Shown: piece by piece, positions 1 through 28,035 of the stretch | Position numbering within the stretch: the stretch's first letter is position 1 | How the letters are laid out: each line of letters begins with the position of its first letter | Virus record (IMG/VR): IMGVR_UViG_2563366924_000006 | Coordinates: 1-28,035 of that record | Strand: one strand, 5' to 3' | DNA from: a virus | Taxonomy: Duplodnaviria; Heunggongvirae; Uroviricota; Caudoviricetes | Length of the DNA: 28,035 bases | The notes under the pieces: generated by a model | Told to the model about the DNA's origin: nothing | The model's input: the letters and a program-made list of their open reading frames with translations, nothing else | Database searches by the model: none | Program-made: the position numbers and the translations under genes

Positions 1-159
1 AACCTGTAGAGACTTAATTTTACCCAAAGTAATACCCAGTATTTATATGGTTTTGTATATTAAATCATATGTGCCGCCGTCATGGAACACAGTTAGAAAC
101 AATGCGAAATGTTATCAAACATGATGTTCACCCTAACCCTTTTTTGAGTTGGTCATCGG

Positions 160-445
160 AAAACCGTCACAACCGTCACACCCTTTCAAAACACCTCATA
201 ACCACATGAAATAATTATCGAAAAGTTGTGACGGTAAAACCATCACAAACCGCAACAGAAACCGTCACAGAAAAAATAATTCTTAAAATTCATGTGATTA
301 AAAAATGCATATGTGATCATTATAAACCGTCACACCGTGATGGTTTTGTGATGCTTTTGTGATGGTTTTCATTTCTTGATTTATTTATATATATCATATA
401 GATAATAATACTTTTTAAACCTTGTGACGTTTGTGACGGTTTTCC
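160..445. repeat. Array of about 11 copies of a 9-bp repeat AACCGTCAC (variant AACCATCAC) in both orientations, in AT-rich non-coding DNA; candidate replication origin or arm-type protein-binding sites
   Basis: Direct copies at about 162-170, 171-179, 238-246, 259-267, 325-333; inverted copies (GTGACGGTT / GTGATGGTT) at about 228-236, 337-345, 348-356, 359-367, 424-432, 433-441. A very AT-rich stretch at about 361-420 lies between repeat blocks. No convincing ORF. Confidence 0.6.
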
Positions 446-1068
446 GATGCCCCCCCTCAAATTTTGAAAACTTCGCTATTGGCTGGATTTCACCCTGAAT
501 TGTTGGTTGTTTTGTATGTGTAAGTGTTGTGGGTTAGTTATGGTGATATCGGTGTGTGATGTACAAGTGGTGCACAGGGCTGACAGTGCAAGTCATTGCA
601 ATGGCGTAAAAGCTACCAACAAGACGCAACCCCGCACCAGATAAGGCTTTGCCAAACTCAGCCATGAACGATCGCCAATAAAATCCGTATGTCAGGAACT
701 CACGAAAACCACCTAACTCATTGTTATTATTTGTGTTGATTTTCATCCTCGAAATTTGGCCTGCCCGCTCAACTGAAATCCACTGAAATTCATTACATTC
801 TGTGCAATTGCCATTTATCTCGGAATCCCCAGCACTGGCGCGGCCTGCGGGGAGCAATTGCACAAATCCCCAACTGAAAAAACTTTATGACGCAAAGAGC
901 GCAGGCGGGTGCGGTGTAGCGCGGTTTCCGTGATGCGATTCGTTCCGTGGGTGGCTGCGGCTGCGTTTCTGCGGGCCGCTGTGGTGACGATCCTTTCTTG
1001 CCCATGCGTTGACGTGATGGCGCTTTTGCGTGGCCTGTGGTGCGTTCTGGGGGCTGTATTTGAGGTAC

Positions 1069-1092
1069 AAAAAAGCCCGCGCGCGGCGGGCT
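1069..1092 (-). terminator. Rho-independent terminator of the late tail operon
   Basis: GC-rich inverted repeat AGCCCGC / GCGGGCT (about 1074-1080 and 1086-1092) with a 5-nt loop, followed on the minus-strand transcript by a U-run (plus-strand A-run 1069-1073). Lies about 20 nt downstream of the stop of the last tail gene (1112). Confidence 0.6.
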
Positions 1093-1111
1093 ATCTCATG
1101 GTGCTGGCAGG

Positions 1112-2809
1112 TCAGGCAATTAAGCCTTTGTATTTATTCTTTGTGGCTGTTGCAGCCGTGGCCGCTGTCGTGAAGTCGGCGGCATTCGTCGGTGCGCCAG
1201 TGTTCTGATGCGTATGCGCAGCACAGAACGTGGCTACCTGCTGCATCAGGTCAATAGTTTCCAGCATCATCTGCAAGGTGTTCACTGATTCACTGCCTAT
1301 ATGAACCGTTGGCCCCATCACCTGCTGCCCGCCGGCGGCAACACTCTTACGCAATCCCGCTATCTTCTCAGTCAGCGCCGCGCATTCTGTAGTGATGTTG
1401 CCGTTGACTTTAGTTGACTGATTGCCACCGACTTCTGTCGTGGCGTCCTGCGCCACATGCGCGACGTAGTTTGCCTGGGTTCCGATGGCGTAATCACCGG
1501 TGCTGGCCTGTTGAATGGCACCGGCCATGAGCCTGGCTGGCCCCATCACTTTGGTTGTATCACCGGCGTGGATAGTCGTATCACGCTGCGTGATTGTGCG
1601 GCTTTCCGTGTCGGCCTTAACCTCACGGTGCATGGATGATTCCGCAATCGTCTGGTCAGTGGTGCGCTGCATATGCCCTTCAACGGTGACGCGCGTTGCC
1701 ACGCCTTCACGTTGCTGCTGCAGCTGCTCGCCGGGCTTCACATTCGGCAGGCTGGTACCGTCCGGTAACGTCTGGCGAATAAAGGGCTTATCCGGGCGAC
1801 CATCCATAAATGCCACTTCAACCAGTGTCCCGACCGGCGGGAACTGGAACATGCCGCTGTCATGGCCAGCCATTGGCACCGGCAGCTGGACCGCTTTATA
1901 AACCGGTGTATCTCTTACCGGGTTGCCGTCTGCGTCCTGCAGCTGCAGATCCACGGCATAGCGTGGCCGAAACTCGTTAGCAATGTTGCCACTGCTCACC
2001 GGCTCAGAATGCGCAATCACCCTCGCAACCCGGGGAACATGCAGCCCGCCGGCAATCTCCGGACACACGGCCTCAAGCTGGCGGCGTATCAGGGGCTTAG
2101 TTAACGGATTGCCGGCGGCATCAAGCGGCGTCCATGTCAGCATCATGTCATCGTTCATCAGCCCGACTTTCGTTACCCGCTGACCATTCACCATCGCACC
2201 CGGTCGCAGTGTTGGCACCATCGGGATTGTCATCGTATCGCCGGCTGCTGATGCCTGGCTGAACTCATGCGGAATATCGACCGGCTTATTTGCCAGTAAG
2301 CTGTGCGCATAGCTGCCGGTGAACATGTCGCCATCAGGCAGCTGATACCAGACATAATCAGGAATGCTGAAGGATTTCCCCAGAATGGCCAGCAGCTGCC
2401 AGCCAGTGCCGGCATGGGTGAAATGGGCAATTGGTTTGTCGGTGTAGTCGGCGTTAGCGGGAAGCGTAAACGCCAAACCAGTATGGCTTCCCAGCCATTC
2501 AGCAACGATGCGTAAAGTAGGATGCTGGAACGAGCAGGGAATTGGCTTATCAAGTTTACCCGCCAGCTCCCGCACAAACAGTTTCGCGCTGCCGTTCTCT
2601 GCCGGCTGCGACCGCTCAACATACCCGGTAAACCAGCGATACATCATATCCGGGTATCCAATATCAAGGCGCACCAGTTTGCCGGTGTAATCATCACTGG
2701 TCACGGCGGTAATAAAACCCCGACCGCCTGATGACATTTCCAGTACCAGATTGACATCAGACAGGGGAATTTCGTCACCAGAAAGATAAAGACGTTTAAT
2801 CGGGCGCAT
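1112..2809 (-). CDS. Baseplate central spike protein, gpV/gp5-like, possibly a hub-spike fusion (565 aa)
   Basis: Motif FPPVGTLVEVAFMDGRPDKPFI resembles the gpV/VgrG OB-fold signature; C-terminal HTHQNTGAPT resembles the gpV spike-tip motif. Last gene of the tail operon, stop overlaps the start region of the upstream gene. N-terminal half not confidently assigned. Confidence 0.5.
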   Translation of the reverse strand: MRPIKRLYLSGDEIPLSDVNLVLEMSSGGRGFITAVTSDDYTGKLVRLDIGYPDMMYRWFTGYVERSQPAENGSAKLFVRELAGKLDKPIPCSFQHPTLRIVAEWLGSHTGLAFTLPANADYTDKPIAHFTHAGTGWQLLAILGKSFSIPDYVWYQLPDGDMFTGSYAHSLLANKPVDIPHEFSQASAAGDTMTIPMVPTLRPGAMVNGQRVTKVGLMNDDMMLTWTPLDAAGNPLTKPLIRRQLEAVCPEIAGGLHVPRVARVIAHSEPVSSGNIANEFRPRYAVDLQLQDADGNPVRDTPVYKAVQLPVPMAGHDSGMFQFPPVGTLVEVAFMDGRPDKPFIRQTLPDGTSLPNVKPGEQLQQQREGVATRVTVEGHMQRTTDQTIAESSMHREVKADTESRTITQRDTTIHAGDTTKVMGPARLMAGAIQQASTGDYAIGTQANYVAHVAQDATTEVGGNQSTKVNGNITTECAALTEKIAGLRKSVAAGGQQVMGPTVHIGSESVNTLQMMLETIDLMQQVATFCAAHTHQNTGAPTNAADFTTAATAATATKNKYKGLIA

Positions 2810-3324
2810 TAATCCACCACCTTACCAAGCGCATTATTGACGGGGTTCAATACCTTGCTTTCAAACCACGTCAGCTTCTGATCGCTTTCTTTCGCGGCGC
2901 TGCTGCTTGCGTCACCGGTGCCAGCTGATTGTTTTGCCGCTGCAGTACCATTTCGGGAATCGTTTCTTGCCTGGCGCTTTTCCGGAACGCTGTGTTTTTC
3001 ACGCAGCGTAAACTGGACACCCCAAGCCATTTTCCCATCCTGTTCCTGCGCCTCCAGCTTGCCCGCAAAATTGACCTGGCGAATGCCTACCGTGTTTGCT
3101 GTCAGGTTGGCCACACGGTAAAGTGCCAGCGCTCCACCGGCTGTCGTTGCGCTGGCCAGTGCAAAAAGACGCTTCAGCGTCTTTTCTTCAGAGAAGGGGA
3201 TCACCCCGCTTACCTGTAGCTCTTTGGCTTTAATACCCTGCTCTGCGCGGGTCGTGCTCGATGTCTGTCCTGACTGGTCTTTATCCTGATACTGCATCCC
3301 CAGCGTGACGCGCAGATTTTTCAT
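2809..3324 (-). CDS. Hypothetical tail-operon protein (about 171 aa from ATG at 3324)
   Basis: ORF track extends to 3366 through a TTG codon; the first ATG is at 3324 (MKNLRVTLGMQYQ...). Backbone-like GC. Low-complexity Ser/Ala/Gly-rich C-terminal region. No family recognised. Confidence 0.45.
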   Translation of the reverse strand: MKNLRVTLGMQYQDKDQSGQTSSTTRAEQGIKAKELQVSGVIPFSEEKTLKRLFALASATTAGGALALYRVANLTANTVGIRQVNFAGKLEAQEQDGKMAWGVQFTLREKHSVPEKRQARNDSRNGTAAAKQSAGTGDASSSAAKESDQKLTWFESKVLNPVNNALGKVVD

Positions 3325-3358
3325 GATGATGGCCTCGCCATCAAGAGCCAGAATGATG

Positions 3359-4060
3359 TTAGCCAATCATTGCCTCCAGTGCGCTCAAATCACTTCCTGT
3401 GAAAAGAATGGCTGCAGTATGTACCGCATCCGGATGAGGTAGATTTTTTACCAGCTCCACCGCTGTTGTCAGCGCCGGCCCCTTCATATTGAAAAACCAC
3501 GCTTTCGCCGTTTTCCCCTGCAATTCAGTCATTGCGCTTGCGATGTCTGCCAGTGCTGCGGTGCGCTCCTGAAGAAAACCCGCCAGCCCCGTGGTTATCG
3601 AACTCACACTGGCAGCTGCGGCCGCTTCAAGTTTTGCCGCCTCAATACGCGCAGCGTTCAATGCCTGCCGTGTCGTTTCTGTTGCGACGTTAATTGGGGC
3701 AGGTAATGCCGAAAGCACATCCGGCAGCTGCATTTTCACCTGTTCCAGTTCCCCAAAAGACTGCGCCAGCCGGCGCACCTGTTTCAACTCCGGCATGGGC
3801 AGGACTGAGGCAACGGAATCAAGGGATGAAAGTAAATCGCTGTGCGTGTTTTCGCATAGCATCATGATGATGTTGTGCGAGCCGGCCCCCTTCTCCAGCA
3901 GGCGCTTGCCCAGATAAGAGATGGCATTTAGCGGGCTGAGATAGCCCCCCGATTGGGTATGTTGGCCCAGTTCAGGCACCCATGGGTGAGCAGGGATAAC
4001 ACTGCAGGATAAAGAGGTTAATTGCGCCGGTATGCGCAAGGTGGCCTGTGTCCATGCCAT
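3359..4060 (-). CDS. Hypothetical tail-operon protein (about 233 aa from ATG at 4060)
   Basis: ORF track start at 4063 is GTG; the ATG at 4060 overlaps the TGA stop of the upstream fibre assembly gene (TGATG), suggesting translational coupling. Ala-rich predicted helical segment. No family recognised. Confidence 0.5.
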   Translation of the reverse strand: MAWTQATLRIPAQLTSLSCSVIPAHPWVPELGQHTQSGGYLSPLNAISYLGKRLLEKGAGSHNIIMMLCENTHSDLLSSLDSVASVLPMPELKQVRRLAQSFGELEQVKMQLPDVLSALPAPINVATETTRQALNAARIEAAKLEAAAAASVSSITTGLAGFLQERTAALADIASAMTELQGKTAKAWFFNMKGPALTTAVELVKNLPHPDAVHTAAILFTGSDLSALEAMIG

Positions 4061-4587
4061 CACGGGCGCTCCGGCCAGATGATTTCAGGTGCGGTACTAA
4101 TATCAAGACGGCGCAGAGCAGTACGATAAATACGCCATGCGGCGAGTTCTGCCAATTCTTCAGAAGTTATATCGCCATCATCCTGCGCTTCAGCCAGCGA
4201 GTTAATACGCGCACTGGCTAATGCCATTTCACTGTCGCGCCGCTGTGTCGCTACGGCTAGAGCATCAACAGGCACGGGAATGATTTTTCCCTGGCTAAAC
4301 AACCACTCACCCGATTCACCATTAAAAGCCTCCGGGACATCGCTCATATTGATTTCAGCGACGGAGAGATTAACTGGCCTGAGCATGGTGGCATCTGATG
4401 ATGCGGCGATAATACGACCACTATGATCATAGGTAAATTTCAACGTGTCCTCTGCAAATTGTGCACGCCGGTGATACCAGTCGATCCCCTGGTCATCTTC
4501 ACAAAATTCAATATTGAAAGATGCTTTTAAATCCTCCTGAACCGGCGTCAGGTCTGTACTAATCTTGAAGTTTTGAAAATTTTTCAT
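4060..4587 (-). CDS. G: Tail fibre assembly protein (P2 gpG-like chaperone)
   Basis: 175 aa, immediately downstream of the tail fibre gene; C-terminal region (ELAELAAWRIYRTALRRLD...) resembles the tail-fibre-assembly domain. Confidence 0.75.
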   Translation of the reverse strand: MKNFQNFKISTDLTPVQEDLKASFNIEFCEDDQGIDWYHRRAQFAEDTLKFTYDHSGRIIAASSDATMLRPVNLSVAEINMSDVPEAFNGESGEWLFSQGKIIPVPVDALAVATQRRDSEMALASARINSLAEAQDDGDITSEELAELAAWRIYRTALRRLDISTAPEIIWPERP

Positions 4588-4588
4588 T

Positions 4589-6781
4589 TTACTGCCCTAC
4601 GTTCATCCATGAACCGTTGATATTAATCTGGAGCGGGCGGCGTTGAATAATATCCACAATATCGTCAGGTGTAGTGGGAGAGTTATTTACTACGCCTGTA
4701 ATGACATATCCCAACTGATCGTTATATCCCAGCGCACGATAAATTACTGCGTTCTCTACAGCACCAAATCGTAATCCCTGCATAAATCGACCATTCGCCC
4801 AGTTATAAATATCATTGCGTAAGTCTATGTTTGCCCATGCTATCGTTGCATAGGGGCTTAAATCCTGCTGCGGTTGCGGGTTCCTGGGGGAATATACCCG
4901 CGAGCCACTTTCATAAACCACGCTGGCATTGAAAGTTCCGGCAGTGGATAAAGCGCCCTGGGGTGTACTCCATGAGAAGATTTCACGCCCTCCGGTATTG
5001 TCTTCCTGCAGGCGAATACTGGCACCATCCATTACCAGCAAAATTGTTTTGCCAGTATCAGATTCATTTAAAGCGATAGTCGGTACTGGCCCGGTAATAT
5101 CCATTGTACCTATGGCAGAAAGTCGCCCGGAGGTGCCGAGTGTATTTCCATCCCAGGAGAATGCTGTTTTACCATCACCAGTATTGTCTTCCTGCAGTCT
5201 GATCGCCGTGCCATCAGCAACCAGATAGAATTTCTTCCCGGAATCCGTTTCACTAAACACAATCGTTGGTGAACCTCCCTCCAGAGTGACTGGATAACTT
5301 GCAGAATTATTTTTAAACGTAACTGGCCCGGTAACATCCCCTCCAGCAGCGGAAAGCGCCCCAATGTTAGCCGGGGACAGCGTAATATCACGCGAGCCGT
5401 CAAAGGCAACGGTGTTGATTTTTCGTGCTGTTTCAAGTTTTTTGGCTGCTACCGCCGTTCCATCTGATGGCAGCGCCCCGACATCATCGGCAGTGGGTTT
5501 ATTGTCCGTGGTATAAAACGTCGTCCAGTTATTCCATGTATCACTGTCGCCGTTTTTTGTCCTGAGTTTTACCAGCCCCTGCTGCATATAGCTGGCGGCT
5601 AGTTGAACGTTGTAACGCCCTCCCAACCCTGAGAAATCCATAACTGAACTCTCAAACCCGGGTGAATGGGTGGCTGATGCATAAACAAAACTGACTGAGT
5701 TTTCCGGTAAATTGTTCGCATCGGTTGCAAATGAACCTGCCACACCCGATGCAACAGCCGAGCGAACAGCGAGAGCATTTCCATTAATCACAATCCGGTC
5801 AGGAGTAGTATCTTCTCTGGAAGTCTGGACATTTGCTGTCGCACCACTGCCTAACTGCAGACTCTTTCTGCTTTCTGCCGGGTCACTGAGATCACTTAAA
5901 TTTTTATCTTTGCGCAAAAAATCGTTATTTGCCTGCTGTTCCCCCTTGCTGCCTTTGGGGCGTAAGTCCGTCACGGAACCATCAGCATTGATTTGTGCGA
6001 CAGCAAAAACATAATGATTTACGTCATTTTTCACGTAATCAGCCAGCGTATCAGCCAGGGTAATCGTTGTATTAACCTGCCAGACACTGGTAAGAGTGCC
6101 GGTAAAACTGGTATCGACCCAGACTTTTACCGGTTTAGTGGCCACCGTGAGCGCCTGCTCTGCTGCCAGTACGGCACGCAACCCACCGACATAACCTGTA
6201 CCTGCAGTGACACTGTAATTGTTCCCGGATCGCTTAACCAAAAAGCCATCCCCGATAAATGCACCGGTGCCATAAACATCGATATTTTCAACCCGGTGGC
6301 GCTCATCCATCCCCGCCAGACGAGCAGTGAAATCAATCTGCCAGGTGCCTGCAGGCGTGGTGATTTGAGTTTCTTTTTTTGCCCCGTCGTACTCCATCAG
6401 AAATGAGCGCGTCAGCACGTTACCCTGAGTGCCAGCGTTGTTTTTTACCTTCTGCTGCAATGGGGCATGAACAATCATGGCCAGCGTGTTGCTGGTCTTA
6501 TCTCTCAGCCCTACCCAGTTAAATGAAAAATCGCCAACATCCGCGCCCAGCGTGATGGAATACACCACAGCGTTAGCATTCACCACACCCGTTTTTCCCA
6601 CGCTGGCGCGATGCACAATTTGCCCTGCAGTTGGCATTGCTTCAGCGGGATCGATAGGGTCTGTGATGTTCAGATTTGGAACATTGGCAAACACAAATTC
6701 ATCCAGTACAACGGGGGTATTGGCTGCAGCCTGTTGCGCTTTTAGCGCCTCAAAAGCTGTGGTGATAACGGTCTGTGACAT
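4589..6781 (-). CDS. H: Tail fibre protein (P2 gpH-like)
   Basis: 730 aa. N-terminus SQTVITTAFEALKAQQAAANTP and C-terminus NINGSWMNVGQ resemble the conserved N- and C-terminal ends of P2 gpH (recalled KYINGTWYNVAQV); Gly/Thr/Ser-rich repetitive central region. Confidence 0.85.
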   Translation of the reverse strand: MSQTVITTAFEALKAQQAAANTPVVLDEFVFANVPNLNITDPIDPAEAMPTAGQIVHRASVGKTGVVNANAVVYSITLGADVGDFSFNWVGLRDKTSNTLAMIVHAPLQQKVKNNAGTQGNVLTRSFLMEYDGAKKETQITTPAGTWQIDFTARLAGMDERHRVENIDVYGTGAFIGDGFLVKRSGNNYSVTAGTGYVGGLRAVLAAEQALTVATKPVKVWVDTSFTGTLTSVWQVNTTITLADTLADYVKNDVNHYVFAVAQINADGSVTDLRPKGSKGEQQANNDFLRKDKNLSDLSDPAESRKSLQLGSGATANVQTSREDTTPDRIVINGNALAVRSAVASGVAGSFATDANNLPENSVSFVYASATHSPGFESSVMDFSGLGGRYNVQLAASYMQQGLVKLRTKNGDSDTWNNWTTFYTTDNKPTADDVGALPSDGTAVAAKKLETARKINTVAFDGSRDITLSPANIGALSAAGGDVTGPVTFKNNSASYPVTLEGGSPTIVFSETDSGKKFYLVADGTAIRLQEDNTGDGKTAFSWDGNTLGTSGRLSAIGTMDITGPVPTIALNESDTGKTILLVMDGASIRLQEDNTGGREIFSWSTPQGALSTAGTFNASVVYESGSRVYSPRNPQPQQDLSPYATIAWANIDLRNDIYNWANGRFMQGLRFGAVENAVIYRALGYNDQLGYVITGVVNNSPTTPDDIVDIIQRRPLQININGSWMNVGQ

Positions 6782-6799
6782 TTTTTCTTCCCTGAAATC

Positions 6800-7333
6800 T
6801 TATTTTGATGCGGTATAAACCACGTAATCACCGGTGAACCACCCGGCACGAACATCCAGCTCGTTAATGGTGATCACTTCATAATCATAGCGGCGGCAGG
6901 TTCGGCCATACTGGCGAATAATTTCCCGTAACAGTGCGCCGTTCGCCGCTATCTGGCCATCACTCACCCGGATGGTGATAACGTCCCAGTCCTTTCCCTG
7001 CTGCCGTTCCTGAAGCTCCACATAACCGATACCCAGCCGATGAAATATCGCAATAAATCCTTCGACGCTGCCGGCATCACGCGCATTTATCCATGCATAG
7101 GCCACACGCTTGCGAAACAAATCGAGAGGCTCGCCACTGAAACGGGTGATATCCCGCTCCCATGCCAGCAGATTCAGGAGGGCTTCCGGGCACGTCAGGG
7201 GGTCGAACTGTTTTGATGGCCATAACAACCAGTCATACAGCCATTGCCAGAACTTTTTGCAGGCGGTCAGCAACTTTGCCAGCTCGCCTTTGTCCATCCA
7301 GAACGGGAGTTTTAGCTTAGAAAAATCAGGCAT
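6800..7333 (-). CDS. I: Baseplate protein, P2 gpI-like
   Basis: 177 aa (P2 gpI is 176 aa); motif DPLTCPEALLNLLAWERD resembles recalled P2 gpI DPDTCPANLLPWLAWAFSVDRW; lies between J-like and H-like genes as in P2. Confidence 0.7.
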   Translation of the reverse strand: MPDFSKLKLPFWMDKGELAKLLTACKKFWQWLYDWLLWPSKQFDPLTCPEALLNLLAWERDITRFSGEPLDLFRKRVAYAWINARDAGSVEGFIAIFHRLGIGYVELQERQQGKDWDVITIRVSDGQIAANGALLREIIRQYGRTCRRYDYEVITINELDVRAGWFTGDYVVYTASK

Positions 7334-8507
7334 TCTTCAGCTCCACAGTAAGCGATGTCAGGCGCGGCACTTCCAGCTGGCTGGTGATGTCTTTGATGGA
7401 AAACTCCACCGAATCGACACCGCTCAGTAATTCGTGCAACTCCCTGCCAAGCTGTGAAAATGAGAAACGCGAATAAGGCCATGTCTTCACCACATCCCAG
7501 GCAGTATTTTCACGAAATGCGCAACGGATCAGGCTTTCGACATCACTTTTTAGCGCGGCTTGCGCTTCATCGCTTAGGTTGGAAAGATTGACCACGTACA
7601 CCGTTGCCGTCAGGTCACGGTGCGTTTCGGGCATGGCCATGCATTGCATATCATCGCCATGGCCGTGATGCCCCTGCGTATTGATAAAATCATTGACCGC
7701 ATCAATAAACGGCTGCGATGCCTGACCACTGTCGAGCAGCAGATATGCGTTTGCCGTACCGGGCCCGCGCGGTGCGTCATGCTTAAAGAAGATGCGATCC
7801 ACTGACAGCGCCACCACTTCCGCAATCATGCTGCGGTAAATCGCATCGGTATGATAATTACCTACCAGGTTGAACTGGTTGCGGCAACGTTCGCGCAGTT
7901 CATCATCTGATTCGTCATCGCCACCCGGTTGCGTCAACCAGTCATCCTCTGTCACCGCGCTGGCAATGCCAGGCACGGCCACCGGCAGAATACGGTAATA
8001 ACCGGGTGCCAGATTCCATGCAGCCCCCGCGCCATTGGCCTGTACTGGCACCAGAGCTGAAGCGACGTTTGCCGGGATGATTGTGTCAGCGGTGACGGCA
8101 AGCTGATAAATAACGCCATTAATCCGCTCAGTCTGCACAACCGTACCGGCTGGCACTGTTGCCACCTGGCCGGCGGTAATTTTGGTAAAACGCACTACCC
8201 CCTGCGCCGCGCTGGCGGGTTTCGGTGTGACATTCAGCCCCCACGCCAGCAGACGCAAAAGCGAGCCGGTCGCAGTGGCCACAAACATGTTGGCCATGAC
8301 AATGTTAATCAGCGCACTGATGATCCACATCACCGGCGTGGTGATTAGTGCCGTGACCAGACGCCAGAACGGAGACATGCGGGAGGTATTCGTCACAAAC
8401 CCCTCGGCTTTCACCAGGCGGTTAAATTCCGCTTTTACGGCTTCTTCAGTAACCGGCATTCCTGCATCCTGCAGGACTTTTTCAAAATCAGCCTTCGGCT
8501 TTTCCAT
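7326..8507 (-). CDS. Baseplate J-like protein (gpJ / gp6 family)
   Basis: Contains the Baseplate_J-type acidic motif GGDDESDDELRERCRNQ. Start placed at the ATG at 8507, which has a strong GAGGGAG ribosome-binding site; the ORF track extends it to 8549. Confidence 0.75.
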   Translation of the reverse strand: MEKPKADFEKVLQDAGMPVTEEAVKAEFNRLVKAEGFVTNTSRMSPFWRLVTALITTPVMWIISALINIVMANMFVATATGSLLRLLAWGLNVTPKPASAAQGVVRFTKITAGQVATVPAGTVVQTERINGVIYQLAVTADTIIPANVASALVPVQANGAGAAWNLAPGYYRILPVAVPGIASAVTEDDWLTQPGGDDESDDELRERCRNQFNLVGNYHTDAIYRSMIAEVVALSVDRIFFKHDAPRGPGTANAYLLLDSGQASQPFIDAVNDFINTQGHHGHGDDMQCMAMPETHRDLTATVYVVNLSNLSDEAQAALKSDVESLIRCAFRENTAWDVVKTWPYSRFSFSQLGRELHELLSGVDSVEFSIKDITSQLEVPRLTSLTVELKNA

Positions 8508-8829
8508 AATCCACTCCCTCGGATAGCGGCCCAAAATCATAGGTATCACCGGTGATAAGCAGCCTGGTCAGGCTTTCTTCTTCCACCTCTACCGTTCCCG
8601 GAACAATCCTTTCATCACCTTCTACCAGCAGGATTATCTGGGTGAAAATGTCGCTGCGCAGTGTCGGGCTGCGCTCTGCAATTAACGCTGTAGCCAGACC
8701 GCTTTCCATCACCGCATGTACCAGGTCCTGCCCAATGCTGTAGCGGTTATTGCAGGTCATTGGCTCATTGCCGGCATTCAGCACGATATCGCCGCCGGTG
8801 ATGAGCAAATCTATAAATAAATCACTCAT
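8488..8829 (-). CDS. Small baseplate protein, possibly gpW/gp25-like
   Basis: About 113 aa from the ATG at 8829, which overlaps the tape-measure stop (ATGA). Size and position before the J-like gene match gpW; sequence resemblance is weak. Confidence 0.4.
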   Translation of the reverse strand: MSDLFIDLLITGGDIVLNAGNEPMTCNNRYSIGQDLVHAVMESGLATALIAERSPTLRSDIFTQIILLVEGDERIVPGTVEVEEESLTRLLITGDTYDFGPLSEGVDYGKAEG

Positions 8830-18156: not shown

Positions 18157-19041
18157 TCAGATCCAGACTTTGTTTTTTTCGCCTGGATTTGCATCAGGCT
18201 GCTTAGTGGTACTTGTGCCAGCCAGCGCATCAAATTTCTGAGTAATGGCATCCAGTTTTCCATCCAGCTTGGTTTCCAGTTGGGTGAACTGCTCAACCGT
18301 AATACTCGTTACCACTGGCTTTTCTTCCGGTTTAACCTCCGGTTTTGCTGGCTCTGTAACTGGCTTGTCACCGGCATTGAACGCTTTCACCTGTTCCTGA
18401 ATGCCGGCAATAGCCGTATCCTGTTTTTCCATGCGCCCCATCAGCGCATCAAACTGTTCCTTGGTCATTTCGTCTTCTTCCGTGTTATGGGTTTGGGTTT
18501 CTTTGTTGCGACTAAATAGACGCGACAGAAACGATTTATCACGTGCGCTGGTTGGCTCATCCGCTTCTTTAAGCGCTCCGAGTGAGAAGGTTTCAACACT
18601 ACCGCGCACCACTGGTGACTCATGACCATCGATGCTAAACATCAGGCGCTCAGTCCCGAGACTTGCGGGGATGTCGGTCACAGCCAGGCCCATCAGATAG
18701 TACTTACCGCTATTAGCGAAATTGGGTATCAGTTCAACAGAAGTGAATAATTTTTGACCCATTTCATTGGTCGCAATAAGCCAGTCATTCGGCATCAGCT
18801 TTGCGTACATCTTCAGTACGCCATCAACCTTCTCAACTTTTACAGCGTCGATTTCGCCATAGTTGTAGCTCCATGAACGCTGCTCCATCGTTTCATCATG
18901 GCGCGGCCACATCAGACCGGTGTAAACCTGGCGGTTATAAAACTCGGCCGCTTCCTGCAGCCATTCTTCCTTGATTTCTCGCCCGTCAACCGTATTCCCT
19001 GCGGTAGCGATACAAACCCAGTCCGTGCGTAAACGAGTCAT
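18157..19041 (-). CDS. O: Capsid scaffolding protein, P2 gpO-like
   Basis: 294 aa (P2 gpO is 284 aa); resembles recalled gpO in the ATNEMGQKLFTSVELIPNFANSGKYYLMGLAVTD block; AAGGA ribosome-binding site; divergent from the terminase gene. Confidence 0.8.
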   Translation of the reverse strand: MTRLRTDWVCIATAGNTVDGREIKEEWLQEAAEFYNRQVYTGLMWPRHDETMEQRSWSYNYGEIDAVKVEKVDGVLKMYAKLMPNDWLIATNEMGQKLFTSVELIPNFANSGKYYLMGLAVTDIPASLGTERLMFSIDGHESPVVRGSVETFSLGALKEADEPTSARDKSFLSRLFSRNKETQTHNTEEDEMTKEQFDALMGRMEKQDTAIAGIQEQVKAFNAGDKPVTEPAKPEVKPEEKPVVTSITVEQFTQLETKLDGKLDAITQKFDALAGTSTTKQPDANPGEKNKVWI

Positions 19042-19230
19042 AACGTCCTTGTTTCATTGCTTTCCTGACCACAAGTAAAACGGAACTGGCCGTGAAATTC
19101 ACGCGCATCACTTTTGTTGCGTTCCGCTACAGGCTGTTATCGGAACGCATCGGAATCAGGCGAAATGCAACACGTTGCCATCCGGTCACAATAGGTACTC
19201 AAAGGGGCAACACGGGCAATCATCAGGACG
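19042..19230. promoter_or_regulatory. Divergent late promoter region between the O operon (-) and the P-Q operon (+), with a 9-10 bp dyad
   Basis: 189-bp intergenic region. Near-perfect inverted repeat TTGCGTTCCG (about 19117-19126) / CGGAACGCAT (about 19141-19150) with a 14-bp spacer; further CGGAAC/CGGAAT copies at about 19081 and 19151. Confidence 0.5.
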
Positions 19231-21003
19231 ATGGCACAAAAATATTCGGACGAAATCAGGGCAGTGGCGCGGCAGCTGTACCTGAAGCGATGGACACCGC
19301 AGGAAATCAAAGAGGAATTAAAACTCCCTTCAGTACGCATCGTTTATTACTGGGCTGAAAAATTCAGCTGGCGGGACATGCTCAGTGAAGAAGGAGTAGA
19401 AGCAGCTCTGTCACGCCGTATTCAGTTACTGACAGACCGGGATAAAAAGACAGATACCGACCTGCGAGAACTGGATCAGCTCGTTGGCCATCACGTCAAA
19501 ATCATGGCGCAGCGGGCAAAACGAGAAGAAAAGCTGCAGCAGCTGCAGAACGGCAATGTGACCACAAATAGCGGTGTCACCCTCACTGATGAGGGTAACA
19601 AGCAGGAGCGCAAAGGCCGCAAAAAGAAAAATGACATCAGCCATCTGACGGCAGAATCTTTTGCAGAATGGGTTTCTGTGCTGTTTGGCTACCAGCTGAC
19701 ATTGCGTGAGAACCTGCATCAGAAAATCCGCAACATCCTTAAAGCTCGCCAGTTAGGTGCAACCTGGTATTTTGCCGGTGAAGCACTGGAAGATGCCGTA
19801 TTAAACGGCAAACCGCAGGTGTTTTTGTCAGCGTCAAAGCGCCAGGCTGAGGTGTTCCGCTCTTACATAGTCAACATTGCCCAGCAATTTCTGGGTGTCG
19901 AACTGACAGGAAACCCCATCCGACTGAGCAACGGCGCAGAACTGAGTTTTCTCGGTACCAACAGCAACACGGCCCAGTCCAACAGCGCCAACGTCTATAT
20001 AGACGAGTATTTCTGGATACCGAAATTCCGCAAACTCAATGACGTGGCAAGTGCGATGGCCACGCACGACAAATGGCGGTTGACCTACTTTTCCACACCC
20101 AGCTCAAAAGCTCATGAAGCCTACCCGTTCTGGACTGGCGATGAATGGCGTCGCGGTCGGGCCGAACGAAAGGACGTTGTATTCCCGAAAGAAGCAGAGC
20201 TGCGTGATGGCGGTCGTCTGTGTCCGGATAAACACTGGCGTTTCATCGTCACTATTGAAGATGCCGTAAAAGCAGGATTTAACCTGGCGAACGTGGATGA
20301 CCTGCGCGACCGCTACAGCGGCCCGGCGTTCGACATGCTGTTTATGTGCGTGTTTGTCGATGATAAAGACGCCGTTTTTGCCTTCGACCAGTTAATGAAG
20401 TGCGGCACCGAACCAGCGTTATGGCAGGACTTTAAACAGGATGAGGCAAGGCCATTTGGCAACAGGGAGGTGTGGGGTGGCTATGACCCCAGTCGCACGA
20501 CGGACAGGGCCATTTTTGTGATTGTTGCACCACCTATTCACGCCGTTGAAAAATTCCGCTTGCTGAAGAAATGGGCCTGGACTGGTCTGTCTTTCAAGTA
20601 CCAGGCAGAACAAATCAAAAAAATCAAAGAACAATACAACCTGACGTACATCGGTATTGATGTGACGGGCATTGGTGCCGGCGTGTTCGACATTGTCAGT
20701 GCATTCGCCCCACGTGAAACAGTTCCCATTCATTACAGCGTGGAAAGCAAGAACCGTCTGGTACTGAAAATGATTGATACCGTTGTCGGCAACCGTATCG
20801 AGTGGGACAGGGAAGATAAGGACATTGCCGCCAGCTTTATGGCCATCAAGCGCACCACAACCAGCAGCGGCAATGCCATGACCTTTGTCGCCACACGATC
20901 AGTTGAAACCGGTCACGCAGACGATTTCTGGGCCATATCTCATGCAATGATTAATGAGCCGCTGAATACCGAACATAAACGCAAATCAAGATGGATTTTG
21001 TGA
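19231..21003 (+). CDS. P: Terminase large (ATPase) subunit, P2 gpP-like
   Basis: 590 aa, the same length as P2 gpP; AGGA ribosome-binding site; followed by the portal gene with a 13-nt overlap. Confidence 0.9.
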   Translation: MAQKYSDEIRAVARQLYLKRWTPQEIKEELKLPSVRIVYYWAEKFSWRDMLSEEGVEAALSRRIQLLTDRDKKTDTDLRELDQLVGHHVKIMAQRAKREEKLQQLQNGNVTTNSGVTLTDEGNKQERKGRKKKNDISHLTAESFAEWVSVLFGYQLTLRENLHQKIRNILKARQLGATWYFAGEALEDAVLNGKPQVFLSASKRQAEVFRSYIVNIAQQFLGVELTGNPIRLSNGAELSFLGTNSNTAQSNSANVYIDEYFWIPKFRKLNDVASAMATHDKWRLTYFSTPSSKAHEAYPFWTGDEWRRGRAERKDVVFPKEAELRDGGRLCPDKHWRFIVTIEDAVKAGFNLANVDDLRDRYSGPAFDMLFMCVFVDDKDAVFAFDQLMKCGTEPALWQDFKQDEARPFGNREVWGGYDPSRTTDRAIFVIVAPPIHAVEKFRLLKKWAWTGLSFKYQAEQIKKIKEQYNLTYIGIDVTGIGAGVFDIVSAFAPRETVPIHYSVESKNRLVLKMIDTVVGNRIEWDREDKDIAASFMAIKRTTTSSGNAMTFVATRSVETGHADDFWAISHAMINEPLNTEHKRKSRWIL

Positions 21004-22034
21004 TGAGCAGAAAGAATAAAAAGCAGCCTGTTACCGCCGAAAACACCGCGCCGGCGCAGCAAAAAATGTCGATGATCTCTTTTGGCAATCCGGAGCGGGC
21101 TATCCTAAATCCGCTCGAGTACGAGCCGGTCTATTTTGACAGTTCCAGCATGTACTACACGCCGCCGGTCAACCGACTGGCACTTGCAGAACTGCCCGAT
21201 ATTAACGGCCAGCATGGCGGCATATTGCGAGCCAGAACCAACATGATCACCGCCGATTTAATCAGTGGTGGCGGTATGCTTCAGGATGATATTCAGGCCA
21301 CAGTGTTAAACCTGCTGACTTTTGGGGATGTGGGGTTGCTCAAATTGCGTAACGCATTCGATAAAGTCATTGGCCTGCTGCCCCTGCCCTCGCTCTATAC
21401 CCGCCGCGGTAAAAACGGAAAGTTTTATGTGCTTCAGAAAAGTGGCCATCTGGAATATGCCAGCGCAGACATTATCTTTGTGAAGCTGTATGACACACGC
21501 CAGCAGGTCTACGGTAAACCGGATTATCTCGGCGGCATTCACTCTGCCATGCTCAATAATGAGGCCACTATTTTCCGTCGTCGCTATTACAAGAACGGCG
21601 CTCATCTTGGGTACATCCTTTACACCACTGACCCGAACATGACAGATGAAATGGAAGATGAGATGAAGGAACAAATTGCTGCAGGTAAAGGTGTCGGTAA
21701 CTTTAAATCAATGCTGATTAACATCCCGAACGGAAAGGAAAAAGGTGTGCAACTGCTCCCGGTCAGCGATATGGGGGCAAAAGATGAGTTTGTTAACATC
21801 AAAAATATCAGCATGCAGGATATTTTGAACGCTCACCGCTTCCCACCAGGCCTCGCCGGTATGATGCCGAACAATAACAGCTCATTCCCCGACATCACGA
21901 AAACCCGCGACGCATACCAGCGTGATGAAGTGATCCCGGTGCAAAAACTCATTAGCGATGCTGTGAACACAGATAAGGAAATACCCGCAAACTTGCGCAT
22001 TAATTTTGCACAATCAAAGCCGAACGAGGCATAA
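20991..22034 (+). CDS. Q: Portal protein, P2 gpQ-like
   Basis: 347 aa (P2 gpQ is 344 aa); EATIFRRRYYKNGAHLGYILYTTDP closely matches recalled P2 gpQ AATLFRRRYYLNGSHMGYILYLTDP. Confidence 0.9.
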   Translation: MDFVMSRKNKKQPVTAENTAPAQQKMSMISFGNPERAILNPLEYEPVYFDSSSMYYTPPVNRLALAELPDINGQHGGILRARTNMITADLISGGGMLQDDIQATVLNLLTFGDVGLLKLRNAFDKVIGLLPLPSLYTRRGKNGKFYVLQKSGHLEYASADIIFVKLYDTRQQVYGKPDYLGGIHSAMLNNEATIFRRRYYKNGAHLGYILYTTDPNMTDEMEDEMKEQIAAGKGVGNFKSMLINIPNGKEKGVQLLPVSDMGAKDEFVNIKNISMQDILNAHRFPPGLAGMMPNNNSSFPDITKTRDAYQRDEVIPVQKLISDAVNTDKEIPANLRINFAQSKPNEA

Positions 22035-22095
22035 TAGCGTGAAAATTAATCATAAGAAGTATTATCGGTTACCGTCAAACGCAAGGAGCAGAGGT

Positions 22096-22356
22096 ATGCG
22101 CATTAAATGTCCTGAGTGTGGATCAAGAGCGATTATTAAAACAACAAATCCAATCCACCCTCAGCTTTCCGAACTCTACTGCGCCTGTGGCGATGTGAAT
22201 TGTGGCCATACATATGTTTTGCAGGTGTCGTTTAAACATACGTTAAGCCCGAGCAGAAAATCACTTGATGATTTACTGGTGGGGTTGATTGGCTCGCTCG
22301 GCCAGAAACAAAAGGCCGAGCTAATCAGCCGGCTGAGTCACTCAGCTGCAGCATAG
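22096..22356 (+). CDS. ogr: Ogr/Delta-family zinc-finger late transcription activator
   Basis: From the ATG at 22096 (AAGGAG ribosome-binding site): MRIKCPECGSRAIIKTTNPIHPQLSELYCACGDVNCGHTY, matching the Ogr Cys pattern (recalled P2 Ogr CPLCQHAAHARTSRYITDTTKERYHQCQNVNCSATF). The ORF track start at 22006 is a TTG. Confidence 0.85.
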   Translation: MRIKCPECGSRAIIKTTNPIHPQLSELYCACGDVNCGHTYVLQVSFKHTLSPSRKSLDDLLVGLIGSLGQKQKAELISRLSHSAAA

Positions 22357-22376
22357 ATATAACTTACCGCCCTTTC

Positions 22377-25031
22377 CTATTTATCCCGACTGAACACCCA
22401 GCAGCGGAATGTTTCTGGCATTCGCTGCATTTCCCCTTTGCCCTTGTTCGCCCGTTCGCTAACCGCACTACGTTTCGTCGTTTGGCCTATGAAACGTCGC
22501 TCACTGCTGCTTTTAAGGAGTTTTTTGATTTCCGTTAATGTGAAATTCATACGCTGCCGGTGAGCTGCGGCGACTTCCTCCATGTGATTAAAGTTAACGG
22601 CTATTTCACTGTCATCTGTTGAATGATTTATACCGAACGGCGCAAGTTCATCAAGATAATCAAACAGCTCCCAGAACTCCTGAACAAGTGGATGATCCTT
22701 TTTGAGTGCATGGCAGCGCTCGATGGCCAGCGCGGTGATGGCTTCACGTGTTTTATGAATACGGTCAACAGAAAGAGGCACAACAAGCGCCAGCGCTTCG
22801 AGCAACCCCGCTAATTGAGCATGGTTTTTCGCTACACGGATATGACGAATATCAGGGTGTGTTTCCAGTTCATTACGGGCGCGTTCATAACCACGGCCAT
22901 AAGCTTCCAGCACTTCCTGTTCTCGCATAATGGACTGCAGAGTAAAGCCTGAAACCTGGCTAACCGGTATTTGCTCAAGGCGTTCAGCTGCGTGGCGGGT
23001 ATGAATAGACTGGCCACGTTTATCGGTATAGATATGAATGATACGCTCCAGAAATGCCTTGCTGCCGTCTGTATCCGCATTCTGTGCTATCACGATAGCG
23101 CCCCGGAATGGCGGCTCGTATGTCTCGTTATTGTTAGATTTGATACCCACGGCGCGGGATGCGCGACCGTTATAAAGGGATTTCAGCTCATCCCAGTCAA
23201 AAGCGCGCTGTTTAGCATTATCCGTGGTGCGGTCACCTTCTATCAGCACTACAGGCAAATTCCCTACCTGTGCAAAGTTACGGCCACGCGCTGCAGGTGT
23301 AGATTTTGACGGGTCAAAACCTTCATATTCTTCACGGCCAGCAAGCTTCCAGAGAAATTCTATCAGGGTAGATTTACCCGTGCCGGGTTCACCGACAATT
23401 TCCAGAAACGGGAAAGATTTATCACGCTCGCGTATCTGTTCAGCAAATAACGAACCCAGCCAGAACGCCAACGCCACATATCCTTTTTCACCAAATGCCG
23501 TCCAGATATCATCCACCCAACCCGTAGTGAACTCATTCAATTTTGGATTTAGATCCAGTGATGGCGTTAGGCTCAGACTTTTAACGCTGGCACTGTTGAT
23601 TTCGAAATAATCCTCATCGTTCATCTCATACAGCTTGCCACTGCAGACCGCCACTCGGTTAAACAACCAGGCTGAATAATCTTTGTTATAGCCGATAAAA
23701 TTCTGCGTTTTCACTTCTTTGATTTCTGGAAGCCGCAACTGGATAAACTTATCCAGCTGTTTGGTACTGCCGGTGTAAACCGCACCTTTAGCAATATGCA
23801 AAAGGCGCTTTTTAAATTCTGCAGAGCTGGTCAGTTGATTCGCAGTAAACGTGTCCTTAATCGCGGGGTGATTGGGCATATTTACTTTCACGTAATACCA
23901 AGATTCATCCGTCGGCTCAGAGCGCTGGTAATACAACGGAGTCAGCCAGCAGTTGGCGATTTCAGTCACGCAGCCAGATTCTTTCACTGCCCGCGCCTTG
24001 GCTTCCCATTCCATCACCACTTCCTGCCCGGAATTAGCGATACGGTCATAGGCTCTCATGTATCTGTCCAGGTCCAGTTCGAACCAGTACATGCGGGAAC
24101 CATGCTCAAAATAGAAGGAATGCCACTCATTATGCTGATGCATCAGCAGGGCTTTTTCAGTCGGGCTTTTTGCCAGCAGAAGATCGCCAAAATAACGATA
24201 GTTTTTGATGTCCGATTTGCTAAATCTGTCGCGGATTAGCAGGTCATTCCAGTCAAGTTCAACTGCTGTTTTGAGCGGCTGCGCCGCCCGGACATCCCAG
24301 CCAGCAGACTTGCTGCGTGATGCAAATGAAAGGGTGTGTTTCGTTCCGGCCTTATCGCCATCAAAGGCCCAAACCAGACGTGGCCGGGGTTTCTCACCCA
24401 GTTCTTTAGCCAGCGCATCGAGCGAGGCCAGAGGATAGTTATTGCTACTGAGTGTAGCCACAGCGGGTAAACCGGCCTGGCATAAACTGAGAGCGTTAAA
24501 AATACCCTCAGTTATCCAGATTTCTTTTGCATCAGGCAGGTGGATAAACGGCGGCACCCACCAGTGACCACCGTAATTGCCTGAGAAATGCGCCTTCTGT
24601 TTGAAACGGTCTGGCTGGTCAATGATGCGCTCCCATGTAGCGCCGTTGGCCAGCTTAAATTTAACAGTGGCACTACCCAGCCCATGACGGACAAACGCGC
24701 CCTGGGTAAAACAACCTTTGAGAATGTCAGTATCAAGGCCACGCGCTTCACGTAAATACGCTTCTGCCGCAGCAGCCGGTGATTCGACTGTTGCGACATA
24801 CCGCTTTGACCAGTCCTCAAAAATATCGGAATACAGCTCTTTGACTGCGACCTCCTTACCGCATTTATTTTCACGGCCACATTTAAGAAGCCAGGGCTTT
24901 TCCGCACTGGTAAATAGTTCGCGTTTCTGGCAAGCAGGGCAAACACCCTGCTGTAAATATTTATCTTTCTCTTTAAATTCAAAATCATTAATGAGACGGC
25001 GAACAACTTCCTGTTGTATGGATACGTTCAT
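22377..25031 (-). CDS. Phage P4 alpha-type primase-helicase replication protein
   Basis: 884 aa; N-terminal zinc-ribbon (CPACQ...CGRENKCG), primase/Toprim-like acidic region (EGIFNALS, WAFDGDKAG), Walker A GEPGTGKST in the central helicase-like domain, long C-terminal domain. Confidence 0.85.
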   Translation of the reverse strand: MNVSIQQEVVRRLINDFEFKEKDKYLQQGVCPACQKRELFTSAEKPWLLKCGRENKCGKEVAVKELYSDIFEDWSKRYVATVESPAAAAEAYLREARGLDTDILKGCFTQGAFVRHGLGSATVKFKLANGATWERIIDQPDRFKQKAHFSGNYGGHWWVPPFIHLPDAKEIWITEGIFNALSLCQAGLPAVATLSSNNYPLASLDALAKELGEKPRPRLVWAFDGDKAGTKHTLSFASRSKSAGWDVRAAQPLKTAVELDWNDLLIRDRFSKSDIKNYRYFGDLLLAKSPTEKALLMHQHNEWHSFYFEHGSRMYWFELDLDRYMRAYDRIANSGQEVVMEWEAKARAVKESGCVTEIANCWLTPLYYQRSEPTDESWYYVKVNMPNHPAIKDTFTANQLTSSAEFKKRLLHIAKGAVYTGSTKQLDKFIQLRLPEIKEVKTQNFIGYNKDYSAWLFNRVAVCSGKLYEMNDEDYFEINSASVKSLSLTPSLDLNPKLNEFTTGWVDDIWTAFGEKGYVALAFWLGSLFAEQIRERDKSFPFLEIVGEPGTGKSTLIEFLWKLAGREEYEGFDPSKSTPAARGRNFAQVGNLPVVLIEGDRTTDNAKQRAFDWDELKSLYNGRASRAVGIKSNNNETYEPPFRGAIVIAQNADTDGSKAFLERIIHIYTDKRGQSIHTRHAAERLEQIPVSQVSGFTLQSIMREQEVLEAYGRGYERARNELETHPDIRHIRVAKNHAQLAGLLEALALVVPLSVDRIHKTREAITALAIERCHALKKDHPLVQEFWELFDYLDELAPFGINHSTDDSEIAVNFNHMEEVAAAHRQRMNFTLTEIKKLLKSSSERRFIGQTTKRSAVSERANKGKGEMQRMPETFRCWVFSRDK

Positions 25032-25071
25032 ATTTAATCCAGATGAAAATAATTCAACGAAAAGGCAAAAA

Positions 25072-25290
25072 TCAGAATTTTATCTGTTTGTTATACCGCT
25101 CATGCGTCATTAATACCCAACGCTGACCTTTATCTTTACTAAGTAAACGCCAGCGTAAAGAAACATGAATAGATAAGTAATGTTTTGGTTTAATGACCTG
25201 ATAAACTTTTCTGCCATCGTAGTATTCACTAAGCATTGAAAATGACTTGTTAATGACATTTTCATTTGCATGAGAAGTCACAATTAACAT
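25072..25290 (-). CDS. Small basic hypothetical protein (54-72 aa) in the AT-rich cargo block
   Basis: ORF starts immediately after the stop of the exonuclease gene; very AT-rich; no clear ribosome-binding site; no family recognised. Confidence 0.3.
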   Translation of the reverse strand: MLIVTSHANENVINKSFSMLSEYYDGRKVYQVIKPKHYLSIHVSLRWRLLSKDKGQRWVLMTHERYNKQIKF

Positions 25291-25292
25291 AG

Positions 25293-25853
25293 CTATTTCA
25301 CACTGTTTTTTATGCCAAGGAACATCCAGATATAAGAAACAATTTTGATATTATGAAGCGCATGTGCCAGTGAGTTACGCTGAAAGTCATATTTAATAAT
25401 GCTATTCATATTCAGCCCAAGTTCTTCTGCTATTGTCACCATGGTAATGACACTCTGCTCATTAGCTTCAAGAAAACACTGACCGGCGAACCTGTCCAGG
25501 TAATGATGTATCACCTTGCTATGCATGGACGGACAACCAAACCAGGTCTTGACGTATTTGGCATCAGAATTTTCAATGATAAACCCGTACAGGTCACAGA
25601 TAGCCAGCTCAATATCCTGACAATCATCATCCAGTATCTGACTGCGAACCTCTGAAGGCTGACGTAACCACCACTGGATAGCGTGGGCACTTACCGTACC
25701 GCCATTACTCATACAGTCATCAAGGCTGATACGTCTGTAGAATTGCTTACCAACCTCCCCAGTTGTAGGGTCAAAGAAAACGGCGCTTAAACCCGTAATA
25801 GCTGCGGTGTGCTTTTCGTCCATCAGTTCTACATCAATCATTAAATGTTGCAT
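25293..25853 (-). CDS. 3'-5' exonuclease, T4 DexA-like (DEDD-type)
   Basis: From the ATG at 25853 (AAGGA ribosome-binding site): MQHLMIDVELMDEKHTAAITGLSAVFFDP... resembles the recalled T4 DexA N-terminus (DFETMG..EKAAVIDLSVIAFDP); second block HAIQWWLRQPSEVRSQI versus STIEWWKNQSPEARKNI. The ORF track N-terminal extension to 25973 is hydrophobic and lacks a ribosome-binding site. Confidence 0.65.
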   Translation of the reverse strand: MQHLMIDVELMDEKHTAAITGLSAVFFDPTTGEVGKQFYRRISLDDCMSNGGTVSAHAIQWWLRQPSEVRSQILDDDCQDIELAICDLYGFIIENSDAKYVKTWFGCPSMHSKVIHHYLDRFAGQCFLEANEQSVITMVTIAEELGLNMNSIIKYDFQRNSLAHALHNIKIVSYIWMFLGIKNSVK

Positions 25854-25866
25854 GTGGATATCCTTA

Positions 25867-26199
25867 TCAGGAAACGTGGCGAGAATTGGAGGAAGTATTA
25901 CGCTTACGCGCAACACTATTAGCAGCCAGAGATATAAGGCCGGGAACACTGCTTTCTTCAGGAACCTGACCACTGAACACCATTAATGTGATGGTGTGCA
26001 ATTCTTCATAGTCTGTTATGTCATTATTAAAATGCGCAGATGACGAAATACCTTCAAGGCATTTTGCCAATTTGATATTCAACTCCATCAACTGCAAAGC
26101 ATCGCTATGAATAGCTGACTGGTCAGTATTGATGTTTTCAATTTGATTATGATAATTCTGCAACAAACTACGAATTATCGTGGCGTATTTTGCTTTCAT
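25867..26199 (-). CDS. Hypothetical early protein (about 110 aa) in the AT-rich cargo block
   Basis: First gene after cox on the same strand; AT-rich; basic Ser-rich C-terminus; start uncertain (ATG at 26199 or GTG at 26232); no family recognised. Confidence 0.35.
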   Translation of the reverse strand: MKAKYATIIRSLLQNYHNQIENINTDQSAIHSDALQLMELNIKLAKCLEGISSSAHFNNDITDYEELHTITLMVFSGQVPEESSVPGLISLAANSVARKRNTSSNSRHVS

Positions 26200-26275
26200 A
26201 ATTAACCCAAAGAATAAATTATTCAATATCACGAATGCTTTTAGAATTACTCACCCATGAGAACACGAGTGATTT

Positions 26276-26572
26276 TTATTGTTTCGCATTCTGCTGTTTC
26301 ATTTTTTCAGTAGTGAATAGGCGGTTTTTCCAGTCATGCCACTCAGGCGGGGCATTCTGTGCCAAGTGGGCAACATATGCATCCCACTCACCTTTATGAA
26401 TATAAACCTCGCCACCTTTTTTTGATGGGTTTAAAGGGTCTTTCATTCGGATTACCGGCAATTTACCAGCTGTCGCCATTTTTCGAATTGCTGCCGGAGT
26501 TTTACCTACATATGCAGCAAAAAGTTCTGGCGTCACAAGGTCTGAAAGCGCGTTTTCGGCTAGTTCTTTCAT
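26276..26572 (-). CDS. cox: Cox-like excisionase / early regulatory protein
   Basis: 98 aa; ...AAIRKMATAGKLPVIRMKDPLNPSKKGGEVYIH...PPEWHDWKNRL resembles recalled P2 Cox (GAVRRMIDKGKLPVIDMTDPQSASGRAGEYWVY...IRDGWLMWLGL); GGAGGA ribosome-binding site; divergent from C. Confidence 0.85.
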   Translation of the reverse strand: MKELAENALSDLVTPELFAAYVGKTPAAIRKMATAGKLPVIRMKDPLNPSKKGGEVYIHKGEWDAYVAHLAQNAPPEWHDWKNRLFTTEKMKQQNAKQ

Positions 26573-26670
26573 CTGTGGTATCCTCCATCAGTTTGGGTTC
26601 CTAAGGCGTTTTAAGTCGTCCTAGGGTTTATTTAGTCAGAAATAACTGACCTAATGATAGTCAGAAGGTT
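26573..26670. promoter_or_regulatory. Lysis-lysogeny switch region between cox (-) and C (+), with candidate operator repeats
   Basis: 98-bp AT-rich intergenic region; direct repeats TAGTCAGAA at about 26633-26641 and 26658-26666 (25 bp centre to centre), a related TAAGTCGTC at about 26612, and a small palindrome GTCAG-N6-CTGAC at about 26635-26650. Confidence 0.6.
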
Positions 26671-26976
26671 ATGACCATGTCAATGAGCTATGCTCAAAAA
26701 TTAAAGAGTATCCGTGCAGCAGAAGGGCTAACGCAAAAACAGCTGTCAGAGCTAACAGGCGTAAGTTTGGGAATGATTAAAAACTACGAAAGTGAACAGC
26801 ATCCAGCTGGCGTTCAGACAGTTGAAAAAGTGATACAGGTCGAAAGGTTCGAAAAATATACACTCTGGTTAATGACGGGAAAAACAGCCCCTGCAGCGGG
26901 TCAAGTTTCTCCGCCTCTCTCCCCTGATGGGCAAGACAAAATAAAATCGCGCCCCTCAGACCAGAAAACTGGCTAA
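26671..26976 (+). CDS. C: Immunity repressor, P2 C-like
   Basis: 101 aa (P2 C is 99 aa); FEKYTLWLMTGKTAPAAGQVSPPLSPDGQ...SDQKTG resembles recalled P2 C FTKYTLWFMTNQIAPESGQIAPALAHFGQ...SGQKTG; HTH-like segment LTQKQLSELTGVSLGMIKNYE. Confidence 0.85.
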   Translation: MTMSMSYAQKLKSIRAAEGLTQKQLSELTGVSLGMIKNYESEQHPAGVQTVEKVIQVERFEKYTLWLMTGKTAPAAGQVSPPLSPDGQDKIKSRPSDQKTG

Positions 26977-27042
26977 TTATCTGGTTTTTCTATTCTTTAT
27001 CACAAAAATTACACAATGATTTTAACATCGGAGGGCTTCGCT

Positions 27043-28035
27043 ATGTCGATTAAGAAGCTTGATGATGGTCGTTTTGAAGTGGATGTAAGACCGCGCGGGA
27101 CTTCAGGAAGAAGAATCCGGCGTAAATTTGACAGAAAGGCAGAGGCCCAGACATTTGAGCGGTACGTACTGACAAACTTTCACGATAAAGAATGGCAGGA
27201 CAAACCGGCAGATCAAAGGCTCGTATCTGAATTGATTACTTTATGGTGGAGTTATCACGGGAAAAATCACAACTATGGTGATTCTTACCGAAAGCGTCTG
27301 GAGAAGATCCACCGCGAAATGGGCGAACCCAGAATCTACATGCTGACCCGTAACTTTTTGATGAAGTATCGCGCTACCAGGTTGCAAAGCGGTGTATCAG
27401 CAGGAACGGTAAACAGAGATTTCAGTGCTATGTCCAGCATGTTTAGCCTGCTGATCGACATGGAAGAATTCCACCATGAAAATCCCTTCCATAGCGTGCG
27501 TAAGCTGAAACTGGAAAACACAGAAATGTCGTTCCTGTCAGAGGATGAAGCTCGGGAATTGCTGAATGCTTTGACTGATGATGACCGCAGAGTTGTAGTC
27601 CTCAGCCTGAATACAGGTGCGAGGTGGGGGGAAGCCAGCAATCTCAAGGCTGAACATGTTATCAGTAATAAGGTGACTTTTGTGAAGACCAAAACAGGCC
27701 CAGCGCGTACCGTTCCGGTTTCACAGGAGGTTGCTGATTATATCCTCACCCGGAAATCAGGAAAGCTTTTTAAAACTGACTACCAGCGCGTTCGTGAGGT
27801 GCTTCGTAAGATAAAGCCCGATTTACCTAAAGGTCAGGCACTGCATGTTTTGCGGCACACCTTCGCAACTCATTTCATGATCAATGGCGGGAATATCATT
27901 ACCCTTCAGAGAATACTGGGGCATACAACGATTGAGCAAACCATGACGTACGCTCACTTTGCCCCGGACTATCTGGCTGATGCAATCAGGTTTAATCCCA
28001 TGAAAGGGAGTGTCCATATAACGTCCACTGACTAG
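27043..28035 (+). CDS. int: Tyrosine integrase, P2 Int-like
   Basis: 330 aa from the ATG at 27043 (GGAGGG ribosome-binding site): MSIKKLDDGRFEVDVRPRG... resembles recalled P2 Int MAIKKLDDGRYEVDIRP; catalytic region LSLNTGARWGEASNLKAEHV, HVLRHTFATHFMINGG and the Tyr in TMTYAHF; TAG stop is the last codon of the window. Confidence 0.9.
   Translation: MSIKKLDDGRFEVDVRPRGTSGRRIRRKFDRKAEAQTFERYVLTNFHDKEWQDKPADQRLVSELITLWWSYHGKNHNYGDSYRKRLEKIHREMGEPRIYMLTRNFLMKYRATRLQSGVSAGTVNRDFSAMSSMFSLLIDMEEFHHENPFHSVRKLKLENTEMSFLSEDEARELLNALTDDDRRVVVLSLNTGARWGEASNLKAEHVISNKVTFVKTKTGPARTVPVSQEVADYILTRKSGKLFKTDYQRVREVLRKIKPDLPKGQALHVLRHTFATHFMINGGNIITLQRILGHTTIEQTMTYAHFAPDYLADAIRFNPMKGSVHITSTD

What the first reader, a model, noticed from the sequence alone, without database searches (positions are those of the whole stretch)
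160..445. Dense array of 9-bp repeats (AACCGTCAC / AACCATCAC) flanking an AT-rich core: candidate replication origin for the alpha-type primase, or arm-type binding sites
About 11 copies of a 9-mer occur within about 280 bp of non-coding AT-rich DNA. Direct copies are mostly on the left and inverted copies on the right, around a very AT-rich stretch (about 361-420) that could act as an unwinding element. P4 alpha binds short iterated octamers at ori and crr, so this array could be the cognate origin of the alpha-type primase-helicase at 22377-25031. Alternatively the repeats could be arm-type integrase or IHF-associated sites of an attachment region, if the prophage end lies here. The ORF track does not explain this region.
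Basis: seen in the sequence. Interest (0 to 1): 0.6.

Follow-up and report, generated by a model that had tools for sequence, protein, structure and literature searches.

The report
Iteron-type replication origin of a P2-like prophage
The cluster of 9-base repeats is real and is most likely the start site for DNA replication of this P2-like prophage, recognised by the phage's own primase-helicase; it is a known kind of element, but it has not been mapped by experiment in this phage group.

Summary
AACCRTCAC occurs 8 times exactly (0.47 expected) and 11 times with at most one mismatch, and all 11 copies lie in 162-441. The array is a roughly 300-bp module (154-449) closed by a 27-nt inverted repeat, each arm being CATCGGAAAA plus two tandem iterons. 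It contains the least stable 50 bp of the whole window (371-420).

It is not an attachment site. The window is a prophage between raiA and pheL. Both att junctions lie outside the window, and the integrase arm sites are a different word (CGTCCAC).

Modules with the same layout but other iteron words occur in every phage examined that carries this Toprim-SF3 primase-helicase, including phiCTX, whose "R3 repeats" have no annotated function. P2, which replicates by rolling circle, has none. In phi3 and seven IMG/VR loci the module sits 0.07-1.3 kb after the primase gene. In the two of these where I located cos, it is about 3 kb away. One pair of 88%-identical arrays differs by the same base in all but one of its iterons.

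The last 110 residues of the primase-helicase model as a winged helix. The best matches include the staphylococcal pathogenicity island (SaPI) Rep initiator.

Best reading: an iteron origin bound by the primase-helicase (confidence about 0.7). No binding or origin activity has been shown.

The parts
154..180 (+). Left terminal inverted repeat: CATCGGAAAA followed by two tandem iterons (162-170 and 171-179, 9-bp spacing)
   Evidence: 26 of 27 bases are complementary to 423-449. The same 'CGGAAA + 2 iterons' end is seen in RSY1, Halomonas phage 4908, L047 and L048.
228..246 (.). Iteron pair facing outwards (TGTGACGGT aa AACCATCAC): sites 228-236 (-) and 238-246 (+)
   Evidence: It is invariant in all 19 aligned arrays, but those loci were retrieved with a 23-mer covering this pair, so that invariance is by construction.
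260..268 (+). Iteron AACCGTCAC. A degenerate copy, AACCGCAAC, lies at 249-257.
   Evidence: retained with at most 1 mismatch in 19/19 relatives.
325..367 (.). Iteron block: 325-333 (+) facing 337-345 (-), then 348-356 (-) and 359-367 (-) at 11-bp spacing (one helical turn)
   Evidence: retained with at most 1 mismatch in 17/19, 9/19, 14/19 and 18/19 relatives respectively.
368..420 (.). AT-rich core, candidate DNA-unwinding element
   Evidence: 371-420 is the least stable 50-bp duplex of the 28-kb window (about 4.9 sd from the mean). 361-420 is 83% A+T. The ATATCATATAGATA core is conserved.
423..449 (-). Right terminal inverted repeat: two tandem iterons (424-432 and 433-441, 9-bp spacing) followed by TTTTCCGATG
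   Evidence: both sites retained in 19/19 relatives.
450..525 (.). Conserved flank of unknown role (C-run, TCAAATTTTGA palindrome, CACCCTGAWTTGTTGG)
   Evidence: the majority-base fraction is 0.85-0.95 across 19 arrays. Conservation decays beyond about 530.
22377..25031 (-). Primase-helicase (884 aa): zinc ribbon, Toprim primase, P-loop helicase (weak DUF5906 match, inferred SF3 type), C-terminal helical bundle and winged helix. Proposed initiator.
   Evidence: Toprim_2/3; DUF5906 below its cutoff; phrog_1139; NCBI name 'bifunctional DNA primase/helicase'.
22380..22709 (-). C-terminal 110 residues of the primase-helicase: predicted winged-helix domain, proposed iteron reader

Best explanation
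The array is the vegetative replication origin of this P2-like (Evevirus-like) prophage. It is an iteron origin of the P4 and SaPI kind.

Proposed mechanism:
1. The phage's 884-aa primase-helicase binds the AAAACCRTCACA iterons through its C-terminal winged-helix domain.
2. Protomers bound at the two terminal tandem pairs, which point towards each other, and at the phased internal copies assemble into hexameric helicases.
3. The 368-420 AT-rich core melts.
4. The Toprim domain of the same protein lays down primers.
5. Host DNA polymerase III extends them.

Shown here: the array is real and non-random, its iterons are conserved far more than its spacers, it is not att, a module of the same layout accompanies this primase family, and the protein has a predicted C-terminal winged helix.

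Inferred, not shown: that this protein binds these repeats, that melting occurs at 368-420, and that the fragment has origin activity.
For: 1. Enrichment. All 8 exact and all 11 near-exact copies of the 9-mer lie in 162-441.

2. Footprint in 19 related arrays. Iteron columns have a majority-base fraction of 0.95 against 0.80 for spacers (Mann-Whitney p = 7e-9), after excluding the columns used to retrieve the loci. The left flank is unrelated between loci: morons, terminators or attP arms.

3. Same plan with other iteron words in all 12 or more lineages examined that carry this primase family.
- GGTAAY: RSY1 1-300, Halomonas phage 4908 180-475, phiCTX 35100-35390, Smp131 about 33030-33340.
- AGGTTAC: 2F_1.
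- CTGACAG: UFJF_PfPro.
- CCGGAACA: phi3.
- GGTTACA, CGTTACA, CCTTACA or GGTCACA: IMG/VR loci L047-L056.
The plan, seen in part or in full in each, is an outer pair of tandem iterons about 9 bp apart at each end, in inverted orientation and in several lineages joined to CGGAAA; internal copies in both orientations; and an AT-rich segment.

4. P2, which has the homologous terminase and cos but a rolling-circle A protein, has no such array.

5. Position. In phi3 the array starts 74 bp after the primase stop and about 2.9 kb from cos. In L048 it starts about 190 bp after the stop, with cos 3.3 kb away beyond three restriction-modification genes. Five further loci have it 0.2-1.3 kb after the gene. 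This is the rep-then-ori order of SaPIs and of P4 alpha-crr (PMC9371898).

6. Concerted switch. The L053 and L055 arrays are 88% identical, yet all iteron copies but one differ by the same base, GGTCACA against GGTTACA. This is expected if a single sequence-specific reader selects them.

7. Unwinding element. 371-420 is the least stable duplex in the window.

9. Other phage regulators are unlikely readers. No copy of the 9-mer lies in the C-cox intergenic region, at the divergent late promoter, or in att. No sigma-70-like promoter is found in 1-1150.
Against: - There is no experimental evidence in any member of this family. No paper in the searched library maps an origin for phiCTX, RSY1 or Smp131-type phages.
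- In the window, and in phiCTX, RSY1, Smp131 and Halomonas phage 4908, the array is far from the primase gene. It lies between attP and a cos or cos-like site, so linkage to the primase gene is not universal.
- I could not tie the iteron switch to particular C-terminal residues. L055 and L056 share an iteron word yet are only 71% identical in the last 100 residues.
- No consensus DnaA or IHF sites were found.
- Most of the 80 fetched primase loci showed no array inside the fetched stretch. The array may be out of range, or degenerate 6-mers may have been missed, so co-occurrence rests on the dozen or so lineages inspected in full.
Confidence: 0.7

Rival explanations
1. The array is a packaging accessory site, analogous to lambda cosB. 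It would be bound by the small terminase subunit (gpM homologue), with or without IHF, to position terminase at the nearby cos site.
For: In the window, phiCTX, RSY1, Smp131, Halomonas phage 4908 and UFJF_PfPro, the array lies 0.17-0.8 kb from a cos or cos-like sequence and on the same side of it. The phiCTX record annotates two IHF sites inside its R3-repeat region.
Against: In phi3 and L048 the same kind of module is 2.9-3.3 kb from cos, with 3-6 genes between, and directly after the primase gene. P2 has the homologous terminase and cos but no array. The distance to cos varies, and a gene intervenes in the window. Where cos is clear it has its own local repeats: TGCATAA in RSY1 and Halomonas phage 4908, R4-R6 in phiCTX, ACTGAAAT in the window.
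Confidence: 0.07
2. The array is bound by some other phage or host DNA-binding protein and serves regulation or maintenance rather than initiation. Examples would be a silencer or nucleoprotein barrier next to the moron and attR end, an incompatibility or copy-control site, or a centromere-like site.
For: The identity of the binding protein is inferred, not shown. The window has uncharacterised early genes, for example the 121-aa phrog_7058 product and a ParE-like gene. The conserved flank 450-525 has no assigned role.
Against: No partition genes are present. The 9-mer is absent from the C-cox control region and from the late promoters. There is no promoter-like site in the region. The layout matches characterised origins: an AT-rich core and two inward-facing iterons at each end (PMC9371898; P4 annotation). 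The only gene found in all lineages inspected that carry an array is the primase-helicase. The neighbouring genes differ from lineage to lineage.
Confidence: 0.13
3. The repeats are integrase arm-type (or IHF-associated) sites of attP/attR.
For: The array lies near one prophage end. The 9-mer AACCGTCAC resembles the true arm word ACGTCCAC in composition.
Against: The source contig shows attL directly after the int stop and attR beyond an acyltransferase gene, about 1.2 kb left of window position 1. The shared core is about CGGGCGCGTTTTTT. The arm sites are CGTCCAC/GTGGACG in the window's prophage, ev239, L017 and L007. In ev239 and Smp131, genes spanning 1.1-2 kb separate attP from the array. 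In phi3 and L048 the array is on the far side of int, C, cox and primase. The array is not split by integration.
Confidence: 0.01
4. The array is a non-autonomous mobile element (a MITE-like insertion) recognisable by its 27-nt terminal inverted repeats.
For: The terminal inverted repeats are nearly perfect at 26/27. As a single strand the element folds much better than shuffled sequence, z = -8.2.
Against: It occurs as a single copy at a fixed genomic position in all relatives. No second copy is found in the window or in the loci. The terminal repeats are built from the same iterons as the interior. No target duplication is evident.
Confidence: 0.02

Closest known systems
Satellite phage P4 ori and crr, bound by the alpha primase-helicase
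   Same: Short iterons (8-9 bp) occur in both orientations, in tandem pairs 9-11 bp apart, next to AT-rich DNA. The initiator is one polypeptide with Toprim primase, a P-loop helicase and a C-terminal DNA-binding domain. P4 crr lies directly after alpha and next to attP, as the array does in phi3/L048 and in phiCTX/RSY1 respectively.
   Different: The iteron word differs (TGTTCACC). P4 needs two separated elements, ori and crr 4.5 kb apart; here there is one cluster. Homology to alpha is detectable only in the Toprim region (hhalign probability 91%). P4 lacks a 27-nt terminal inverted repeat enclosing the whole element.
Origin of staphylococcal pathogenicity islands (SaPI ori) and its Rep / PriRep self-loading initiator-helicases, plus the related SCCmec Cch
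   Different: No sequence similarity was detected. The primase is of another type (Toprim here). SaPI iterons are 5-6 nt. In the window the module is about 22 kb from the gene in window coordinates.
phiCTX 'region 2, R3 repeats' (35100-35390) between attP and cos
   Same: It has the same architecture and the same position in the order int-attP-array-cos, and it is about 290 bp of AT-rich DNA. Its iterons (AATTACC/GGTAAT) occur in both orientations with tandem pairs at the ends. The phage encodes a 40.6%-identical primase-helicase, orf37.
   Different: The iteron word differs. The record annotates only 'repeats' and two IHF sites and gives no function. The window shows no IHF consensus.
Lambda ori (O-protein iterons plus an AT-rich region) and iteron plasmids (RepA/RepE/pi)
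   Same: The general logic is the same: repeated initiator sites beside an easily melted segment, a winged-helix reader, and co-evolving iteron and initiator specificities.
   Different: Those initiators are not helicases or primases and recruit host DnaB and DnaG. Their iterons are 18-22 bp and mostly direct. Lambda ori lies inside the initiator gene.

Membership tests
Iteron-type replication origin (generic: P4, SaPI, lambda, iteron plasmids) | Several copies of a short word clustered in non-coding DNA, far above chance | tested here: met
   8 exact copies against 0.47 expected, all within 280 bp.
Iteron-type replication origin (generic: P4, SaPI, lambda, iteron plasmids) | An adjacent or embedded AT-rich, easily melted segment | tested here: met
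   371-420 is the least stable 50-mer of the window, and 275-324 is the second.
Iteron-type replication origin (generic: P4, SaPI, lambda, iteron plasmids) | A matching initiator with a sequence-specific DNA-binding domain, encoded by the same element | tested here: inconclusive
   The primase-helicase has a confidently predicted C-terminal winged helix resembling SaPI Rep and Cch, and it co-occurs with the module. Binding itself was not tested.
Iteron-type replication origin (generic: P4, SaPI, lambda, iteron plasmids) | Iterons change together with the replicon lineage (specificity groups) | tested here: met
   At least eight iteron words occur across primase lineages. A concerted one-base switch separates L053 from L055.
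Iteron-type replication origin (generic: P4, SaPI, lambda, iteron plasmids) | The fragment supports initiator-dependent replication, and replication starts there | not testable with these tools
   This needs a plasmid replication assay, 2D gels or marker-frequency analysis.
P4 ori/crr - alpha system (strict membership) | Type I octamer TGTTCACC | tested here: not met
   The window's word is AACCRTCAC.
P4 ori/crr - alpha system (strict membership) | Two cis elements, ori and crr, kilobases apart | tested here: not met
   There are no exact copies of the 9-mer outside 162-441 in the 28-kb window.
P4 ori/crr - alpha system (strict membership) | Initiator homologous to alpha along its whole length, including the C-terminal origin-binding domain | tested here: not met
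Iteron module of Peduoviridae that carry the Toprim-SF3 primase-helicase (phiCTX R3-repeat type) | A roughly 300-bp module closed by inverted tandem iteron pairs (about 9-bp spacing), often joined to CGGAAA, with internal copies in both orientations | tested here: met
   Window 154-180 and 423-449. Compare RSY1, Halomonas phage 4908, phi3, L047, L048, L050, L053 and L055.
Iteron module of Peduoviridae that carry the Toprim-SF3 primase-helicase (phiCTX R3-repeat type) | Co-occurrence with a phrog_1139-type primase-helicase, and absence from P2-like phages that use the rolling-circle A protein | tested here: met
   Present in all lineages inspected in full. P2 has none. Only one A-type phage was checked.
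attP / arm-type integrase sites | Repeats flank the crossover core and are separated into attL and attR on integration | tested here: not met
   The array is intact inside the prophage, and both junctions lie elsewhere.
attP / arm-type integrase sites | Repeats match the integrase's arm word | tested here: not met
   The arm word is CGTCCAC/GTGGACG.
cosB-like terminase binding region | Fixed close spacing to the cos nick site, and presence wherever the terminase/cos type is present | tested here: not met
   The distance ranges from 0.17 to 3.3 kb with genes between. P2 lacks it.

The most novel reading that the evidence does not exclude
The module is the shared, so far unmapped origin of the whole class of Peduoviridae that replaced P2's rolling-circle A protein with a Toprim-SF3 primase-helicase. 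The phiCTX 'R3 repeats', which carry no functional annotation in the GenBank record, would belong to it. Its closed palindromic design, with two inward-facing iteron pairs at each end, would load two helicase hexamers head to head, much as SV40 large T antigen and papillomavirus E1 do at their palindromic origins. Concerted one-base iteron switches such as L053 against L055 would define replication-specificity groups that decide which co-resident prophages and satellites can use each other's initiator.
Probability: 0.3. Interest if true: 0.55.

Novelty: new member of a known kind. Interest (0 to 1): 0.4.

Why it matters
If confirmed, this gives an origin to a large group of temperate P2-like phages: Evevirus, phiCTX, RSY1, Smp131, phi3 and many IMG/VR proviruses. 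No paper in the library I searched maps a replication start for them, and their GenBank records, where they mark anything here, annotate only 'repeats'.

Practical uses:
- It allows an ori feature to be annotated in these genomes.
- It supplies a compact origin-plus-initiator pair for vectors in several Proteobacteria.
- It offers a natural series of iteron/winged-helix specificity variants, including a one-base switch between near-identical arrays, for studying how initiator and origin co-evolve.

It does not reveal a new principle. The layout and logic are those of P4 and of SaPI origins.

Tried and rejected
- **E. coli genomes.** Megablast of window 1-900 against complete E. coli genomes gave no match, so the host context came from the look-up of encoding contigs instead.
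- **Literature.** Searches for an origin in phiCTX-, Smp131- or RSY1-type phages found none mapped.
- **RNA families.** An Rfam scan of 1-1200 gave only sub-threshold chance hits.
- **Promoters.** The sigma-70 scan found none in 1-1150. The two 'terminators' inside the array are simply iteron palindromes.
- **Host-factor sites.** There are no strict DnaA-box or IHF consensus matches in 1-1100. A DnaA-like TTATCCACA-type word near 198-206 in some relatives is not conserved.
- **Specificity residues.** Mapping the iteron switch onto C-terminal residues using L053, L055 and L056 was inconclusive, because the C-terminus also varies between loci with the same iteron.
- **Plasmids.** The primase was searched against plasmids to find a minimal replicon. 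This returned only 5 records, mostly phage-like circles, and was not pursued.
- **Automated survey.** The array survey of 80 primase loci was limited by the 10-kb flanks and by degenerate 6-mer iterons. Absence in the other loci is not evidence.
- **Window source.** The window's own left flank is not in IMG/VR.

Full report
**1. The observation**

AACCRTCAC has 8 exact matches in the 28,035-bp window, against 0.47 expected from dinucleotide-preserving shuffles (largest 4). All 8 lie in 162-441. Allowing one mismatch gives 11 copies in the same 280 bp:
- + strand: 162, 171, 238, 260, 325
- - strand: 228, 337, 348, 359, 424, 433

The extended consensus is about AAAACCRTCACA. The element is closed by a 27-nt inverted repeat, CATCGGAAAACCGTCACAACCGTCACA at 154-180 against 423-449, with 26 of 27 bases complementary. 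Each arm carries two tandem iterons 9 bp apart. Three internal copies (337, 348, 359) are 11 bp apart.

The AT-rich stretch is real. 361-420 is 83% A+T, and 371-420 is the least stable 50-bp duplex of the entire window (dG -46.8 against a mean of -70.3, sd 4.8).

**2. What the window is**

The gene content is that of a P2-like temperate phage, reversed relative to the P2 map:
- tail, lysis and head genes on the - strand
- terminase large subunit and portal, 19231-22034
- an Ogr-like gene, 22006-22356
- an 884-aa Toprim plus P-loop primase-helicase, 22377-25031
- a ParE-like gene, an exonuclease, Cox, an HTH repressor, and a tyrosine integrase ending at the last base of the window

The closest named phage is Escherichia phage ESSI2_ev239 (Evevirus). 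Its primase is 86% identical, and its array (28364-28729) is 76% identical.

Exact-protein look-ups place the window in an enterobacterial contig (GCA_003362835.1), with related contigs found the same way. The prophage sits between raiA and pheL. attL starts just after the int stop, beyond the window's right end. attR lies beyond an acyltransferase gene, about 1.2 kb to the left of window position 1. The window starts at the base next to that gene's start codon. The shared core is about CGGGCGCGTTTTTT.

The integrase arm-type sites are CGTCCAC/GTGGACG. They occur at the window's last 25 bases, in attR, and on both sides of the ev239 attP at 26735-26970. The array is therefore wholly internal to the prophage, is not split by integration, and uses a different word. 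The attachment-site reading is refuted.

**3. Close relatives**

A 23-mer from the array retrieved 14 IMG/VR stretches and 4 genome contigs, from Cedecea, Pseudocitrobacter and two Erwinia. In the 19-sequence alignment, homology begins abruptly at about window 140-150. To the left of that point the sequences are unrelated: different cargo genes, terminators, or the P' arm of attP directly abutting the array in L017 and L007.

After leaving out the columns used for retrieval, iteron columns have a majority-base fraction of 0.95 against 0.80 for spacers (p = 7e-9). Most sites are kept within one mismatch in 17-19 of 19 sequences. The window and L018 carry a 10-bp insertion (270-279) relative to the others. 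That is one helical turn, and it also shows the region is non-coding. Conservation continues to about 525, across a flank I cannot explain.

**4. Distant relatives**

The primase-helicase belongs to the phiCTX orf37, RSY1 and Smp131 family at 30-48% identity. Every genome of that family that I inspected in full has a module of the same design with a different iteron word.

| Phage | Module position | Iteron word | Notes |
|---|---|---|---|
| phiCTX | 35100-35390 | AATTACC/GGTAAT | Annotated only as 'R3 repeats' with two IHF sites |
| RSY1 | 1-300 | GGTAAY | Ends CCATCGGAAAAAGGTAATTTCGGTAAC / GTTACCGAAATTACCTTTTTCCG |
| Halomonas phage 4908 | 180-475 | GGTAAY | |
| Smp131 | about 33030-33340 | GGTAAY | |
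| 2F_1 | 32113-32383 | AGGTTAC | |
| UFJF_PfPro | 800-1115 | CTGACAG | |
| phi3 | 7402-7720 | CCGGAACA | |

A weaker cluster (TATTCCA, 5 copies) lies at 12002-12175 in Mae-JY29.

The 'CGGAAA plus two iterons' ends recur in several of these lineages, including the window's own, which suggests common descent rather than convergence.

P2 shares the terminase, cos and virion genes but replicates by the rolling-circle A protein. It has no comparable cluster.

**5. Which gene does the module travel with?**

In the window and in the phiCTX group the order is int - attP - (cargo genes) - array - cos. That alone could suggest a packaging role.

Other lineages break that link:
- In phi3 the array starts 74 bp after the primase stop, and the cos-like sequence next to the portal gene is about 2.9 kb and six genes away.
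- A scan of IMG/VR with the primase alignment returned 80 loci. In seven of them (L047-L050, L053, L055, L056; primases 50-55% identical to the window's) the module lies 0.2-1.3 kb downstream of the primase gene.
- In L048 it follows the gene's terminator by about 190 bp. A clear P2-type cos (GGGCGTGGCGGGG) lies 3.3 kb further on, beyond three restriction-modification genes.

Rep followed by ori is the arrangement of SaPIs (PMC9371898) and of P4 alpha-crr. The variable distance to cos, the intervening genes, and the absence of the array from P2 all argue against a terminase site.

**6. A concerted iteron switch**

The L053 and L055 arrays are 88% identical across 420 bp. Yet every iteron copy but one differs by the same base: GGTCACA against GGTTACA, and TGTGACC against TGTAACC on the other strand. 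This is what one expects when a single sequence-specific reader selects all copies.

Their primases are 90-100% identical over most of their length, falling to 65-71% in the last 100 residues. However, L055 and L056 share the iteron word and are equally divergent there. I could therefore not assign the switch to particular residues.

**7. The proposed reader**

Pfam finds Toprim_2/Toprim_3, and DUF5906 below its threshold. PHROGs gives phrog_1139 'DNA primase', and NCBI names close homologues 'bifunctional DNA primase/helicase'.

Comparison with P4 alpha:
- A profile-profile comparison aligns only the Toprim region (probability 91%).
- There is no sequence hit to any solved structure.

So 'alpha-type' describes the architecture, not family membership.

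The C-terminus is the most divergent part of the protein between iteron classes: 30% identity between the window and RSY1, against 65% in the helicase core.

AlphaFold2 models:
- The last 195 residues (pLDDT 88.7) show a helical bundle followed by an H-strand-H-H-strand-strand unit.
- The last 110 residues alone reach pLDDT 93.1 and pTM 0.85.

These scores are modest but coherent: a winged helix at the C-terminal end of a self-loading helicase, as in SaPI Rep, whose C-terminal winged helix reads the ori iterons (PMC9371898).

**8. Other candidate readers**

The 9-mer does not occur, even with one mismatch, in the C-cox intergenic control region, at the divergent late promoter, or in att. This argues against the repressor, Cox, Ogr and Int. 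No sigma-70-like promoter is found in 1-1150. No Rfam family matches. No DnaA or IHF consensus is present.

**9. Mechanism, with the steps marked**

Shown:
- A conserved, non-random, non-att iteron module containing the least stable duplex of the window.
- Its association with one replication-gene family.
- A predicted winged helix at that protein's C-terminus.

Inferred:
- The winged helix binds the iterons.
- Protomers bound at the inward-facing terminal pairs and the phased internal copies assemble into hexamers.
- 368-420 melts.
- The Toprim domain primes, and host polymerase III extends.

I put this at about 0.7. Rivals:

| Rival | Confidence |
|---|---|
| Another regulatory or maintenance array with an unidentified reader | about 0.13 |
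| A terminase accessory site | about 0.07 |
| A MITE-like insertion | about 0.02 |
| att arm sites | about 0.01 |

**10. Comparison with what is known, and novelty**

The nearest analogues in function are the P4 ori/crr-alpha system and the SaPI ori-Rep/PriRep system. The phiCTX R3-repeat region has the same layout and position and is probably a relative; its database record gives no function.

Strict membership of the P4 system fails on three counts: the iteron word, the bipartite layout, and initiator homology.

The papers on Smp131 and RSY1 describe cos and att but no origin, and my searches found no mapped origin for this family. This is therefore a new member of a known kind. It is useful for annotation and as a specificity series, but not surprising in principle.

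**11. Caveats**

- Everything is computational.
- Co-occurrence rests on about a dozen lineages and one A-type control (P2).
- The 19 close relatives were selected by a word inside the array.
- The cos assignment in the window itself is tentative. It shares only the AGGCGGG core with P2-type cos and lacks the upstream GTGCATAAAAACC box.

Noticed in passing
window 750-920 (core 899-914): A cos-like core, GCGCAGGCGGGTGCGG, lies between the gpD-like gene and the array. ACTGAAAT-type repeats lie nearby at 762-769, 772-779 and 873-880. There is no non-coding room next to the portal gene, where P2 has cos. The ev239 record ends at the equivalent CCGCAGGCGGGGGC. The match to P2-type cos is limited to the AGGCGGG core, and the conserved upstream box GTGCATAAAAACC is missing, so the assignment is tentative.
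   Followed up: partly
L001 (NC_049392.1) 29121-29203: The RefSeq and GenBank record of Escherichia phage ESSI2_ev239 ends in Nextera adaptor sequence (CTGTCTCTTATACACATCT...ATCTCGTATGCCGTCTTCTGCTTG plus a poly-A run). This is untrimmed contamination at the contig end.
   Followed up: no
window 450-525: A conserved non-coding flank lies to the right of the array. It contains a C-run, the palindrome TCAAATTTTGA and CACCCTGAWTTGTTGG, with a majority-base fraction of 0.85-0.95 in 19 relatives. No promoter or RNA family matches, and its role is unknown.
   Followed up: partly
window 537-665 (- strand): A small ORF of 43 codons (MAEFGKALSGAGLRLVGSFYAIAMTCTVSPVHHLYITHRYHHN), partly hydrophobic, lies between the array and the cos-like site. 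Other relatives carry different small ORFs at this position.
   Followed up: no
window 25072-25290 (- strand): A ParE-like toxin domain gene (72 aa, PF24732, E 9e-15) is wedged between the exonuclease gene and the primase-helicase gene. No recognisable antitoxin gene lies beside it.
   Followed up: no
outside the window: L028 5021-5180 and L029 9810-11030: The window was cut at gene edges. The prophage continues about 1.2 kb to the left, with an Acyl_transf_3 cargo gene and then attR next to raiA, and about 0.1 kb to the right, with attL upstream of pheL. The att core is about CGGGCGCGTTTTTT. The Int arm words CGTCCAC begin inside the 3' end of int (window 28010-28030).
   Followed up: yes
L053 10930-11340 against L055 11600-12020: Two IMG/VR arrays are 88% identical, yet all iterons but one differ by the same single base (GGTCACA against GGTTACA). 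This is a natural specificity switch.
   Followed up: partly
window 22006-22356 (+ strand): The Ogr/Delta-type zinc-finger gene (116-aa ORF as listed, domain at residues 34-80) overlaps the 3' end of the portal gene by 29 nt. It occupies the place where P2 has cos, whereas P2's ogr lies between D and attP. This looks like an exchange of the positions of ogr and cos relative to P2.
   Followed up: no
L038 and L037 (IMG/VR contigs of 14-16 kb): These appear to be deletion derivatives of the same prophage type, judged from ORF sizes and order only. They keep int, the primase-helicase, and portal- and capsid-sized ORFs, and also the array, now 6.9-9.2 kb from the primase gene. They seem to lack the tail region.
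   Followed up: no
L022 (Smp131) 25406-27958: The annotated Smp131 primase CDS diverges completely from all relatives over its last 150 or so residues, and tblastn splits the match into two pieces. This suggests a frameshift or sequencing error near the 3' end of the gene in the record.
   Followed up: no

What the first reader, a model, noticed from the sequence alone, without database searches (positions are those of the whole stretch)
2809..4060. Two unassigned proteins between the tail fibre assembly gene and the hub/spike gene, at the position of the P2 Z/fun variable locus
In P2 the locus immediately downstream of gene G (Z/fun) is a known site of accessory and anti-phage cargo. Here that position holds two proteins (about 233 and 171 aa) with no recognisable structural signature, each with a start that differs from the ORF track (ATG at 4060 and at 3324). 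Against a cargo interpretation, their composition is backbone-like and the first is translationally coupled to G (TGATG). They could be divergent baseplate components, such as a tube-initiator or hub fragment, or a domesticated accessory pair.
Basis: inference. Interest (0 to 1): 0.45.

Follow-up and report, generated by a model that had tools for sequence, protein, structure and literature searches.

The report
Conserved HP1-type phage baseplate genes
The two "unassigned" genes are not variable cargo but backbone tail genes of an HP1-type P2-family prophage: one is the adaptor ring that starts the tail tube on the baseplate hub, and the other is a conserved protein, reported as a minor virion component in a distant relative, whose fold and role are still unknown.

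Summary
Both ORFs are real, expressed-looking genes on the minus strand, inside the late tail operon of a nearly complete HP1-subgroup Peduoviridae prophage. They are the homologues of HP1 orf33 and orf34.

ORF2 (2809-3366) is a full-length member of Pfam PF25759, "HP1 ORF34 baseplate complex protein". Its model has a tail-tube fold, and its best matches are ripcord and tube-initiator proteins. It is most likely the tube initiator, the functional counterpart of P2 gpU. Its start is the TTG at 3366 (185 aa), not the ATG at 3324: the 14 extra residues are conserved across the family.

This family has no Pfam entry, no solved relative and no convincing fold match. A distant homologue was detected in ACA1 virions by mass spectrometry.

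The block orf33-orf34-orf35 is present in 88 of 92 loci examined. The genes overlap or abut, their composition matches the backbone, and they stay conserved where the neighbouring fibre tip and its assembly gene are swapped. The analogy with P2 Z/fun fails.

The finding is ordinary. The only open point is what orf33 does.

The parts
3359..4060 (-). ORF1, 233 aa: homologue of HP1 orf33 / K139 orf37 (phrog_1677). A conserved HP1-subgroup tail-module protein, reported as a minor virion component in a distant relative. Fold unknown.
   Evidence: - Family: phrog_1677 E 6e-53. hhalign to HP1 orf33 gives probability 99.4%, E 4.5e-21 over 226 columns.
- Size of family: about 200 representatives at 50% identity clustering.
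- No known relative: no Pfam, NCBIfam or PDB hit, even with a 94-sequence profile.
- Virion: the ACA1 gp46 homologue was seen in virions by MS (PMC10612066 Table S2).
2809..3366 (-). ORF2, 185 aa from the TTG at 3366: homologue of HP1 orf34, Pfam PF25759. A tail-tube-fold protein, inferred to be the tube initiator (functional counterpart of P2 gpU).
   Evidence: - Family: PF25759 at 193.8 bits, cut-off 27. phrog_1398 E 1.8e-59.
- Structure: the AF2 core at residues 50-125 has pLDDT about 90.
- The N-terminus is conserved.
3373..3377 (-). GGAGG Shine-Dalgarno sequence, 6 nt upstream of the TTG start of ORF2 and inside the 3' end of ORF1.
   Evidence: Read directly from the sequence.
1112..2809 (-). 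orf35 homologue, 565 aa: hub (gpD-like) and spike (gpV/VgrG-like) fused in one polypeptide. Its ATG overlaps the ORF2 stop (TAATG).
   Evidence: - phrog_2258 'baseplate protein' E 1e-233. Phage_base_V OB domain at residues 308-344.
- Weak VgrG and gp5 hits in the PDB.
- The fusion in HP1 is noted in PMC10612066 Table S1.
4060..4587 (-). Tail fibre assembly protein (Caudo_TAP). Its stop overlaps the ORF1 start (TGATG). Together with the fibre C-terminus it forms the exchangeable host-range cassette.
   Evidence: - Pfam PF02413 E 1.2e-27.
- GC3 is 0.443.
- Identity to L011 is only 44%, where the neighbouring genes are 92-98% identical.
1074..1092 (-). Intrinsic terminator-like hairpin with a T-run, directly after orf35: the likely end of the late tail operon.
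   Evidence: a 7-bp stem with 6 G-C pairs, followed by TTTTTT. K139 has an annotated terminator at the equivalent place.

Best explanation
The window is a nearly complete prophage of the HP1 subgroup of the P2 family (Peduoviridae). In this subgroup the late tail operon runs: tape measure - DUF2590 (gpW-like sheath initiator) - J - I - fibre - fibre assembly - orf33 - orf34 - orf35 - terminator. The two genes in the finding are orf33 and orf34 of this conserved layout. They are not cargo.

ORF2 (orf34):
- It is a tail-tube-fold protein.
- Inferred: six copies form the ring that sits on the trimeric hub domain of orf35 and templates polymerisation of the tube protein. This is the job gpU does in P2.
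- Inferred: the strongly conserved loop KDQSGQTSST (residues 29-38) is the long tube-fold hairpin that lines the channel or contacts neighbouring subunits.
- Inferred: the flexible Ala/Gly/Ser-rich linker (about residues 133-165) and the terminal amphipathic helix (LTWFESKVLNPVNNALG) could tether the ring to the J/I wedge, as the C-terminal helix of gpU does in P2.

ORF1 (orf33):
- It is made from the same coupled transcript.
- Most likely it is a low-copy structural component of the central baseplate (hub / tube-initiator / wedge interface).
- By elimination it is the only HP1-type tail gene without a P2 counterpart. P2's LysM 'glue' protein gpX is the only P2 baseplate protein without an HP1-type counterpart. 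So orf33 may fill that bridging role with an unrelated fold.

What is shown: family membership, the fold of ORF2, the synteny, the gene overlaps and the backbone behaviour.
What is inferred: the stoichiometry, the contacts and the role of orf33.
For: Prophage type:
- HP1-type genes are present: HP1_Orf24 tube, DUF2586 sheath, DUF2590, and P2-type capsid, portal, terminase and cox.
- The gene order matches HP1, K139, ESSI-2, YenM324 and phiO18P.

ORF2:
- PF25759 at 193.8 bits, against a cut-off of 27.
- The core at residues 1-130 is conserved across 12 phage genera.
- HHpred in the literature linked the ACA1 homologue to PF06995 (gpU), marked there as uncertain (PMC10612066 Table S1).
- In P2, gpU is the hexameric tube initiator and has a C-terminal helix that contacts the wedge (10.64898/2026.09.14.750843).

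ORF1:
- It is an HP1 orf33 homologue.
- It lies directly upstream of orf34 in 88 of 92 loci, and the genes overlap in 87 of 88.
- It stays 96% identical in L011, where the fibre C-terminus and tfa drop to 50% and 44%.
- Its GC3 is backbone-like.
- In phage records it occurs in every enterobacterial, Pseudomonas, Aeromonas, Pasteurella and Haemophilus record that has orf34.
- ACA1 gp46, labelled 'HP1 orf33', was detected in virions at an abundance like gpW and gpV.

No gpX-like gene:
- No LysM or gpX-like gene was found, and there is no free coding space in the late operon.
Against: ORF2:
- There is no statistically supported sequence link to gpU. None of 46 members hits Pfam PF06995. hhalign against a 9-sequence gpU profile gives probability 0.1-0.2%.
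- The orf34 homologue of ACA1 was not detected by MS.

ORF1:
- The family is absent from the complete genomes of Vibrio phage yong1 and Pseudoalteromonas phage C5a. It is also absent from the tail ends of Vibrio phage 10N.286.55.C3_PE002 and Salinivibrio phage SMHB1. So an HP1-type baseplate can apparently be built without it.
- The structural model is weak: only one of five models exceeds pLDDT 60. It matches no baseplate protein.
- The MS evidence is 2 spectra, in a preparation with some cellular contamination, for a homologue only 16% identical to HP1 orf33.
- It is the fastest-evolving backbone protein: about 41-44% identity where J, I, orf34 and orf35 are at 57-68%.
Confidence: 0.72

Rival explanations
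1. The two genes are accessory or anti-phage cargo (possibly domesticated) sitting at a variable locus equivalent to P2 Z/fun.
For: - They lie immediately downstream of the fibre assembly gene, which is where Z/fun lies in P2.
- ORF1 has no recognisable domain.
Against: - They are on the same strand as the late operon, with overlapping start and stop codons and no terminator before orf35.
- They are present in 88 of 92 related loci across many genera.
- They stay conserved exactly where the adjacent fibre/tfa cassette is exchanged.
- Their composition matches the backbone.
- Neither has a PADLOC hit.
- ORF2 is a tube-fold baseplate protein.
- In P2, Z/fun is on the opposite strand behind a terminator.
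Confidence: 0.02
2. ORF1 (orf33) is not a stable structural part of the virion. It would be an assembly factor for the hub / tube-initiator / tape-measure complex, in the way T4 gp51 serves hub assembly (from general knowledge of T4), with only traces carried into virions.
For: - It is dispensable in a whole marine clade.
- It diverges fast.
- The long helical hairpin at residues 90-182 is typical of chaperone-like or scaffolding proteins.
- Only 2 spectra were seen in ACA1 virions.
Against: - It was detected in virions at a normalised level similar to bona fide baseplate proteins: 0.09, against gpW at 0.08 and gpV at 0.06.
- The scaffold domain was not detected in the same preparation, which suggests non-structural assembly proteins were absent from it.
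- The Yersinia phage homologue is annotated 'structural protein', though the basis is not stated.
Confidence: 0.2
3. ORF1 (orf33) belongs functionally to the fibre module, as an adaptor or second chaperone for the tail fibre, rather than to the hub.
For: - It directly follows the fibre assembly gene, with a TGATG overlap.
- The phages that lack orf33 (yong1, C5a, 10N.286.55.C3_PE002) also lack a separate Caudo_TAP gene and carry long 'tail-collar' fibres.
Against: - It does not travel with the fibre-tip/tfa cassette. In L011 and L013 orf33 is 91-96% identical, while tfa is 44% identical or undetectable.
- Its GC3 matches the hub genes, not fibre/tfa.
- Aeromonas phage A051 has orf33 without an annotated tfa. 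SMHB1 has a small post-fibre gene (function not established) without orf33.
- In ACA1 a whole DGR cassette separates the fibre from orf33, which stays next to orf34.
Confidence: 0.08

Closest known systems
Haemophilus phage HP1 orf34 family (Pfam PF25759, 'baseplate complex protein'; phrog_1398)
   Same: ORF2 is a full-length member. It scores 193.8 bits over profile positions 3-178 of 180. It occupies the same position between orf33 and orf35. It has the same conserved core and a variable linker followed by a terminal helix.
   Different: Nothing substantive. It is 32% identical to HP1 orf34 itself and 54-57% identical to the ESSI-2, SW3 and YenM324 proteins.
P2 gpU / pyocin R2 PA0626 'ripcord' (tube initiator of P2-type contractile tails; Pfam PF06995)
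   Same: - The gene sits directly upstream of the hub gene.
- Similar size: 159 aa against 185 aa.
- A core followed by a flexible C-terminal segment ending in a helix, as described for gpU in the P2 cryo-EM preprint.
   Different: - No detectable sequence homology.
- In P2 the gene follows the tape measure gene. Here the W-J-I-H-G block and orf33 lie between them.
HP1 orf33 / K139 orf37 family (phrog_1677), function unknown
   Same: ORF1 is a member: phrog E 6e-53, and hhalign to HP1 orf33 gives 99.4%. It is in the same position, directly upstream of and overlapping orf34.
   Different: - ORF1 is the short form at 233 aa. K139, phiO18P and many others carry an extra N-terminal stretch of about 55 aa, giving about 290-300 aa.
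- It is only about 23% identical to HP1 orf33.
P2 gpX (LysM 'glue' protein of the baseplate)
   Same: Only a possible functional analogy for ORF1, reached by elimination. It is a small baseplate accessory that bridges the sheath initiator, triplex and hub in P2.
   Different: - ORF1 has no LysM domain, a different size (67 aa against 233 aa) and no profile similarity (hhalign probability 0.5%).
- The gene location differs: gpX sits next to the lysis genes in P2.
P2 Z/fun locus
   Same: It lies downstream of the fibre assembly gene G.
   Different: - Z/fun is on the opposite strand, behind a terminator, and is non-essential (annotated in the P2 record).
- P2 is a member of the other (P2) subgroup, with a different tail-gene order.
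- The genes here are co-transcribed, overlapping and conserved.

Membership tests
Pfam PF25759 HP1_ORF34 baseplate complex protein (ORF2) | Score above the curated gathering threshold, over the full length of the profile | tested here: met
   193.8 bits against a cut-off of 27, over profile positions 3-178 of 180, for the 185-aa form. All 46 homologues also match.
Tube initiator / ripcord class of contractile-tail baseplates (ORF2) | Tail-tube (Hcp/gpFII-like) fold | tested here: met
   [not shown]
Tube initiator / ripcord class of contractile-tail baseplates (ORF2) | Distinct from the major tube protein, and encoded next to the hub gene | tested here: met
   The major tube protein is the separate HP1_Orf24 family gene at 12667-13125, next to the sheath gene. 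ORF2 overlaps the start of the hub-spike gene orf35.
Tube initiator / ripcord class of contractile-tail baseplates (ORF2) | Forms the hexameric ring between the hub trimer and the first tube ring in the virion | not testable with these tools
   This needs cryo-EM of an HP1-group baseplate. MS of ACA1 virions did not detect the homologue.
P2 gpU family, Pfam PF06995 (ORF2) | Sequence or profile similarity to gpU | tested here: not met
   - None of 46 members hits PF06995 at E <= 10.
- hhalign gives probability 0.1-0.2% against P2 gpU and against a 9-sequence gpU profile.
- tblastn of gpU on the window finds nothing on target.
- Published HHpred reports a weak match marked 'uncertain'.
LysM-carrying tube initiators of eCIS and some phages (ORF2) | C-terminal LysM domain | tested here: not met
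   No LysM hit in Pfam. The C-terminal part is a low-complexity linker followed by a short helix.
HP1 orf33 family / phrog_1677 (ORF1) | Full-length profile similarity, and position directly upstream of orf34 | tested here: met
   - phrog_1677 E 6e-53.
- hhalign to HP1 orf33 gives probability 99.4%, E 4.5e-21.
- Adjacent to orf34 in 88 of 92 loci.
Virion structural protein (ORF1) | Presence in purified virions | not testable with these tools
   There is only literature evidence, for a distant homologue: ACA1 gp46, 2 spectra, 6% coverage (PMC10612066 Table S2). The 'structural protein' label in the YenM324 record has no stated basis.
P2 gpX LysM glue protein (ORF1) | LysM fold or sequence similarity | tested here: not met
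   [not shown]
Z/fun-type variable cargo locus (both ORFs) | Own transcription unit (terminator or promoter, often the opposite strand), content that varies between close relatives, atypical composition | tested here: not met
   - Same strand, overlapping codons, and no credible terminator before 1092-1074.
- Conserved in 88 of 92 loci and 96-98% identical in the closest relative.
- GC3 is backbone-like.
Known anti-phage defence proteins (both ORFs) | Match to a PADLOC model | tested here: not met
   No families at E <= 0.1.

The most novel reading that the evidence does not exclude
orf33 (ORF1) is a previously unrecognised kind of baseplate component with a new fold. It would be specific to most of the HP1 lineage and would replace the LysM 'glue' protein (gpX) of P2-type baseplates, linking the hub / tube-initiator complex to the J/I wedges. 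Its absence in the marine Vibrio/Pseudoalteromonas clade would mark a second, still simpler, baseplate solution.
Probability: 0.25. Interest if true: 0.4.

Novelty: new member of a known kind. Interest (0 to 1): 0.15.

Why it matters
There are three modest consequences.

1. It corrects the reading of this locus. In HP1-type prophages the genes after the fibre assembly gene are core baseplate genes. Hunts for cargo should look elsewhere, for example downstream of orf35.

2. It fixes a start codon and gives ORF2 a defensible functional name, tube initiator. Several GenBank records mislabel homologues as 'adenine glycosylase', 'nucleoid DNA-binding protein' or 'tail-collar fiber protein'.

3. It isolates orf33 as the one tail-module protein of the HP1 lineage with no assigned role or fold. 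That is a well-posed target for cryo-EM of an HP1-group virion, now that the P2 baseplate is solved.

Tried and rejected
- Near-identity DNA searches of the tail region and of the left flank against phage records and complete E. coli genomes found nothing. Relatives were reachable only at protein level.
- Single-sequence and profile searches of ORF1 against PDB sequences gave only noise: TraC/VirB5 at E 0.006-0.065, and UBF at 0.33.
- Pfam scans of 94 family members gave only scattered coiled-coil noise.
- The ORF1 model gave no usable fold match:
  - Foldseek against BFVD gave E >= 0.09.
  - The afdb50 library was unavailable.
- A link between ORF2 and gpU was sought by hhalign with one gpU sequence and then with nine diverse ones. 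It was not significant. The first attempt to collect gpU diversity from IMG/VR returned only near-identical copies.
- I tested whether the C-terminal helix of orf34 co-occurs with orf33. It does not: the helix is present in yong1 and SMHB1, which lack orf33, and absent in K139, which has orf33.
- I tested whether orf33 correlates with the fused hub-spike gene. The correlation is imperfect: phi3 and ACA1 have orf33 with split genes.
- No tRNA and no Rfam family was found anywhere in the window.
Full report
**What is in the sequence**

All genes in the region are on the minus strand. In the direction of transcription the order is:
- tape measure, 8826-11066
- DUF2590 protein, 8488-8847
- Baseplate_J, 7326-8549
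- Tail_P2_I-like, 6800-7333
- tail fibre, 4589-6781
- Caudo_TAP fibre assembly protein, 4060-4587
- ORF1, 3359-4060
- ORF2, 2809-3366
- a 565-aa 'baseplate protein', 1112-2809

Every junction in the last four genes is an overlap:
- TGATG between tfa and ORF1.
- TTGGCTAA between ORF1 and ORF2, with GGAGG 6 nt upstream of the TTG.
- TAATG between ORF2 and orf35.

The only strong terminator-like hairpin lies directly after the 565-aa gene, at 1092-1074.

The rest of the window carries a P2-type head module (portal, terminase, GPO scaffold, P2 capsid, small terminase, gpL, gpR, gpS). It also carries:
- a DUF2586 sheath
- an HP1_Orf24 tube protein
- holin, M15 lysin and spanins
- a tail chaperone
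- a primase
- cox and repressor genes
- an ORF at the right edge (27016-28035) in the position where the integrase lies in related phages; I did not test it

This is a nearly complete HP1-subgroup Peduoviridae prophage.

**Checking the observation**

- The identical 233-aa protein is called in public assemblies (P0001).
- Homologues begin M-x-W or M-W.

- The 185-aa form from the TTG at 3366 scores 193.8 bits on PF25759 and covers profile positions 3-178. The 171-aa form scores 177.5 bits and covers positions 13-178.
- Residues L6, A7, L8, G10 and E11 are invariant or nearly so among 46 homologues.
- In 87 of 88 related loci the conserved N-terminus of orf34 begins 4-35 nt before the end of the orf33 stop codon.

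GC3 is 0.577 and 0.581. The compositional outliers are the fibre (0.465) and tfa (0.443).

**ORF2**

- It is a full-length member of Pfam PF25759, 'Bacteriophage HP1 ORF34 baseplate complex protein', and of phrog_1398.
- An AlphaFold2 model built on 46 homologues has a confident core: residues 50-125 have pLDDT about 90. A low-confidence loop covers residues 31-44 and a low-confidence tail runs from residue 127.
- The phage already has a separate major tube gene next to the sheath, and ORF2 overlaps the hub-spike gene. Tube initiator is therefore the best assignment.
- The P2 cryo-EM preprint describes gpU as a hexameric tube initiator whose C-terminal helix reaches the wedge triplex (10.64898/2026.09.14.750843). 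ORF2 has the same layout: core, flexible linker and terminal amphipathic helix. That helix is not universal in the family.
- I could not show sequence homology to gpU:
  - No Pfam PF06995 hit in any of 46 members.
  - hhalign probability 0.1-0.2% against P2 gpU and against a 9-sequence gpU profile.
  - Hardies et al. reported a weak HHpred match for the ACA1 homologue and flagged it as uncertain (PMC10612066 Table S1).
- So ORF2 works like gpU but is not demonstrably a member of the gpU family.

**ORF1**

- It belongs to phrog_1677, function unknown. It aligns with HP1 orf33 at hhalign probability 99.4%, E 4.5e-21.
- The family has about 200 representatives at 50% clustering. There is a short form of about 230-240 aa and a long form of about 290-300 aa.
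- Nothing is known about its fold:
  - No Pfam, NCBIfam or PDB sequence match, even with a 94-sequence profile.
  - The AF2 model is weak: pLDDT 72.5 for the best model and 46-59 for the others. It predicts an alpha/beta domain built from both termini, with a long helical hairpin at residues 90-182.
- The only experimental datum I found comes from Pseudoalteromonas phage ACA1. Its gp46, labelled 'HP1 orf33' (16% identity by HHpred), was detected in virions.
  - It gave 2 spectra, with a normalised count of 0.09. That is like gpW (0.08) and gpV (0.06) (PMC10612066 Table S2).
  - The preparation had some cellular contamination.

**Cargo or backbone?**

- The block orf33-orf34-orf35 follows the fibre genes in:
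  - HP1 (orf33-35) and K139 (orf37-39)
  - phiO18P and A051
  - ESSI-2 and YenM324
  - phi3, where orf33 is unannotated
  - all 80 IMG/VR relatives fetched
- In the phage collection, orf33 occurs in 50 records and orf34 in 72. The counts are identical for Escherichia, Pseudomonas, Salmonella, Aeromonas, Pasteurella, Haemophilus, Cronobacter and Yersinia phages.
- The closest relative, L011, shows where recombination acts:

| Gene | Identity to L011 |
|---|---|
| J | 92% |
| I | 95% |
| fibre N-terminus | 86% |
| fibre C-terminus | 50% |
| tfa | 44% |
| orf33 | 96% |
| orf34 | 98% |
| orf35 | 98% |

- The exchangeable cassette is therefore the fibre tip plus tfa. orf33 belongs to the conserved backbone, together with the hub genes.
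- In P2, Z/fun is on the opposite strand, behind the V-operon terminator.
- Neither protein matches a PADLOC model.
- The cargo reading is rejected.

**What does orf33 do?**

Every other late-operon gene has a P2 counterpart, by Pfam here and by HHpred in PMC10612066:

| P2 gene | Counterpart here |
|---|---|
| T | tape measure |
| W | DUF2590 |
| J | J |
| I | I |
| H | fibre |
| G | tfa |
| U | orf34 (by fold) |
| D + V | orf35 |

The late operon has no unassigned coding space, and no LysM or gpX-like gene. By elimination, orf33 is the HP1-lineage extra and gpX is the P2-lineage extra. This suggests that orf33 is a bridging component at the hub-wedge interface.

This inference is weakened by a real exception. 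A broad orf33 profile finds nothing (E <= 1) in:
- the complete genomes of Vibrio phage yong1 and Pseudoalteromonas phage C5a
- the tail ends of Vibrio phage 10N.286.55.C3_PE002 and Salinivibrio phage SMHB1

In these phages the fibre gene, or a small post-fibre gene, is followed directly by orf34, and hub and spike are separate genes.

orf33 is also the fastest-evolving backbone protein. An assembly-factor role therefore remains a serious rival.

**Verdict**

The finding describes two ordinary, conserved tail genes of an HP1-type prophage.
- ORF2 is already covered by a Pfam family. I assign it as the tube initiator.
- ORF1 is a new member of a known but uncharacterised family.
- The Z/fun analogy is not supported, and one of the two proposed start codons is wrong.
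- The only residual interest is the unknown fold and role of orf33.

Noticed in passing
window 4060-5350 (fibre C-terminus and tfa): The fibre C-terminal part and the fibre assembly gene form a host-range cassette. Their GC3 is 0.44-0.47, against 0.58-0.62 for their neighbours. In the closest relative (L011) they are only 50% and 44% identical, while flanking genes are 86-98% identical. In L013-L015 they are not detectable at all.
   Followed up: partly
L009, L010 (whole genomes); L093, L094 (tail ends): A marine clade (Vibrio phages yong1 and 10N.286.55.C3_PE002, Pseudoalteromonas phage C5a, Salinivibrio phage SMHB1) lacks any orf33 homologue. In these phages hub and spike are separate genes, and in the two Vibrio phages a 65-aa ORF follows the spike. 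How their baseplate does without orf33 is unexplained.
   Followed up: partly
window 1112-2809: orf35 is a single-polypeptide hub-spike fusion. It has an N-terminal region of about 240 aa, an OB domain at 308-344, gp5-like beta-helix repeats around 438-506, and a C-terminal HTH motif near the tip. It shows weak VgrG and gp5 matches only.
   Followed up: partly
window 1-1110: The stretch downstream of the operon terminator has low GC (0.35 in 1-500). It has no convincing ORF, no tRNA, no Rfam hit and no match in complete E. coli genomes. In relatives, the equivalent position after orf35 holds accessory genes: HicAB in phi3, an acyltransferase-like gene in Vibrio phage 10N.286.55.C3_PE002, and small hypothetical genes in YenM324. 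This, and not the post-tfa position, is the likely cargo or attachment end.
   Followed up: partly
window 25001-26000: There is a low-GC patch (0.35 at 25001-25500) next to an Rv2179c-like 3'-5' exoribonuclease gene at 25293-25973 (GC 0.44) in the early region. A gene with the same annotation is present in Vibrio phage yong1, gp12.
   Followed up: no
window 14658-15359: The gpS-like tail completion protein is 233 aa. Only residues 14-77 match the Phage_tail_S profile, and P2 gpS is 150 aa. The C-terminal half is unassigned. HP1 orf22 is similarly long.
   Followed up: no
L001, L006, L007, L094 (GenBank/RefSeq annotations): orf34 homologues are annotated as 'adenine glycosylase' (YenM324, SMHB1, PY3), 'nucleoid DNA-binding protein' (phi3) and 'tail-collar fiber protein' (yong1). 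In phi3 the orf33 homologue and the hub gene are not annotated at all.
   Followed up: yes
window 3359-3400 (ORF1 C-terminus): The conserved C-terminal motif F-x-G-x-x-L-x-x-[LI] of orf33 (ILFTGSDLSALEAMIG) was aligned by hhalign to the first LysM strand and helix of P2 gpX (LQGDTLDAI). The probability is only 0.5%, so this is most likely chance.
   Followed up: partly
window 3700-3970 (ORF1 residues 30-115): There is a weak, sub-significant sequence similarity to TraC of pKM101: E 0.006 with the single sequence and 0.065 with the profile. It was not seen with the broader profile.
   Followed up: partly

Follow-up and report, generated by a model that had tools for sequence, protein, structure and literature searches.

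The late operon of the viral sequence analysed here ends with a gene for a 565-residue protein that has the marks of a central tail spike in its C-terminal half. The locus raises the question of what the long N-terminal half is for, and why such a gene should stand behind the tail fibre genes. Our analysis of the window (the whole stretch of 28,035 nucleotides, IMG/VR record IMGVR_UViG_2563366924_000006) indicates that the protein is very probably the central baseplate hub-spike of an HP1-type (Peduoviridae) prophage, with the equivalents of gpD and gpV in one polypeptide.

The open reading frame (1112..2809, minus strand) is intact, starts with ATG and encodes 565 amino acids plus a stop codon. 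The description of the protein in the initial annotation is correct in every particular: the quoted motif FPPVGTLVEVAFMDGRPDKPFI corresponds to residues 323-344 (nt 1778-1843) and HTHQNTGAPT to residues 532-541, and with 565 against 211 amino acids the protein is indeed more than twice the size of P2 gpV. The start codon overlaps the stop codon of the upstream orf34-like gene (TAATG) and has an AAGGTGG run upstream; the two genes are translationally coupled. About 20 nt past the stop codon of the target, the late operon is closed by a strong intrinsic terminator (1074..1092, minus strand; AGCCCGC-CGCGC-GCGGGCT followed by TTTTTTG), with a 7-bp stem containing 6 GC pairs. In K139, a terminator (T39) is annotated at the equivalent place after orf39.

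The window represents an almost complete prophage of the HP1 type (Peduoviridae). Its genes include those for capsid, terminase, sheath, tube, lysis proteins and an integrase, and the integrase gene runs off the right end. The plus strand carries terminase and portal genes, and then a primase-type replication gene. A megablast comparison of the window with isolated phages gave a match to only 7%, in the primase gene, so that there is no near-identical isolate. The long late operon on the minus strand comprises the capsid, terminase small subunit, head-completion and tail-completion genes (19041-14658), followed by the genes for sheath (13125-14648), tube (12667-13125), holin and endolysin (12002-12663), tail chaperone (11254-11577), tape measure (8826-11066), gpW-like protein (8488-8847), gpJ (7326-8549), gpI (6800-7333), tail fibre (4589-6781) and fibre chaperone (4060-4587). 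Two small genes come next, an HP1 orf33-like gene (3359..4063, minus strand; 234 aa; phrog_1677 of unknown function, E 6e-53), which is the first of a conserved terminal orf33-34-35 module, and a member of the HP1_ORF34 family (2809..3366, minus strand; 185 aa). The target gene is thus last in the operon and downstream of the fibre genes, as the initial annotation had stated.

The target is the homologue of HP1 orf35 and K139 orf39, and belongs to a large family that RefSeq and PHROGs call 'baseplate protein'. The phrog_2258 profile aligns over its positions 1-543 of 544 with residues 1-564 (E 1.1e-233), and phrog_4011 matches residues 240-562, the C-terminal ~325 residues. This full-length match, together with at least 1107 homologues in a large protein collection and at least 595 related IMG/VR viral loci, makes the gene real, far beyond chance. 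Among the homologues, the closest named relative is a Citrobacter freundii protein (P0004, 84% identity), and 95-98% identical copies are an assembly-derived protein and a protein on an IMG/VR viral contig (98%). The closest homologues in isolated phages are those of Cronobacter ESSI-2 and related Escherichia phages (62-63%), Salmonella SI7 (58%) and Yersinia vB_YenM_324 (57%). Those of Aeromonas phiO18P, Haemophilus HP1 and HP2 (39%), Pasteurella F108 and Vibrio K139/Kappa (36%) are more distant. Domain counts were made over 70 non-redundant members, and the AlphaFold2 (AF2) model was built on a 70-sequence alignment.

The spike character of the C-terminal half is apparent at several levels. 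In the target alone, Pfam finds Phage_base_V at residues 308-344 just over threshold (24.2 bits, with the gathering cut-off at 23.8) and a weak match to the gp5 C-terminal helix; among the 70 members, Phage_base_V is found in 59, Gp5_trimer_C in 32, Gp5_C repeats in 10 and the GpV Apex in one. A PDB search with the single sequence was borderline (E 0.01-0.3), and it took the family profile to reach significance, with matches to VgrS (9mlp, E 5e-5), VgrG1 (4mtk, E 4.5e-4) and the T4 gp5 helix (E 5e-3). All significant profile matches fall in the C-terminal half. Residues 258-350 (1760..2038, minus strand), which hold FPPVGTLVEVAFMDGRPDKPFI, are predicted to form the gpV/gp5/VgrG-type OB fold. 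The extended strands of residues 351-505 (1295..1759, minus strand) in the monomer model presumably match the beta-helix of gp5, VgrG and gpV, and would each contribute one chain to the trimeric, intertwined shaft. The PDB searches turned up no solved structure for any member of the exact target family.

The tip module (residues 506-565, 1115..1294, minus strand; pLDDT 82-91) consists of a helix (511-531), an HxH motif and a return helix (~543-561). The motif is H532-T-H534 (nt 1208-1216), and both histidines are invariant in 70 of 70 aligned sequences. Of 226 full-length family members, 225 have an HxH within their last 45 residues. Miller et al. (bioRxiv 10.1101/2023.02.25.529910) take HxH at the C-terminus as the sign of an integral Apex, in which three such motifs cage an Fe ion, and state that spikes without HxH carry a PAAR protein. 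The Apex of gpV spans residues 191-211, with H197 and H199 as the ligands (bioRxiv 10.1101/2023.02.25.529910). The target bears this mark of an integral Apex. Taken together with Phage_base_V and the profile matches to VgrG and gp5, the HxH near the C-terminus supports the original assignment as a gpV/gp5-type central spike.

Structure prediction bears out the suspected likeness to gp27, gp5 and VgrG for the protein as a whole. The AF2 model has a mean pLDDT of 84.8, with values above 90 for residues 1-230, and separates the chain into residues 1-237, 238-257, 258-350, 351-505 and 506-565, which gives the domain boundaries that the initial annotation wanted analysed. In Foldseek searches of the PDB, the whole chain matches T6SS VgrG (9jg9, E 7e-20; also 8gra, 4mtk and 9mlp) and the eCIS spikes 7aef_q, 9qgm (Pvc8), 6rbk (Afp8) and 9gtr (E 1e-15 to 1e-19). 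Partial matches cover either the hub only (Mu gp44 1wru, MuSo2 3cdd, R2 pyocin hub 6u5h) or the spike only (P2 gpV 3qr8, R2 pyocin 4s37, 9ki1_V, Mu gp45). Pairwise fold comparison gives the highest score, 22.8 over 450 residues, with the Streptomyces CIS spike 9gtr_q, followed by 20.5 over 279 residues with the VgrG hub and OB fragment 2p5z. The whole-chain VgrG and eCIS matches, combined with the hub-only ones, indicate a compact baseplate hub for the previously unassigned N-terminal half, and a VgrG-type architecture for the protein in its entirety.

Hub and spike are connected by a helical linker (residues 238-257, 2039..2098, minus strand), with helices 240-248 and 250-253 in the AF2 model. 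ACA1 (gp48 and gp49), phi3 and 1.202.O (gp40 and gp41) have two overlapping genes instead of one, and the second starts at the equivalent of residue ~238 (ACA1 gp49 MVKQAIKRLIQRYFPEL..., phi3 MEEAVTRIVERQFPEL..., 1.202.O gp41 MDVNVIKRIIFRLFPEF...). This natural split at residue ~237 confirms the hub/linker boundary of the model. Inspection by eye of the overlap between ACA1 gp48 and gp49 (28 nt, -1 frame) revealed no slippery heptamer that could produce a fusion by frameshifting. When the hub domain (residues 1-238) was searched against 1.84 billion representative proteins, 254 clusters were found at E <= 1e-3. The best 150 of these include 14 fused forms (470-612 aa) and 91 stand-alone forms (205-265 aa, ~230 aa). 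In a neighbour-joining tree of hub domains, which is rough and too crude for counting events, the fused forms are not confined to one clade, and the fused or split state thus looks labile. Since hub and spike are encoded separately in many relatives, with the break at the linker, fusion appears to be an evolutionarily labile option.

The fact that many relatives make two proteins split exactly at the linker, where the pLDDT (68-81) is lower than in the flanking domains, could also be taken to mean that the fused polypeptide is cleaved within residues 238-257 during assembly, to give separate mature hub and spike proteins. We regard such processing as improbable, because VgrG and Pvc8/Afp8 have an equal architecture and work uncleaved, and because neither a protease site nor an autoproteolytic motif was identified.

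In the preferred reading, with hub and spike in one lasting chain, residues 1-237 (2099..2809, minus strand) are predicted to carry a compact hub fold of the gp27, Mu gp44 and P2 gpD type (a 'mini-hub'). Fold comparison gives scores of 18-20 with the Mu gp44-type hubs 3cdd, 3d37 and 1wru (216-219 residues at 2.4 A), 16.0 with the R2 pyocin hub 6u5h_C, the counterpart of P2 gpD (214 residues), and 10.6 with the minimal hub gp19 of Pam3 (175 residues). The domain is small, ~237 aa compared to the usual ~320-390 aa, or ~100-150 residues fewer than in gpD or gp44, and the alignment accounts for only about two thirds of gp44 (~216-219 of 325 residues). Because of the reduced size, some hub functions may reside elsewhere, for example in the orf33-like protein. 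Mass spectrometry of ACA1 virions detected gp46, the homologue of the orf33-like protein (PMC10612066).

The sequence of this domain is less telling than its predicted fold. Neither Phage_GPD at E <= 0.1 nor any other hub family matched the target or any of the 70 members. Comparison of the family profile with P2 gpD by hhalign gave a probability of 0.4%, and the comparison with P2 gpV was not significant; both templates were single sequences (Neff 1), which makes for a weak test, and the outcomes are therefore uninformative rather than negative. We conclude that the N-terminal domain is predicted to work like a hub, but that neither its sequence nor its size makes it a Phage_GPD member.

Since residues 1-237 are recognised by no sequence family except their own PHROG, one might still think of a protein that is a spike only, with a new receptor-binding or effector domain as its N-terminal half and a hub provided by another gene. 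This idea is very unlikely and largely refuted. The first of the two proposals in the initial annotation, a fused VgrG-like hub, is supported by the AF2 model and the Foldseek hub matches, whereas the second, a novel receptor-interaction or effector domain, has given way to the hub fold. No toxin or receptor-binding module was found in the target, and Pfam, NCBIfam and fold searches detected no lysozyme or effector domain of the kind present in T4 gp5. A search of the window for a second Phage_GPD, Phage_base_V or PAAR gene yielded no hub, spike or PAAR besides the target.

It is extremely improbable that the gene is a bacterial one, encoding a T6SS VgrG or an eCIS spike, and merely adjoins the prophage, as the structural top matches and the UniRef name of one homologue ('Actin cross-linking toxin VgrG1') might suggest, because the NCBIfam VgrG models TIGR03361 and TIGR01646 match only the OB segment 312-374 and miss their cut-offs by far (24.9 bits against 186.35 and 26.2 against 121.8), the gene is translationally coupled within a phage late operon and conserved in isolated phages, no T6SS or eCIS genes are present in the window, and mass spectrometry identifies the split homologues as virion proteins (PMC10612066).

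The product of the upstream gene was modelled to test the correspondence with the end of the P2 late genes. The model of the orf34-like protein (pLDDT 69 overall, 84-91 in the core) has a tail-tube fold, and in fold searches it most closely resembles proteins of the baseplate tube, tube initiators and 'ripcord' proteins. The model thus predicts a tube-initiator or 'ripcord' protein analogous to P2 gpU, to which orf34 had been tentatively matched in the ACA1 paper (PMC10612066). The tube fold of this protein, and a window devoid of another hub, spike or PAAR gene, suggest that orf34-orf35 correspond to P2 U-D, with V fused onto D. An equivalent of the P2 LysM protein gpX was not identified for the HP1-type baseplate.

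The position of the gene, which the initial annotation considered non-canonical, is in fact the rule. The gene is terminal in HP1 (orf33-34-35), K139 (orf37-38-39) and ACA1 (gp46-49), and comparison with related phages confirms that the terminal order is conserved: among the best 80 of at least 595 related IMG/VR loci, orf33, orf34 and orf35 are colinear and adjacent in 75, and a median of only 1.6 kb of contig is left after the gene, which places it near the prophage end. The expectation that a spike gene should lie beside the tape measure gene does not hold either, since P2 gpV heads the V-W-J-I-H-G operon. In P2, the late genes end with T-U-D beside attP, U and D follow the tape measure gene, and gpD is the last late structural gene. 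The position of the target corresponds to that of P2 gpD, and its place at the end of the late operon follows from the gpU-gpD position in the HP1 lineage. A fused hub-spike in terminal position is therefore normal for the HP1 group, and the finding is real but ordinary.

By analogy with the known families, three copies of the target would come together on the tail axis. Their hub ring would dock onto the ring of the orf34-like tube initiator and the end of the tape measure, and would nucleate the gpW, gpJ and gpI-like wedges. The three C-terminal halves would intertwine to form a rigid needle, the tip of which would be sealed by an Fe ion with six histidine ligands from three HxH motifs. With the tip closed by such a cage, a separate PAAR cap would not be needed. 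Sheath contraction would then push the needle, much as a drill bit is pushed, across the outer membrane, and after piercing, the hub-spike would leave the end of the tube and let the tape measure and the DNA exit.

The helix-HxH-helix tip is the only mildly unusual feature of the target. P2 gpV (211 aa, ending in ...HTHKHPGDSGGTTGSPL) has, by sequence, no counterpart of the amphipathic helix in the 21 residues of its Apex (191-211), whereas the target has a helix of 21 residues ahead of HxH, and 31 residues, including the second helix, after it. The P2 Apex can be dispensed with under laboratory conditions. The hydrophobic moment of helix 511-531 is 1.61, compared to 0.53 +/- 0.27 for shuffled sequences, and none of 2000 shuffles reach the value (family-wide). 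Helix ~543-561 is not significantly amphipathic, as 22% of shuffles reach the observed value, and the idea of a six-helix bundle thus relies mainly on the first helix and the AF2 confidence. The helix-HxH-helix layout is also present in HP1, phi3 and ACA1 gp49; a minority of relatives (1.202.O gp41, P0357, P0359) have a different, Cys/His-containing end. A 65-aa ORF behind the short 1.202.O spike was considered as a detached helix-HxH tip and rejected, as it has neither similarity nor an HxH.

It is tempting to speculate that the C-terminal module is a structurally distinct spike apex, a trimeric coiled coil or six-helix bundle capped by an Fe(His)6 cage, although we consider this rather doubtful. 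The helix bundle could then replace the short Apex of P2 gpV, and the tip may have been swapped for the Cys/His type in some relatives, regardless of hub-spike fusion. If so, the tip would be blunter or would behave differently, for example by unfolding or inserting after penetration.

The assignment to gpD and gpV as such is not new. In the 2023 genome paper on ACA1, HHpred related gp48 to the N-terminus of HP1 orf35 and to P2 gpD, labelled as 'cell puncturing device mounting domain', and gp49 to the C-terminus of HP1 orf35 and to gpV/3QR8 (PMC10612066 Table S1). This mapping was made at 10-15% identity, and mass spectrometry showed both proteins to be present in virions (PMC10612066). The same paper was the only one found in a literature search on HP1 orf35, K139 orf39 and HP1-type hubs or spikes, which returned no genetic test. 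The structure prediction presented here independently confirms the assignment at the level of the model, and the census of fused and split forms and the description of the tip are added to it. Current understanding of contractile tails is not changed, and the value of the result lies mostly in annotation. Thousands of copies in enterobacterial, Pasteurellaceae, Aeromonas and Vibrio prophages, labelled 'hypothetical' or 'baseplate protein', can be named hub-spike (gpD+gpV equivalent), and their upstream neighbours gpU-type tube initiator. The hub, the spike and the tube initiator, which seemed to be missing from the HP1-type baseplate, are thereby accounted for. The occurrence of a VgrG-style fusion and of a two-gene state among relatives with one linker also offers a natural system for studying what fusion costs and gains.

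T6SS VgrG (9jg9, 4mtk, 9mlp, 2p5z) and eCIS Pvc8/Afp8 (9qgm, 6rbk, 9gtr_q) are the best whole-protein structural matches of the target and likewise combine hub, OB fold and beta-helix in one chain. However, they have a blunt beta-helix end with a separate PAAR cap instead of an HxH tip of their own, and their genes belong to T6SS or eCIS loci, whereas the target is a phage gene. In P2, hub (gpD, 387 aa) and spike (gpV, 211 aa; PDB 3QR8) are the products of two genes in two operons, with PA0628 and PA0616 as the counterparts in R2 pyocin. The P2 hub is ~150 residues longer than that of the target, the sequence identity is only ~10-16%, and the fold comparison with gpV (3qr8) gives a score of 8.1 over 149 of 157 residues. 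The hub gp19 of cyanophage Pam3 (229 aa; PDB 7YFZ) is comparable in size to the reduced hub of the target, but gp19 and the spike gp20 are encoded by separate genes, and are more distant kin from another host group. Pseudoalteromonas ACA1 gp48 and gp49, and their equivalents in phage C5a, Pseudomonas phi3 and Vibrio 1.202.O, have the modules, order and genomic position of the target, but are split into two overlapping genes at the linker where the target is fused, and 1.202.O gp41 also differs in its Cys/His-containing tip. The closest similarity is to HP1 orf35 (P51739), K139 orf39 and the ESSI-2 and SI7 proteins (phrog_2258). These are full-length orthologues at 36-63% identity, and share the domain order, the terminal position after orf33-orf34 and the HxH tip. 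Nothing of substance distinguishes the target from this group, of which it is a divergent enterobacterial member.

The hub-spike fusion, the HP1 orf35 homologue, has relatives in which hub and spike are separate genes. In Pseudomonas phage phi3 (KT887559), the GenBank record annotates the spike half alone, as a 'Gp5 domain-containing protein'. A hub-domain gene (MKLHQVLTINGQ...KWKKP*) is nevertheless present at about positions 2480-3165, and is missing from the annotation. In the Pseudoalteromonas phage ACA1, the hub gene gp48 and the spike gene gp49 overlap by 28 nt (14603-14630), with gp49 in the -1 frame. Inspection of the overlap by eye revealed no obvious slippery heptamer, and the arrangement is therefore probably an instance of translational coupling rather than of programmed frameshifting.

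The spike proteins also differ at their ends. In Vibrio phage 1.202.O (3154-3849) and in the protein relatives P0357 and P0359, the helix-HxH-helix module is replaced by an alternative tip that ends in ...C-x3-C-P-F-x-G-K-P-H-V-D-x-S-T-T-V-(Y/F)-A-G-K. As this Cys/His tip occurs in split and fused proteins alike, the spike tip is a module open to exchange.

Downstream of the late-operon terminator, the window contains a dense repeat array (150-445), in which a motif of about 11 nt (AAACCGTCACA / TGTGA(C/T)GGTTT) occurs at least 12 times, in direct and inverted orientation. The DNA in which the array lies is AT-rich (42% GC). The region around it (approximately 137-528) is 70-78% identical to related prophage contigs, and is therefore phage rather than host DNA. 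The repeats could be Int arm-type or accessory att-region sites, cos/terminase sites, or an operator array. Between the array and the terminator lies an ORF of 109 aa with a GTG start (534-863, minus strand), which may be a moron, or no gene at all. Many related loci share a conserved version of the adjoining stretch, from about 770 to 932.

The tail-fibre and fibre-chaperone region (4000-6000) has a GC content of 48-49%, compared to 53-55% in the flanking tail genes, and the C-terminal part of the fibre matches many unrelated fibre PHROGs. This region is the usual mosaic host-range cassette. In the AT-rich early region (40% GC), the minus strand encodes a 226-aa protein (25293-25973) that carries a 3'-5' exoribonuclease domain of the Rv2179c-like type (E 5e-50). 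Its gene lies between those for the primase and the integrase, and is possibly accessory or defence-related cargo.

Two further minus-strand reading frames invite comparison with P2-type phages. A 41-aa ORF (11063-11188) lies between the tail assembly chaperone gene (11254-11577, minus strand) and the tape measure gene. In P2-type phages, the frameshifted chaperone (gpE/E+E') is produced at this location. The HP1 orf33-like gene (3359-4063, phrog_1677, unknown function) opens the conserved terminal orf33-34-35 module. Its 234-aa product has only weak matches, to helical proteins, and the ACA1 homologue is a virion protein (PMC10612066). In P2-type baseplates, the LysM protein gpX serves as the 'glue' between hub and wedge, and the orf33-like protein may have a similar hub-to-wedge role.

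What the first reader, a model, noticed from the sequence alone, without database searches (positions are those of the whole stretch)
19042..19230. Near-perfect 10-bp dyad and repeated CGGAAC motifs in the divergent late promoter region
The P2 late promoters are activated by Ogr at sites of partial dyad symmetry (TGT-N12-ACA). No exact TGT-N12-ACA site is obvious here. Instead there is a longer dyad, TTGCGTTCCG-N14-CGGAACGCAT, with extra CGGAAC copies, between the divergently transcribed O and P operons. This may be the cognate site of the local Ogr-like activator, which has a C-terminal extension relative to P2 Ogr, or a hairpin-forming element.
Basis: seen in the sequence. Interest (0 to 1): 0.35.

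Follow-up and report, generated by a model that had tools for sequence, protein, structure and literature searches.

The report
Variant Ogr-activator site between late operons
The inverted repeat between the capsid-scaffold and terminase genes of this P2-like prophage is most likely where the phage's own Ogr-type zinc-finger activator binds to switch on both divergent late operons; this is the known P2 design with a different recognition sequence, so it is a useful refinement and not a surprise.

Summary
TGCGTTCCG (19118-19126) and CGGAACGCA (19141-19149) are perfect 9-bp inverted arms 14 nt apart, in the 189-bp gap between O (scaffold, minus strand) and P (terminase, plus strand). Extra half-sites lie in 10-bp register.

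The core TTCCG-N14-CGGAA has the same 5-N14-5 geometry as P2's activator sites. It also lies where P2 has its single shared pO/pP site: about 93 bp from the O start here, 95 bp in P2.

Of 127 unique homologous O-P spacers, 87 carry a perfect-core dyad at that place (TTCGG, TTCCG or TTCCT; shuffles 0.08%). It occurs once per complete genome. -10-like hexamers sit 55-58 bp from the dyad centre on both sides. That puts the site near -66, one helical turn further out than P2's -55.5.

The half-site tracks the Ogr homologue encoded after Q. Residue 26 is Asp in all 48 TTCGG phages and Glu/Gln/Asn in all 9 TTCCG phages. A recombination junction at the O start keeps the spacer with P-Q-ogr.

The hairpin, host-factor and chance readings are disfavoured. 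Verdict: a lineage-specific variant of the known Ogr-dependent late promoter, inferred from comparison only. Interest is moderate to low.

The parts
19122..19145 (.). Core dyad TTCCG-N14-CGGAA (half-sites L1 19122-19126 and R1 19141-19145), centre 19133.5. Proposed binding site of the Ogr-like activator, shared by both divergent late promoters. The extended arms are 19118-19129 and 19138-19149.
   Evidence: sequence. (a homologous dyad in 87 of 127 unique relatives against 0.08% of shuffles). (same geometry and position as the P2 activator sites).
19112..19116 (.). Outer left half-site L2 (TTTTG, degenerate), 10 bp from L1. It reads TTCCG in relative L088 and TTTCG in L087.
   Evidence: outer TTC/GAA half-sites 10 bp out are part of the clade consensus.
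19151..19165 (.). Outer right half-sites R2 (CGGAA, 19151-19155) and R3 (CGAAA, 19161-19165; CGGAA in relatives L087-L090), each 10 bp from the previous one.
   Evidence: direct repeat ATCGGAA at 19139 and 19149. (alignment A2)..
19187..19192 (+). Predicted -10 hexamer of the rightward late promoter (P-Q-ogr operon): CACAAT (CAGAAT in relatives). Its centre is 56 bp from the dyad centre. The predicted start is near 19199, the ribosome-binding site AGGA is at 19225-19228, and the P start codon is at 19231.
   Evidence: 84 of 88 anchored relatives have a -10-like hexamer centred 55-58 bp from the dyad centre on the P side; background about 6%. No transcript mapping has been done.
19074..19079 (-). 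Predicted, weak -10 hexamer of the leftward late promoter (O-N-M-L...tail operon): TTTACT on the minus strand (TTAACT in relatives). Its centre is 57 bp from the dyad centre, and the predicted start is near 19067.
   Evidence: 61 of 88 relatives have a -10-like hexamer centred 55-58 bp out on the O side. The window's own hexamer lacks the A at position 2, so this is inferred from position only.
19081..19086 (.). The extra CGGAAC copy, directly next to the predicted P_O -10. With TTCCT (19062-19066) it forms an imperfect second dyad, TTCCT-N14-CGGAA, centred at 19073.5. Its role is unexplained.
   Evidence: a one-mismatch match. (CGGAAC is kept in all 7 close relatives with the same Ogr type and is absent in Buttiauxella).
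22096..22356 (+). Gene for the Ogr/Delta-type zinc-finger activator (86 aa), directly after the portal gene Q. It is the proposed partner of the dyad. Residue Glu26 co-varies with the fourth base of the half-site.
   Evidence: Pfam Ogr_Delta 5e-17; phrog_603. (33% identity to P2 Ogr over the zinc finger). (co-variation).
18157..19041 (-). The O-like capsid scaffold gene, first gene of the leftward late operon.
   Evidence: Pfam Phage_GPO 4e-46.
19231..21003 (+). The P-like large terminase gene, first gene of the rightward late operon.
   Evidence: Terminase_6N, Terminase_6C, Terminase_5.

Best explanation
The dyad is the upstream activator site of a bidirectional late promoter region of the P2 type. 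The phage's own Ogr-family zinc-finger protein (gene 22096-22356) binds the symmetric half-sites TTCCG and CGGAA (19122-19145), probably as a dimer or a higher oligomer. The additional half-sites lie one helical turn out on each side. From that single position, about 66 bp upstream of each start, the protein recruits host RNA polymerase to two weak promoters that lack a -35 element. One points left (O, N, M, L and the roughly 18-kb head, lysis and tail operon) and one points right (P, Q and ogr itself).

Shown here: the sequence; its conservation, position and geometry relative to P2; the phased -10-like elements; and the co-variation with Ogr.

Inferred, not shown: actual binding, the transcription starts, the oligomeric state, and contact with the polymerase alpha subunit. 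The alpha contact is carried over from what is known of P2 Ogr.
For: 1. Context. The window is a P2-like prophage of the Evevirus/Seongnamvirus kind, with O and P divergent and an Ogr_Delta gene after Q.

2. P2 precedent. The P2 record annotates one 'activator binding site; pO, pP promoters' at 3057-3087, with transcript starts at 3016 and 3127. The site centre is therefore at -55.5 for both promoters and 95 bp from the O start. In the window the dyad centre is 92.5 bp from the O start.

3. Geometry. The P2 sites read tGTTG-N14-CATCC (pO/pP) and GGTTG-N14-CAACC (pF). This is the same 5-N14-5 layout as TTCCG-N14-CGGAA.

4. Conservation. Of 127 unique homologous spacers, 87 have a perfect-core dyad TTC(GG/CG/CT)-N13/14-(CC/CG/AG)GAA, with the centre a median of 97 bp from the O start. 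Only 0.08% of shuffles have one. The hosts range from Enterobacterales to Pseudodesulfovibrio.

5. One site per genome. The exact class-specific dyad occurs once in each of four complete genomes, always in the O-P gap, against 0-0.1 expected.

6. Promoter phasing. -10-like hexamers are centred 55-58 bp from the dyad centre in 84 of 88 relatives on the P side and 61 of 88 on the O side, against a background of about 5-6%. In the window these are CACAAT and TTTACT.

7. No sigma-70 consensus promoter is found in the spacer.

8. Co-variation. Ogr residue 26 is Asp in 48 of 48 unique TTCGG phages, and Glu, Gln or Asn in 9 of 9 TTCCG phages from four lineages. It is the only fully discriminating alignment column. 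Two sister pairs show the switch: the window group against Buttiauxella, ev239 and ESSI-2; and Oceanimonas/Zobellella against Aeromonas.

9. Mosaic. The window's O gene is 96-97% identical to Buttiauxella, but the spacer, P, Q and ogr are 94-99% identical to the C. davisae prophage. The dyad type follows ogr.
Against: - There is no experimental binding, footprint, reporter or transcript-start datum for this phage or any member of this clade. The K139 GenBank record annotates only putative sigma-70 promoters in this gap.
- The half-site does not match the published TGT-N12-ACA consensus.
- The predicted distance of about -66 differs from P2's -55.5.
- The O-side -10 of the window itself (TTTACT) is weak and was assigned by position only.
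- The residue-26 correlation has one exception (Shewanella L031: Asp with TTCCG...TGGAA). It rests on few independent evolutionary switches and could partly reflect shared ancestry.
- About 30% of the relatives have only imperfect dyads.
- The structure model of the activator has low confidence (pLDDT 55) and says nothing reliable about DNA contacts.
Confidence: 0.8

Rival explanations
1. The dyad acts as a nucleic-acid structure: a DNA cruciform, or an RNA hairpin serving as terminator, attenuator or processing site. It is not a protein recognition sequence.
For: The single strand can fold into a 9-bp stem: -11.6 kcal/mol as DNA, z = -2.6, with 2 of 200 shuffles folding as well.
Against: - The dyad lies upstream of both predicted starts, so late transcripts would not contain it.
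- The half-site sequence TTCSG itself is conserved across relatives whose O proteins are only about 40% identical, and not merely the pairing.
- Many relatives have uncompensated arm changes: TTTCG with CGGAA in L087-L090, and right arms CAGAA, TCGAA or ACGAA in IMG/VR relatives.
- Extra half-sites at 10-bp steps lie outside any stem.
- There is no T-run and no Rfam match.
Confidence: 0.04
2. The dyad is the operator of a different regulator: the immunity repressor, Cox, another phage protein or a host factor. That regulator would control the late operons or some other process.
For: No binding data exist. Symmetric sites with 10-bp phased copies are typical of many repressors. The second imperfect dyad over the predicted P_O core promoter (19062-19085) would suit a repressor.
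Against: - The early and immunity modules differ among phages that share the dyad. The window and ev239 have a P2 C-type regulator plus Cox; ESSI-2 and K139 have the CI/CII type.
- An Ogr homologue was recovered next to most of these spacers. Where it was not, the locus was usually cut short.
- The half-site co-varies with an Ogr residue and is inherited with ogr.
- Closely related hosts (Cedecea, Buttiauxella) carry different half-sites, while very distant hosts carry the same one. That argues against a host factor.
- The position matches the annotated P2 activator site.
Confidence: 0.1
3. This is a variant of the main model: two overlapping activator sites instead of one shared site. L2 pairs with R1 for the leftward promoter and L1 pairs with R2 for the rightward one. 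Each pair has about a 24-nt gap and each is centred near -61 of its own promoter.
For: Four phased half-sites are the clade norm. A centre near -61 would resemble classical class I activator positions (own knowledge of CRP at -61.5).
Against: - P2 uses one shared 5-N14-5 site.
- The inner pair is by far the best conserved. The outer half-sites are exact in only 20 of 38 (left) and 12 of 38 (right) relatives, and are degenerate in the window (TTTTG).
Confidence: 0.15
4. The inverted repeat is a chance feature of an intergenic region.
For: About 1% of shuffled 189-bp spacers contain some perfect 9-bp inverted repeat, and the window has three others.
Against: The dyad is conserved at the same place in 87 of 127 unique relatives, against 0.08% of shuffles. 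It occurs exactly once per genome. -10-like elements are phased symmetrically around it.
Confidence: 0.01

Closest known systems
Phage P2 shared pO/pP activator (Ogr) binding site, and the P2/P4 late-promoter consensus TGT-N12-ACA
   Same: - A single element of dyad symmetry lies midway between the divergent O and P operons.
- The 5-N14-5 layout is the same: P2 has tGTTG-N14-CATCC and GGTTG-N14-CAACC.
- The distance to the O start is about the same: 95 bp in P2, 92.5 bp here.
- The promoters are weak and lack a -35 element.
- The phage encodes an Ogr/Delta zinc-finger activator.
(consensus as quoted in PMC3931495.)
   Different: - The half-site is TTCCG/CGGAA, not TGT/ACA.
- Extra half-sites lie one helical turn out on each side; P2 shows none.
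- The predicted position is about -66 against -55.5, because the -10 hexamers are centred 56-57 bp from the dyad centre here and 46 bp in P2.
- The activator is 86 aa, only 33% identical to Ogr over 39 residues, and its gene follows Q instead of D.
- There is only one such site per genome, against three in the P2 record: one shared by pO/pP, plus pV and pF.
Ralstonia P2-like phages phiRSA1/phiRSY1: TGTTGT-N13-ACAACA upstream of four late operons (PMC5694545)
   Same: A lineage-specific version of the Ogr site, proposed from sequence alone. It is a dyad with a spacer of about 13 nt, upstream of late genes that lack sigma-70 promoters.
   Different: That motif is still of the TGT/ACA type and occurs at four promoters. 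Here the half-site is TTCSG and there is a single bidirectional site.
Vibrio phage K139 orf16/orf17 intergenic region (GenBank AF125163)
   Same: It belongs to the same clade and has the same architecture. The sequence TTCGGgtgaaTTCGGATAT-N6-ATATCCGAAattggCGGAA sits between the scaffold and terminase genes, and the zinc-finger gene orf13 lies beyond the portal gene.
   Different: The record annotates only putative sigma-70 promoters P16 and P17 there and no activator site. The half-site is TTCGG, and its Ogr has Asp at position 26 where the window has Glu.
Satellite phage P4 Delta sites
   Same: Same activator family. From my own recollection of Julien and Calendar (1995), which I could not read here, Delta protects sites near -55 and a second site near -18 in the P4 promoters. 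That would be an analogue of the CGGAAC next to the predicted P_O -10.
   Different: Delta is a tandem double Ogr domain and recognises TGT-N12-ACA. The analogy to the -18 site is a recollection, not a test.

Membership tests
Ogr/Delta-dependent late promoter of P2-type phages | An element of (partial) dyad symmetry upstream of late morphogenetic operons, shared by the divergent O and P operons. | tested here: met
   The dyad at 19122-19145 lies between O and P. The P2 record has one shared pO/pP site, and its distance to the O start is nearly the same.
Ogr/Delta-dependent late promoter of P2-type phages | Consensus sequence TGT-N12-ACA. | tested here: not met
   The spacer has no TGT-N12-ACA. 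The half-sites are TTCCG and CGGAA. Only the overall 5-N14-5 geometry is shared with the P2 sites.
Ogr/Delta-dependent late promoter of P2-type phages | Site centred near -55 from the transcription start. | tested here: inconclusive
   No transcript starts are known. The conserved -10-like hexamers, centred 55-58 bp from the dyad centre, predict about -66 on both sides. That is one helical turn further out than P2.
Ogr/Delta-dependent late promoter of P2-type phages | No recognisable -35 element or sigma-70 consensus promoter; a weak -10. | tested here: met
   The consensus scan finds no promoter in 18900-19400. The candidate -10 hexamers are CACAAT and TTTACT.
Ogr/Delta-dependent late promoter of P2-type phages | The same phage encodes an Ogr/Delta-family C4 zinc-finger activator. 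| tested here: met
   The gene at 22096-22356 matches Pfam PF04606 (E = 5e-17) and phrog_603. The Cys pattern C5-x2-C8-x22-C31-x4-C36 can be read from the translation. This is the CX2CX22CX4C spacing quoted for Ogr in PMC3931495.
Ogr/Delta-dependent late promoter of P2-type phages | Transcription depends on the activator and on the alpha subunit of host RNA polymerase. | not testable with these tools
   This needs reporter assays or in vitro transcription. The only indirect support is the co-variation and co-inheritance of the site with ogr.
Ogr/Delta-dependent late promoter of P2-type phages | The same site recurs at the other late promoters of the phage (pV and pF in P2). | tested here: not met
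   There is only one exact site per genome in the window, ev239, ESSI-2 and K139. The window's one-mismatch hits elsewhere all lie inside genes. The minus-strand late genes run on with essentially no intergenic gaps, so a single bidirectional region may be enough.
Intrinsic terminator / structured RNA | A stem followed by a T-run, or a match to a curated RNA family, inside a transcript. | tested here: not met
   The only terminator-like hit in 18900-19400 lies at 18945-18963, inside the O gene, and none is at the dyad. Rfam gives no match in the window. The dyad is upstream of both predicted starts.

The most novel reading that the evidence does not exclude
In a large K139/ESSI-2-like branch of the P2 family, Ogr proteins recognise TTCSG half-sites instead of TGT/ACA. 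A single side chain, residue 26 of the zinc ribbon, sets the fourth base: Asp gives TTCGG, and Glu, Gln or Asn gives TTCCG. The longer C-terminal helices of these proteins let them assemble on four to five half-sites phased at 10 bp. One oligomer at about -66 would then fire both divergent late promoters. That would be a simple recognition code for a bacterial zinc-finger activator family whose DNA contacts, to my knowledge, have not been worked out. I found no structural study in this library.
Probability: 0.3. Interest if true: 0.5.

Novelty: new variant of a known kind. Interest (0 to 1): 0.35.

Why it matters
Late-gene control by Ogr is a classic model of activator-dependent transcription. 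Its DNA recognition has been summarised by one loose consensus, TGT-N12-ACA, taken from P2, P4 and close relatives.

The data here make three points:
- A much larger branch of the family keeps the P2 layout but reads a different half-site, uses several phased copies, and probably sits one helical turn further upstream. This branch includes K139-like, Aeromonas, Pseudomonas and ESSI-2/Evevirus-like prophages.
- The data give a concrete, cheap test: swap residue 26 or the fourth base of the half-site and watch the specificity.
- Searching these prophages for TGT-N12-ACA will miss their late promoters. Records such as K139's list sigma-70 promoters at a place where an activator site is more likely.

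None of this overturns the accepted mechanism.

Tried and rejected
- Megablast of the region against phage records found nothing. Only distant blastn reached the relatives.
I treated the hits as mostly chance matches and did not inspect them. One (L137) lies on the same contig as L085, which carries a 100% identical Ogr. The scan was not informative.
- A search for the dyad at other late-operon segments of the window found one-mismatch hits only inside genes (8581, 13815, 15096). Their number is near chance: 4 observed outside the main site against 1.6 expected.
- TGT-N11-ACA at 19115-19131, which I read from the sequence, overlaps the left arm. It is not kept in close relatives, so I rejected it as a P2-type site.
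- The papers that would carry K139 late-promoter or Delta footprint data are not held in the library: Kapfhammer 2002 and Julien and Calendar 1995. Statements about them are marked as recollection.
- Full-text searches found no description of a TTCGG or TTCCG activator site.
- The single-sequence AlphaFold model of the activator is of low confidence (pLDDT 54.7). I used it only for a rough secondary-structure outline: three strands, then two C-terminal helices. I ran no fold search on it.
- No tRNA genes and no Rfam families were found in the window.

Full report
**What is in the sequence.** The coordinates 19042-19230 are exactly the gap between two divergent genes. On the minus strand is a P2 gpO-type scaffold gene (18157-19041). 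On the plus strand is a gpP-type large terminase gene (19231-21003), followed by the portal gene Q (20991-22034). TGCGTTCCG (19118-19126) and CGGAACGCA (19141-19149) are perfect inverted 9-mers 14 nt apart. CGGAAC occurs three times in these 189 bp, where about 0.1 would be expected from the 15 copies in the whole window. CGGAAT (19151) and CGAAAT (19161) follow the right arm at 10-bp steps. The spacer contains no TGT-N12-ACA and no sigma-70 consensus promoter. A perfect 9-bp inverted repeat appears in about 1% of shuffled spacers, so the repeat needs outside evidence to be judged.

**What the element belongs to.** The window is a prophage that is colinear with the Peduoviridae genera Evevirus (ev239) and Seongnamvirus (ESSI-2). 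It has a P2-type head module, one uninterrupted minus-strand run of head, lysis and tail genes, and an Ogr/Delta zinc-finger gene directly after Q (22096-22356, Pfam PF04606, E = 5e-17). The closest genomes are prophages of Cedecea davisae DSM 4568 and Buttiauxella gaviniae. The window is a mosaic of the two. The 5' half of O is 96-97% identical to Buttiauxella and only 65-71% identical to C. davisae. From about 19000 onwards (spacer, P, Q, ogr) it is 94-99% identical to C. davisae.

**Comparison with P2.** The P2 reference record annotates a single 'activator binding site; pO, pP promoters' at 3057-3087, with transcript starts at 3016 (P operon) and 3127 (O operon). Reading the sequence, the P2 dyad is tGTTG-N14-CATCC, centred at 3071.5. 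That is -55.5 for both promoters, and 95 bp from the O start. The pF site is GGTTG-N14-CAACC. The window's TTCCG-N14-CGGAA has the same 5-N14-5 layout, and its centre (19133.5) is 92.5 bp from the O start. The published shorthand for the P2 site is TGT-N12-ACA (quoted in PMC3931495). A Ralstonia lineage has TGTTGT-N13-ACAACA (PMC5694545). Lineage-specific versions of the site are therefore already on record.

**Conservation.** I collected O-P spacers from 80 genome loci, 6 close IMG/VR relatives and 80 further IMG/VR loci found with an Ogr alignment.
- Of 127 unique spacers, 87 carry a perfect-core dyad TTC(GG/CG/CT)-N13/14-(CC/CG/AG)GAA, against 0.08% of shuffles. The centre is a median of 97 bp from the O start.
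- Examples are Aeromonas ATTCGGAT-N10-ATCCGAAT, Oceanimonas AATTCCGAT-N9-ATCGGAATT, Pseudomonas AAATTCCTATT-N7-AATAGGAATTT and Pseudodesulfovibrio ATTCCGATT-N7-AATCGGAAT. K139 has TTCGGgtgaaTTCGGATAT-N6-ATATCCGAAattggCGGAA.
- The clade consensus shows further TTC and GAA half-sites 10 bp outside each arm. These are exact in 20 of 38 relatives on the left and 12 of 38 on the right.
In the window they are L2 (TTTTG, 19112), R2 (CGGAA, 19151) and R3 (CGAAA, 19161). The close relatives L087-L090 have CGGAA at all three right-hand positions.
- In the four complete genomes the exact dyad occurs once, always in this gap, against 0-0.1 expected.

**Promoter geometry.** I anchored 88 unique spacers on the dyad centre.
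- -10-like hexamers (A at position 2, T at position 6, at least 4 of 6 matches to TATAAT) are centred 55-58 bp away in 84 spacers on the P side and 61 on the O side. The background expectation is 5-6%.
- The hexamers include TATGAT, CATAAT, CAGAAT and GATACT. They also include TAGCCT, which is the hexamer at -12 to -7 of P2's mapped pP start.
- In the window they are CACAAT (19187-19192) and, weaker, TTTACT (19079-19074). These predict starts near 19199 and 19067, so the dyad would sit at about -66 for both promoters.
- In P2 the corresponding hexamers are centred 46 bp from the site centre. This clade therefore places the site 10-11 bp, one helical turn, further out, on the same face of the DNA. 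This is inference; no transcript ends are available.

**Link to the activator.**
- An Ogr homologue was recovered next to most of these spacers. In most genome loci its gene lies directly after Q.
- The immunity modules differ between phages that share the dyad: P2 C-type plus Cox in some, CI/CII type in others.
- In an alignment of unique pairs of Ogr and site, residue 26 (window numbering, five residues before the third zinc ligand) is Asp in 48 of 48 TTCGG phages. It is Glu, Gln or Asn in 9 of 9 TTCCG phages from four lineages. These are the window group, Oceanimonas/Zobellella, Rheinheimera and Pseudodesulfovibrio.
- It is the only fully discriminating column. One apparent exception, L213, was a mis-assigned site.
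- Shewanella L031 is an imperfect exception: Asp with TTCCG...TGGAA.
- Within the enteric group, Buttiauxella shares a 98% identical O with the window, but its Ogr is only 53% identical to the window's, carries Asp26, and has the TTCGG dyad. The site follows ogr, not O.

**Rivals.**
- Hairpin. A hairpin is thermodynamically possible (-11.6 kcal/mol, z = -2.6). But the dyad is upstream of both predicted starts, the half-site sequence is what is conserved, arm changes are often uncompensated, the phased outer copies lie outside any stem, and there is no T-run or Rfam match.
- Host factor. This is unlikely because sister hosts carry different half-sites while very distant hosts carry the same one.
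- Another phage regulator. This is unlikely because only Ogr is common to the clade.
- One site or two. I cannot decide between one central site with accessory half-sites and two overlapping sites offset by 10 bp.

**Unexplained.** The CGGAAC at 19081-19086 sits directly next to the predicted P_O -10. With TTCCT (19062) it forms a one-mismatch dyad over the core promoter. The CGGAAC is kept in all seven close relatives with the same Ogr type, although its flanks diverge, and it is absent in Buttiauxella. It may be a second, proximal activator contact or an autoregulatory site.

**Verdict.** The element is a lineage-specific variant of the known Ogr-dependent P2 late promoter architecture. It has a different half-site, multiple phased half-sites, a probable position near -66, and one bidirectional site per genome. 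I found no description of this variant in the searchable literature, and the K139 record does not annotate it. Interest is moderate to low (0.35). The main value is a testable one-residue, one-base recognition rule and better annotation of late promoters in this large prophage clade.

Noticed in passing
window 18500-19050: There is a recombination junction at or near the O start codon. The 5' half of O is 96-97% identical to a Buttiauxella gaviniae prophage and 65-71% identical to the C. davisae DSM 4568 prophage. Everything from about 19000 to about 23500 is 94-99% identical to C. davisae. The window is therefore not identical to either representative genome.
   Followed up: partly
window 19062-19086: A second, imperfect dyad TTCCT-N14-CGGAA lies over the predicted core of the leftward promoter. 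Its CGGAAC arm is conserved in 7 of 7 close relatives with the same Ogr type and not in Buttiauxella. Its function is unknown.
   Followed up: partly
window 22007-22098: The ogr gene follows Q after 61 bp. A sigma-70-like candidate promoter, TGCACA-17-CATAAT, overlaps the end of Q. The activator could therefore have its own promoter and also be read through from the late P-Q operon, giving positive feedback.
   Followed up: no
window 25072-25290 (-): A small ORF matches a ParE-like toxin domain (PF24732, E = 9e-15). It sits between the Rv2179c-like 3'-5' exoribonuclease gene (25293-25973) and the primase gene. No obvious antitoxin partner was examined.
   Followed up: no
window 22377-25031 (-): The replication gene is an 884-aa Toprim/DUF5906 primase (phrog_1139), as in ev239. 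ESSI-2 instead has a protein annotated 'nicking at origin of replication', the product name the P2 record gives gpA. The replication module is therefore exchanged within this phage group.
   Followed up: no
window 19167-19174 and 19207-19214: There is an exact 8-bp direct repeat, GCAACACG, 40 bp apart. One copy lies upstream and one downstream of the predicted rightward start. AATGCAAC and TTGCCATC are conserved in the close relatives. This was not explained.
   Followed up: no
L084 (K139) 15433-15445: In K139 the -10-like TATGAT lies 6 nt before the annotated terminase ATG. The predicted transcript would therefore start at or next to the start codon, giving a leaderless mRNA. The P2 record shows the same for pV, with both the transcript start and the V start codon at 10308.
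   Followed up: no
L083 (P2) 10243-10259: Read directly from the P2 sequence, the pV dyad is TGT-N11-ACA (TTGT-N11-ACAA), not N12. The spacing varies by one base in P2, just as it does here (N13 or N14).
   Followed up: no

Follow-up and report, generated by a model that had tools for sequence, protein, structure and literature searches.

An AT-rich trio of accessory genes in the early operon of an Evevirus-like P2-family prophage, with a toxin-fold protein beside a DexA-like protein that has lost catalytic residues

The stretch of DNA analyzed here, referred to as the window, comprises the 28,035 nucleotides of the IMG/VR virus record IMGVR_UViG_2563366924_000006. The segment under study forms the central, AT-rich part of the lytic early operon (promoter Pe) in an Evevirus-like prophage of the P2 family (Table 1). 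ESSI2_ev239 (Peduoviridae, Evevirus) is the closest classified phage, and the nearest prophage lies in Cedecea davisae, whose integrase is 99% identical to that of the window. The layout is that of the Pe operon in the P2 family, with cox and then the replication gene on one strand, the C repressor and integrase genes divergent from them, and Pe facing C. A preliminary description of this DNA had placed three co-oriented genes between cox and the primase gene, an arrangement confirmed by the open reading frames and by the family matches of the flanking genes. These genes (orfA, the exo-like gene and orfC) are tightly packed, with 13 nt between orfA and exo and 2 nt between the exo stop and the orfC start. 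A GTG-started exo reading frame of 226 aa was rejected, since the relatives and the Pfam match begin at MQHLMID, as was a 54-aa version of orfC, since the 72-aa start is backed by N-terminal conservation among the homologues. The strong Pe-like promoter located by consensus scan lies upstream of cox and overlaps the start of the divergent C repressor gene; a simple consensus scan of the minus strand within and between the three genes found no further promoter-like or terminator-like site, and an Rfam scan of positions 24800–27100 found no RNA family. The C repressor would keep the trio silent in a lysogen. The early-operon accessory genes of P2 (B, orf80–83) and 186 (cII, fil, dhr) occupy the same slot, between cox or apl and the replication gene, and are likewise co-transcribed from Pe under C/CI repressor control, whereas the replication gene encodes a Toprim primase here and the gpA nickase in P2 and 186.

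Table 1. Genes and control elements of the early region, in window coordinates.
Feature	Coordinates	Strand	Basis
Tyrosine integrase, 339 aa, prophage end	27016..28035	plus	ORF; relatives annotated integrase
C-type HTH repressor, 101 aa, divergent from Pe	26671..26976	plus	PF01381 8e-8; phrog_147 4e-34
Pe-like early promoter, TTGACA-18-TATCAT, 11/12	26654..26683	minus	consensus scan
cox, 98 aa, first gene of the early operon	26572..26276	minus	PF10743 Phage_Cox 3.4e-25; phrog_1831 7e-43
orfA, 110 aa	26199..25867	minus	ORF call
exo-like gene (DexA/Rv2179c-family DEDDh fold), 186 aa, type 2 allele	25853..25293	minus	PF16473 2.8e-50
exo core, exchangeable cassette, ~codons 14–170, with Exo II and Exo III positions	25345..25815	minus	allele comparison
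orfC, 72 aa, basic, PF24732 ParE_like	25290..25072	minus	Pfam and phrog_1525
Toprim-type DNA primase/replication protein, 884 aa, last gene of the early operon	25031..22377	minus	phrog_1139 (1191 bits), PF13155, PF13362

The segment had been described as more AT-rich than the phage backbone and, on that ground, as laterally acquired cargo, possibly at a variable hotspot. The difference in composition is real: the GC fraction is 0.389 over the block 25032–26275 (orfA 0.396, exo 0.430, orfC 0.329), against a window mean of 0.507 and 0.49–0.56 in the late genes, and this is the lowest-GC 1.2 kb of the window, with only 0.19% of 1244-bp windows equally AT-rich and every one of them overlapping the trio locus. 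Nonetheless, low GC characterizes the control and early region as a whole, since the same domain takes in cox, the intergenic control region and the C repressor gene (~0.405 over 25001–27000). The trio is also GC-poor at each of the eight loci measured (orfA 0.36–0.41, exo 0.42–0.46, orfC 0.32–0.40), against 0.48–0.54 in the primase gene.

Searching the phage collection for DNA nearly identical to the locus gave no match; relatives were found by protein-level searches. The order cox-orfA-exo-orfC-primase was found in 16 related loci (eight genome or phage loci and eight IMG/VR contigs), 15 of them complete, drawn from Cedecea, E. coli, Salmonella, Enterobacter, Pseudocitrobacter, Erwinia and the IMG/VR contigs, and spanning at least six genera. 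This synteny persists where int, C and cox are only 34–55% identical or the primase only ~61% identical, and dN/dS is 0.04–0.17 for all three genes, counting only comparisons with unsaturated dS. In the incomplete locus, L019, orfC has been lost while orfA and exo remain, and ~800 bp are inserted between cox and orfA; besides these two events, only allele swaps of exo were found among the 16 loci. The expected variability was seen as allele replacement inside exo, but not as changing gene content. A recently acquired AT-rich moron at a variable hotspot of one particular prophage would be in keeping with the lowest GC of the window, with the insertion in L019, and with the different content of the cox-to-replication-gene interval in P2-like phages at deeper divergence; it is hardly credible and already largely refuted, given identical gene content in 15 of the 16 clade members, equally low GC at every measured locus, strong purifying selection on the trio, and AT-rich cox and C genes alongside. 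The trio is made up of three accessory genes of the clade backbone, not of strain-specific cargo. Most of what the preliminary description had named as evidence against itself was found, namely a conserved trio and the loss of three of the five exo catalytic residues, whereas the composition of the relatives, which should then have been backbone-like, is low in GC. AT-richness here marks an old, conserved early-operon segment, which corrects the attractive but wrong reading of fresh cargo.

The second gene had been presented as a DexA-like 3'-5' exonuclease of about 186 aa. The resemblance to T4 DexA holds at the family level: the protein matches PF16473 (T4 DexA/Rv2179c family) at 2.8e-50 (170.9 bits, cut-off 27) over positions 1–177 of 177, retaining the Exo I D-x-E motif, and a profile of its homologues matches the T4 DexA structure 8KEL at 4.3e-9, while the single exo, orfA and orfC sequences gave chance matches only against solved structures. 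The assignment as an exonuclease, on the other hand, fares poorly for the window allele. The DEDDh pentad of DexA consists of D7, E9, D119, H186 and D191 (PMC12153337, where E9 of the sequence is printed as E12); the window protein retains just D7 and E9, while D119 is replaced by H111, H186 is deleted (R159 and N160 flank the gap) and D191 is replaced by H164. The 5hmC-recognition residue W152 corresponds to A130. Across this allele and the 11 others of the same type (type 2), the pentad positions read D/E, E/D, H/N, deleted and H/K. All five catalytic residues are kept in T4 DexA, ST64B Sb30, mEp460 gp26, PY54 gp51, the Hafnia and Pantoea P2-like copies, and the type 1 alleles of sister prophages, which also keep the W152 equivalent. 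A new conserved catalytic site formed by the histidines at the D119 and D191 positions was considered and rejected, as the variation of these positions among type 2 members argues against it. The dN/dS among type 2 alleles is 0.04–0.14, and at least two independent losses of catalytic residues, one in type 2 and one in the Klebsiella Reipivirus-type copies, have left the gene intact. Judged from its sequence, the window protein is probably a pseudo-exonuclease maintained by selection; the lost canonical residues make nuclease activity unlikely, D7 and E9 remain, and histidine fills two of the lost positions. Elsewhere, DEDD exonuclease domains without activity act as structural parts of replication and RNA-binding proteins, Drosophila Exuperantia being an example of a catalytically dead DEDD domain used for binding or scaffolding. 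Fold retention, loss of the catalytic acids and continued selection are shared with such domains, but lineage and biology are unrelated, and the likeness shows only that pseudo-exonucleases exist. In the literature search, no paper connected Rv2179c-like proteins with the early operons of temperate phages.

Both allele types occur in closely similar surroundings. Over most of orfA and across the gene junction, loci L008 (type 2) and L007 (type 1) share 85–100% identity, and from the 3' end of exo through orfC into the primase gene 90–100%, but only 30–77% across the exo core; the same pattern recurs in the pairs L001/L004 and L017/L009. These comparisons show that the exo core behaves as a cassette, swapped by recombination for a type 1 core with intact catalytic residues between prophages that are nearly identical elsewhere.

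The third gene had been taken for a small basic ORFan, a view that does not survive comparison with protein families: orfC matches the Pfam family PF24732 ParE_like (54.9 bits, cut-off 24.4) and phrog_1525, and a RelE/ParE toxin-superfamily fold is confidently predicted for it. Its C-terminal half is conserved (WRLLSKDxGxxWxLMTHExYN), and R48, H63, E64 and Y66, also conserved, are presumably candidate active residues, by analogy with the YoeB/RelE active sites. It differs from the type II toxins RelE, HigB, YafQ, YoeB and ParE in being only 72 aa long with a single N-terminal helix, and in lacking sequence-level similarity to any solved toxin, a conserved adjacent antitoxin and an autoregulated two-gene operon. 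Homologues follow a PF16473 gene in Hafnia and Pantoea P2-like prophages, mostly with overlaps of 1–4 nt, and in Klebsiella P2-like prophages, with an 8-nt gap. Others have no PF16473 neighbor: those of SI7 (between two methyltransferase genes), of Serratia and Enterobacter (L038) prophages, of F-type tra operons (between TraB/TrbI-like and TraV genes) and of a Xenorhabdus element with ICE-like neighbors. Overall, the upstream neighbor may be a DexA-like gene, a methyltransferase gene, or an ORF of 61, 73, 121 or 196 aa. Nothing on PF24732 was found in the literature, and NCBIfam and PADLOC gave no meaningful match for any of the three proteins. A working analog is T4 RegB, an early-gene RNase of RelE/YoeB fold without a known antitoxin (PMC3014915); RegB belongs to a virulent phage, is larger, has an extra N-terminal helix and bears no sequence relationship to orfC, so that the functional analogy is a conjecture. 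PF24732 (371 clusters) can be described as an uncharacterized, antitoxin-less family of RelE/ParE fold in phage early and conjugative transfer operons, and its members as candidate host-manipulation factors of mobile elements. As for orfA, the preliminary description rightly saw in this ~110-aa product no resemblance to the early genes B, fil and dhr of P2 and 186: it matches neither the 186 Fil family nor any other Pfam family, it is a clade-restricted helical protein, and it is predicted to form a helical bundle with a disordered, variable C-terminal tail.

While the anatomy, the conservation and the loss of catalytic residues can be regarded as secure with high confidence, the functional account is graded more cautiously. 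We infer that the trio encodes lytic accessory proteins expressed from Pe, including a toxin-fold, host-directed effector and a binding-only DexA-like protein. In a lysogen, silencing of Pe by the C repressor would leave all three genes unexpressed; upon induction or infection, they would be made together with Cox and the primase. The orfC product would then inhibit the host, with translation or mRNA as the most likely target and gyrase as the alternative, and would need no antitoxin, its synthesis being confined to cells that are already bound to lyse, as in the RegB precedent. The DexA-like protein may act on nucleic-acid 3' ends at the start of replication, catalytically in type 1 phages and by binding or scaffolding in type 2 phages such as that of the window, with orfA as a clade-specific helical partner. 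Taken as a whole, anatomy and mechanism together, this is the best explanation, at roughly even chances of being right; the mechanism as stated is tentative and, by itself, somewhat doubtful.

A toxin-antitoxin or defense module is less likely than the lytic accessory model. The preliminary description had considered a compact toxin/immunity module, and this holds insofar as a toxin-fold protein adjoins a nuclease-like gene, but not as regards a constant partner gene for orfC. If orfC were a RelE/ParE-type toxin neutralized by the upstream DexA-like protein (or by orfA), the catalysis of the partner would be dispensable, which would explain its repeated degeneration; the predicted toxin fold, the recurrent exo-orfC adjacency (a 2-nt gap or overlaps of 1–4 nt in Evevirus-like, Hafnia and Pantoea P2-like prophages, 8 nt in Klebsiella) and the two or more independent catalytic losses in an intact gene are all compatible with it. 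We nevertheless regard this as improbable: orfC homologues occur without a PF16473 neighbor in the settings listed above, orfC is lost in L019 while orfA and exo stay, near-identical orfC copies lie beside both exo types (L008/L007), so there is no co-variation, PADLOC gave no match, and neither a small DNA-binding antitoxin nor an own promoter was found for genes lying inside a repressor-controlled lytic operon. Close to this stands the idea, likewise improbable, that the DexA-fold and PF24732 proteins make up a hitherto undescribed early module of two genes in P2-like phages, in which a catalysis-dispensable exonuclease-fold partner neutralizes, chaperones or targets the toxin-fold effector, or acts as a decoy; in that case, an arms race against systems of the host or of competitors would underlie the alternation of active and inactive cores, and conjugative elements would have taken up relatives of the effector to manipulate the host during transfer. 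An unlikely, if somewhat less strained, alternative is that the DexA-like protein, with or without activity, and orfC serve the primase-driven replisome as structural accessories, for instance as bridges to the host polymerase, clamp or SSB, without any host-directed toxicity. Their position directly upstream of the replication gene, shared by P2-like phages of the primase type and of the gpA type, fits such a role, as does the general use of inactive DEDD domains as structural modules; the homologues of orfC inside F-type transfer operons, far from any replication gene, do not, and no sequence or fold link between orfC and a replisome component was found.

Defense has a direct precedent in the family, as EcD (HREX), a bacterial DexA homologue, protects E. 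coli from T4 by cutting 5hmC-modified DNA (PMC12153337). A DexA-like protein might similarly degrade the modified DNA of competing phages, or destroy or sequester a host immune signal or nucleic acid; the sister-prophage type 1 alleles, with all catalytic residues and the W152 equivalent, speak for it, as does the finding of both active and inactive alleles at a single slot, which would be in keeping with a locus under an arms race. HREX-type activity calls for the catalytic residues together with the 5hmC-recognition residues (DexA W152 and D169), and the absence of D119, H186, D191 and W152 equivalents makes such cleavage very unlikely for the window allele, for which a sponge or decoy role of the inactive form would be pure conjecture; at D169 its alignment with DexA is unreliable. 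Identity with the published EcD was also rejected, since the residue aligned with DexA D90 and the numbering differ from the reported EcD A78. Furthermore, the window gene sits in the repressed lytic operon of a temperate phage, in contrast to a virulent phage (DexA) or a constitutively expressed defense gene, and PADLOC gave no match; a role in lysogens is unlikely because the genes lie downstream of the repressible Pe with no internal promoter-like site found. Defense, on balance, is quite improbable.

Nothing in the lytic accessory model overturns current views of P2-like biology. Of 5426 complete E. coli genomes, 19 carry the type 1 core and none carries the ESSI2 type 2 core, counts that yield no useful population frequency. 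The pair of intact and degenerate DexA-like alleles in one prophage background offers a ready-made experiment on a non-cutting role of the protein.

The minus-strand gene row running from cox to the primase (22377-26572) is tightly packed, with gaps of 13 nt between orfA and exo, the DexA-like gene, and of 2 nt between exo and orfC, and neither promoter-like nor terminator-like sites were found on the coding (minus) strand inside this trio. The row is the classical early operon, under the early lytic promoter Pe, of a P2-family temperate phage, for which the nearest classified phage is Escherichia phage ESSI2_ev239 (Peduoviridae, Evevirus) and the nearest genome that of Cedecea davisae DSM 4568 (proteins 88-99% identical, C repressor 70%).

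Early-region features of the window, and PF16473 and orfC-family (PF24732) genes elsewhere
Feature	Locus	Position	Strand	Remarks
Strong sigma-70-like promoter	Window	26683-26654	minus	Upstream of cox; TTGACA-18-TATCAT, 11/12
cox	Window	26572..26276	minus	98 aa; PF10743 3.4e-25
orfA	Window	26199..25867	minus	110 aa
exo, DexA-like gene	Window	25853..25293	minus	186 aa
orfC	Window	25290..25072	minus	72 aa
Toprim primase	Window	25031..22377	minus	884 aa; phrog_1139
C-type HTH repressor	Window	26671..26976	plus	Divergent from cox-primase row
Tyrosine integrase	Window	27016..28035	plus	Divergent from cox-primase row
Degenerate Klebsiella PF16473 gene	L003	3414-3980		Directly upstream of PF24732 gene
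Degenerate Klebsiella PF16473 gene	L025-L027	~3426-3992		Directly upstream of PF24732 gene
orfC family	Klebsiella, Hafnia, Pantoea P2-like prophages			Directly 3' of PF16473 gene, then Dam methylase and gpA
orfC family	Salmonella phage SI7			Flanked by two methyltransferase genes
orfC family	Serratia prophages			3' of 61-aa ORF
orfC family	Enterobacter prophage			3' of 73-aa ORF, directly before Toprim primase
orfC family	L031-L033, metagenome and plasmid-like contigs	4001-4261		F-type transfer operons, TraB/TrbI-like to TraV
orfC family	Xenorhabdus element			Near DnaB-helicase-, ParB- and topoisomerase-like genes, judged by eye from translations

The trio is a conserved backbone of this phage clade. 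The window shares the order cox-orfA-exo-orfC-primase with ESSI2_ev239, an E. coli prophage at pheA, prophages of Cedecea, Erwinia dacicola, Enterobacter (n = 2), Salmonella and Pseudocitrobacter, and eight IMG/VR contigs; this order survives identities as low as 34-55% in the int/C/cox module or ~61% in the primase. Gene content is altered in a sole clade member, the IMG/VR contig L019, which has lost orfC (exo-primase spacing of only 70 nt, 3479-3550) and gained ~800 bp between cox and orfA (1761-2569), comprising a 75-aa plus-strand and a 77-aa minus-strand ORF. Comparisons with unsaturated dS give dN/dS values of 0.05-0.15 (orfA), 0.04-0.14 (exo) and 0.08-0.17 (orfC). Most of what the preliminary description had itself set against laterally acquired cargo was therefore found: the trio is conserved in relatives, although its composition there is not backbone-like. 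The block 25032-26275 is indeed AT-rich, as had been proposed (GC 0.389 vs. 0.507 for the window; orfA 0.396, exo 0.430, orfC 0.329), and just 0.19% of windows of that length are this AT-rich, every one of them overlapping the trio locus; AT-richness extends to cox (GC 0.44), C (GC 0.45) and the control region. As a mark of recent import this composition fails, since GC of the trio is equally low in all homologous loci measured (orfA 0.36-0.41, exo 0.42-0.46, orfC 0.32-0.40; primase 0.48-0.54).

Both recognisable genes, exo and orfC, belong to known families. Membership of exo in the DexA family, already suspected, is secure, with a full-length match to PF16473 (2.8e-50) and a match of its homologue profile to the T4 DexA structures 8KEL and 8KEN (4e-9). 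The catalytic residues of DexA have been named as D7, E12, D119, H186 and D191 (PMC12153337), E12 being E9 in the actual DexA sequence. Aligning exo and its homologues to T4 DexA and to canonical members from phages defines two allele classes at this slot. Type 1 (L004, L007, L009, L010 and a frameshifted Erwinia dacicola copy) keeps all five residues (DxE, WGNGAAFD, HHALYD). Type 2 comprises the window and 11 others, 62-93% identical to the window copy; D7 and E9 are kept (three members have conservative E/D swaps), D119 is replaced by H111 (N in one member), H186 falls in a one-residue deletion, D191 is replaced by H164 (K in two members), and W152, the 5hmC-recognition residue, by A130. A new active site built from the substituted positions is unlikely because these vary within type 2; with three of the five catalytic residues lost, the window protein is thus most probably not a two-metal-ion exonuclease, judging from the alignment, and its gene is intact and under purifying selection despite the degenerate residues. 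Furthermore, the PF16473 protein of Klebsiella Reipivirus-type P2-like phages (E9I, D119K, H186C/R; D191 retained) looks like a third version that lost catalytic residues independently.

On DNA alignment, the allele classes behave as an exchangeable intragenic cassette. Between L008 (type 2) and L007 (type 1), identity is 85-100% in most of orfA and across its junction with exo, and 90-100% in a stretch that takes in the final ~50 nt of exo and orfC and runs on into the primase, but only 30-77% across window coordinates ~25815-25345 (exo codons ~14-170); the pairs L001/L004 and L017/L009 behave alike. A variable hotspot had been suggested; gene content is fixed, and the divergence of the exo core between near-identical flanks means that the hotspot exists in a different form, as a swap of the catalytic core. 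Between the window and L005, both Cedecea type 2 alleles, a patch of 0.67-0.83 identity (25490-25600, exo codons ~85-120) surrounds the former Exo II motif; elsewhere, exo is 0.87-1.00 identical.

The small gene orfC, previously taken for an ORFan, matches Pfam PF24732 "ParE_like" (54.9 bits, cut-off 24.4) and phrog_1525, and its profile search returned 371 clusters, for which "ParE family toxin-like protein" and "hypothetical" are the prevailing names; its sequence search against solved toxins gave no matches. Its AlphaFold2 model (36 sequences, pLDDT 92.9) runs beta1, helix 10-24, four strands and helix 63-71. R48, H63, E64, Y66 and N67 are invariant or nearly so, and the conserved motif WRLLSKDxGxxW may be structural, as part of it resembles the SxDxGxxW Asp-box hairpin (weak BNR/Ycf48 matches). 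In Hafnia and Pantoea the PF16473 and orfC-family genes overlap by 1-4 nt, and in the Serratia P2-like early operon (L028-L030) a TraR-type gene accompanies the PF24732 gene. Given such varied neighbours, the exo-then-orfC pairing is recurrent and not obligatory, and no constant candidate antitoxin was found beside orfC homologues across the contexts surveyed. In contigs L031-L033, the PF24732 gene is followed, a few genes on, by a TraR/DksA-type zinc-finger gene.

The gene orfA has no family match in Pfam, NCBIfam or PADLOC; its 31 close clusters all come from Enterobacterales wherever a source is given, and 1.84 billion representative proteins yielded seven matches at E<=1e-3, four of these at E<=1e-10. 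It is modelled as a bundle of helices whose variable tail is disordered (pLDDT 77; five models 57-77), and fold searches gave no informative match.

The statements on identity and anatomy of the trio are well supported; the mechanism that we propose is, as a whole, tentative. In the lysogen, the C repressor would keep all three genes silent, and at lytic onset they would be made together with Cox and primase. OrfC would be a host-directed effector of RelE/ParE fold, needing no antitoxin because it would be made only in a cell committed to lysis; the nearest precedent is T4 RegB, an early-gene RNase of RelE/YoeB fold without known antitoxin (PMC3014915). During early replication, the DexA-like protein would probably work at the 3' ends of nucleic acids, as an enzyme in type 1 phages and as a binding or scaffolding protein in type 2. 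A purely replisome-accessory role, compatible with the place of the trio beside the primase, is unlikely. Recurrent adjacency could also suggest a toxin-antitoxin-like pair in which the exonuclease-fold protein would neutralise orfC; near-identical orfC genes adjoin both exo allele types, and this reading is quite improbable. Very doubtful is a defence or anti-defence role, for which the E. coli homologue EcD, which defends against T4 by cutting 5hmC DNA (PMC12153337), offers a parallel that the type 2 residues do not share. Recent cargo, which the AT-richness invites, is hardly credible for a clade-wide trio.

New here are an exo allele class degenerate in its catalytic residues, the exchange of this class as a cassette with the catalytically intact form, the recurrent pairing of exo with the uncharacterised, antitoxin-less, predicted toxin-fold family PF24732, and the spread of that family into conjugative operons.

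When the window is compared with its two closest relatives (L016, L005), the C repressor gene, too, is a mosaic. DNA identity falls to 0.57-0.67 over 26690-26890 (C gene and operator region), with 0.94-1.00 in both flanks, and the C protein is only 65-70% identical, int and cox being 97-99%, a pattern resembling a swap of immunity modules between Cedecea prophages. In the symbiont genome of Candidatus Erwinia dacicola (L006), the copy of this prophage is decaying: the type 1 exo is broken by a frameshift and stops (4600-5200), and C and cox match as fragments only. ESSI2_ev239 (L001) carries an O-acetyltransferase gene beyond the integrase (911-2014), a position that, rather than the early operon, looks like the place where the clade keeps true cargo. 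A second AT-rich stretch (window 1-1000, GC 0.42; minimum 0.283 over 219 bp from ~198) lacks a long ORF; situated to the left of a 565-aa late gene (1112-2809), it may represent host flank, an attachment site or the opposite end of the prophage.

What the first reader, a model, noticed from the sequence alone, without database searches (positions are those of the whole stretch)
26573..26670. Candidate C-repressor operators: direct repeats TAGTCAGAA in the cox-C switch region
The P2 C repressor is known to bind directly repeated half-sites rather than a palindrome. The 98-bp divergent region here has two identical 9-mers 25 bp apart, plus a third related copy and a short palindrome, in positions that could overlap the early promoter driving cox.
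Basis: partly seen in the sequence, partly recalled or inferred. Interest (0 to 1): 0.35.

Follow-up and report, generated by a model that had tools for sequence, protein, structure and literature searches.

The report
Paired palindromic repressor operators, P2-like prophage
The two repeated 9-mers are real. They are most likely parts of two 16-bp palindromic binding sites through which the prophage's P2-type C repressor shuts off the early (lytic) promoter, an ordinary kind of element whose sites are symmetric, unlike the textbook P2 case.

Summary
Observation confirmed. TAGTCAGAA occurs exactly twice in the window, at 26633-41 and 26658-66, 25 bp apart. A repeat this long arose in 67 of 5000 shuffles of the spacer.

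The setting is a P2-type lysis/lysogeny switch:
- cox (Pfam Phage_Cox) reads leftward.
- A 99-aa C repressor, colinear with P2 C (PDB 2XCJ), reads rightward and is followed by int.
- A near-consensus early promoter Pe lies on the minus strand (TTGACA 26683-78, N18, TATCAT 26659-54).

Each 9-mer is one arm of a larger dyad:
- Site I is GTCAGaaggttATGAC (26660-75) and fills the Pe spacer.
- Site II is GTCAGaaataaCTGAC (26635-50) and covers the predicted Pe start.
- These are the only two matches to GTCAG-N6-CTGAC (at most 1 mismatch) in 28 kb.

Comparative support:
- About 17 of 21 heteroimmune relatives show the same layout with different half-site sequences.
- Site I is centred 10.5 nt after the -35 hexamer in nearly all of them.
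- The half-site sequence tracks the recognition helix.
- The sites lie inside a swapped immunity cassette (about 26590-26852).

Best reading: two C dimers bind, one per dyad, and occlude Pe. The cox-proximal repeats (YTWRGK x5, period 9-10 bp) are probable Cox boxes. The Pc promoter is only tentatively placed.

This is a new immunity type of a known system. No binding was tested. Interest is modest.

The parts
26635..26650 (.). Operator site II (O2-like): GTCAGaaataaCTGAC, perfect 5-bp inverted arms with a 6-bp centre. It covers about -3 to +13 of the predicted Pe transcript.
   Evidence: This is one of the only two matches in the window. The same position holds a 4-5/5 dyad in about 17 of 21 heteroimmune relatives.
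26660..26675 (.). Operator site I (O1-like): GTCAGaaggttATGAC, arms matching 4/5. It fills the Pe spacer between the -35 and -10 hexamers (about -28 to -13). Its centre is 10.5 nt after the -35 hexamer. It contains the C ribosome-binding site.
   Evidence: The dyad centre sits at 10.5 +/- 1 nt after the -35 hexamer in nearly all relatives.
26633..26641 (+). It is the cox-proximal arm of site II plus flanking bases. Its first bases overlap the fifth Cox-box-like repeat (TTTAGT, 26631-36).
26658..26666 (+). It is the arm of site I nearest the -10 hexamer. Its TA is shared with the Pe -10 hexamer and its GAA runs into the C Shine-Dalgarno sequence.
26678..26683 (-). Pe -35 hexamer, TTGACA. It overlaps codons 1-3 of C (ATGTCAA), as in P2.
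   Evidence: It is conserved in all relatives examined.
26654..26659 (-). Pe -10 hexamer, TATCAT, 18-nt spacer. The transcription start is predicted near 26647, reading toward cox.
   Evidence: The start site is inferred from the hexamer position, not measured.
26677..26976 (+). C immunity repressor gene, 99 aa. The Shine-Dalgarno sequence GAAGG is at 26664-68. The upstream in-frame ATG at 26671 is part of the half-site ATGAC and is probably not a start codon.
   Evidence: The protein aligns 1-99 with P2 C (PDB 2XCJ/2L49), E 6e-18. It matches phrog_147. The exact 99-aa product is on record in E. coli, while the 101-aa form is not.
26276..26572 (-). cox gene, 98 aa: lytic repressor and excision factor, first gene of the early operon.
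   Evidence: Pfam Phage_Cox, E 3.4e-25; phrog_1831 and phrog_272
26592..26636 (+). Five YTWRGK repeats at 26592, 26601, 26611, 26621 and 26631 (TTTGGG, CTAAGG, TTAAGT, CTAGGG, TTTAGT), period 9-10 bp. They are candidate Cox boxes and include the CCTAGG palindrome.
   Evidence: Five copies were reached in 1 of 5000 shuffles. The array is conserved in loci whose Cox is 55-98% identical and absent where Cox is 21-29% identical. P2 cox-boxes recur every 10-11 bp (PMC3936717).
26576..26584 (+). Tentative Pc promoter: extended -10 element TGgTATCCT. The predicted start is near 26591, which would give about 57 nt of overlap with the Pe transcript.
   Evidence: It is the top plus-strand candidate in a position-weight scan and is conserved as TGnTAnCCT in relatives. 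The same scan recovers the annotated P2 Pc. In WPhi it finds TGtTACCCT at a position consistent with the published 82-nt overlap (PMC1904263). Caveat: it overlaps the cox ribosome-binding site.
26590..26852 (.). Immunity cassette: the segment that is 37-77% identical per 30-column bin to L002 and L003, which are mostly >=87% identical (80-100% per bin) on both sides. It holds both operator sites and C residues 1 to about 58.
   Evidence: Cox is 96-98% identical to these loci while C is 65-70% identical.
27016..28035 (+). Integrase gene, running off the window end. Other assemblies call the start at 27043.

Best explanation
The region is the lysis/lysogeny switch of an uncharacterised immunity type of P2-like (Peduoviridae-type) prophage found in E. 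coli.

Proposed mechanism (inferred, not measured):
- The C repressor is a 99-aa helix-turn-helix protein that, by homology with P2 C, forms a symmetric dimer.
- It binds two 16-bp dyad-symmetric operators whose centres are 25 bp apart.
- Site I is GTCAGaaggttATGAC (26660-75), in the spacer of the early promoter Pe.
- Site II is GTCAGaaataaCTGAC (26635-50), over the Pe start site.
- One dimer sits on each dyad. Each recognition helix reads an RGTCAK half-site, and the half-sites are 11 bp (one helical turn) apart.
- Occupying both sites excludes RNA polymerase from Pe and so silences cox and the early operon.

The other arms are GGTCAG and GGTCAT on the minus strand.

The opposing regulator, Cox, probably binds the five 10-bp-periodic YTWRGK repeats at 26592-26636, between the candidate Pc promoter and site II.

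What is shown: the sequence elements, their statistics, their conservation and their covariation with the proteins. What is inferred: binding, stoichiometry, transcription start sites and repression.
For: 1. Gene context. Pfam Phage_Cox E 3.4e-25, an HTH_3 repressor and an integrase. C matches phrog_147. It is 49.5% identical to WPhi C by tblastn and aligns with P2 C over residues 1-99 (2XCJ, E 6e-18).
2. Promoter. Pe matches consensus 11/12. Its -35 hexamer overlaps the C start codon exactly as annotated in P2. The arrangement is conserved in every relative examined.
3. Sites. The combined repeat-plus-dyad score is 18/20, reached by 0 of 300 shuffles. GTCAG-N6-CTGAC with at most 1 mismatch occurs only twice in 28 kb, both times here.
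4. My own estimate. Beyond the 9-mer, the independent matches number 9 of 10, about 2e-4 after allowing for 6 registers.
5. Relatives. About 17 of 21 heteroimmune types have the same architecture with different half-sites. Site I is centred 10.5 nt after the -35 hexamer. Site II is a 4-5/5 dyad lying 24-34 bp further on.
6. Covariation. Half-sites follow helix 3. The motif SLG[MTS]IKNY goes with GTCA[G/T/A] in WIN, L001, L054, L004, L058 and L057. HIGTIKNY goes with GTCG[T/C] in L047.
7. Closest relative. L001 (C 87% identical) keeps 26629-26686 with a single mismatch, while 14 of 42 positions differ in the adjacent spacer.
8. Cassette. The sites lie in the segment swapped relative to L002 and L003, whose Cox is 96-98% identical.
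9. Literature. P2 C is a symmetric dimer built to contact two consecutive major grooves, with two dimers per operator (PMC2995052). The P2 C footprint shows four protected segments (PMC1904263). Published repeat spacings are 22-34 bp (PMC1904268).
Against: - There are no binding, footprint, reporter or transcript data for this phage. Everything rests on sequence.
- The three characterised C operators (P2, P2 Hy dis, WPhi) are described as non-palindromic. In my test P2 and WPhi score weakly for dyad symmetry (36/300 and 60/300 shuffles). Homology alone therefore does not predict palindromic sites.
- Site I is imperfect, and its arm nearest the -10 hexamer overlaps the -10 hexamer and the C Shine-Dalgarno sequence. 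The same TAGTCAGAGG occurs at that position in L047, whose other half-sites are GTCG-type. Part of copy 2 may therefore be kept for promoter or ribosome-binding reasons, or by recent ancestry.
- The GGT of the arm next to the -35 hexamer is shared family-wide, as ACC before the ATG.
- The close copies (L077-L082) show no variation in the spacer, so they give no independent test.
Confidence: 0.75

Rival explanations
1. P2-style recognition of direct repeats. Only the TAGTCAGAA 9-mers are read specifically, by one helix of each dimer. The second helix makes non-specific contacts, and the inverted GGTCA arms are incidental.
For: This is the published model for P2 C (PMC2995052) and for all three characterised immunity classes (PMC1904268). 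The 9-bp length, the 25-bp spacing and the position flanking the Pe -10 hexamer all fit that range.
Against: The inverted arms match 5/5 and 4/5 at a fixed N6 spacing. The same dyad architecture recurs with different sequences in about 17 of 21 relatives. All four half-sites change together with helix 3.
Confidence: 0.12
2. The repeat is a by-product of overlapping unrelated signals (the Pe -10 hexamer, the C ribosome-binding site, a Cox box) or of chance, and is not a repressor site.
For: The 9-mer alone is only modestly unlikely (67/5000). The TA of copy 2 is part of the -10 hexamer and its GAA leads into the Shine-Dalgarno sequence. The TAG of copy 1 lies in the conserved TATTTAG of the Cox-box module. 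TAGTCAGAGG persists in the heteroimmune L047.
Against: The GTCAG core is not explained by those signals. It occurs four times, in alternating orientation and at regular spacing. The region is nearly invariant between the window and L001 while the flanks diverge. Analogous self-consistent sites exist in most relatives.
Confidence: 0.05
3. The repeats are binding sites for Cox, the lytic repressor and excision factor, rather than for C.
For: Cox proteins bind arrays of direct repeats in this same intergenic region (PMC3936717).
Against: Cox boxes recur every 10-11 bp, not every 25 bp. L002 and L003 have Cox 96-98% identical to the window's but lack TAGTCAGAA and GTCAG dyads. A separate 10-bp-periodic array at 26592-26636 covaries with Cox.
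Confidence: 0.04
4. The inverted repeats act as RNA hairpins in the Pc (C mRNA) leader or in the region of overlapping transcripts. They would control C translation or act as a terminator.
For: The scan reports a terminator-like hairpin on the minus strand at 26664-26646. The minimum-free-energy fold of the leader contains the GUCAG/CUGAC stem.
Against: Folding energy is not unusual (z = -1.09; 27 of 200 shuffles fold at least as well). There is no Rfam match. The minus-strand hairpin lies upstream of the predicted Pe start. RNA hairpins would not need the same arm sequence in both sites, nor covariation with the recognition helix.
Confidence: 0.03

Closest known systems
Bacteriophage P2 operator O1/O2 at Pe (C repressor, PDB 2XCJ)
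   Same: - The gene order int-C / cox is the same.
- The Pe -35 TTGACA overlaps the C start codon.
- There are two repeated sites, one in the Pe spacer and one at the start site.
- The repressor is a homologous 99-aa protein, colinear over residues 1-99.
   Different: - P2 repeats are 8 bp (GTTTAGAT), 22 bp apart, and are described as non-palindromic. They score weakly for dyad symmetry.
- Here the repeats are arms of 16-bp dyads 25 bp apart, with an unrelated sequence.
- By eye the alignment shows the C proteins identical at under half of positions (not computed), so this is a different immunity class.
Phage WPhi and P2 Hy dis C operators
   Same: They are heteroimmune members of the same family with two repeats per operator. 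WPhi has 10 bp at 34 bp, flanking the -10 hexamer. Hy dis has 8 bp at 26 bp (PMC1904268). WPhi O1 abuts the -10 hexamer, as copy 2 does here.
   Different: The sequences differ, and WPhi lacks clear dyad symmetry in my test (60/300 shuffles). Hy dis sites flank the -35 hexamer. C here is 49.5% identical to WPhi C.
Controller protein C.Esp1396I operators and lambdoid operators (P22 c2, 434, lambda)
   Same: Symmetric HTH dimers bind palindromic sites arranged in tandem, one dimer per palindrome. Massad et al. note that P2 C superimposes on P22 c2 (RMSD 1.9 A, helices 26 A apart) and resembles C.Esp1396I (PMC2995052).
   Different: These are not homologous switch systems. C.Esp1396I sites are 15 bp centre to centre. 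Lambdoid repressors have C-terminal oligomerisation and RecA-cleavage domains that this 99-aa protein lacks.
P2 Cox boxes (TTAAAG/CNCA) and 186 Apl sites
   Same: The cox-proximal half of the spacer carries five direct repeats spaced one helical turn apart. They lie between the two promoters and covary with the Cox protein (PMC3936717, PMC7498355).
   Different: The consensus here is YTWRGK (TTAGGG-like in relatives), not the P2 box. Cox is 29% identical to P2 Cox. No binding data exist, and the attP boxes could not be examined because they lie outside the window.

Membership tests
P2-type C-repressor operator (O1/O2 at Pe) | The adjacent gene encodes a P2-family C repressor (about 99 aa, N-terminal HTH, homologous to 2XCJ). 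| tested here: met
   phmmer against the PDB gives 2XCJ/2L49, E 6e-18, residues 1-99 aligned to 1-99. phrog_147, E 4e-34. tblastn finds C genes of WPhi and P2-like phages.
P2-type C-repressor operator (O1/O2 at Pe) | Switch layout: C followed by int on one strand, cox leading the early operon on the other. | tested here: met
   Pfam Phage_Cox, HTH_3, Int_N and Phage_integrase. The gene order matches the P2 annotation.
P2-type C-repressor operator (O1/O2 at Pe) | Two directly repeated sequences of 8-10 bp, 22-34 bp centre to centre. | tested here: met
   Two exact 9-bp copies 25 bp apart. The range is taken from PMC1904268.
P2-type C-repressor operator (O1/O2 at Pe) | The repeats flank the -10 or -35 hexamer of a sigma-70 early promoter whose -35 hexamer abuts the C start. 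| tested here: met
   The promoter scan gives 11/12. The repeats flank the -10 hexamer. The geometry is the same as the annotated P2 features.
P2-type C-repressor operator (O1/O2 at Pe) | The half-sites are non-palindromic (pure direct repeats), as stressed for P2 and the described immunity classes. | tested here: not met
   Each repeat is an arm of a GTCAG-N6-CTGAC or GTCAG-N6-ATGAC dyad (5/5 and 4/5).
P2-type C-repressor operator (O1/O2 at Pe) | C protein binds the sites and represses Pe. | not testable with these tools
   This needs EMSA, footprinting or a reporter assay. Indirect support comes from half-site and helix-3 covariation and from the location inside the cassette.
P2-type C-repressor operator (O1/O2 at Pe) | A convergent weak promoter Pc whose transcript overlaps the Pe transcript. 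| tested here: inconclusive
   No consensus plus-strand promoter was found. A relaxed scan gives an extended -10 element, TGgTATCCT at 26576-84, conserved in relatives, but it overlaps the cox ribosome-binding site.
Cox/Apl-type recombination-directionality-factor binding array (cox-boxes) | Four or more direct repeats spaced 10-11 bp apart between or over the switch promoters, specific to the Cox type. | tested here: met
   Five YTWRGK copies at a 9-10 bp period, reached in 1 of 5000 shuffles. They are conserved with related Cox proteins and absent with unrelated ones.
Cox/Apl-type recombination-directionality-factor binding array (cox-boxes) | A second array at attP and demonstrated Cox binding. 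| not testable with these tools
   attP lies beyond the right end of the window, because int runs off at 28035.

The most novel reading that the evidence does not exclude
Tandem dyad-symmetric operators may be the general and ancestral architecture of the P2 C-repressor family. The features are one dimer per 14-18-bp palindrome, site I centred 10.5 bp after the Pe -35 hexamer, and site II lying 24-34 bp further on. On this view the textbook 'non-palindromic direct repeats' of P2 and WPhi are degenerate cases in which one arm of each dyad has decayed. That would largely dissolve the question, called puzzling in the literature, of how a symmetric C dimer reads an asymmetric site (PMC4752584, PMC2995052). 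It would also supply natural operator and repressor pairs for decoding helix-3 specificity, for example WIN, L054 and L057 against L047.
Probability: 0.5. Interest if true: 0.55.

Novelty: new variant of a known kind. Interest (0 to 1): 0.38.

Why it matters
For annotation, this fixes several features of an E. coli prophage that has no close match in the phage collection:
- the early promoter;
- the true C start codon (26677);
- the two repressor sites;
- the probable Cox boxes;
- the limits of the exchangeable immunity cassette.

For the field, P2 C is cited as a rare symmetric HTH dimer that binds non-palindromic direct repeats. Here, and in most of about 21 heteroimmune relatives examined, the repeated units are themselves palindromes at a fixed position in Pe. 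This gives a simple, testable account of how the family binds DNA. It also provides a set of natural pairings between recognition helix and half-site. I found no paper in the searchable library that describes this, but I could not read the older subscription literature on the immunity classes.

Tried and rejected
- DNA searches of the switch region. The phage collection gave only weak 72-74% matches inside the C gene. The 5,426 complete E. coli genomes gave nothing. No annotated near-identical record was available.
- Whole-window megablast against phages matched only the primase gene, at 79%.
- Look-up of the 101-aa C form found nothing. The 99-aa form was found, but its copies have identical spacers and so give no informative variation.
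- The metagenome and genome scans gave no relative closer than L001, at 87%.
- A gapless 21-mer repeat test was not significant (132/2000). Its reported top-scoring pair (14/21) was in the cox-proximal array, not the operator.
- The RNA-structure explanation was rejected: fold z = -1.09 and no Rfam family.
- The terminator-like hairpin at 26664-26646 is a by-product of adjacent half-sites and lies upstream of the Pe start.
- The alternative Pc candidate TAGTCA-N17-GATAGT was rejected because its start would fall at or after the C Shine-Dalgarno sequence.
- The WPhi switch paper (PMC113030) is not held, and the P2 Hy dis sequence was not retrieved. Hy dis was therefore not tested for dyad symmetry.
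- Text searches for the operator sequence in papers found nothing.

Full report
**1. Observation**

TAGTCAGAA occurs exactly at 26633-41 and 26658-66, 25 bp apart. There is no other exact copy in the 28-kb window. A direct repeat of 9 nt or more appeared in 67 of 5000 dinucleotide-preserving shuffles of the 98-bp spacer. The repeat is real but only modestly improbable on its own. The only 6-bp palindrome in the spacer is CCTAGG at 26620-25.

**2. Context**

- The left gene (26276-26572, minus strand) is a Cox homologue: Pfam Phage_Cox E 3.4e-25, phrog_1831 and phrog_272.
- The right gene is a P2-family C repressor. It matches HTH_3 and phrog_147, E 4e-34. It is 49.5% identical to WPhi C.
- From ATG 26677 it aligns residue for residue, 1-99 to 1-99, with P2 C (PDB 2XCJ/2L49), E 6e-18.
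- The 99-aa product is on record as an E. coli protein in 76 collection blocks, whereas the 101-aa form starting at 26671 is not.
- GAAGG at 26664-68 is a well-spaced Shine-Dalgarno sequence for 26677. I therefore take 26677 as the start codon.
- int follows.
- The rest of the window carries a P2-type head module and myovirus tail genes.
- In draft E. coli genomes the prophage lies next to pheL and pheA.

**3. Early promoter**

The minus strand has TTGACA (26683-78), an 18-nt spacer and TATCAT (26659-54), an 11/12 match to consensus. As in the annotated P2 record, the -35 hexamer overlaps the first codons of C as ATGTCAA. TTGACA, N17/18, TAnnnT at that position is conserved in every relative examined. 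With the start predicted near 26647 (inference), copy 2 of the 9-mer spans about -19 to -11 and copy 1 about +7 to +15. This matches the P2 arrangement, where O1 is in the spacer and O2 is at the start. It also fits the published range of 8-10-bp repeats 22-34 bp apart (PMC1904268).

**4. The repeat unit is larger and dyad-symmetric**

Read in the direction of Pe, the sequence is:

TTGACA tg[GTCAT aacctt CTGAC]tatcattag[GTCAG ttattt CTGAC]taa

- Site II (26635-50) is GTCAG-N6-CTGAC with perfect arms. Site I (26660-75) matches 4/5.
- The site centres are 25 bp apart. Half-sites within a site are 11 bp apart.
- A search that scores direct and inverted matches together gave 18/20, reached by 0 of 300 shuffles.
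- GTCAG-N6-CTGAC with at most 1 mismatch occurs only twice in the window, both times here.
- Given the 9-mer, the independent extra matches are 9 of 10. I estimate this at about 2e-4 after allowing for six registers.
The best 'third copy' is the inverted arm TGGTCATAA.
- The in-frame ATG at 26671 is part of the arm ATGAC.

**5. Comparative evidence**

C-encoding loci were collected from viral, genome and metagenome collections and anchored on the Pe -35 hexamer.

- About 17 of 21 heteroimmune types show the same plan with different sequences. Site I is centred 10.5 +/- 1 nt after the -35 hexamer. Site II is a 4-5/5 dyad lying 24-34 bp downstream.
- Examples are L054 (GTCAG-N6-CTGAC twice, 20/20, 34 bp), L057 (GTCAT-N6-ATGAC twice, 20/20, 30 bp), L047 (GGTCG-N8-CGACC), L008 (CTTCACC-N4-GGTGAAG) and L044 (CTTCCTATATAGGAAG twice).
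- P2 and WPhi themselves score weakly (36/300 and 60/300 shuffles).
- Half-sites follow the recognition helix, residues 29-39, which alanine scanning identified as the DNA-reading helix in P2 C (PMC2995052).
- SLG[M/T/S]IKNY goes with GTCA[G/T/A] in six loci. HIGTIKNY goes with GTCG[T/C] in L047.
- L001 (C 87% identical) keeps 26629-26686 with one mismatch, while 14 of 42 positions differ in the adjacent spacer.
- Against L002 and L003 the window is mostly >=87% identical per 30-column bin (80-100%) on both sides, but only 37-77% identical per bin across about 26590-26852.
- That exchanged cassette contains both sites and the DNA-binding half of C. Cox is 96-98% identical in those loci.

The sites therefore travel with C, not with Cox.

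**6. Mechanism (inferred)**

P2 C is a symmetric dimer shaped to contact two consecutive major grooves. It resembles binders of palindromes, and two dimers are modelled per operator (PMC2995052). The P2 C footprint shows four protected segments (PMC1904263). Here the four RGTCAK half-sites give each helix of each dimer a specific target. I propose that one dimer binds site I and one binds site II, occluding the Pe spacer and start site. The 25-bp spacing (about 2.4 turns) varies among relatives that share the half-site (25, 30, 34 bp). This fits the reported tolerance of WPhi C to changes in spacing (PMC2995052).

**7. Other elements**

- Five YTWRGK repeats at 26592, 26601, 26611, 26621 and 26631 were matched in 1 of 5000 shuffles.
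- They are conserved in loci with a related Cox and absent where Cox is unrelated.
- They recur once per helical turn, like P2 cox-boxes (PMC3936717). They are probable Cox boxes and include the CCTAGG palindrome.
- No consensus Pc promoter was found.
- A relaxed scan that recovers the annotated P2 Pc gives an extended -10 element, TGgTATCCT, at 26576-84.
- This element is conserved as TGnTAnCCT. It matches a WPhi element placed consistently with the published 82-nt transcript overlap (PMC1904263).
- It overlaps the cox ribosome-binding site, so this assignment is tentative.

**8. Rivals**

- Pure direct-repeat recognition remains possible and can be separated only by arm mutants.
- Chance or a composite of other signals is unlikely, given sections 4 and 5.
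- Cox binding is excluded by the cassette analysis.
- An RNA-hairpin role is unsupported (z = -1.09; no Rfam match).

**9. Novelty**

C here is under 60% identical to any C in the phage collection, whereas published immunity groups share at least 95% (PMC3448106). This is therefore a distinct immunity type of a well-known switch. The palindromic nature of the sites departs from the description of the family as binding non-palindromic direct repeats (PMC2995052, PMC4752584). No paper in the searchable library mentions such dyads. The older literature on the immunity classes could not be read.

**10. Verdict**

This is a new variant of a known kind, of modest interest.

Noticed in passing
window 25072-25290 (-): A 72-aa ORF in the early operon, between the exonuclease and primase genes, matches the Pfam ParE_like toxin domain (E 8.7e-15). 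I did not look for a partner antitoxin.
   Followed up: partly
window 22377-25031 (-): The replication gene is an 884-aa Toprim/DUF5906 primase (phrog_1139) rather than a P2 A/B-type module. It is the only part of the window with a nucleotide match in the phage collection (79% to Escherichia phage ESSI2_ev239).
   Followed up: partly
window 25293-25973 (-): This is an Rv2179c-like 3'-5' exonuclease gene in the early operon. The GTG start that gives 226 aa overlaps the upstream ORF, and other assemblies-186 aa, so the start is uncertain.
   Followed up: no
window 26590-26852, versus L002 and L003: There are sharp mosaic boundaries. Identity is mostly >=87% per 30-column bin (80-100%) on both sides and 37-77% inside. 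The segment looks like an exchangeable immunity cassette that holds the operators and the N-terminal 58 or so residues of C, while the C-terminal 40 residues, cox and int stay nearly identical.
   Followed up: yes
L079-L082, 3023-3300 (context of identical C genes): In draft E. coli assemblies the prophage int end lies next to pheL and pheA. Yet the cox-C region has no megablast match in 5,426 complete E. coli genomes. The immunity type appears to be rare.
   Followed up: partly
window 26576-26584, and the same position in L001-L047, L008, L021, L044 and WPhi (L075): A TGnTAnCCT element (extended -10-like) next to the cox start is conserved across heteroimmune relatives that have unrelated Cox proteins. 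In WPhi it is separate from the cox ribosome-binding site, which suggests it is the Pc promoter.
   Followed up: partly
L054, L004, L058, L057 (operator regions upstream of position 1501): C proteins only 59-68% identical to the window's share the SLGxIKNY helix and GTCA-type half-sites, at 30-34 bp spacing. Partial cross-immunity between these prophage types is conceivable.
   Followed up: partly
L076 (P2, AF063097), O1 region: P2 O1 lies within a partial dyad, TTTAGA|TCTCAA, centred about 11.5 nt after the -35 hexamer, close to the family-wide dyad centre. O2 shows no such symmetry.
   Followed up: no
window 27016 vs 27043 (+): The integrase has two candidate ATG starts, giving 339 or 330 aa. 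Different assemblies call different ones.
   Followed up: no

What the first reader, a model, noticed from the sequence alone, without database searches (positions are those of the whole stretch)
27043..28035. Window ends exactly at the integrase stop codon, so the attachment site is expected just beyond it
In P2-type phages attP lies next to the 3' end of int. Together with the terminator and non-coding DNA at the left edge, this suggests the window covers nearly the whole element (about 28-30 kb) and that the host junction or att core lies immediately outside it.
Basis: inference. Interest (0 to 1): 0.2.

Follow-up and report, generated by a model that had tools for sequence, protein, structure and literature searches.

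The report
P2-type prophage trimmed at integrase stop
The window is an ordinary P2-type E. coli prophage cut at gene boundaries: its attachment-site core lies 94 bases past the integrase stop, in the raiA terminator, while the other end lies 1.2 kb beyond the left edge, past a phage O-acetyltransferase gene.

Summary
The integrase gene runs 27043-28035 (+), 330 aa, and its TAG is the last three bases of the window.

Public E. coli contigs 100% identical to the window supply both flanks.
- **Right side:** 93 nt of phage DNA follow the stop, then a 14-bp core, CGGGCGCGTTTTTT, then the pheL promoter, pheL and pheA.
- **Left side:** the element runs 1,174 bp past window base 1. This stretch holds a 373-aa O-acetyltransferase gene (its first nine codons are window 1-27, minus strand), its terminator and the second attP arm. 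The second core copy and raiA follow.

Core-to-core distance is 29,316 bp, so the window holds 95.6% of the element. The target is not a tRNA. It is the 3' half and T-run of the raiA/RaiZ terminator, which integration regenerates.

attP starts inside the window. Two P2-type Int arm repeats (TGTCCATA, CGTCCACT; 28011-28029) overlap the last int codons, followed outside the window by an IHF-consensus site, the core and a second repeat pair. This layout is colinear with a P2-like phage.

The edge at the stop codon is a trimming artefact: two IMG/VR relatives are cut at the same base. This is an ordinary new member of a known kind.

The parts
27043..28035 (+). int: P2-type tyrosine integrase, 330 aa; the stop codon TAG is the last three bases of the window
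   Evidence: An identical protein is found in 24 public contigs, all with pheL-pheA downstream.
27030..27035 (+). Ribosome-binding site GGAGGG, 7 nt before the int ATG
   Evidence: Read directly from the sequence.
28011..28029 (+). P-arm of attP: two direct Int arm-type repeats, TGTCCATA (28011-28018) and CGTCCACT (28022-28029), 11 bp apart, overlapping int codons 323-329
   Evidence: They match the reverse complement of the P2 arm consensus tgTGGaCa (PMC3448106). The same pair at the same spacing occurs in relative L010 and in a P2-like phage. GTCCAC occurs only twice in the window, against 10.7 expected.
26671..26976 (+). C-type immunity repressor (HTH), upstream of int on the same strand
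   Evidence: Pfam HTH_3; PHROG 147.
26276..26572 (-). Cox-family excisionase/repressor, the likely recombination directionality factor
   Evidence: Pfam Phage_Cox, E 3.4e-25.
1..27 (-). First nine codons (TTG start at 27-25) of the phage O-acetyltransferase gene; the rest lies beyond the left edge
   Evidence: The Pfam Acyl_transf_3 match starts at residue 5 of the 373-aa form. PHROG 3333 aligns from residue 1, E 1.4e-65. BLASTP aligns residues 3-9 to the ESSI2_ev239 enzyme.
162..441 (.). Iteron cluster: 11 copies of AACCRTCACA in two opposed blocks around an AT-rich centre. It belongs to the non-coding left end and is not an att site.
   Evidence: 14 copies in the window against 3.8 expected; 11 fall here. 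Conserved in L010 and ESSI2_ev239.
1074..1092 (-). Terminator-like hairpin plus T-run after the last tail/baseplate gene
1112..2809 (-). Last late gene: baseplate protein, 565 aa
   Evidence: PHROG 2258, E 1e-233. An identical protein is found in 24 contigs with the acyltransferase and raiA downstream.

Best explanation
The window is a prophage of the P2 family (Peduoviridae, with the gene order of Escherichia phage ESSI2_ev239) sitting in the E. coli chromosome between raiA and pheL. It was cut out of its contig at gene-call boundaries, so ending on the int stop codon is a trimming artefact. The real attachment apparatus is a P2-type attP of about 215 bp. In the circular phage it reads: int 3' end with two Int arm repeats (window 28011-28029); an IHF-consensus site inside an 11-bp perfect inverted repeat; the 14-bp core CGGGCGCGTTTTTT (94-107 nt past the window end); a conserved TGAAATAAAAGGATTT box; two more arm repeats (GTCCACA, GACCACA at +44 and +55); and the terminator of an O-acetyltransferase cargo gene. 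Int, presumably helped by IHF, exchanges strands within the core, which is identical to the 3' half plus T-run of the raiA/RaiZ terminator. Integration leaves the raiA terminator intact on one side. On the other side the pheL promoter and leader stay intact, behind a weaker phage-supplied hairpin. Cox (26276-26572) presumably directs excision. The prophage is 29,316 bp. The window lacks 1,174 bp on the left (most of the acetyltransferase gene plus the P' arm) and 93 nt plus the core on the right. Shown: the junctions, the core, the empty site, the colinear motif layout and the protein families. Inferred: binding of Int, IHF and Cox to the named motifs, the exact cleavage points, and that the prophage is active.
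For: The window is 100% identical to L005/6/7 over 1-12809 and to L002 over 17043-28035. Right flank: phage DNA, the core at L002 11087-11100, then the Phe leader at 11156 and pheA. Left flank: the acyltransferase, the core at L005 13984-13997, then raiA, bamD, rluD and clpB. The empty site in K-12 has raiA and pheL 103 bp apart with a single core copy at L009 3530-3543, which is the last 14 nt of annotated raiZ. The 40 nt outside each core copy are identical to K-12. No core copy with 2 or fewer mismatches exists inside the window. Core-to-core distance is 29,316 bp. A 78-79% identical relative in a complete genome (NZ_AP023286.1) sits at the same site with the same gene order, including an acyltransferase next to raiA; it shares a CCTTCGGGCGCGTTTT core. 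The ESSI2_ev239 phage genome record (29,203 bp) has int, then 455 bp, then an O-acetyltransferase, then iteron-bearing non-coding DNA, then the baseplate gene, all contiguous. Arm repeats sit at the same positions (23/34 and 197/208) in the window phage and L010. The first P and first P' repeat are 174 bp apart in the window phage, L010 and a P2-like phage. The motif matches the published P2 arm consensus. The raiA terminator fold is unchanged at -14.4 kcal/mol, and the int-side hairpin folds at -10.2. Int is 56.6% identical to P2 Int.
Against: No experiment or read-level evidence of excision or circularisation was available. Both junctions were read from other assemblies, not from the window's own record, although those are identical over the shared DNA. 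The core identity is short (14 bp), and the sequence just left of it differs at two positions between attP and attB, so the exact overlap region is undefined. The acetyltransferase cassette has 32% GC against 51% for the window, and differs between relatives. It is therefore a recent acquisition and could in principle be a separate insertion inside the prophage end.
Confidence: 0.9

Rival explanations
1. One reading: both window edges are essentially the element's ends, with att cores immediately outside on both sides and no further phage gene.
For: The right edge is only 93 nt from the core. The left 1 kb of the window is non-coding and begins after a terminator. The window size falls within the expected range.
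Against: The left core copy is 1,174 bp beyond window base 1, and a complete O-acetyltransferase gene lies between. The window contains no core copy.
Confidence: 0.04
2. The acetyltransferase segment is not phage DNA. It would be a separate island or remnant that happens to sit between the prophage and raiA, so the phage proper ends at the window's left edge.
For: It has a very different GC content (32% against 51%). The cassette is only about 32% identical, over a short stretch, to the one in relatives.
Against: Only two core copies exist, and they enclose the segment. The P' arm repeats needed by a P2-type Int lie between the core and the acetyltransferase terminator, colinear with the P2-like attP. 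The ESSI2_ev239 phage genome record carries an O-acetyltransferase at the same place, directly after int and attP. The protein belongs to a phage protein family, PHROG 3333.
Confidence: 0.05
3. The phage integrates into a tRNA or other RNA gene just beyond int, as phage 186 and HP1 do.
For: Many Peduoviridae integrases use tRNA genes. The core does coincide with the 3' end of an annotated small RNA, RaiZ.
Against: ARAGORN finds no tRNA in the window or within 10 kb of either flank. In the right-hand flank Rfam finds only the Phe leader, 56 nt past the core; its other hits (RyfD and 16S rRNA in L005/L009) lie kilobases from the junctions.
Confidence: 0.01

Closest known systems
Bacteriophage P2 int-attP module (Peduovirus P2)
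   Same: Int is 56.6% identical. attP lies directly 3' of int, which follows the C repressor on the same strand, with Cox divergent. There are two direct arm repeats on each side of the core matching tgTGGaCa. The P' arm (TGAAATAAAAGGATTT...CGTCCACA-N4-GACCACATC, then a terminator) is nearly identical to that of a P2-like record, with the same 174-bp spacing. The site is intergenic and non-tRNA, as is typical for P2-type Int.
   Different: The core and attB differ: the raiA terminator at K-12 2,737,529-2,737,542 is not among the E. coli sites listed in PMC3448106 (2.165, 4.104, 0.950, 2.784 and 3.214 Mb). An O-acetyltransferase and a 1-kb iteron region take the place of ogr next to attP. Tail gene order is HP1-like, and the replication protein is an 884-aa Toprim primase-helicase.
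Escherichia phage ESSI2_ev239 (Peduoviridae, Evevirus; NC_049392.1)
   Same: The gene order matches one to one, including int, attP, O-acetyltransferase, iteron-bearing non-coding DNA and the baseplate gene. Size is 29,203 bp against 29,316 bp. GTCCACA arm repeats and an IHF-consensus site are present.
   Different: Only the primase gene is detectable by megablast (79% identity, 10% of the query). Its attP has a different core: a 44-bp match to another intergenic E. coli spot. Its acetyltransferase cassette is different.
Prophage at raiA-pheL in E. coli 2018-18.25PC (NZ_AP023286.1)
   Same: It uses the same attB with an overlapping core (CCTTCGGGCGCGTTTT), has identical attP motif positions and the same gene order, and carries an acyltransferase next to raiA.
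   Different: int DNA is 78-79% identical, the tail fibre and tape-measure proteins are shorter, and the acetyltransferase allele differs.
Haemophilus phage HP1 integrase/attP
   Same: The HP1 Int catalytic domain (PDB 1aih) matches at E 2.7e-44. The tail genes carry HP1-named Pfam families (HP1_Orf24, HP1_ORF34).
   Different: HP1 targets a tRNA-Leu gene. No tRNA is involved here.

Membership tests
P2-type integrase / attP system | Tyrosine recombinase with the R-K-H-R-H-Y catalytic set and similarity to P2 Int over its whole length | tested here: met
   R194, K217, H268, R271, H294 and Y303 are read in the translation. It is 56.6% identical to P2 Int over 98% of its length. PDB 5c6k matches at E 1.3e-92. 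Pfam Int_N and Phage_integrase both hit.
P2-type integrase / attP system | attP directly downstream of int, with at least two direct arm repeats of consensus tgTGGaCa on each side of the core | tested here: met
   The pairs are GTCCATA/GTCCACT (window 28012-28029) and GTCCACA/GACCACA (+44/+55 after the core), each 11 bp apart and in the same orientation. The consensus comes from PMC3448106.
P2-type integrase / attP system | A core sequence shared by attL, attR and the unoccupied attB | tested here: met
   CGGGCGCGTTTTTT is present at both junctions and once in the K-12 empty site, and the flanks outside it are identical to K-12.
P2-type integrase / attP system | A Cox-family directionality factor and a C-type repressor in a divergent switch next to int | tested here: met
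   Phage_Cox, E 3.4e-25, at 26276-26572 (-); an HTH repressor at 26671-26976 (+).
P2-type integrase / attP system | An IHF site in the arm between the Int arm sites and the core | tested here: inconclusive
   TATCAATAAGTTA matches WATCAANNNNTTR at the same position in the window phage and in L010. This is a consensus match only; binding was not tested.
P2-type integrase / attP system | Demonstrated Int-mediated integration and excision at this site | not testable with these tools
   Only static junctions are available. The polymorphism (empty in K-12, occupied in the contigs) is indirect evidence.
Genus Evevirus (ESSI2_ev239-like Peduoviridae) | Genome-wide nucleotide similarity to the type member. 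The ICTV genus guideline of about 70% is from my own knowledge. | tested here: not met
   Megablast of window 1-25000 finds only the primase gene, at 79% identity and 10% coverage. Gene order is nevertheless the same. More sensitive whole-genome measures were not run.
tRNA-targeting Peduoviridae integrases (186/HP1 type) | attB within a tRNA gene, and arm repeats of the 186 type (tgccGCCActt) | tested here: not met
   There is no tRNA in the window or flanks, and the arm repeats are of P2 type.

The most novel reading that the evidence does not exclude
The raiA/RaiZ intrinsic terminator, immediately upstream of the pheL promoter, may be a P2-type attB that has not yet been catalogued. It is used by a small, rare lineage of ESSI2-like E. 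coli prophages that carry interchangeable O-acetyltransferase cassettes right next to attP. The phage supplies a surrogate terminator half so that neither RaiZ nor the phe operon is disturbed. The conserved iteron block beside the cassette may be the still-undefined replication origin of this phage group.
Probability: 0.45. Interest if true: 0.25.

Novelty: new member of a known kind. Interest (0 to 1): 0.15.

Why it matters
This matters mainly for housekeeping. Provirus records trimmed at gene boundaries can lose att sites and cargo genes. Here the lost piece is the one gene most likely to change the host's phenotype, an O-antigen-type acetyltransferase. Anyone using the window as "the phage" would miss about 4% of it, including both att cores. 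The work also adds one well-defined integration site (the raiA terminator) to the list for P2-type integrases, with a complete, colinear attP that could be tested directly. It shows once more how these phages target a terminator and rebuild it.

Tried and rejected
- **tRNA target:** ARAGORN found none in the window or in either 10-kb flank.
- **Att core inside the window:** there is no copy with 2 or fewer mismatches. The 3-mismatch hits are near chance level, and the one at 1070-1083 is just the late-operon terminator.
- **Left end in complete E. coli genomes:** megablast found no match, so annotated context had to come from a 78-79% relative.
- **Close phage relative by DNA:** only the primase gene of ESSI2_ev239 matched.
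- **The CCGTCACA repeats at 162-441 as Int arm sites:** rejected. They lie more than 1.3 kb from the core. The true arm repeats have a different motif (GTCCAYA) that matches the published P2 consensus and sits at conserved distances from the core.
- **Literature on raiA/yfiA-pheL as a prophage site:** nothing relevant was found. Karlsson et al. 2006 (PMC1482927) is not held.
- **Promoter for the acetyltransferase in window 1-1300:** no sigma-70 consensus match.
- **First attempt at the int frame:** 27044 was off by one.

Full report
**1. Observation**

The last bases of the window read ...acgtccactgacTAG, so the stop codon occupies 28033-28035. The frame opens mechanically at 27016. It is also the start used in all public gene calls for the identical 330-aa protein.

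The protein carries Pfam Int_N and Phage_integrase. It is 56.6% identical to P2 Int over 98% of its length. It matches PDB 5c6k, labelled only "Integrase", at E 1.3e-92, and the HP1 integrase domain 1aih at E 2.7e-44. The catalytic residues R194, K217, H268, R271, H294 and Y303 are all present.

Upstream lie an HTH repressor (26671-26976, +) and a divergent Cox-family gene (26276-26572, -).

**2. What lies beyond the edges**

The window is 100% identical to three E. coli contigs over 1-12809 (L005-L007). It is 100% identical to another contig over 17043-28035 (L002). These contigs supply both flanks.

- **Right flank.** After the int stop come 93 nt of phage DNA, then CGGGCGCGTTTTTT (L002 11087-11100). 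Next come TTGACA...TACTGT, the Phe leader and pheL (Rfam RF01859 at 11156-11281), then pheA, tyrA and aroF.
- **Left flank.** Window base 1 corresponds to L005 12809. L005 12810 is the ATG of a called 364-aa Acyl_transf_3 gene. That gene is followed by a hairpin terminator, about 75 nt of DNA, the same 14-mer (L005 13984-13997), and then raiA, bamD, rluD, yfiH and clpB.
- **Empty site.** In K-12, raiA and pheL are 103 bp apart with a single copy of the 14-mer (L009 3530-3543). The 40 nt outside each prophage junction are identical to K-12.

The insertion, counted as one core copy plus the phage DNA, is 29,316 bp. The window holds 95.6% of it. It lacks 1,174 bp on the left and 93 nt plus the core on the right. 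No copy of the core with 2 or fewer mismatches occurs inside the window.

**3. The left-hand gene belongs to the phage**

Four lines of evidence support this.

- Only two core copies exist, and they enclose the gene.
- A relative 78-79% identical in int, in the complete genome NZ_AP023286.1, sits at the same site with the same order: baseplate gene, about 1 kb of non-coding DNA, an acyltransferase, then raiA.
- The Escherichia phage ESSI2_ev239 genome record (Peduoviridae, Evevirus; 29,203 bp) has int, then 455 bp, then an O-acetyltransferase, then non-coding DNA, then the baseplate gene, all contiguous.
- The protein matches phage family PHROG 3333 "O-acetyltransferase" (E 1.4e-65) from its first residue.

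That last alignment, the Pfam domain starting at residue 5 and a BLASTP alignment of residues 3-9 all show the true start is the TTG 27 nt upstream of the called ATG. Window 1-27 (minus strand) therefore already encodes the first nine codons.

The cassette has 32% GC against 51% for the window. It is only distantly related to the cassette of ESSI2_ev239, with 32% identity over 96 aa. It looks like an exchangeable cargo gene.

**4. Anatomy of attP**

I joined the two prophage ends to reconstruct attP and compared it with the relative L010 and with a P2-like record, L014. The three are colinear.

- Two direct repeats lie 11 bp apart and overlap the end of int: window TGTCCATA at 28011-28018 and CGTCCACT at 28022-28029, covering codons 323-329.
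- An IHF-consensus match (TATCAATAAGTTA, minus strand) sits inside an 11-bp perfect inverted repeat.
- The core follows.
- A conserved TGAAATAAAAGGATTT box comes next.
- A second pair of direct repeats (CGTCCACA-N4-GACCACA) starts 44 nt after the core.
- A terminator closes the region.

The repeats sit at positions 23/34 and 197/208 in both the window phage and L010. The first P repeat and the first P' repeat are 174 bp apart in all three phages.

The motif is the reverse complement of the published P2 arm consensus tgTGGaCa. [quoted passage not shown] GTCCAC occurs only 4 times in the 29.3-kb phage on both strands, and 2 of those are in these arm pairs. Within the window it is depleted, at 2 observed against 10.7 expected.

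attP therefore begins inside the window, even though its core does not.

**5. The target**

The core is the 3' half of the stem plus the T-run of the raiA terminator. It coincides with the last 14 nt of the annotated small RNA RaiZ.

- On the raiA side the hairpin is unchanged after integration, at -14.4 kcal/mol in both forms.
- On the int side the phage supplies GCACCTC in place of GCGCCTT. This gives a weaker, imperfect hairpin (-10.2 kcal/mol) between an A-run and the T-run, directly in front of the intact TTGACA of the phe promoter region.

The relative L010 shares CCTTCGGGCGCGTTTT with attB. Strand exchange must therefore lie within the 12 nt common to both phages, CGGGCGCGTTTT. This last step is inference.

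No tRNA occurs in the window or within 10 kb on either side.

**6. Why the window ends on the stop codon**

Both edges coincide with gene-call boundaries: the int stop on the right, and on the left the base next to the called ATG of the acetyltransferase. Two independent IMG/VR records, 96-97% identical in int, also begin with CTAGTCAGTGGACG, the complement of the same stop codon.

This is the signature of provirus trimming at the last gene scored as viral. It is not a biological end.

**7. Comparison with known systems and novelty**

Every defining feature of a P2-type int/attP module that could be tested in silico is met (see the membership table). The phage has the gene order of ESSI2_ev239. 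At the DNA level, however, only the primase gene is similar by megablast, and ESSI2_ev239 uses a different, 44-bp core.

The raiA-pheL site is not among the E. coli P2-like sites listed in PMC3448106, and three literature searches returned nothing on it. The library is incomplete, so I do not claim the site is undescribed.

A full-length homologue of this int occurs in only 18 of 5,426 complete E. coli genomes.

Overall this is a new member of a known kind, and the finding itself is of low interest.

**8. Limits**

- The junctions were read from other assemblies identical to the window, not from the window's own record.
- Binding of Int, IHF and Cox to the named motifs, the cleavage positions, and the activity of the prophage are all inferred.

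Noticed in passing
window 162-441: There are eleven copies of AACCRTCACA, five on the + strand and six on the - strand, in two opposed blocks around an AT-rich centre (about 370-420). The whole window has 14 copies against 3.8 expected. The same iterons occur in the homologous non-coding region of relatives L010 (27730-28003) and ESSI2_ev239 (L011 28384-28658). This is a candidate replication origin for the 884-aa Toprim/DUF5906 primase-helicase at 22377-25031 (-).
   Followed up: partly
window 1-27 (-), continuing in L005 12810-13904: The window's first 27 bases are the first nine codons (TTG start) of a 373-aa O-acetyltransferase (PHROG 3333, Pfam Acyl_transf_3). It has 32% GC against 51% for the phage. 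It is a likely lysogenic-conversion cargo gene, and its allele differs from those in relatives at the same position.
   Followed up: partly
window 28023-28028 and whole window: The hexamer GTCCAC, the heart of the Int arm site, is depleted in the phage: 2 observed in the window against 10.7 expected. One of the two is the arm site at the int stop.
   Followed up: no
L011 26852-26895 (ESSI2_ev239 attP): A 44-bp stretch of the relative's attP matches an unannotated intergenic spot in 4,488 of 5,426 complete E. coli genomes at about 98%. It is presumably that phage's own, longer att core at a different site.
   Followed up: no
int protein residues 112-329 (window 27376-28029): PDB chain 9i5v_14 is labelled 'Ribosome-associated translation inhibitor RaiA' (401 aa) yet matches this integrase at E 2e-10. 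The label is odd, given that this prophage sits next to raiA. It is probably a naming error in the entry.
   Followed up: no
window 25072-25290 (-) and 25293-25973 (-): A 72-aa ParE_like protein and a 226-aa Rv2179c-like 3'-5' exoribonuclease lie in the early operon between the Cox gene and the primase gene.
   Followed up: no
L002 11023-11057 (30-64 nt past the window's right edge): A perfect 11-bp inverted repeat (GGCACTCTTAA / TTAAGAGTGCC) brackets the IHF-consensus site in the P arm. An imperfect equivalent is present in relative L010.
   Followed up: no
window 534-863 (-) and 909-1208 (+): Two mechanical ORFs (109 and 99 aa) in the left non-coding region have no Pfam or PHROG match. The second overlaps the end of the baseplate gene and is called as a gene in some public contigs. 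Both are probably spurious.
   Followed up: partly
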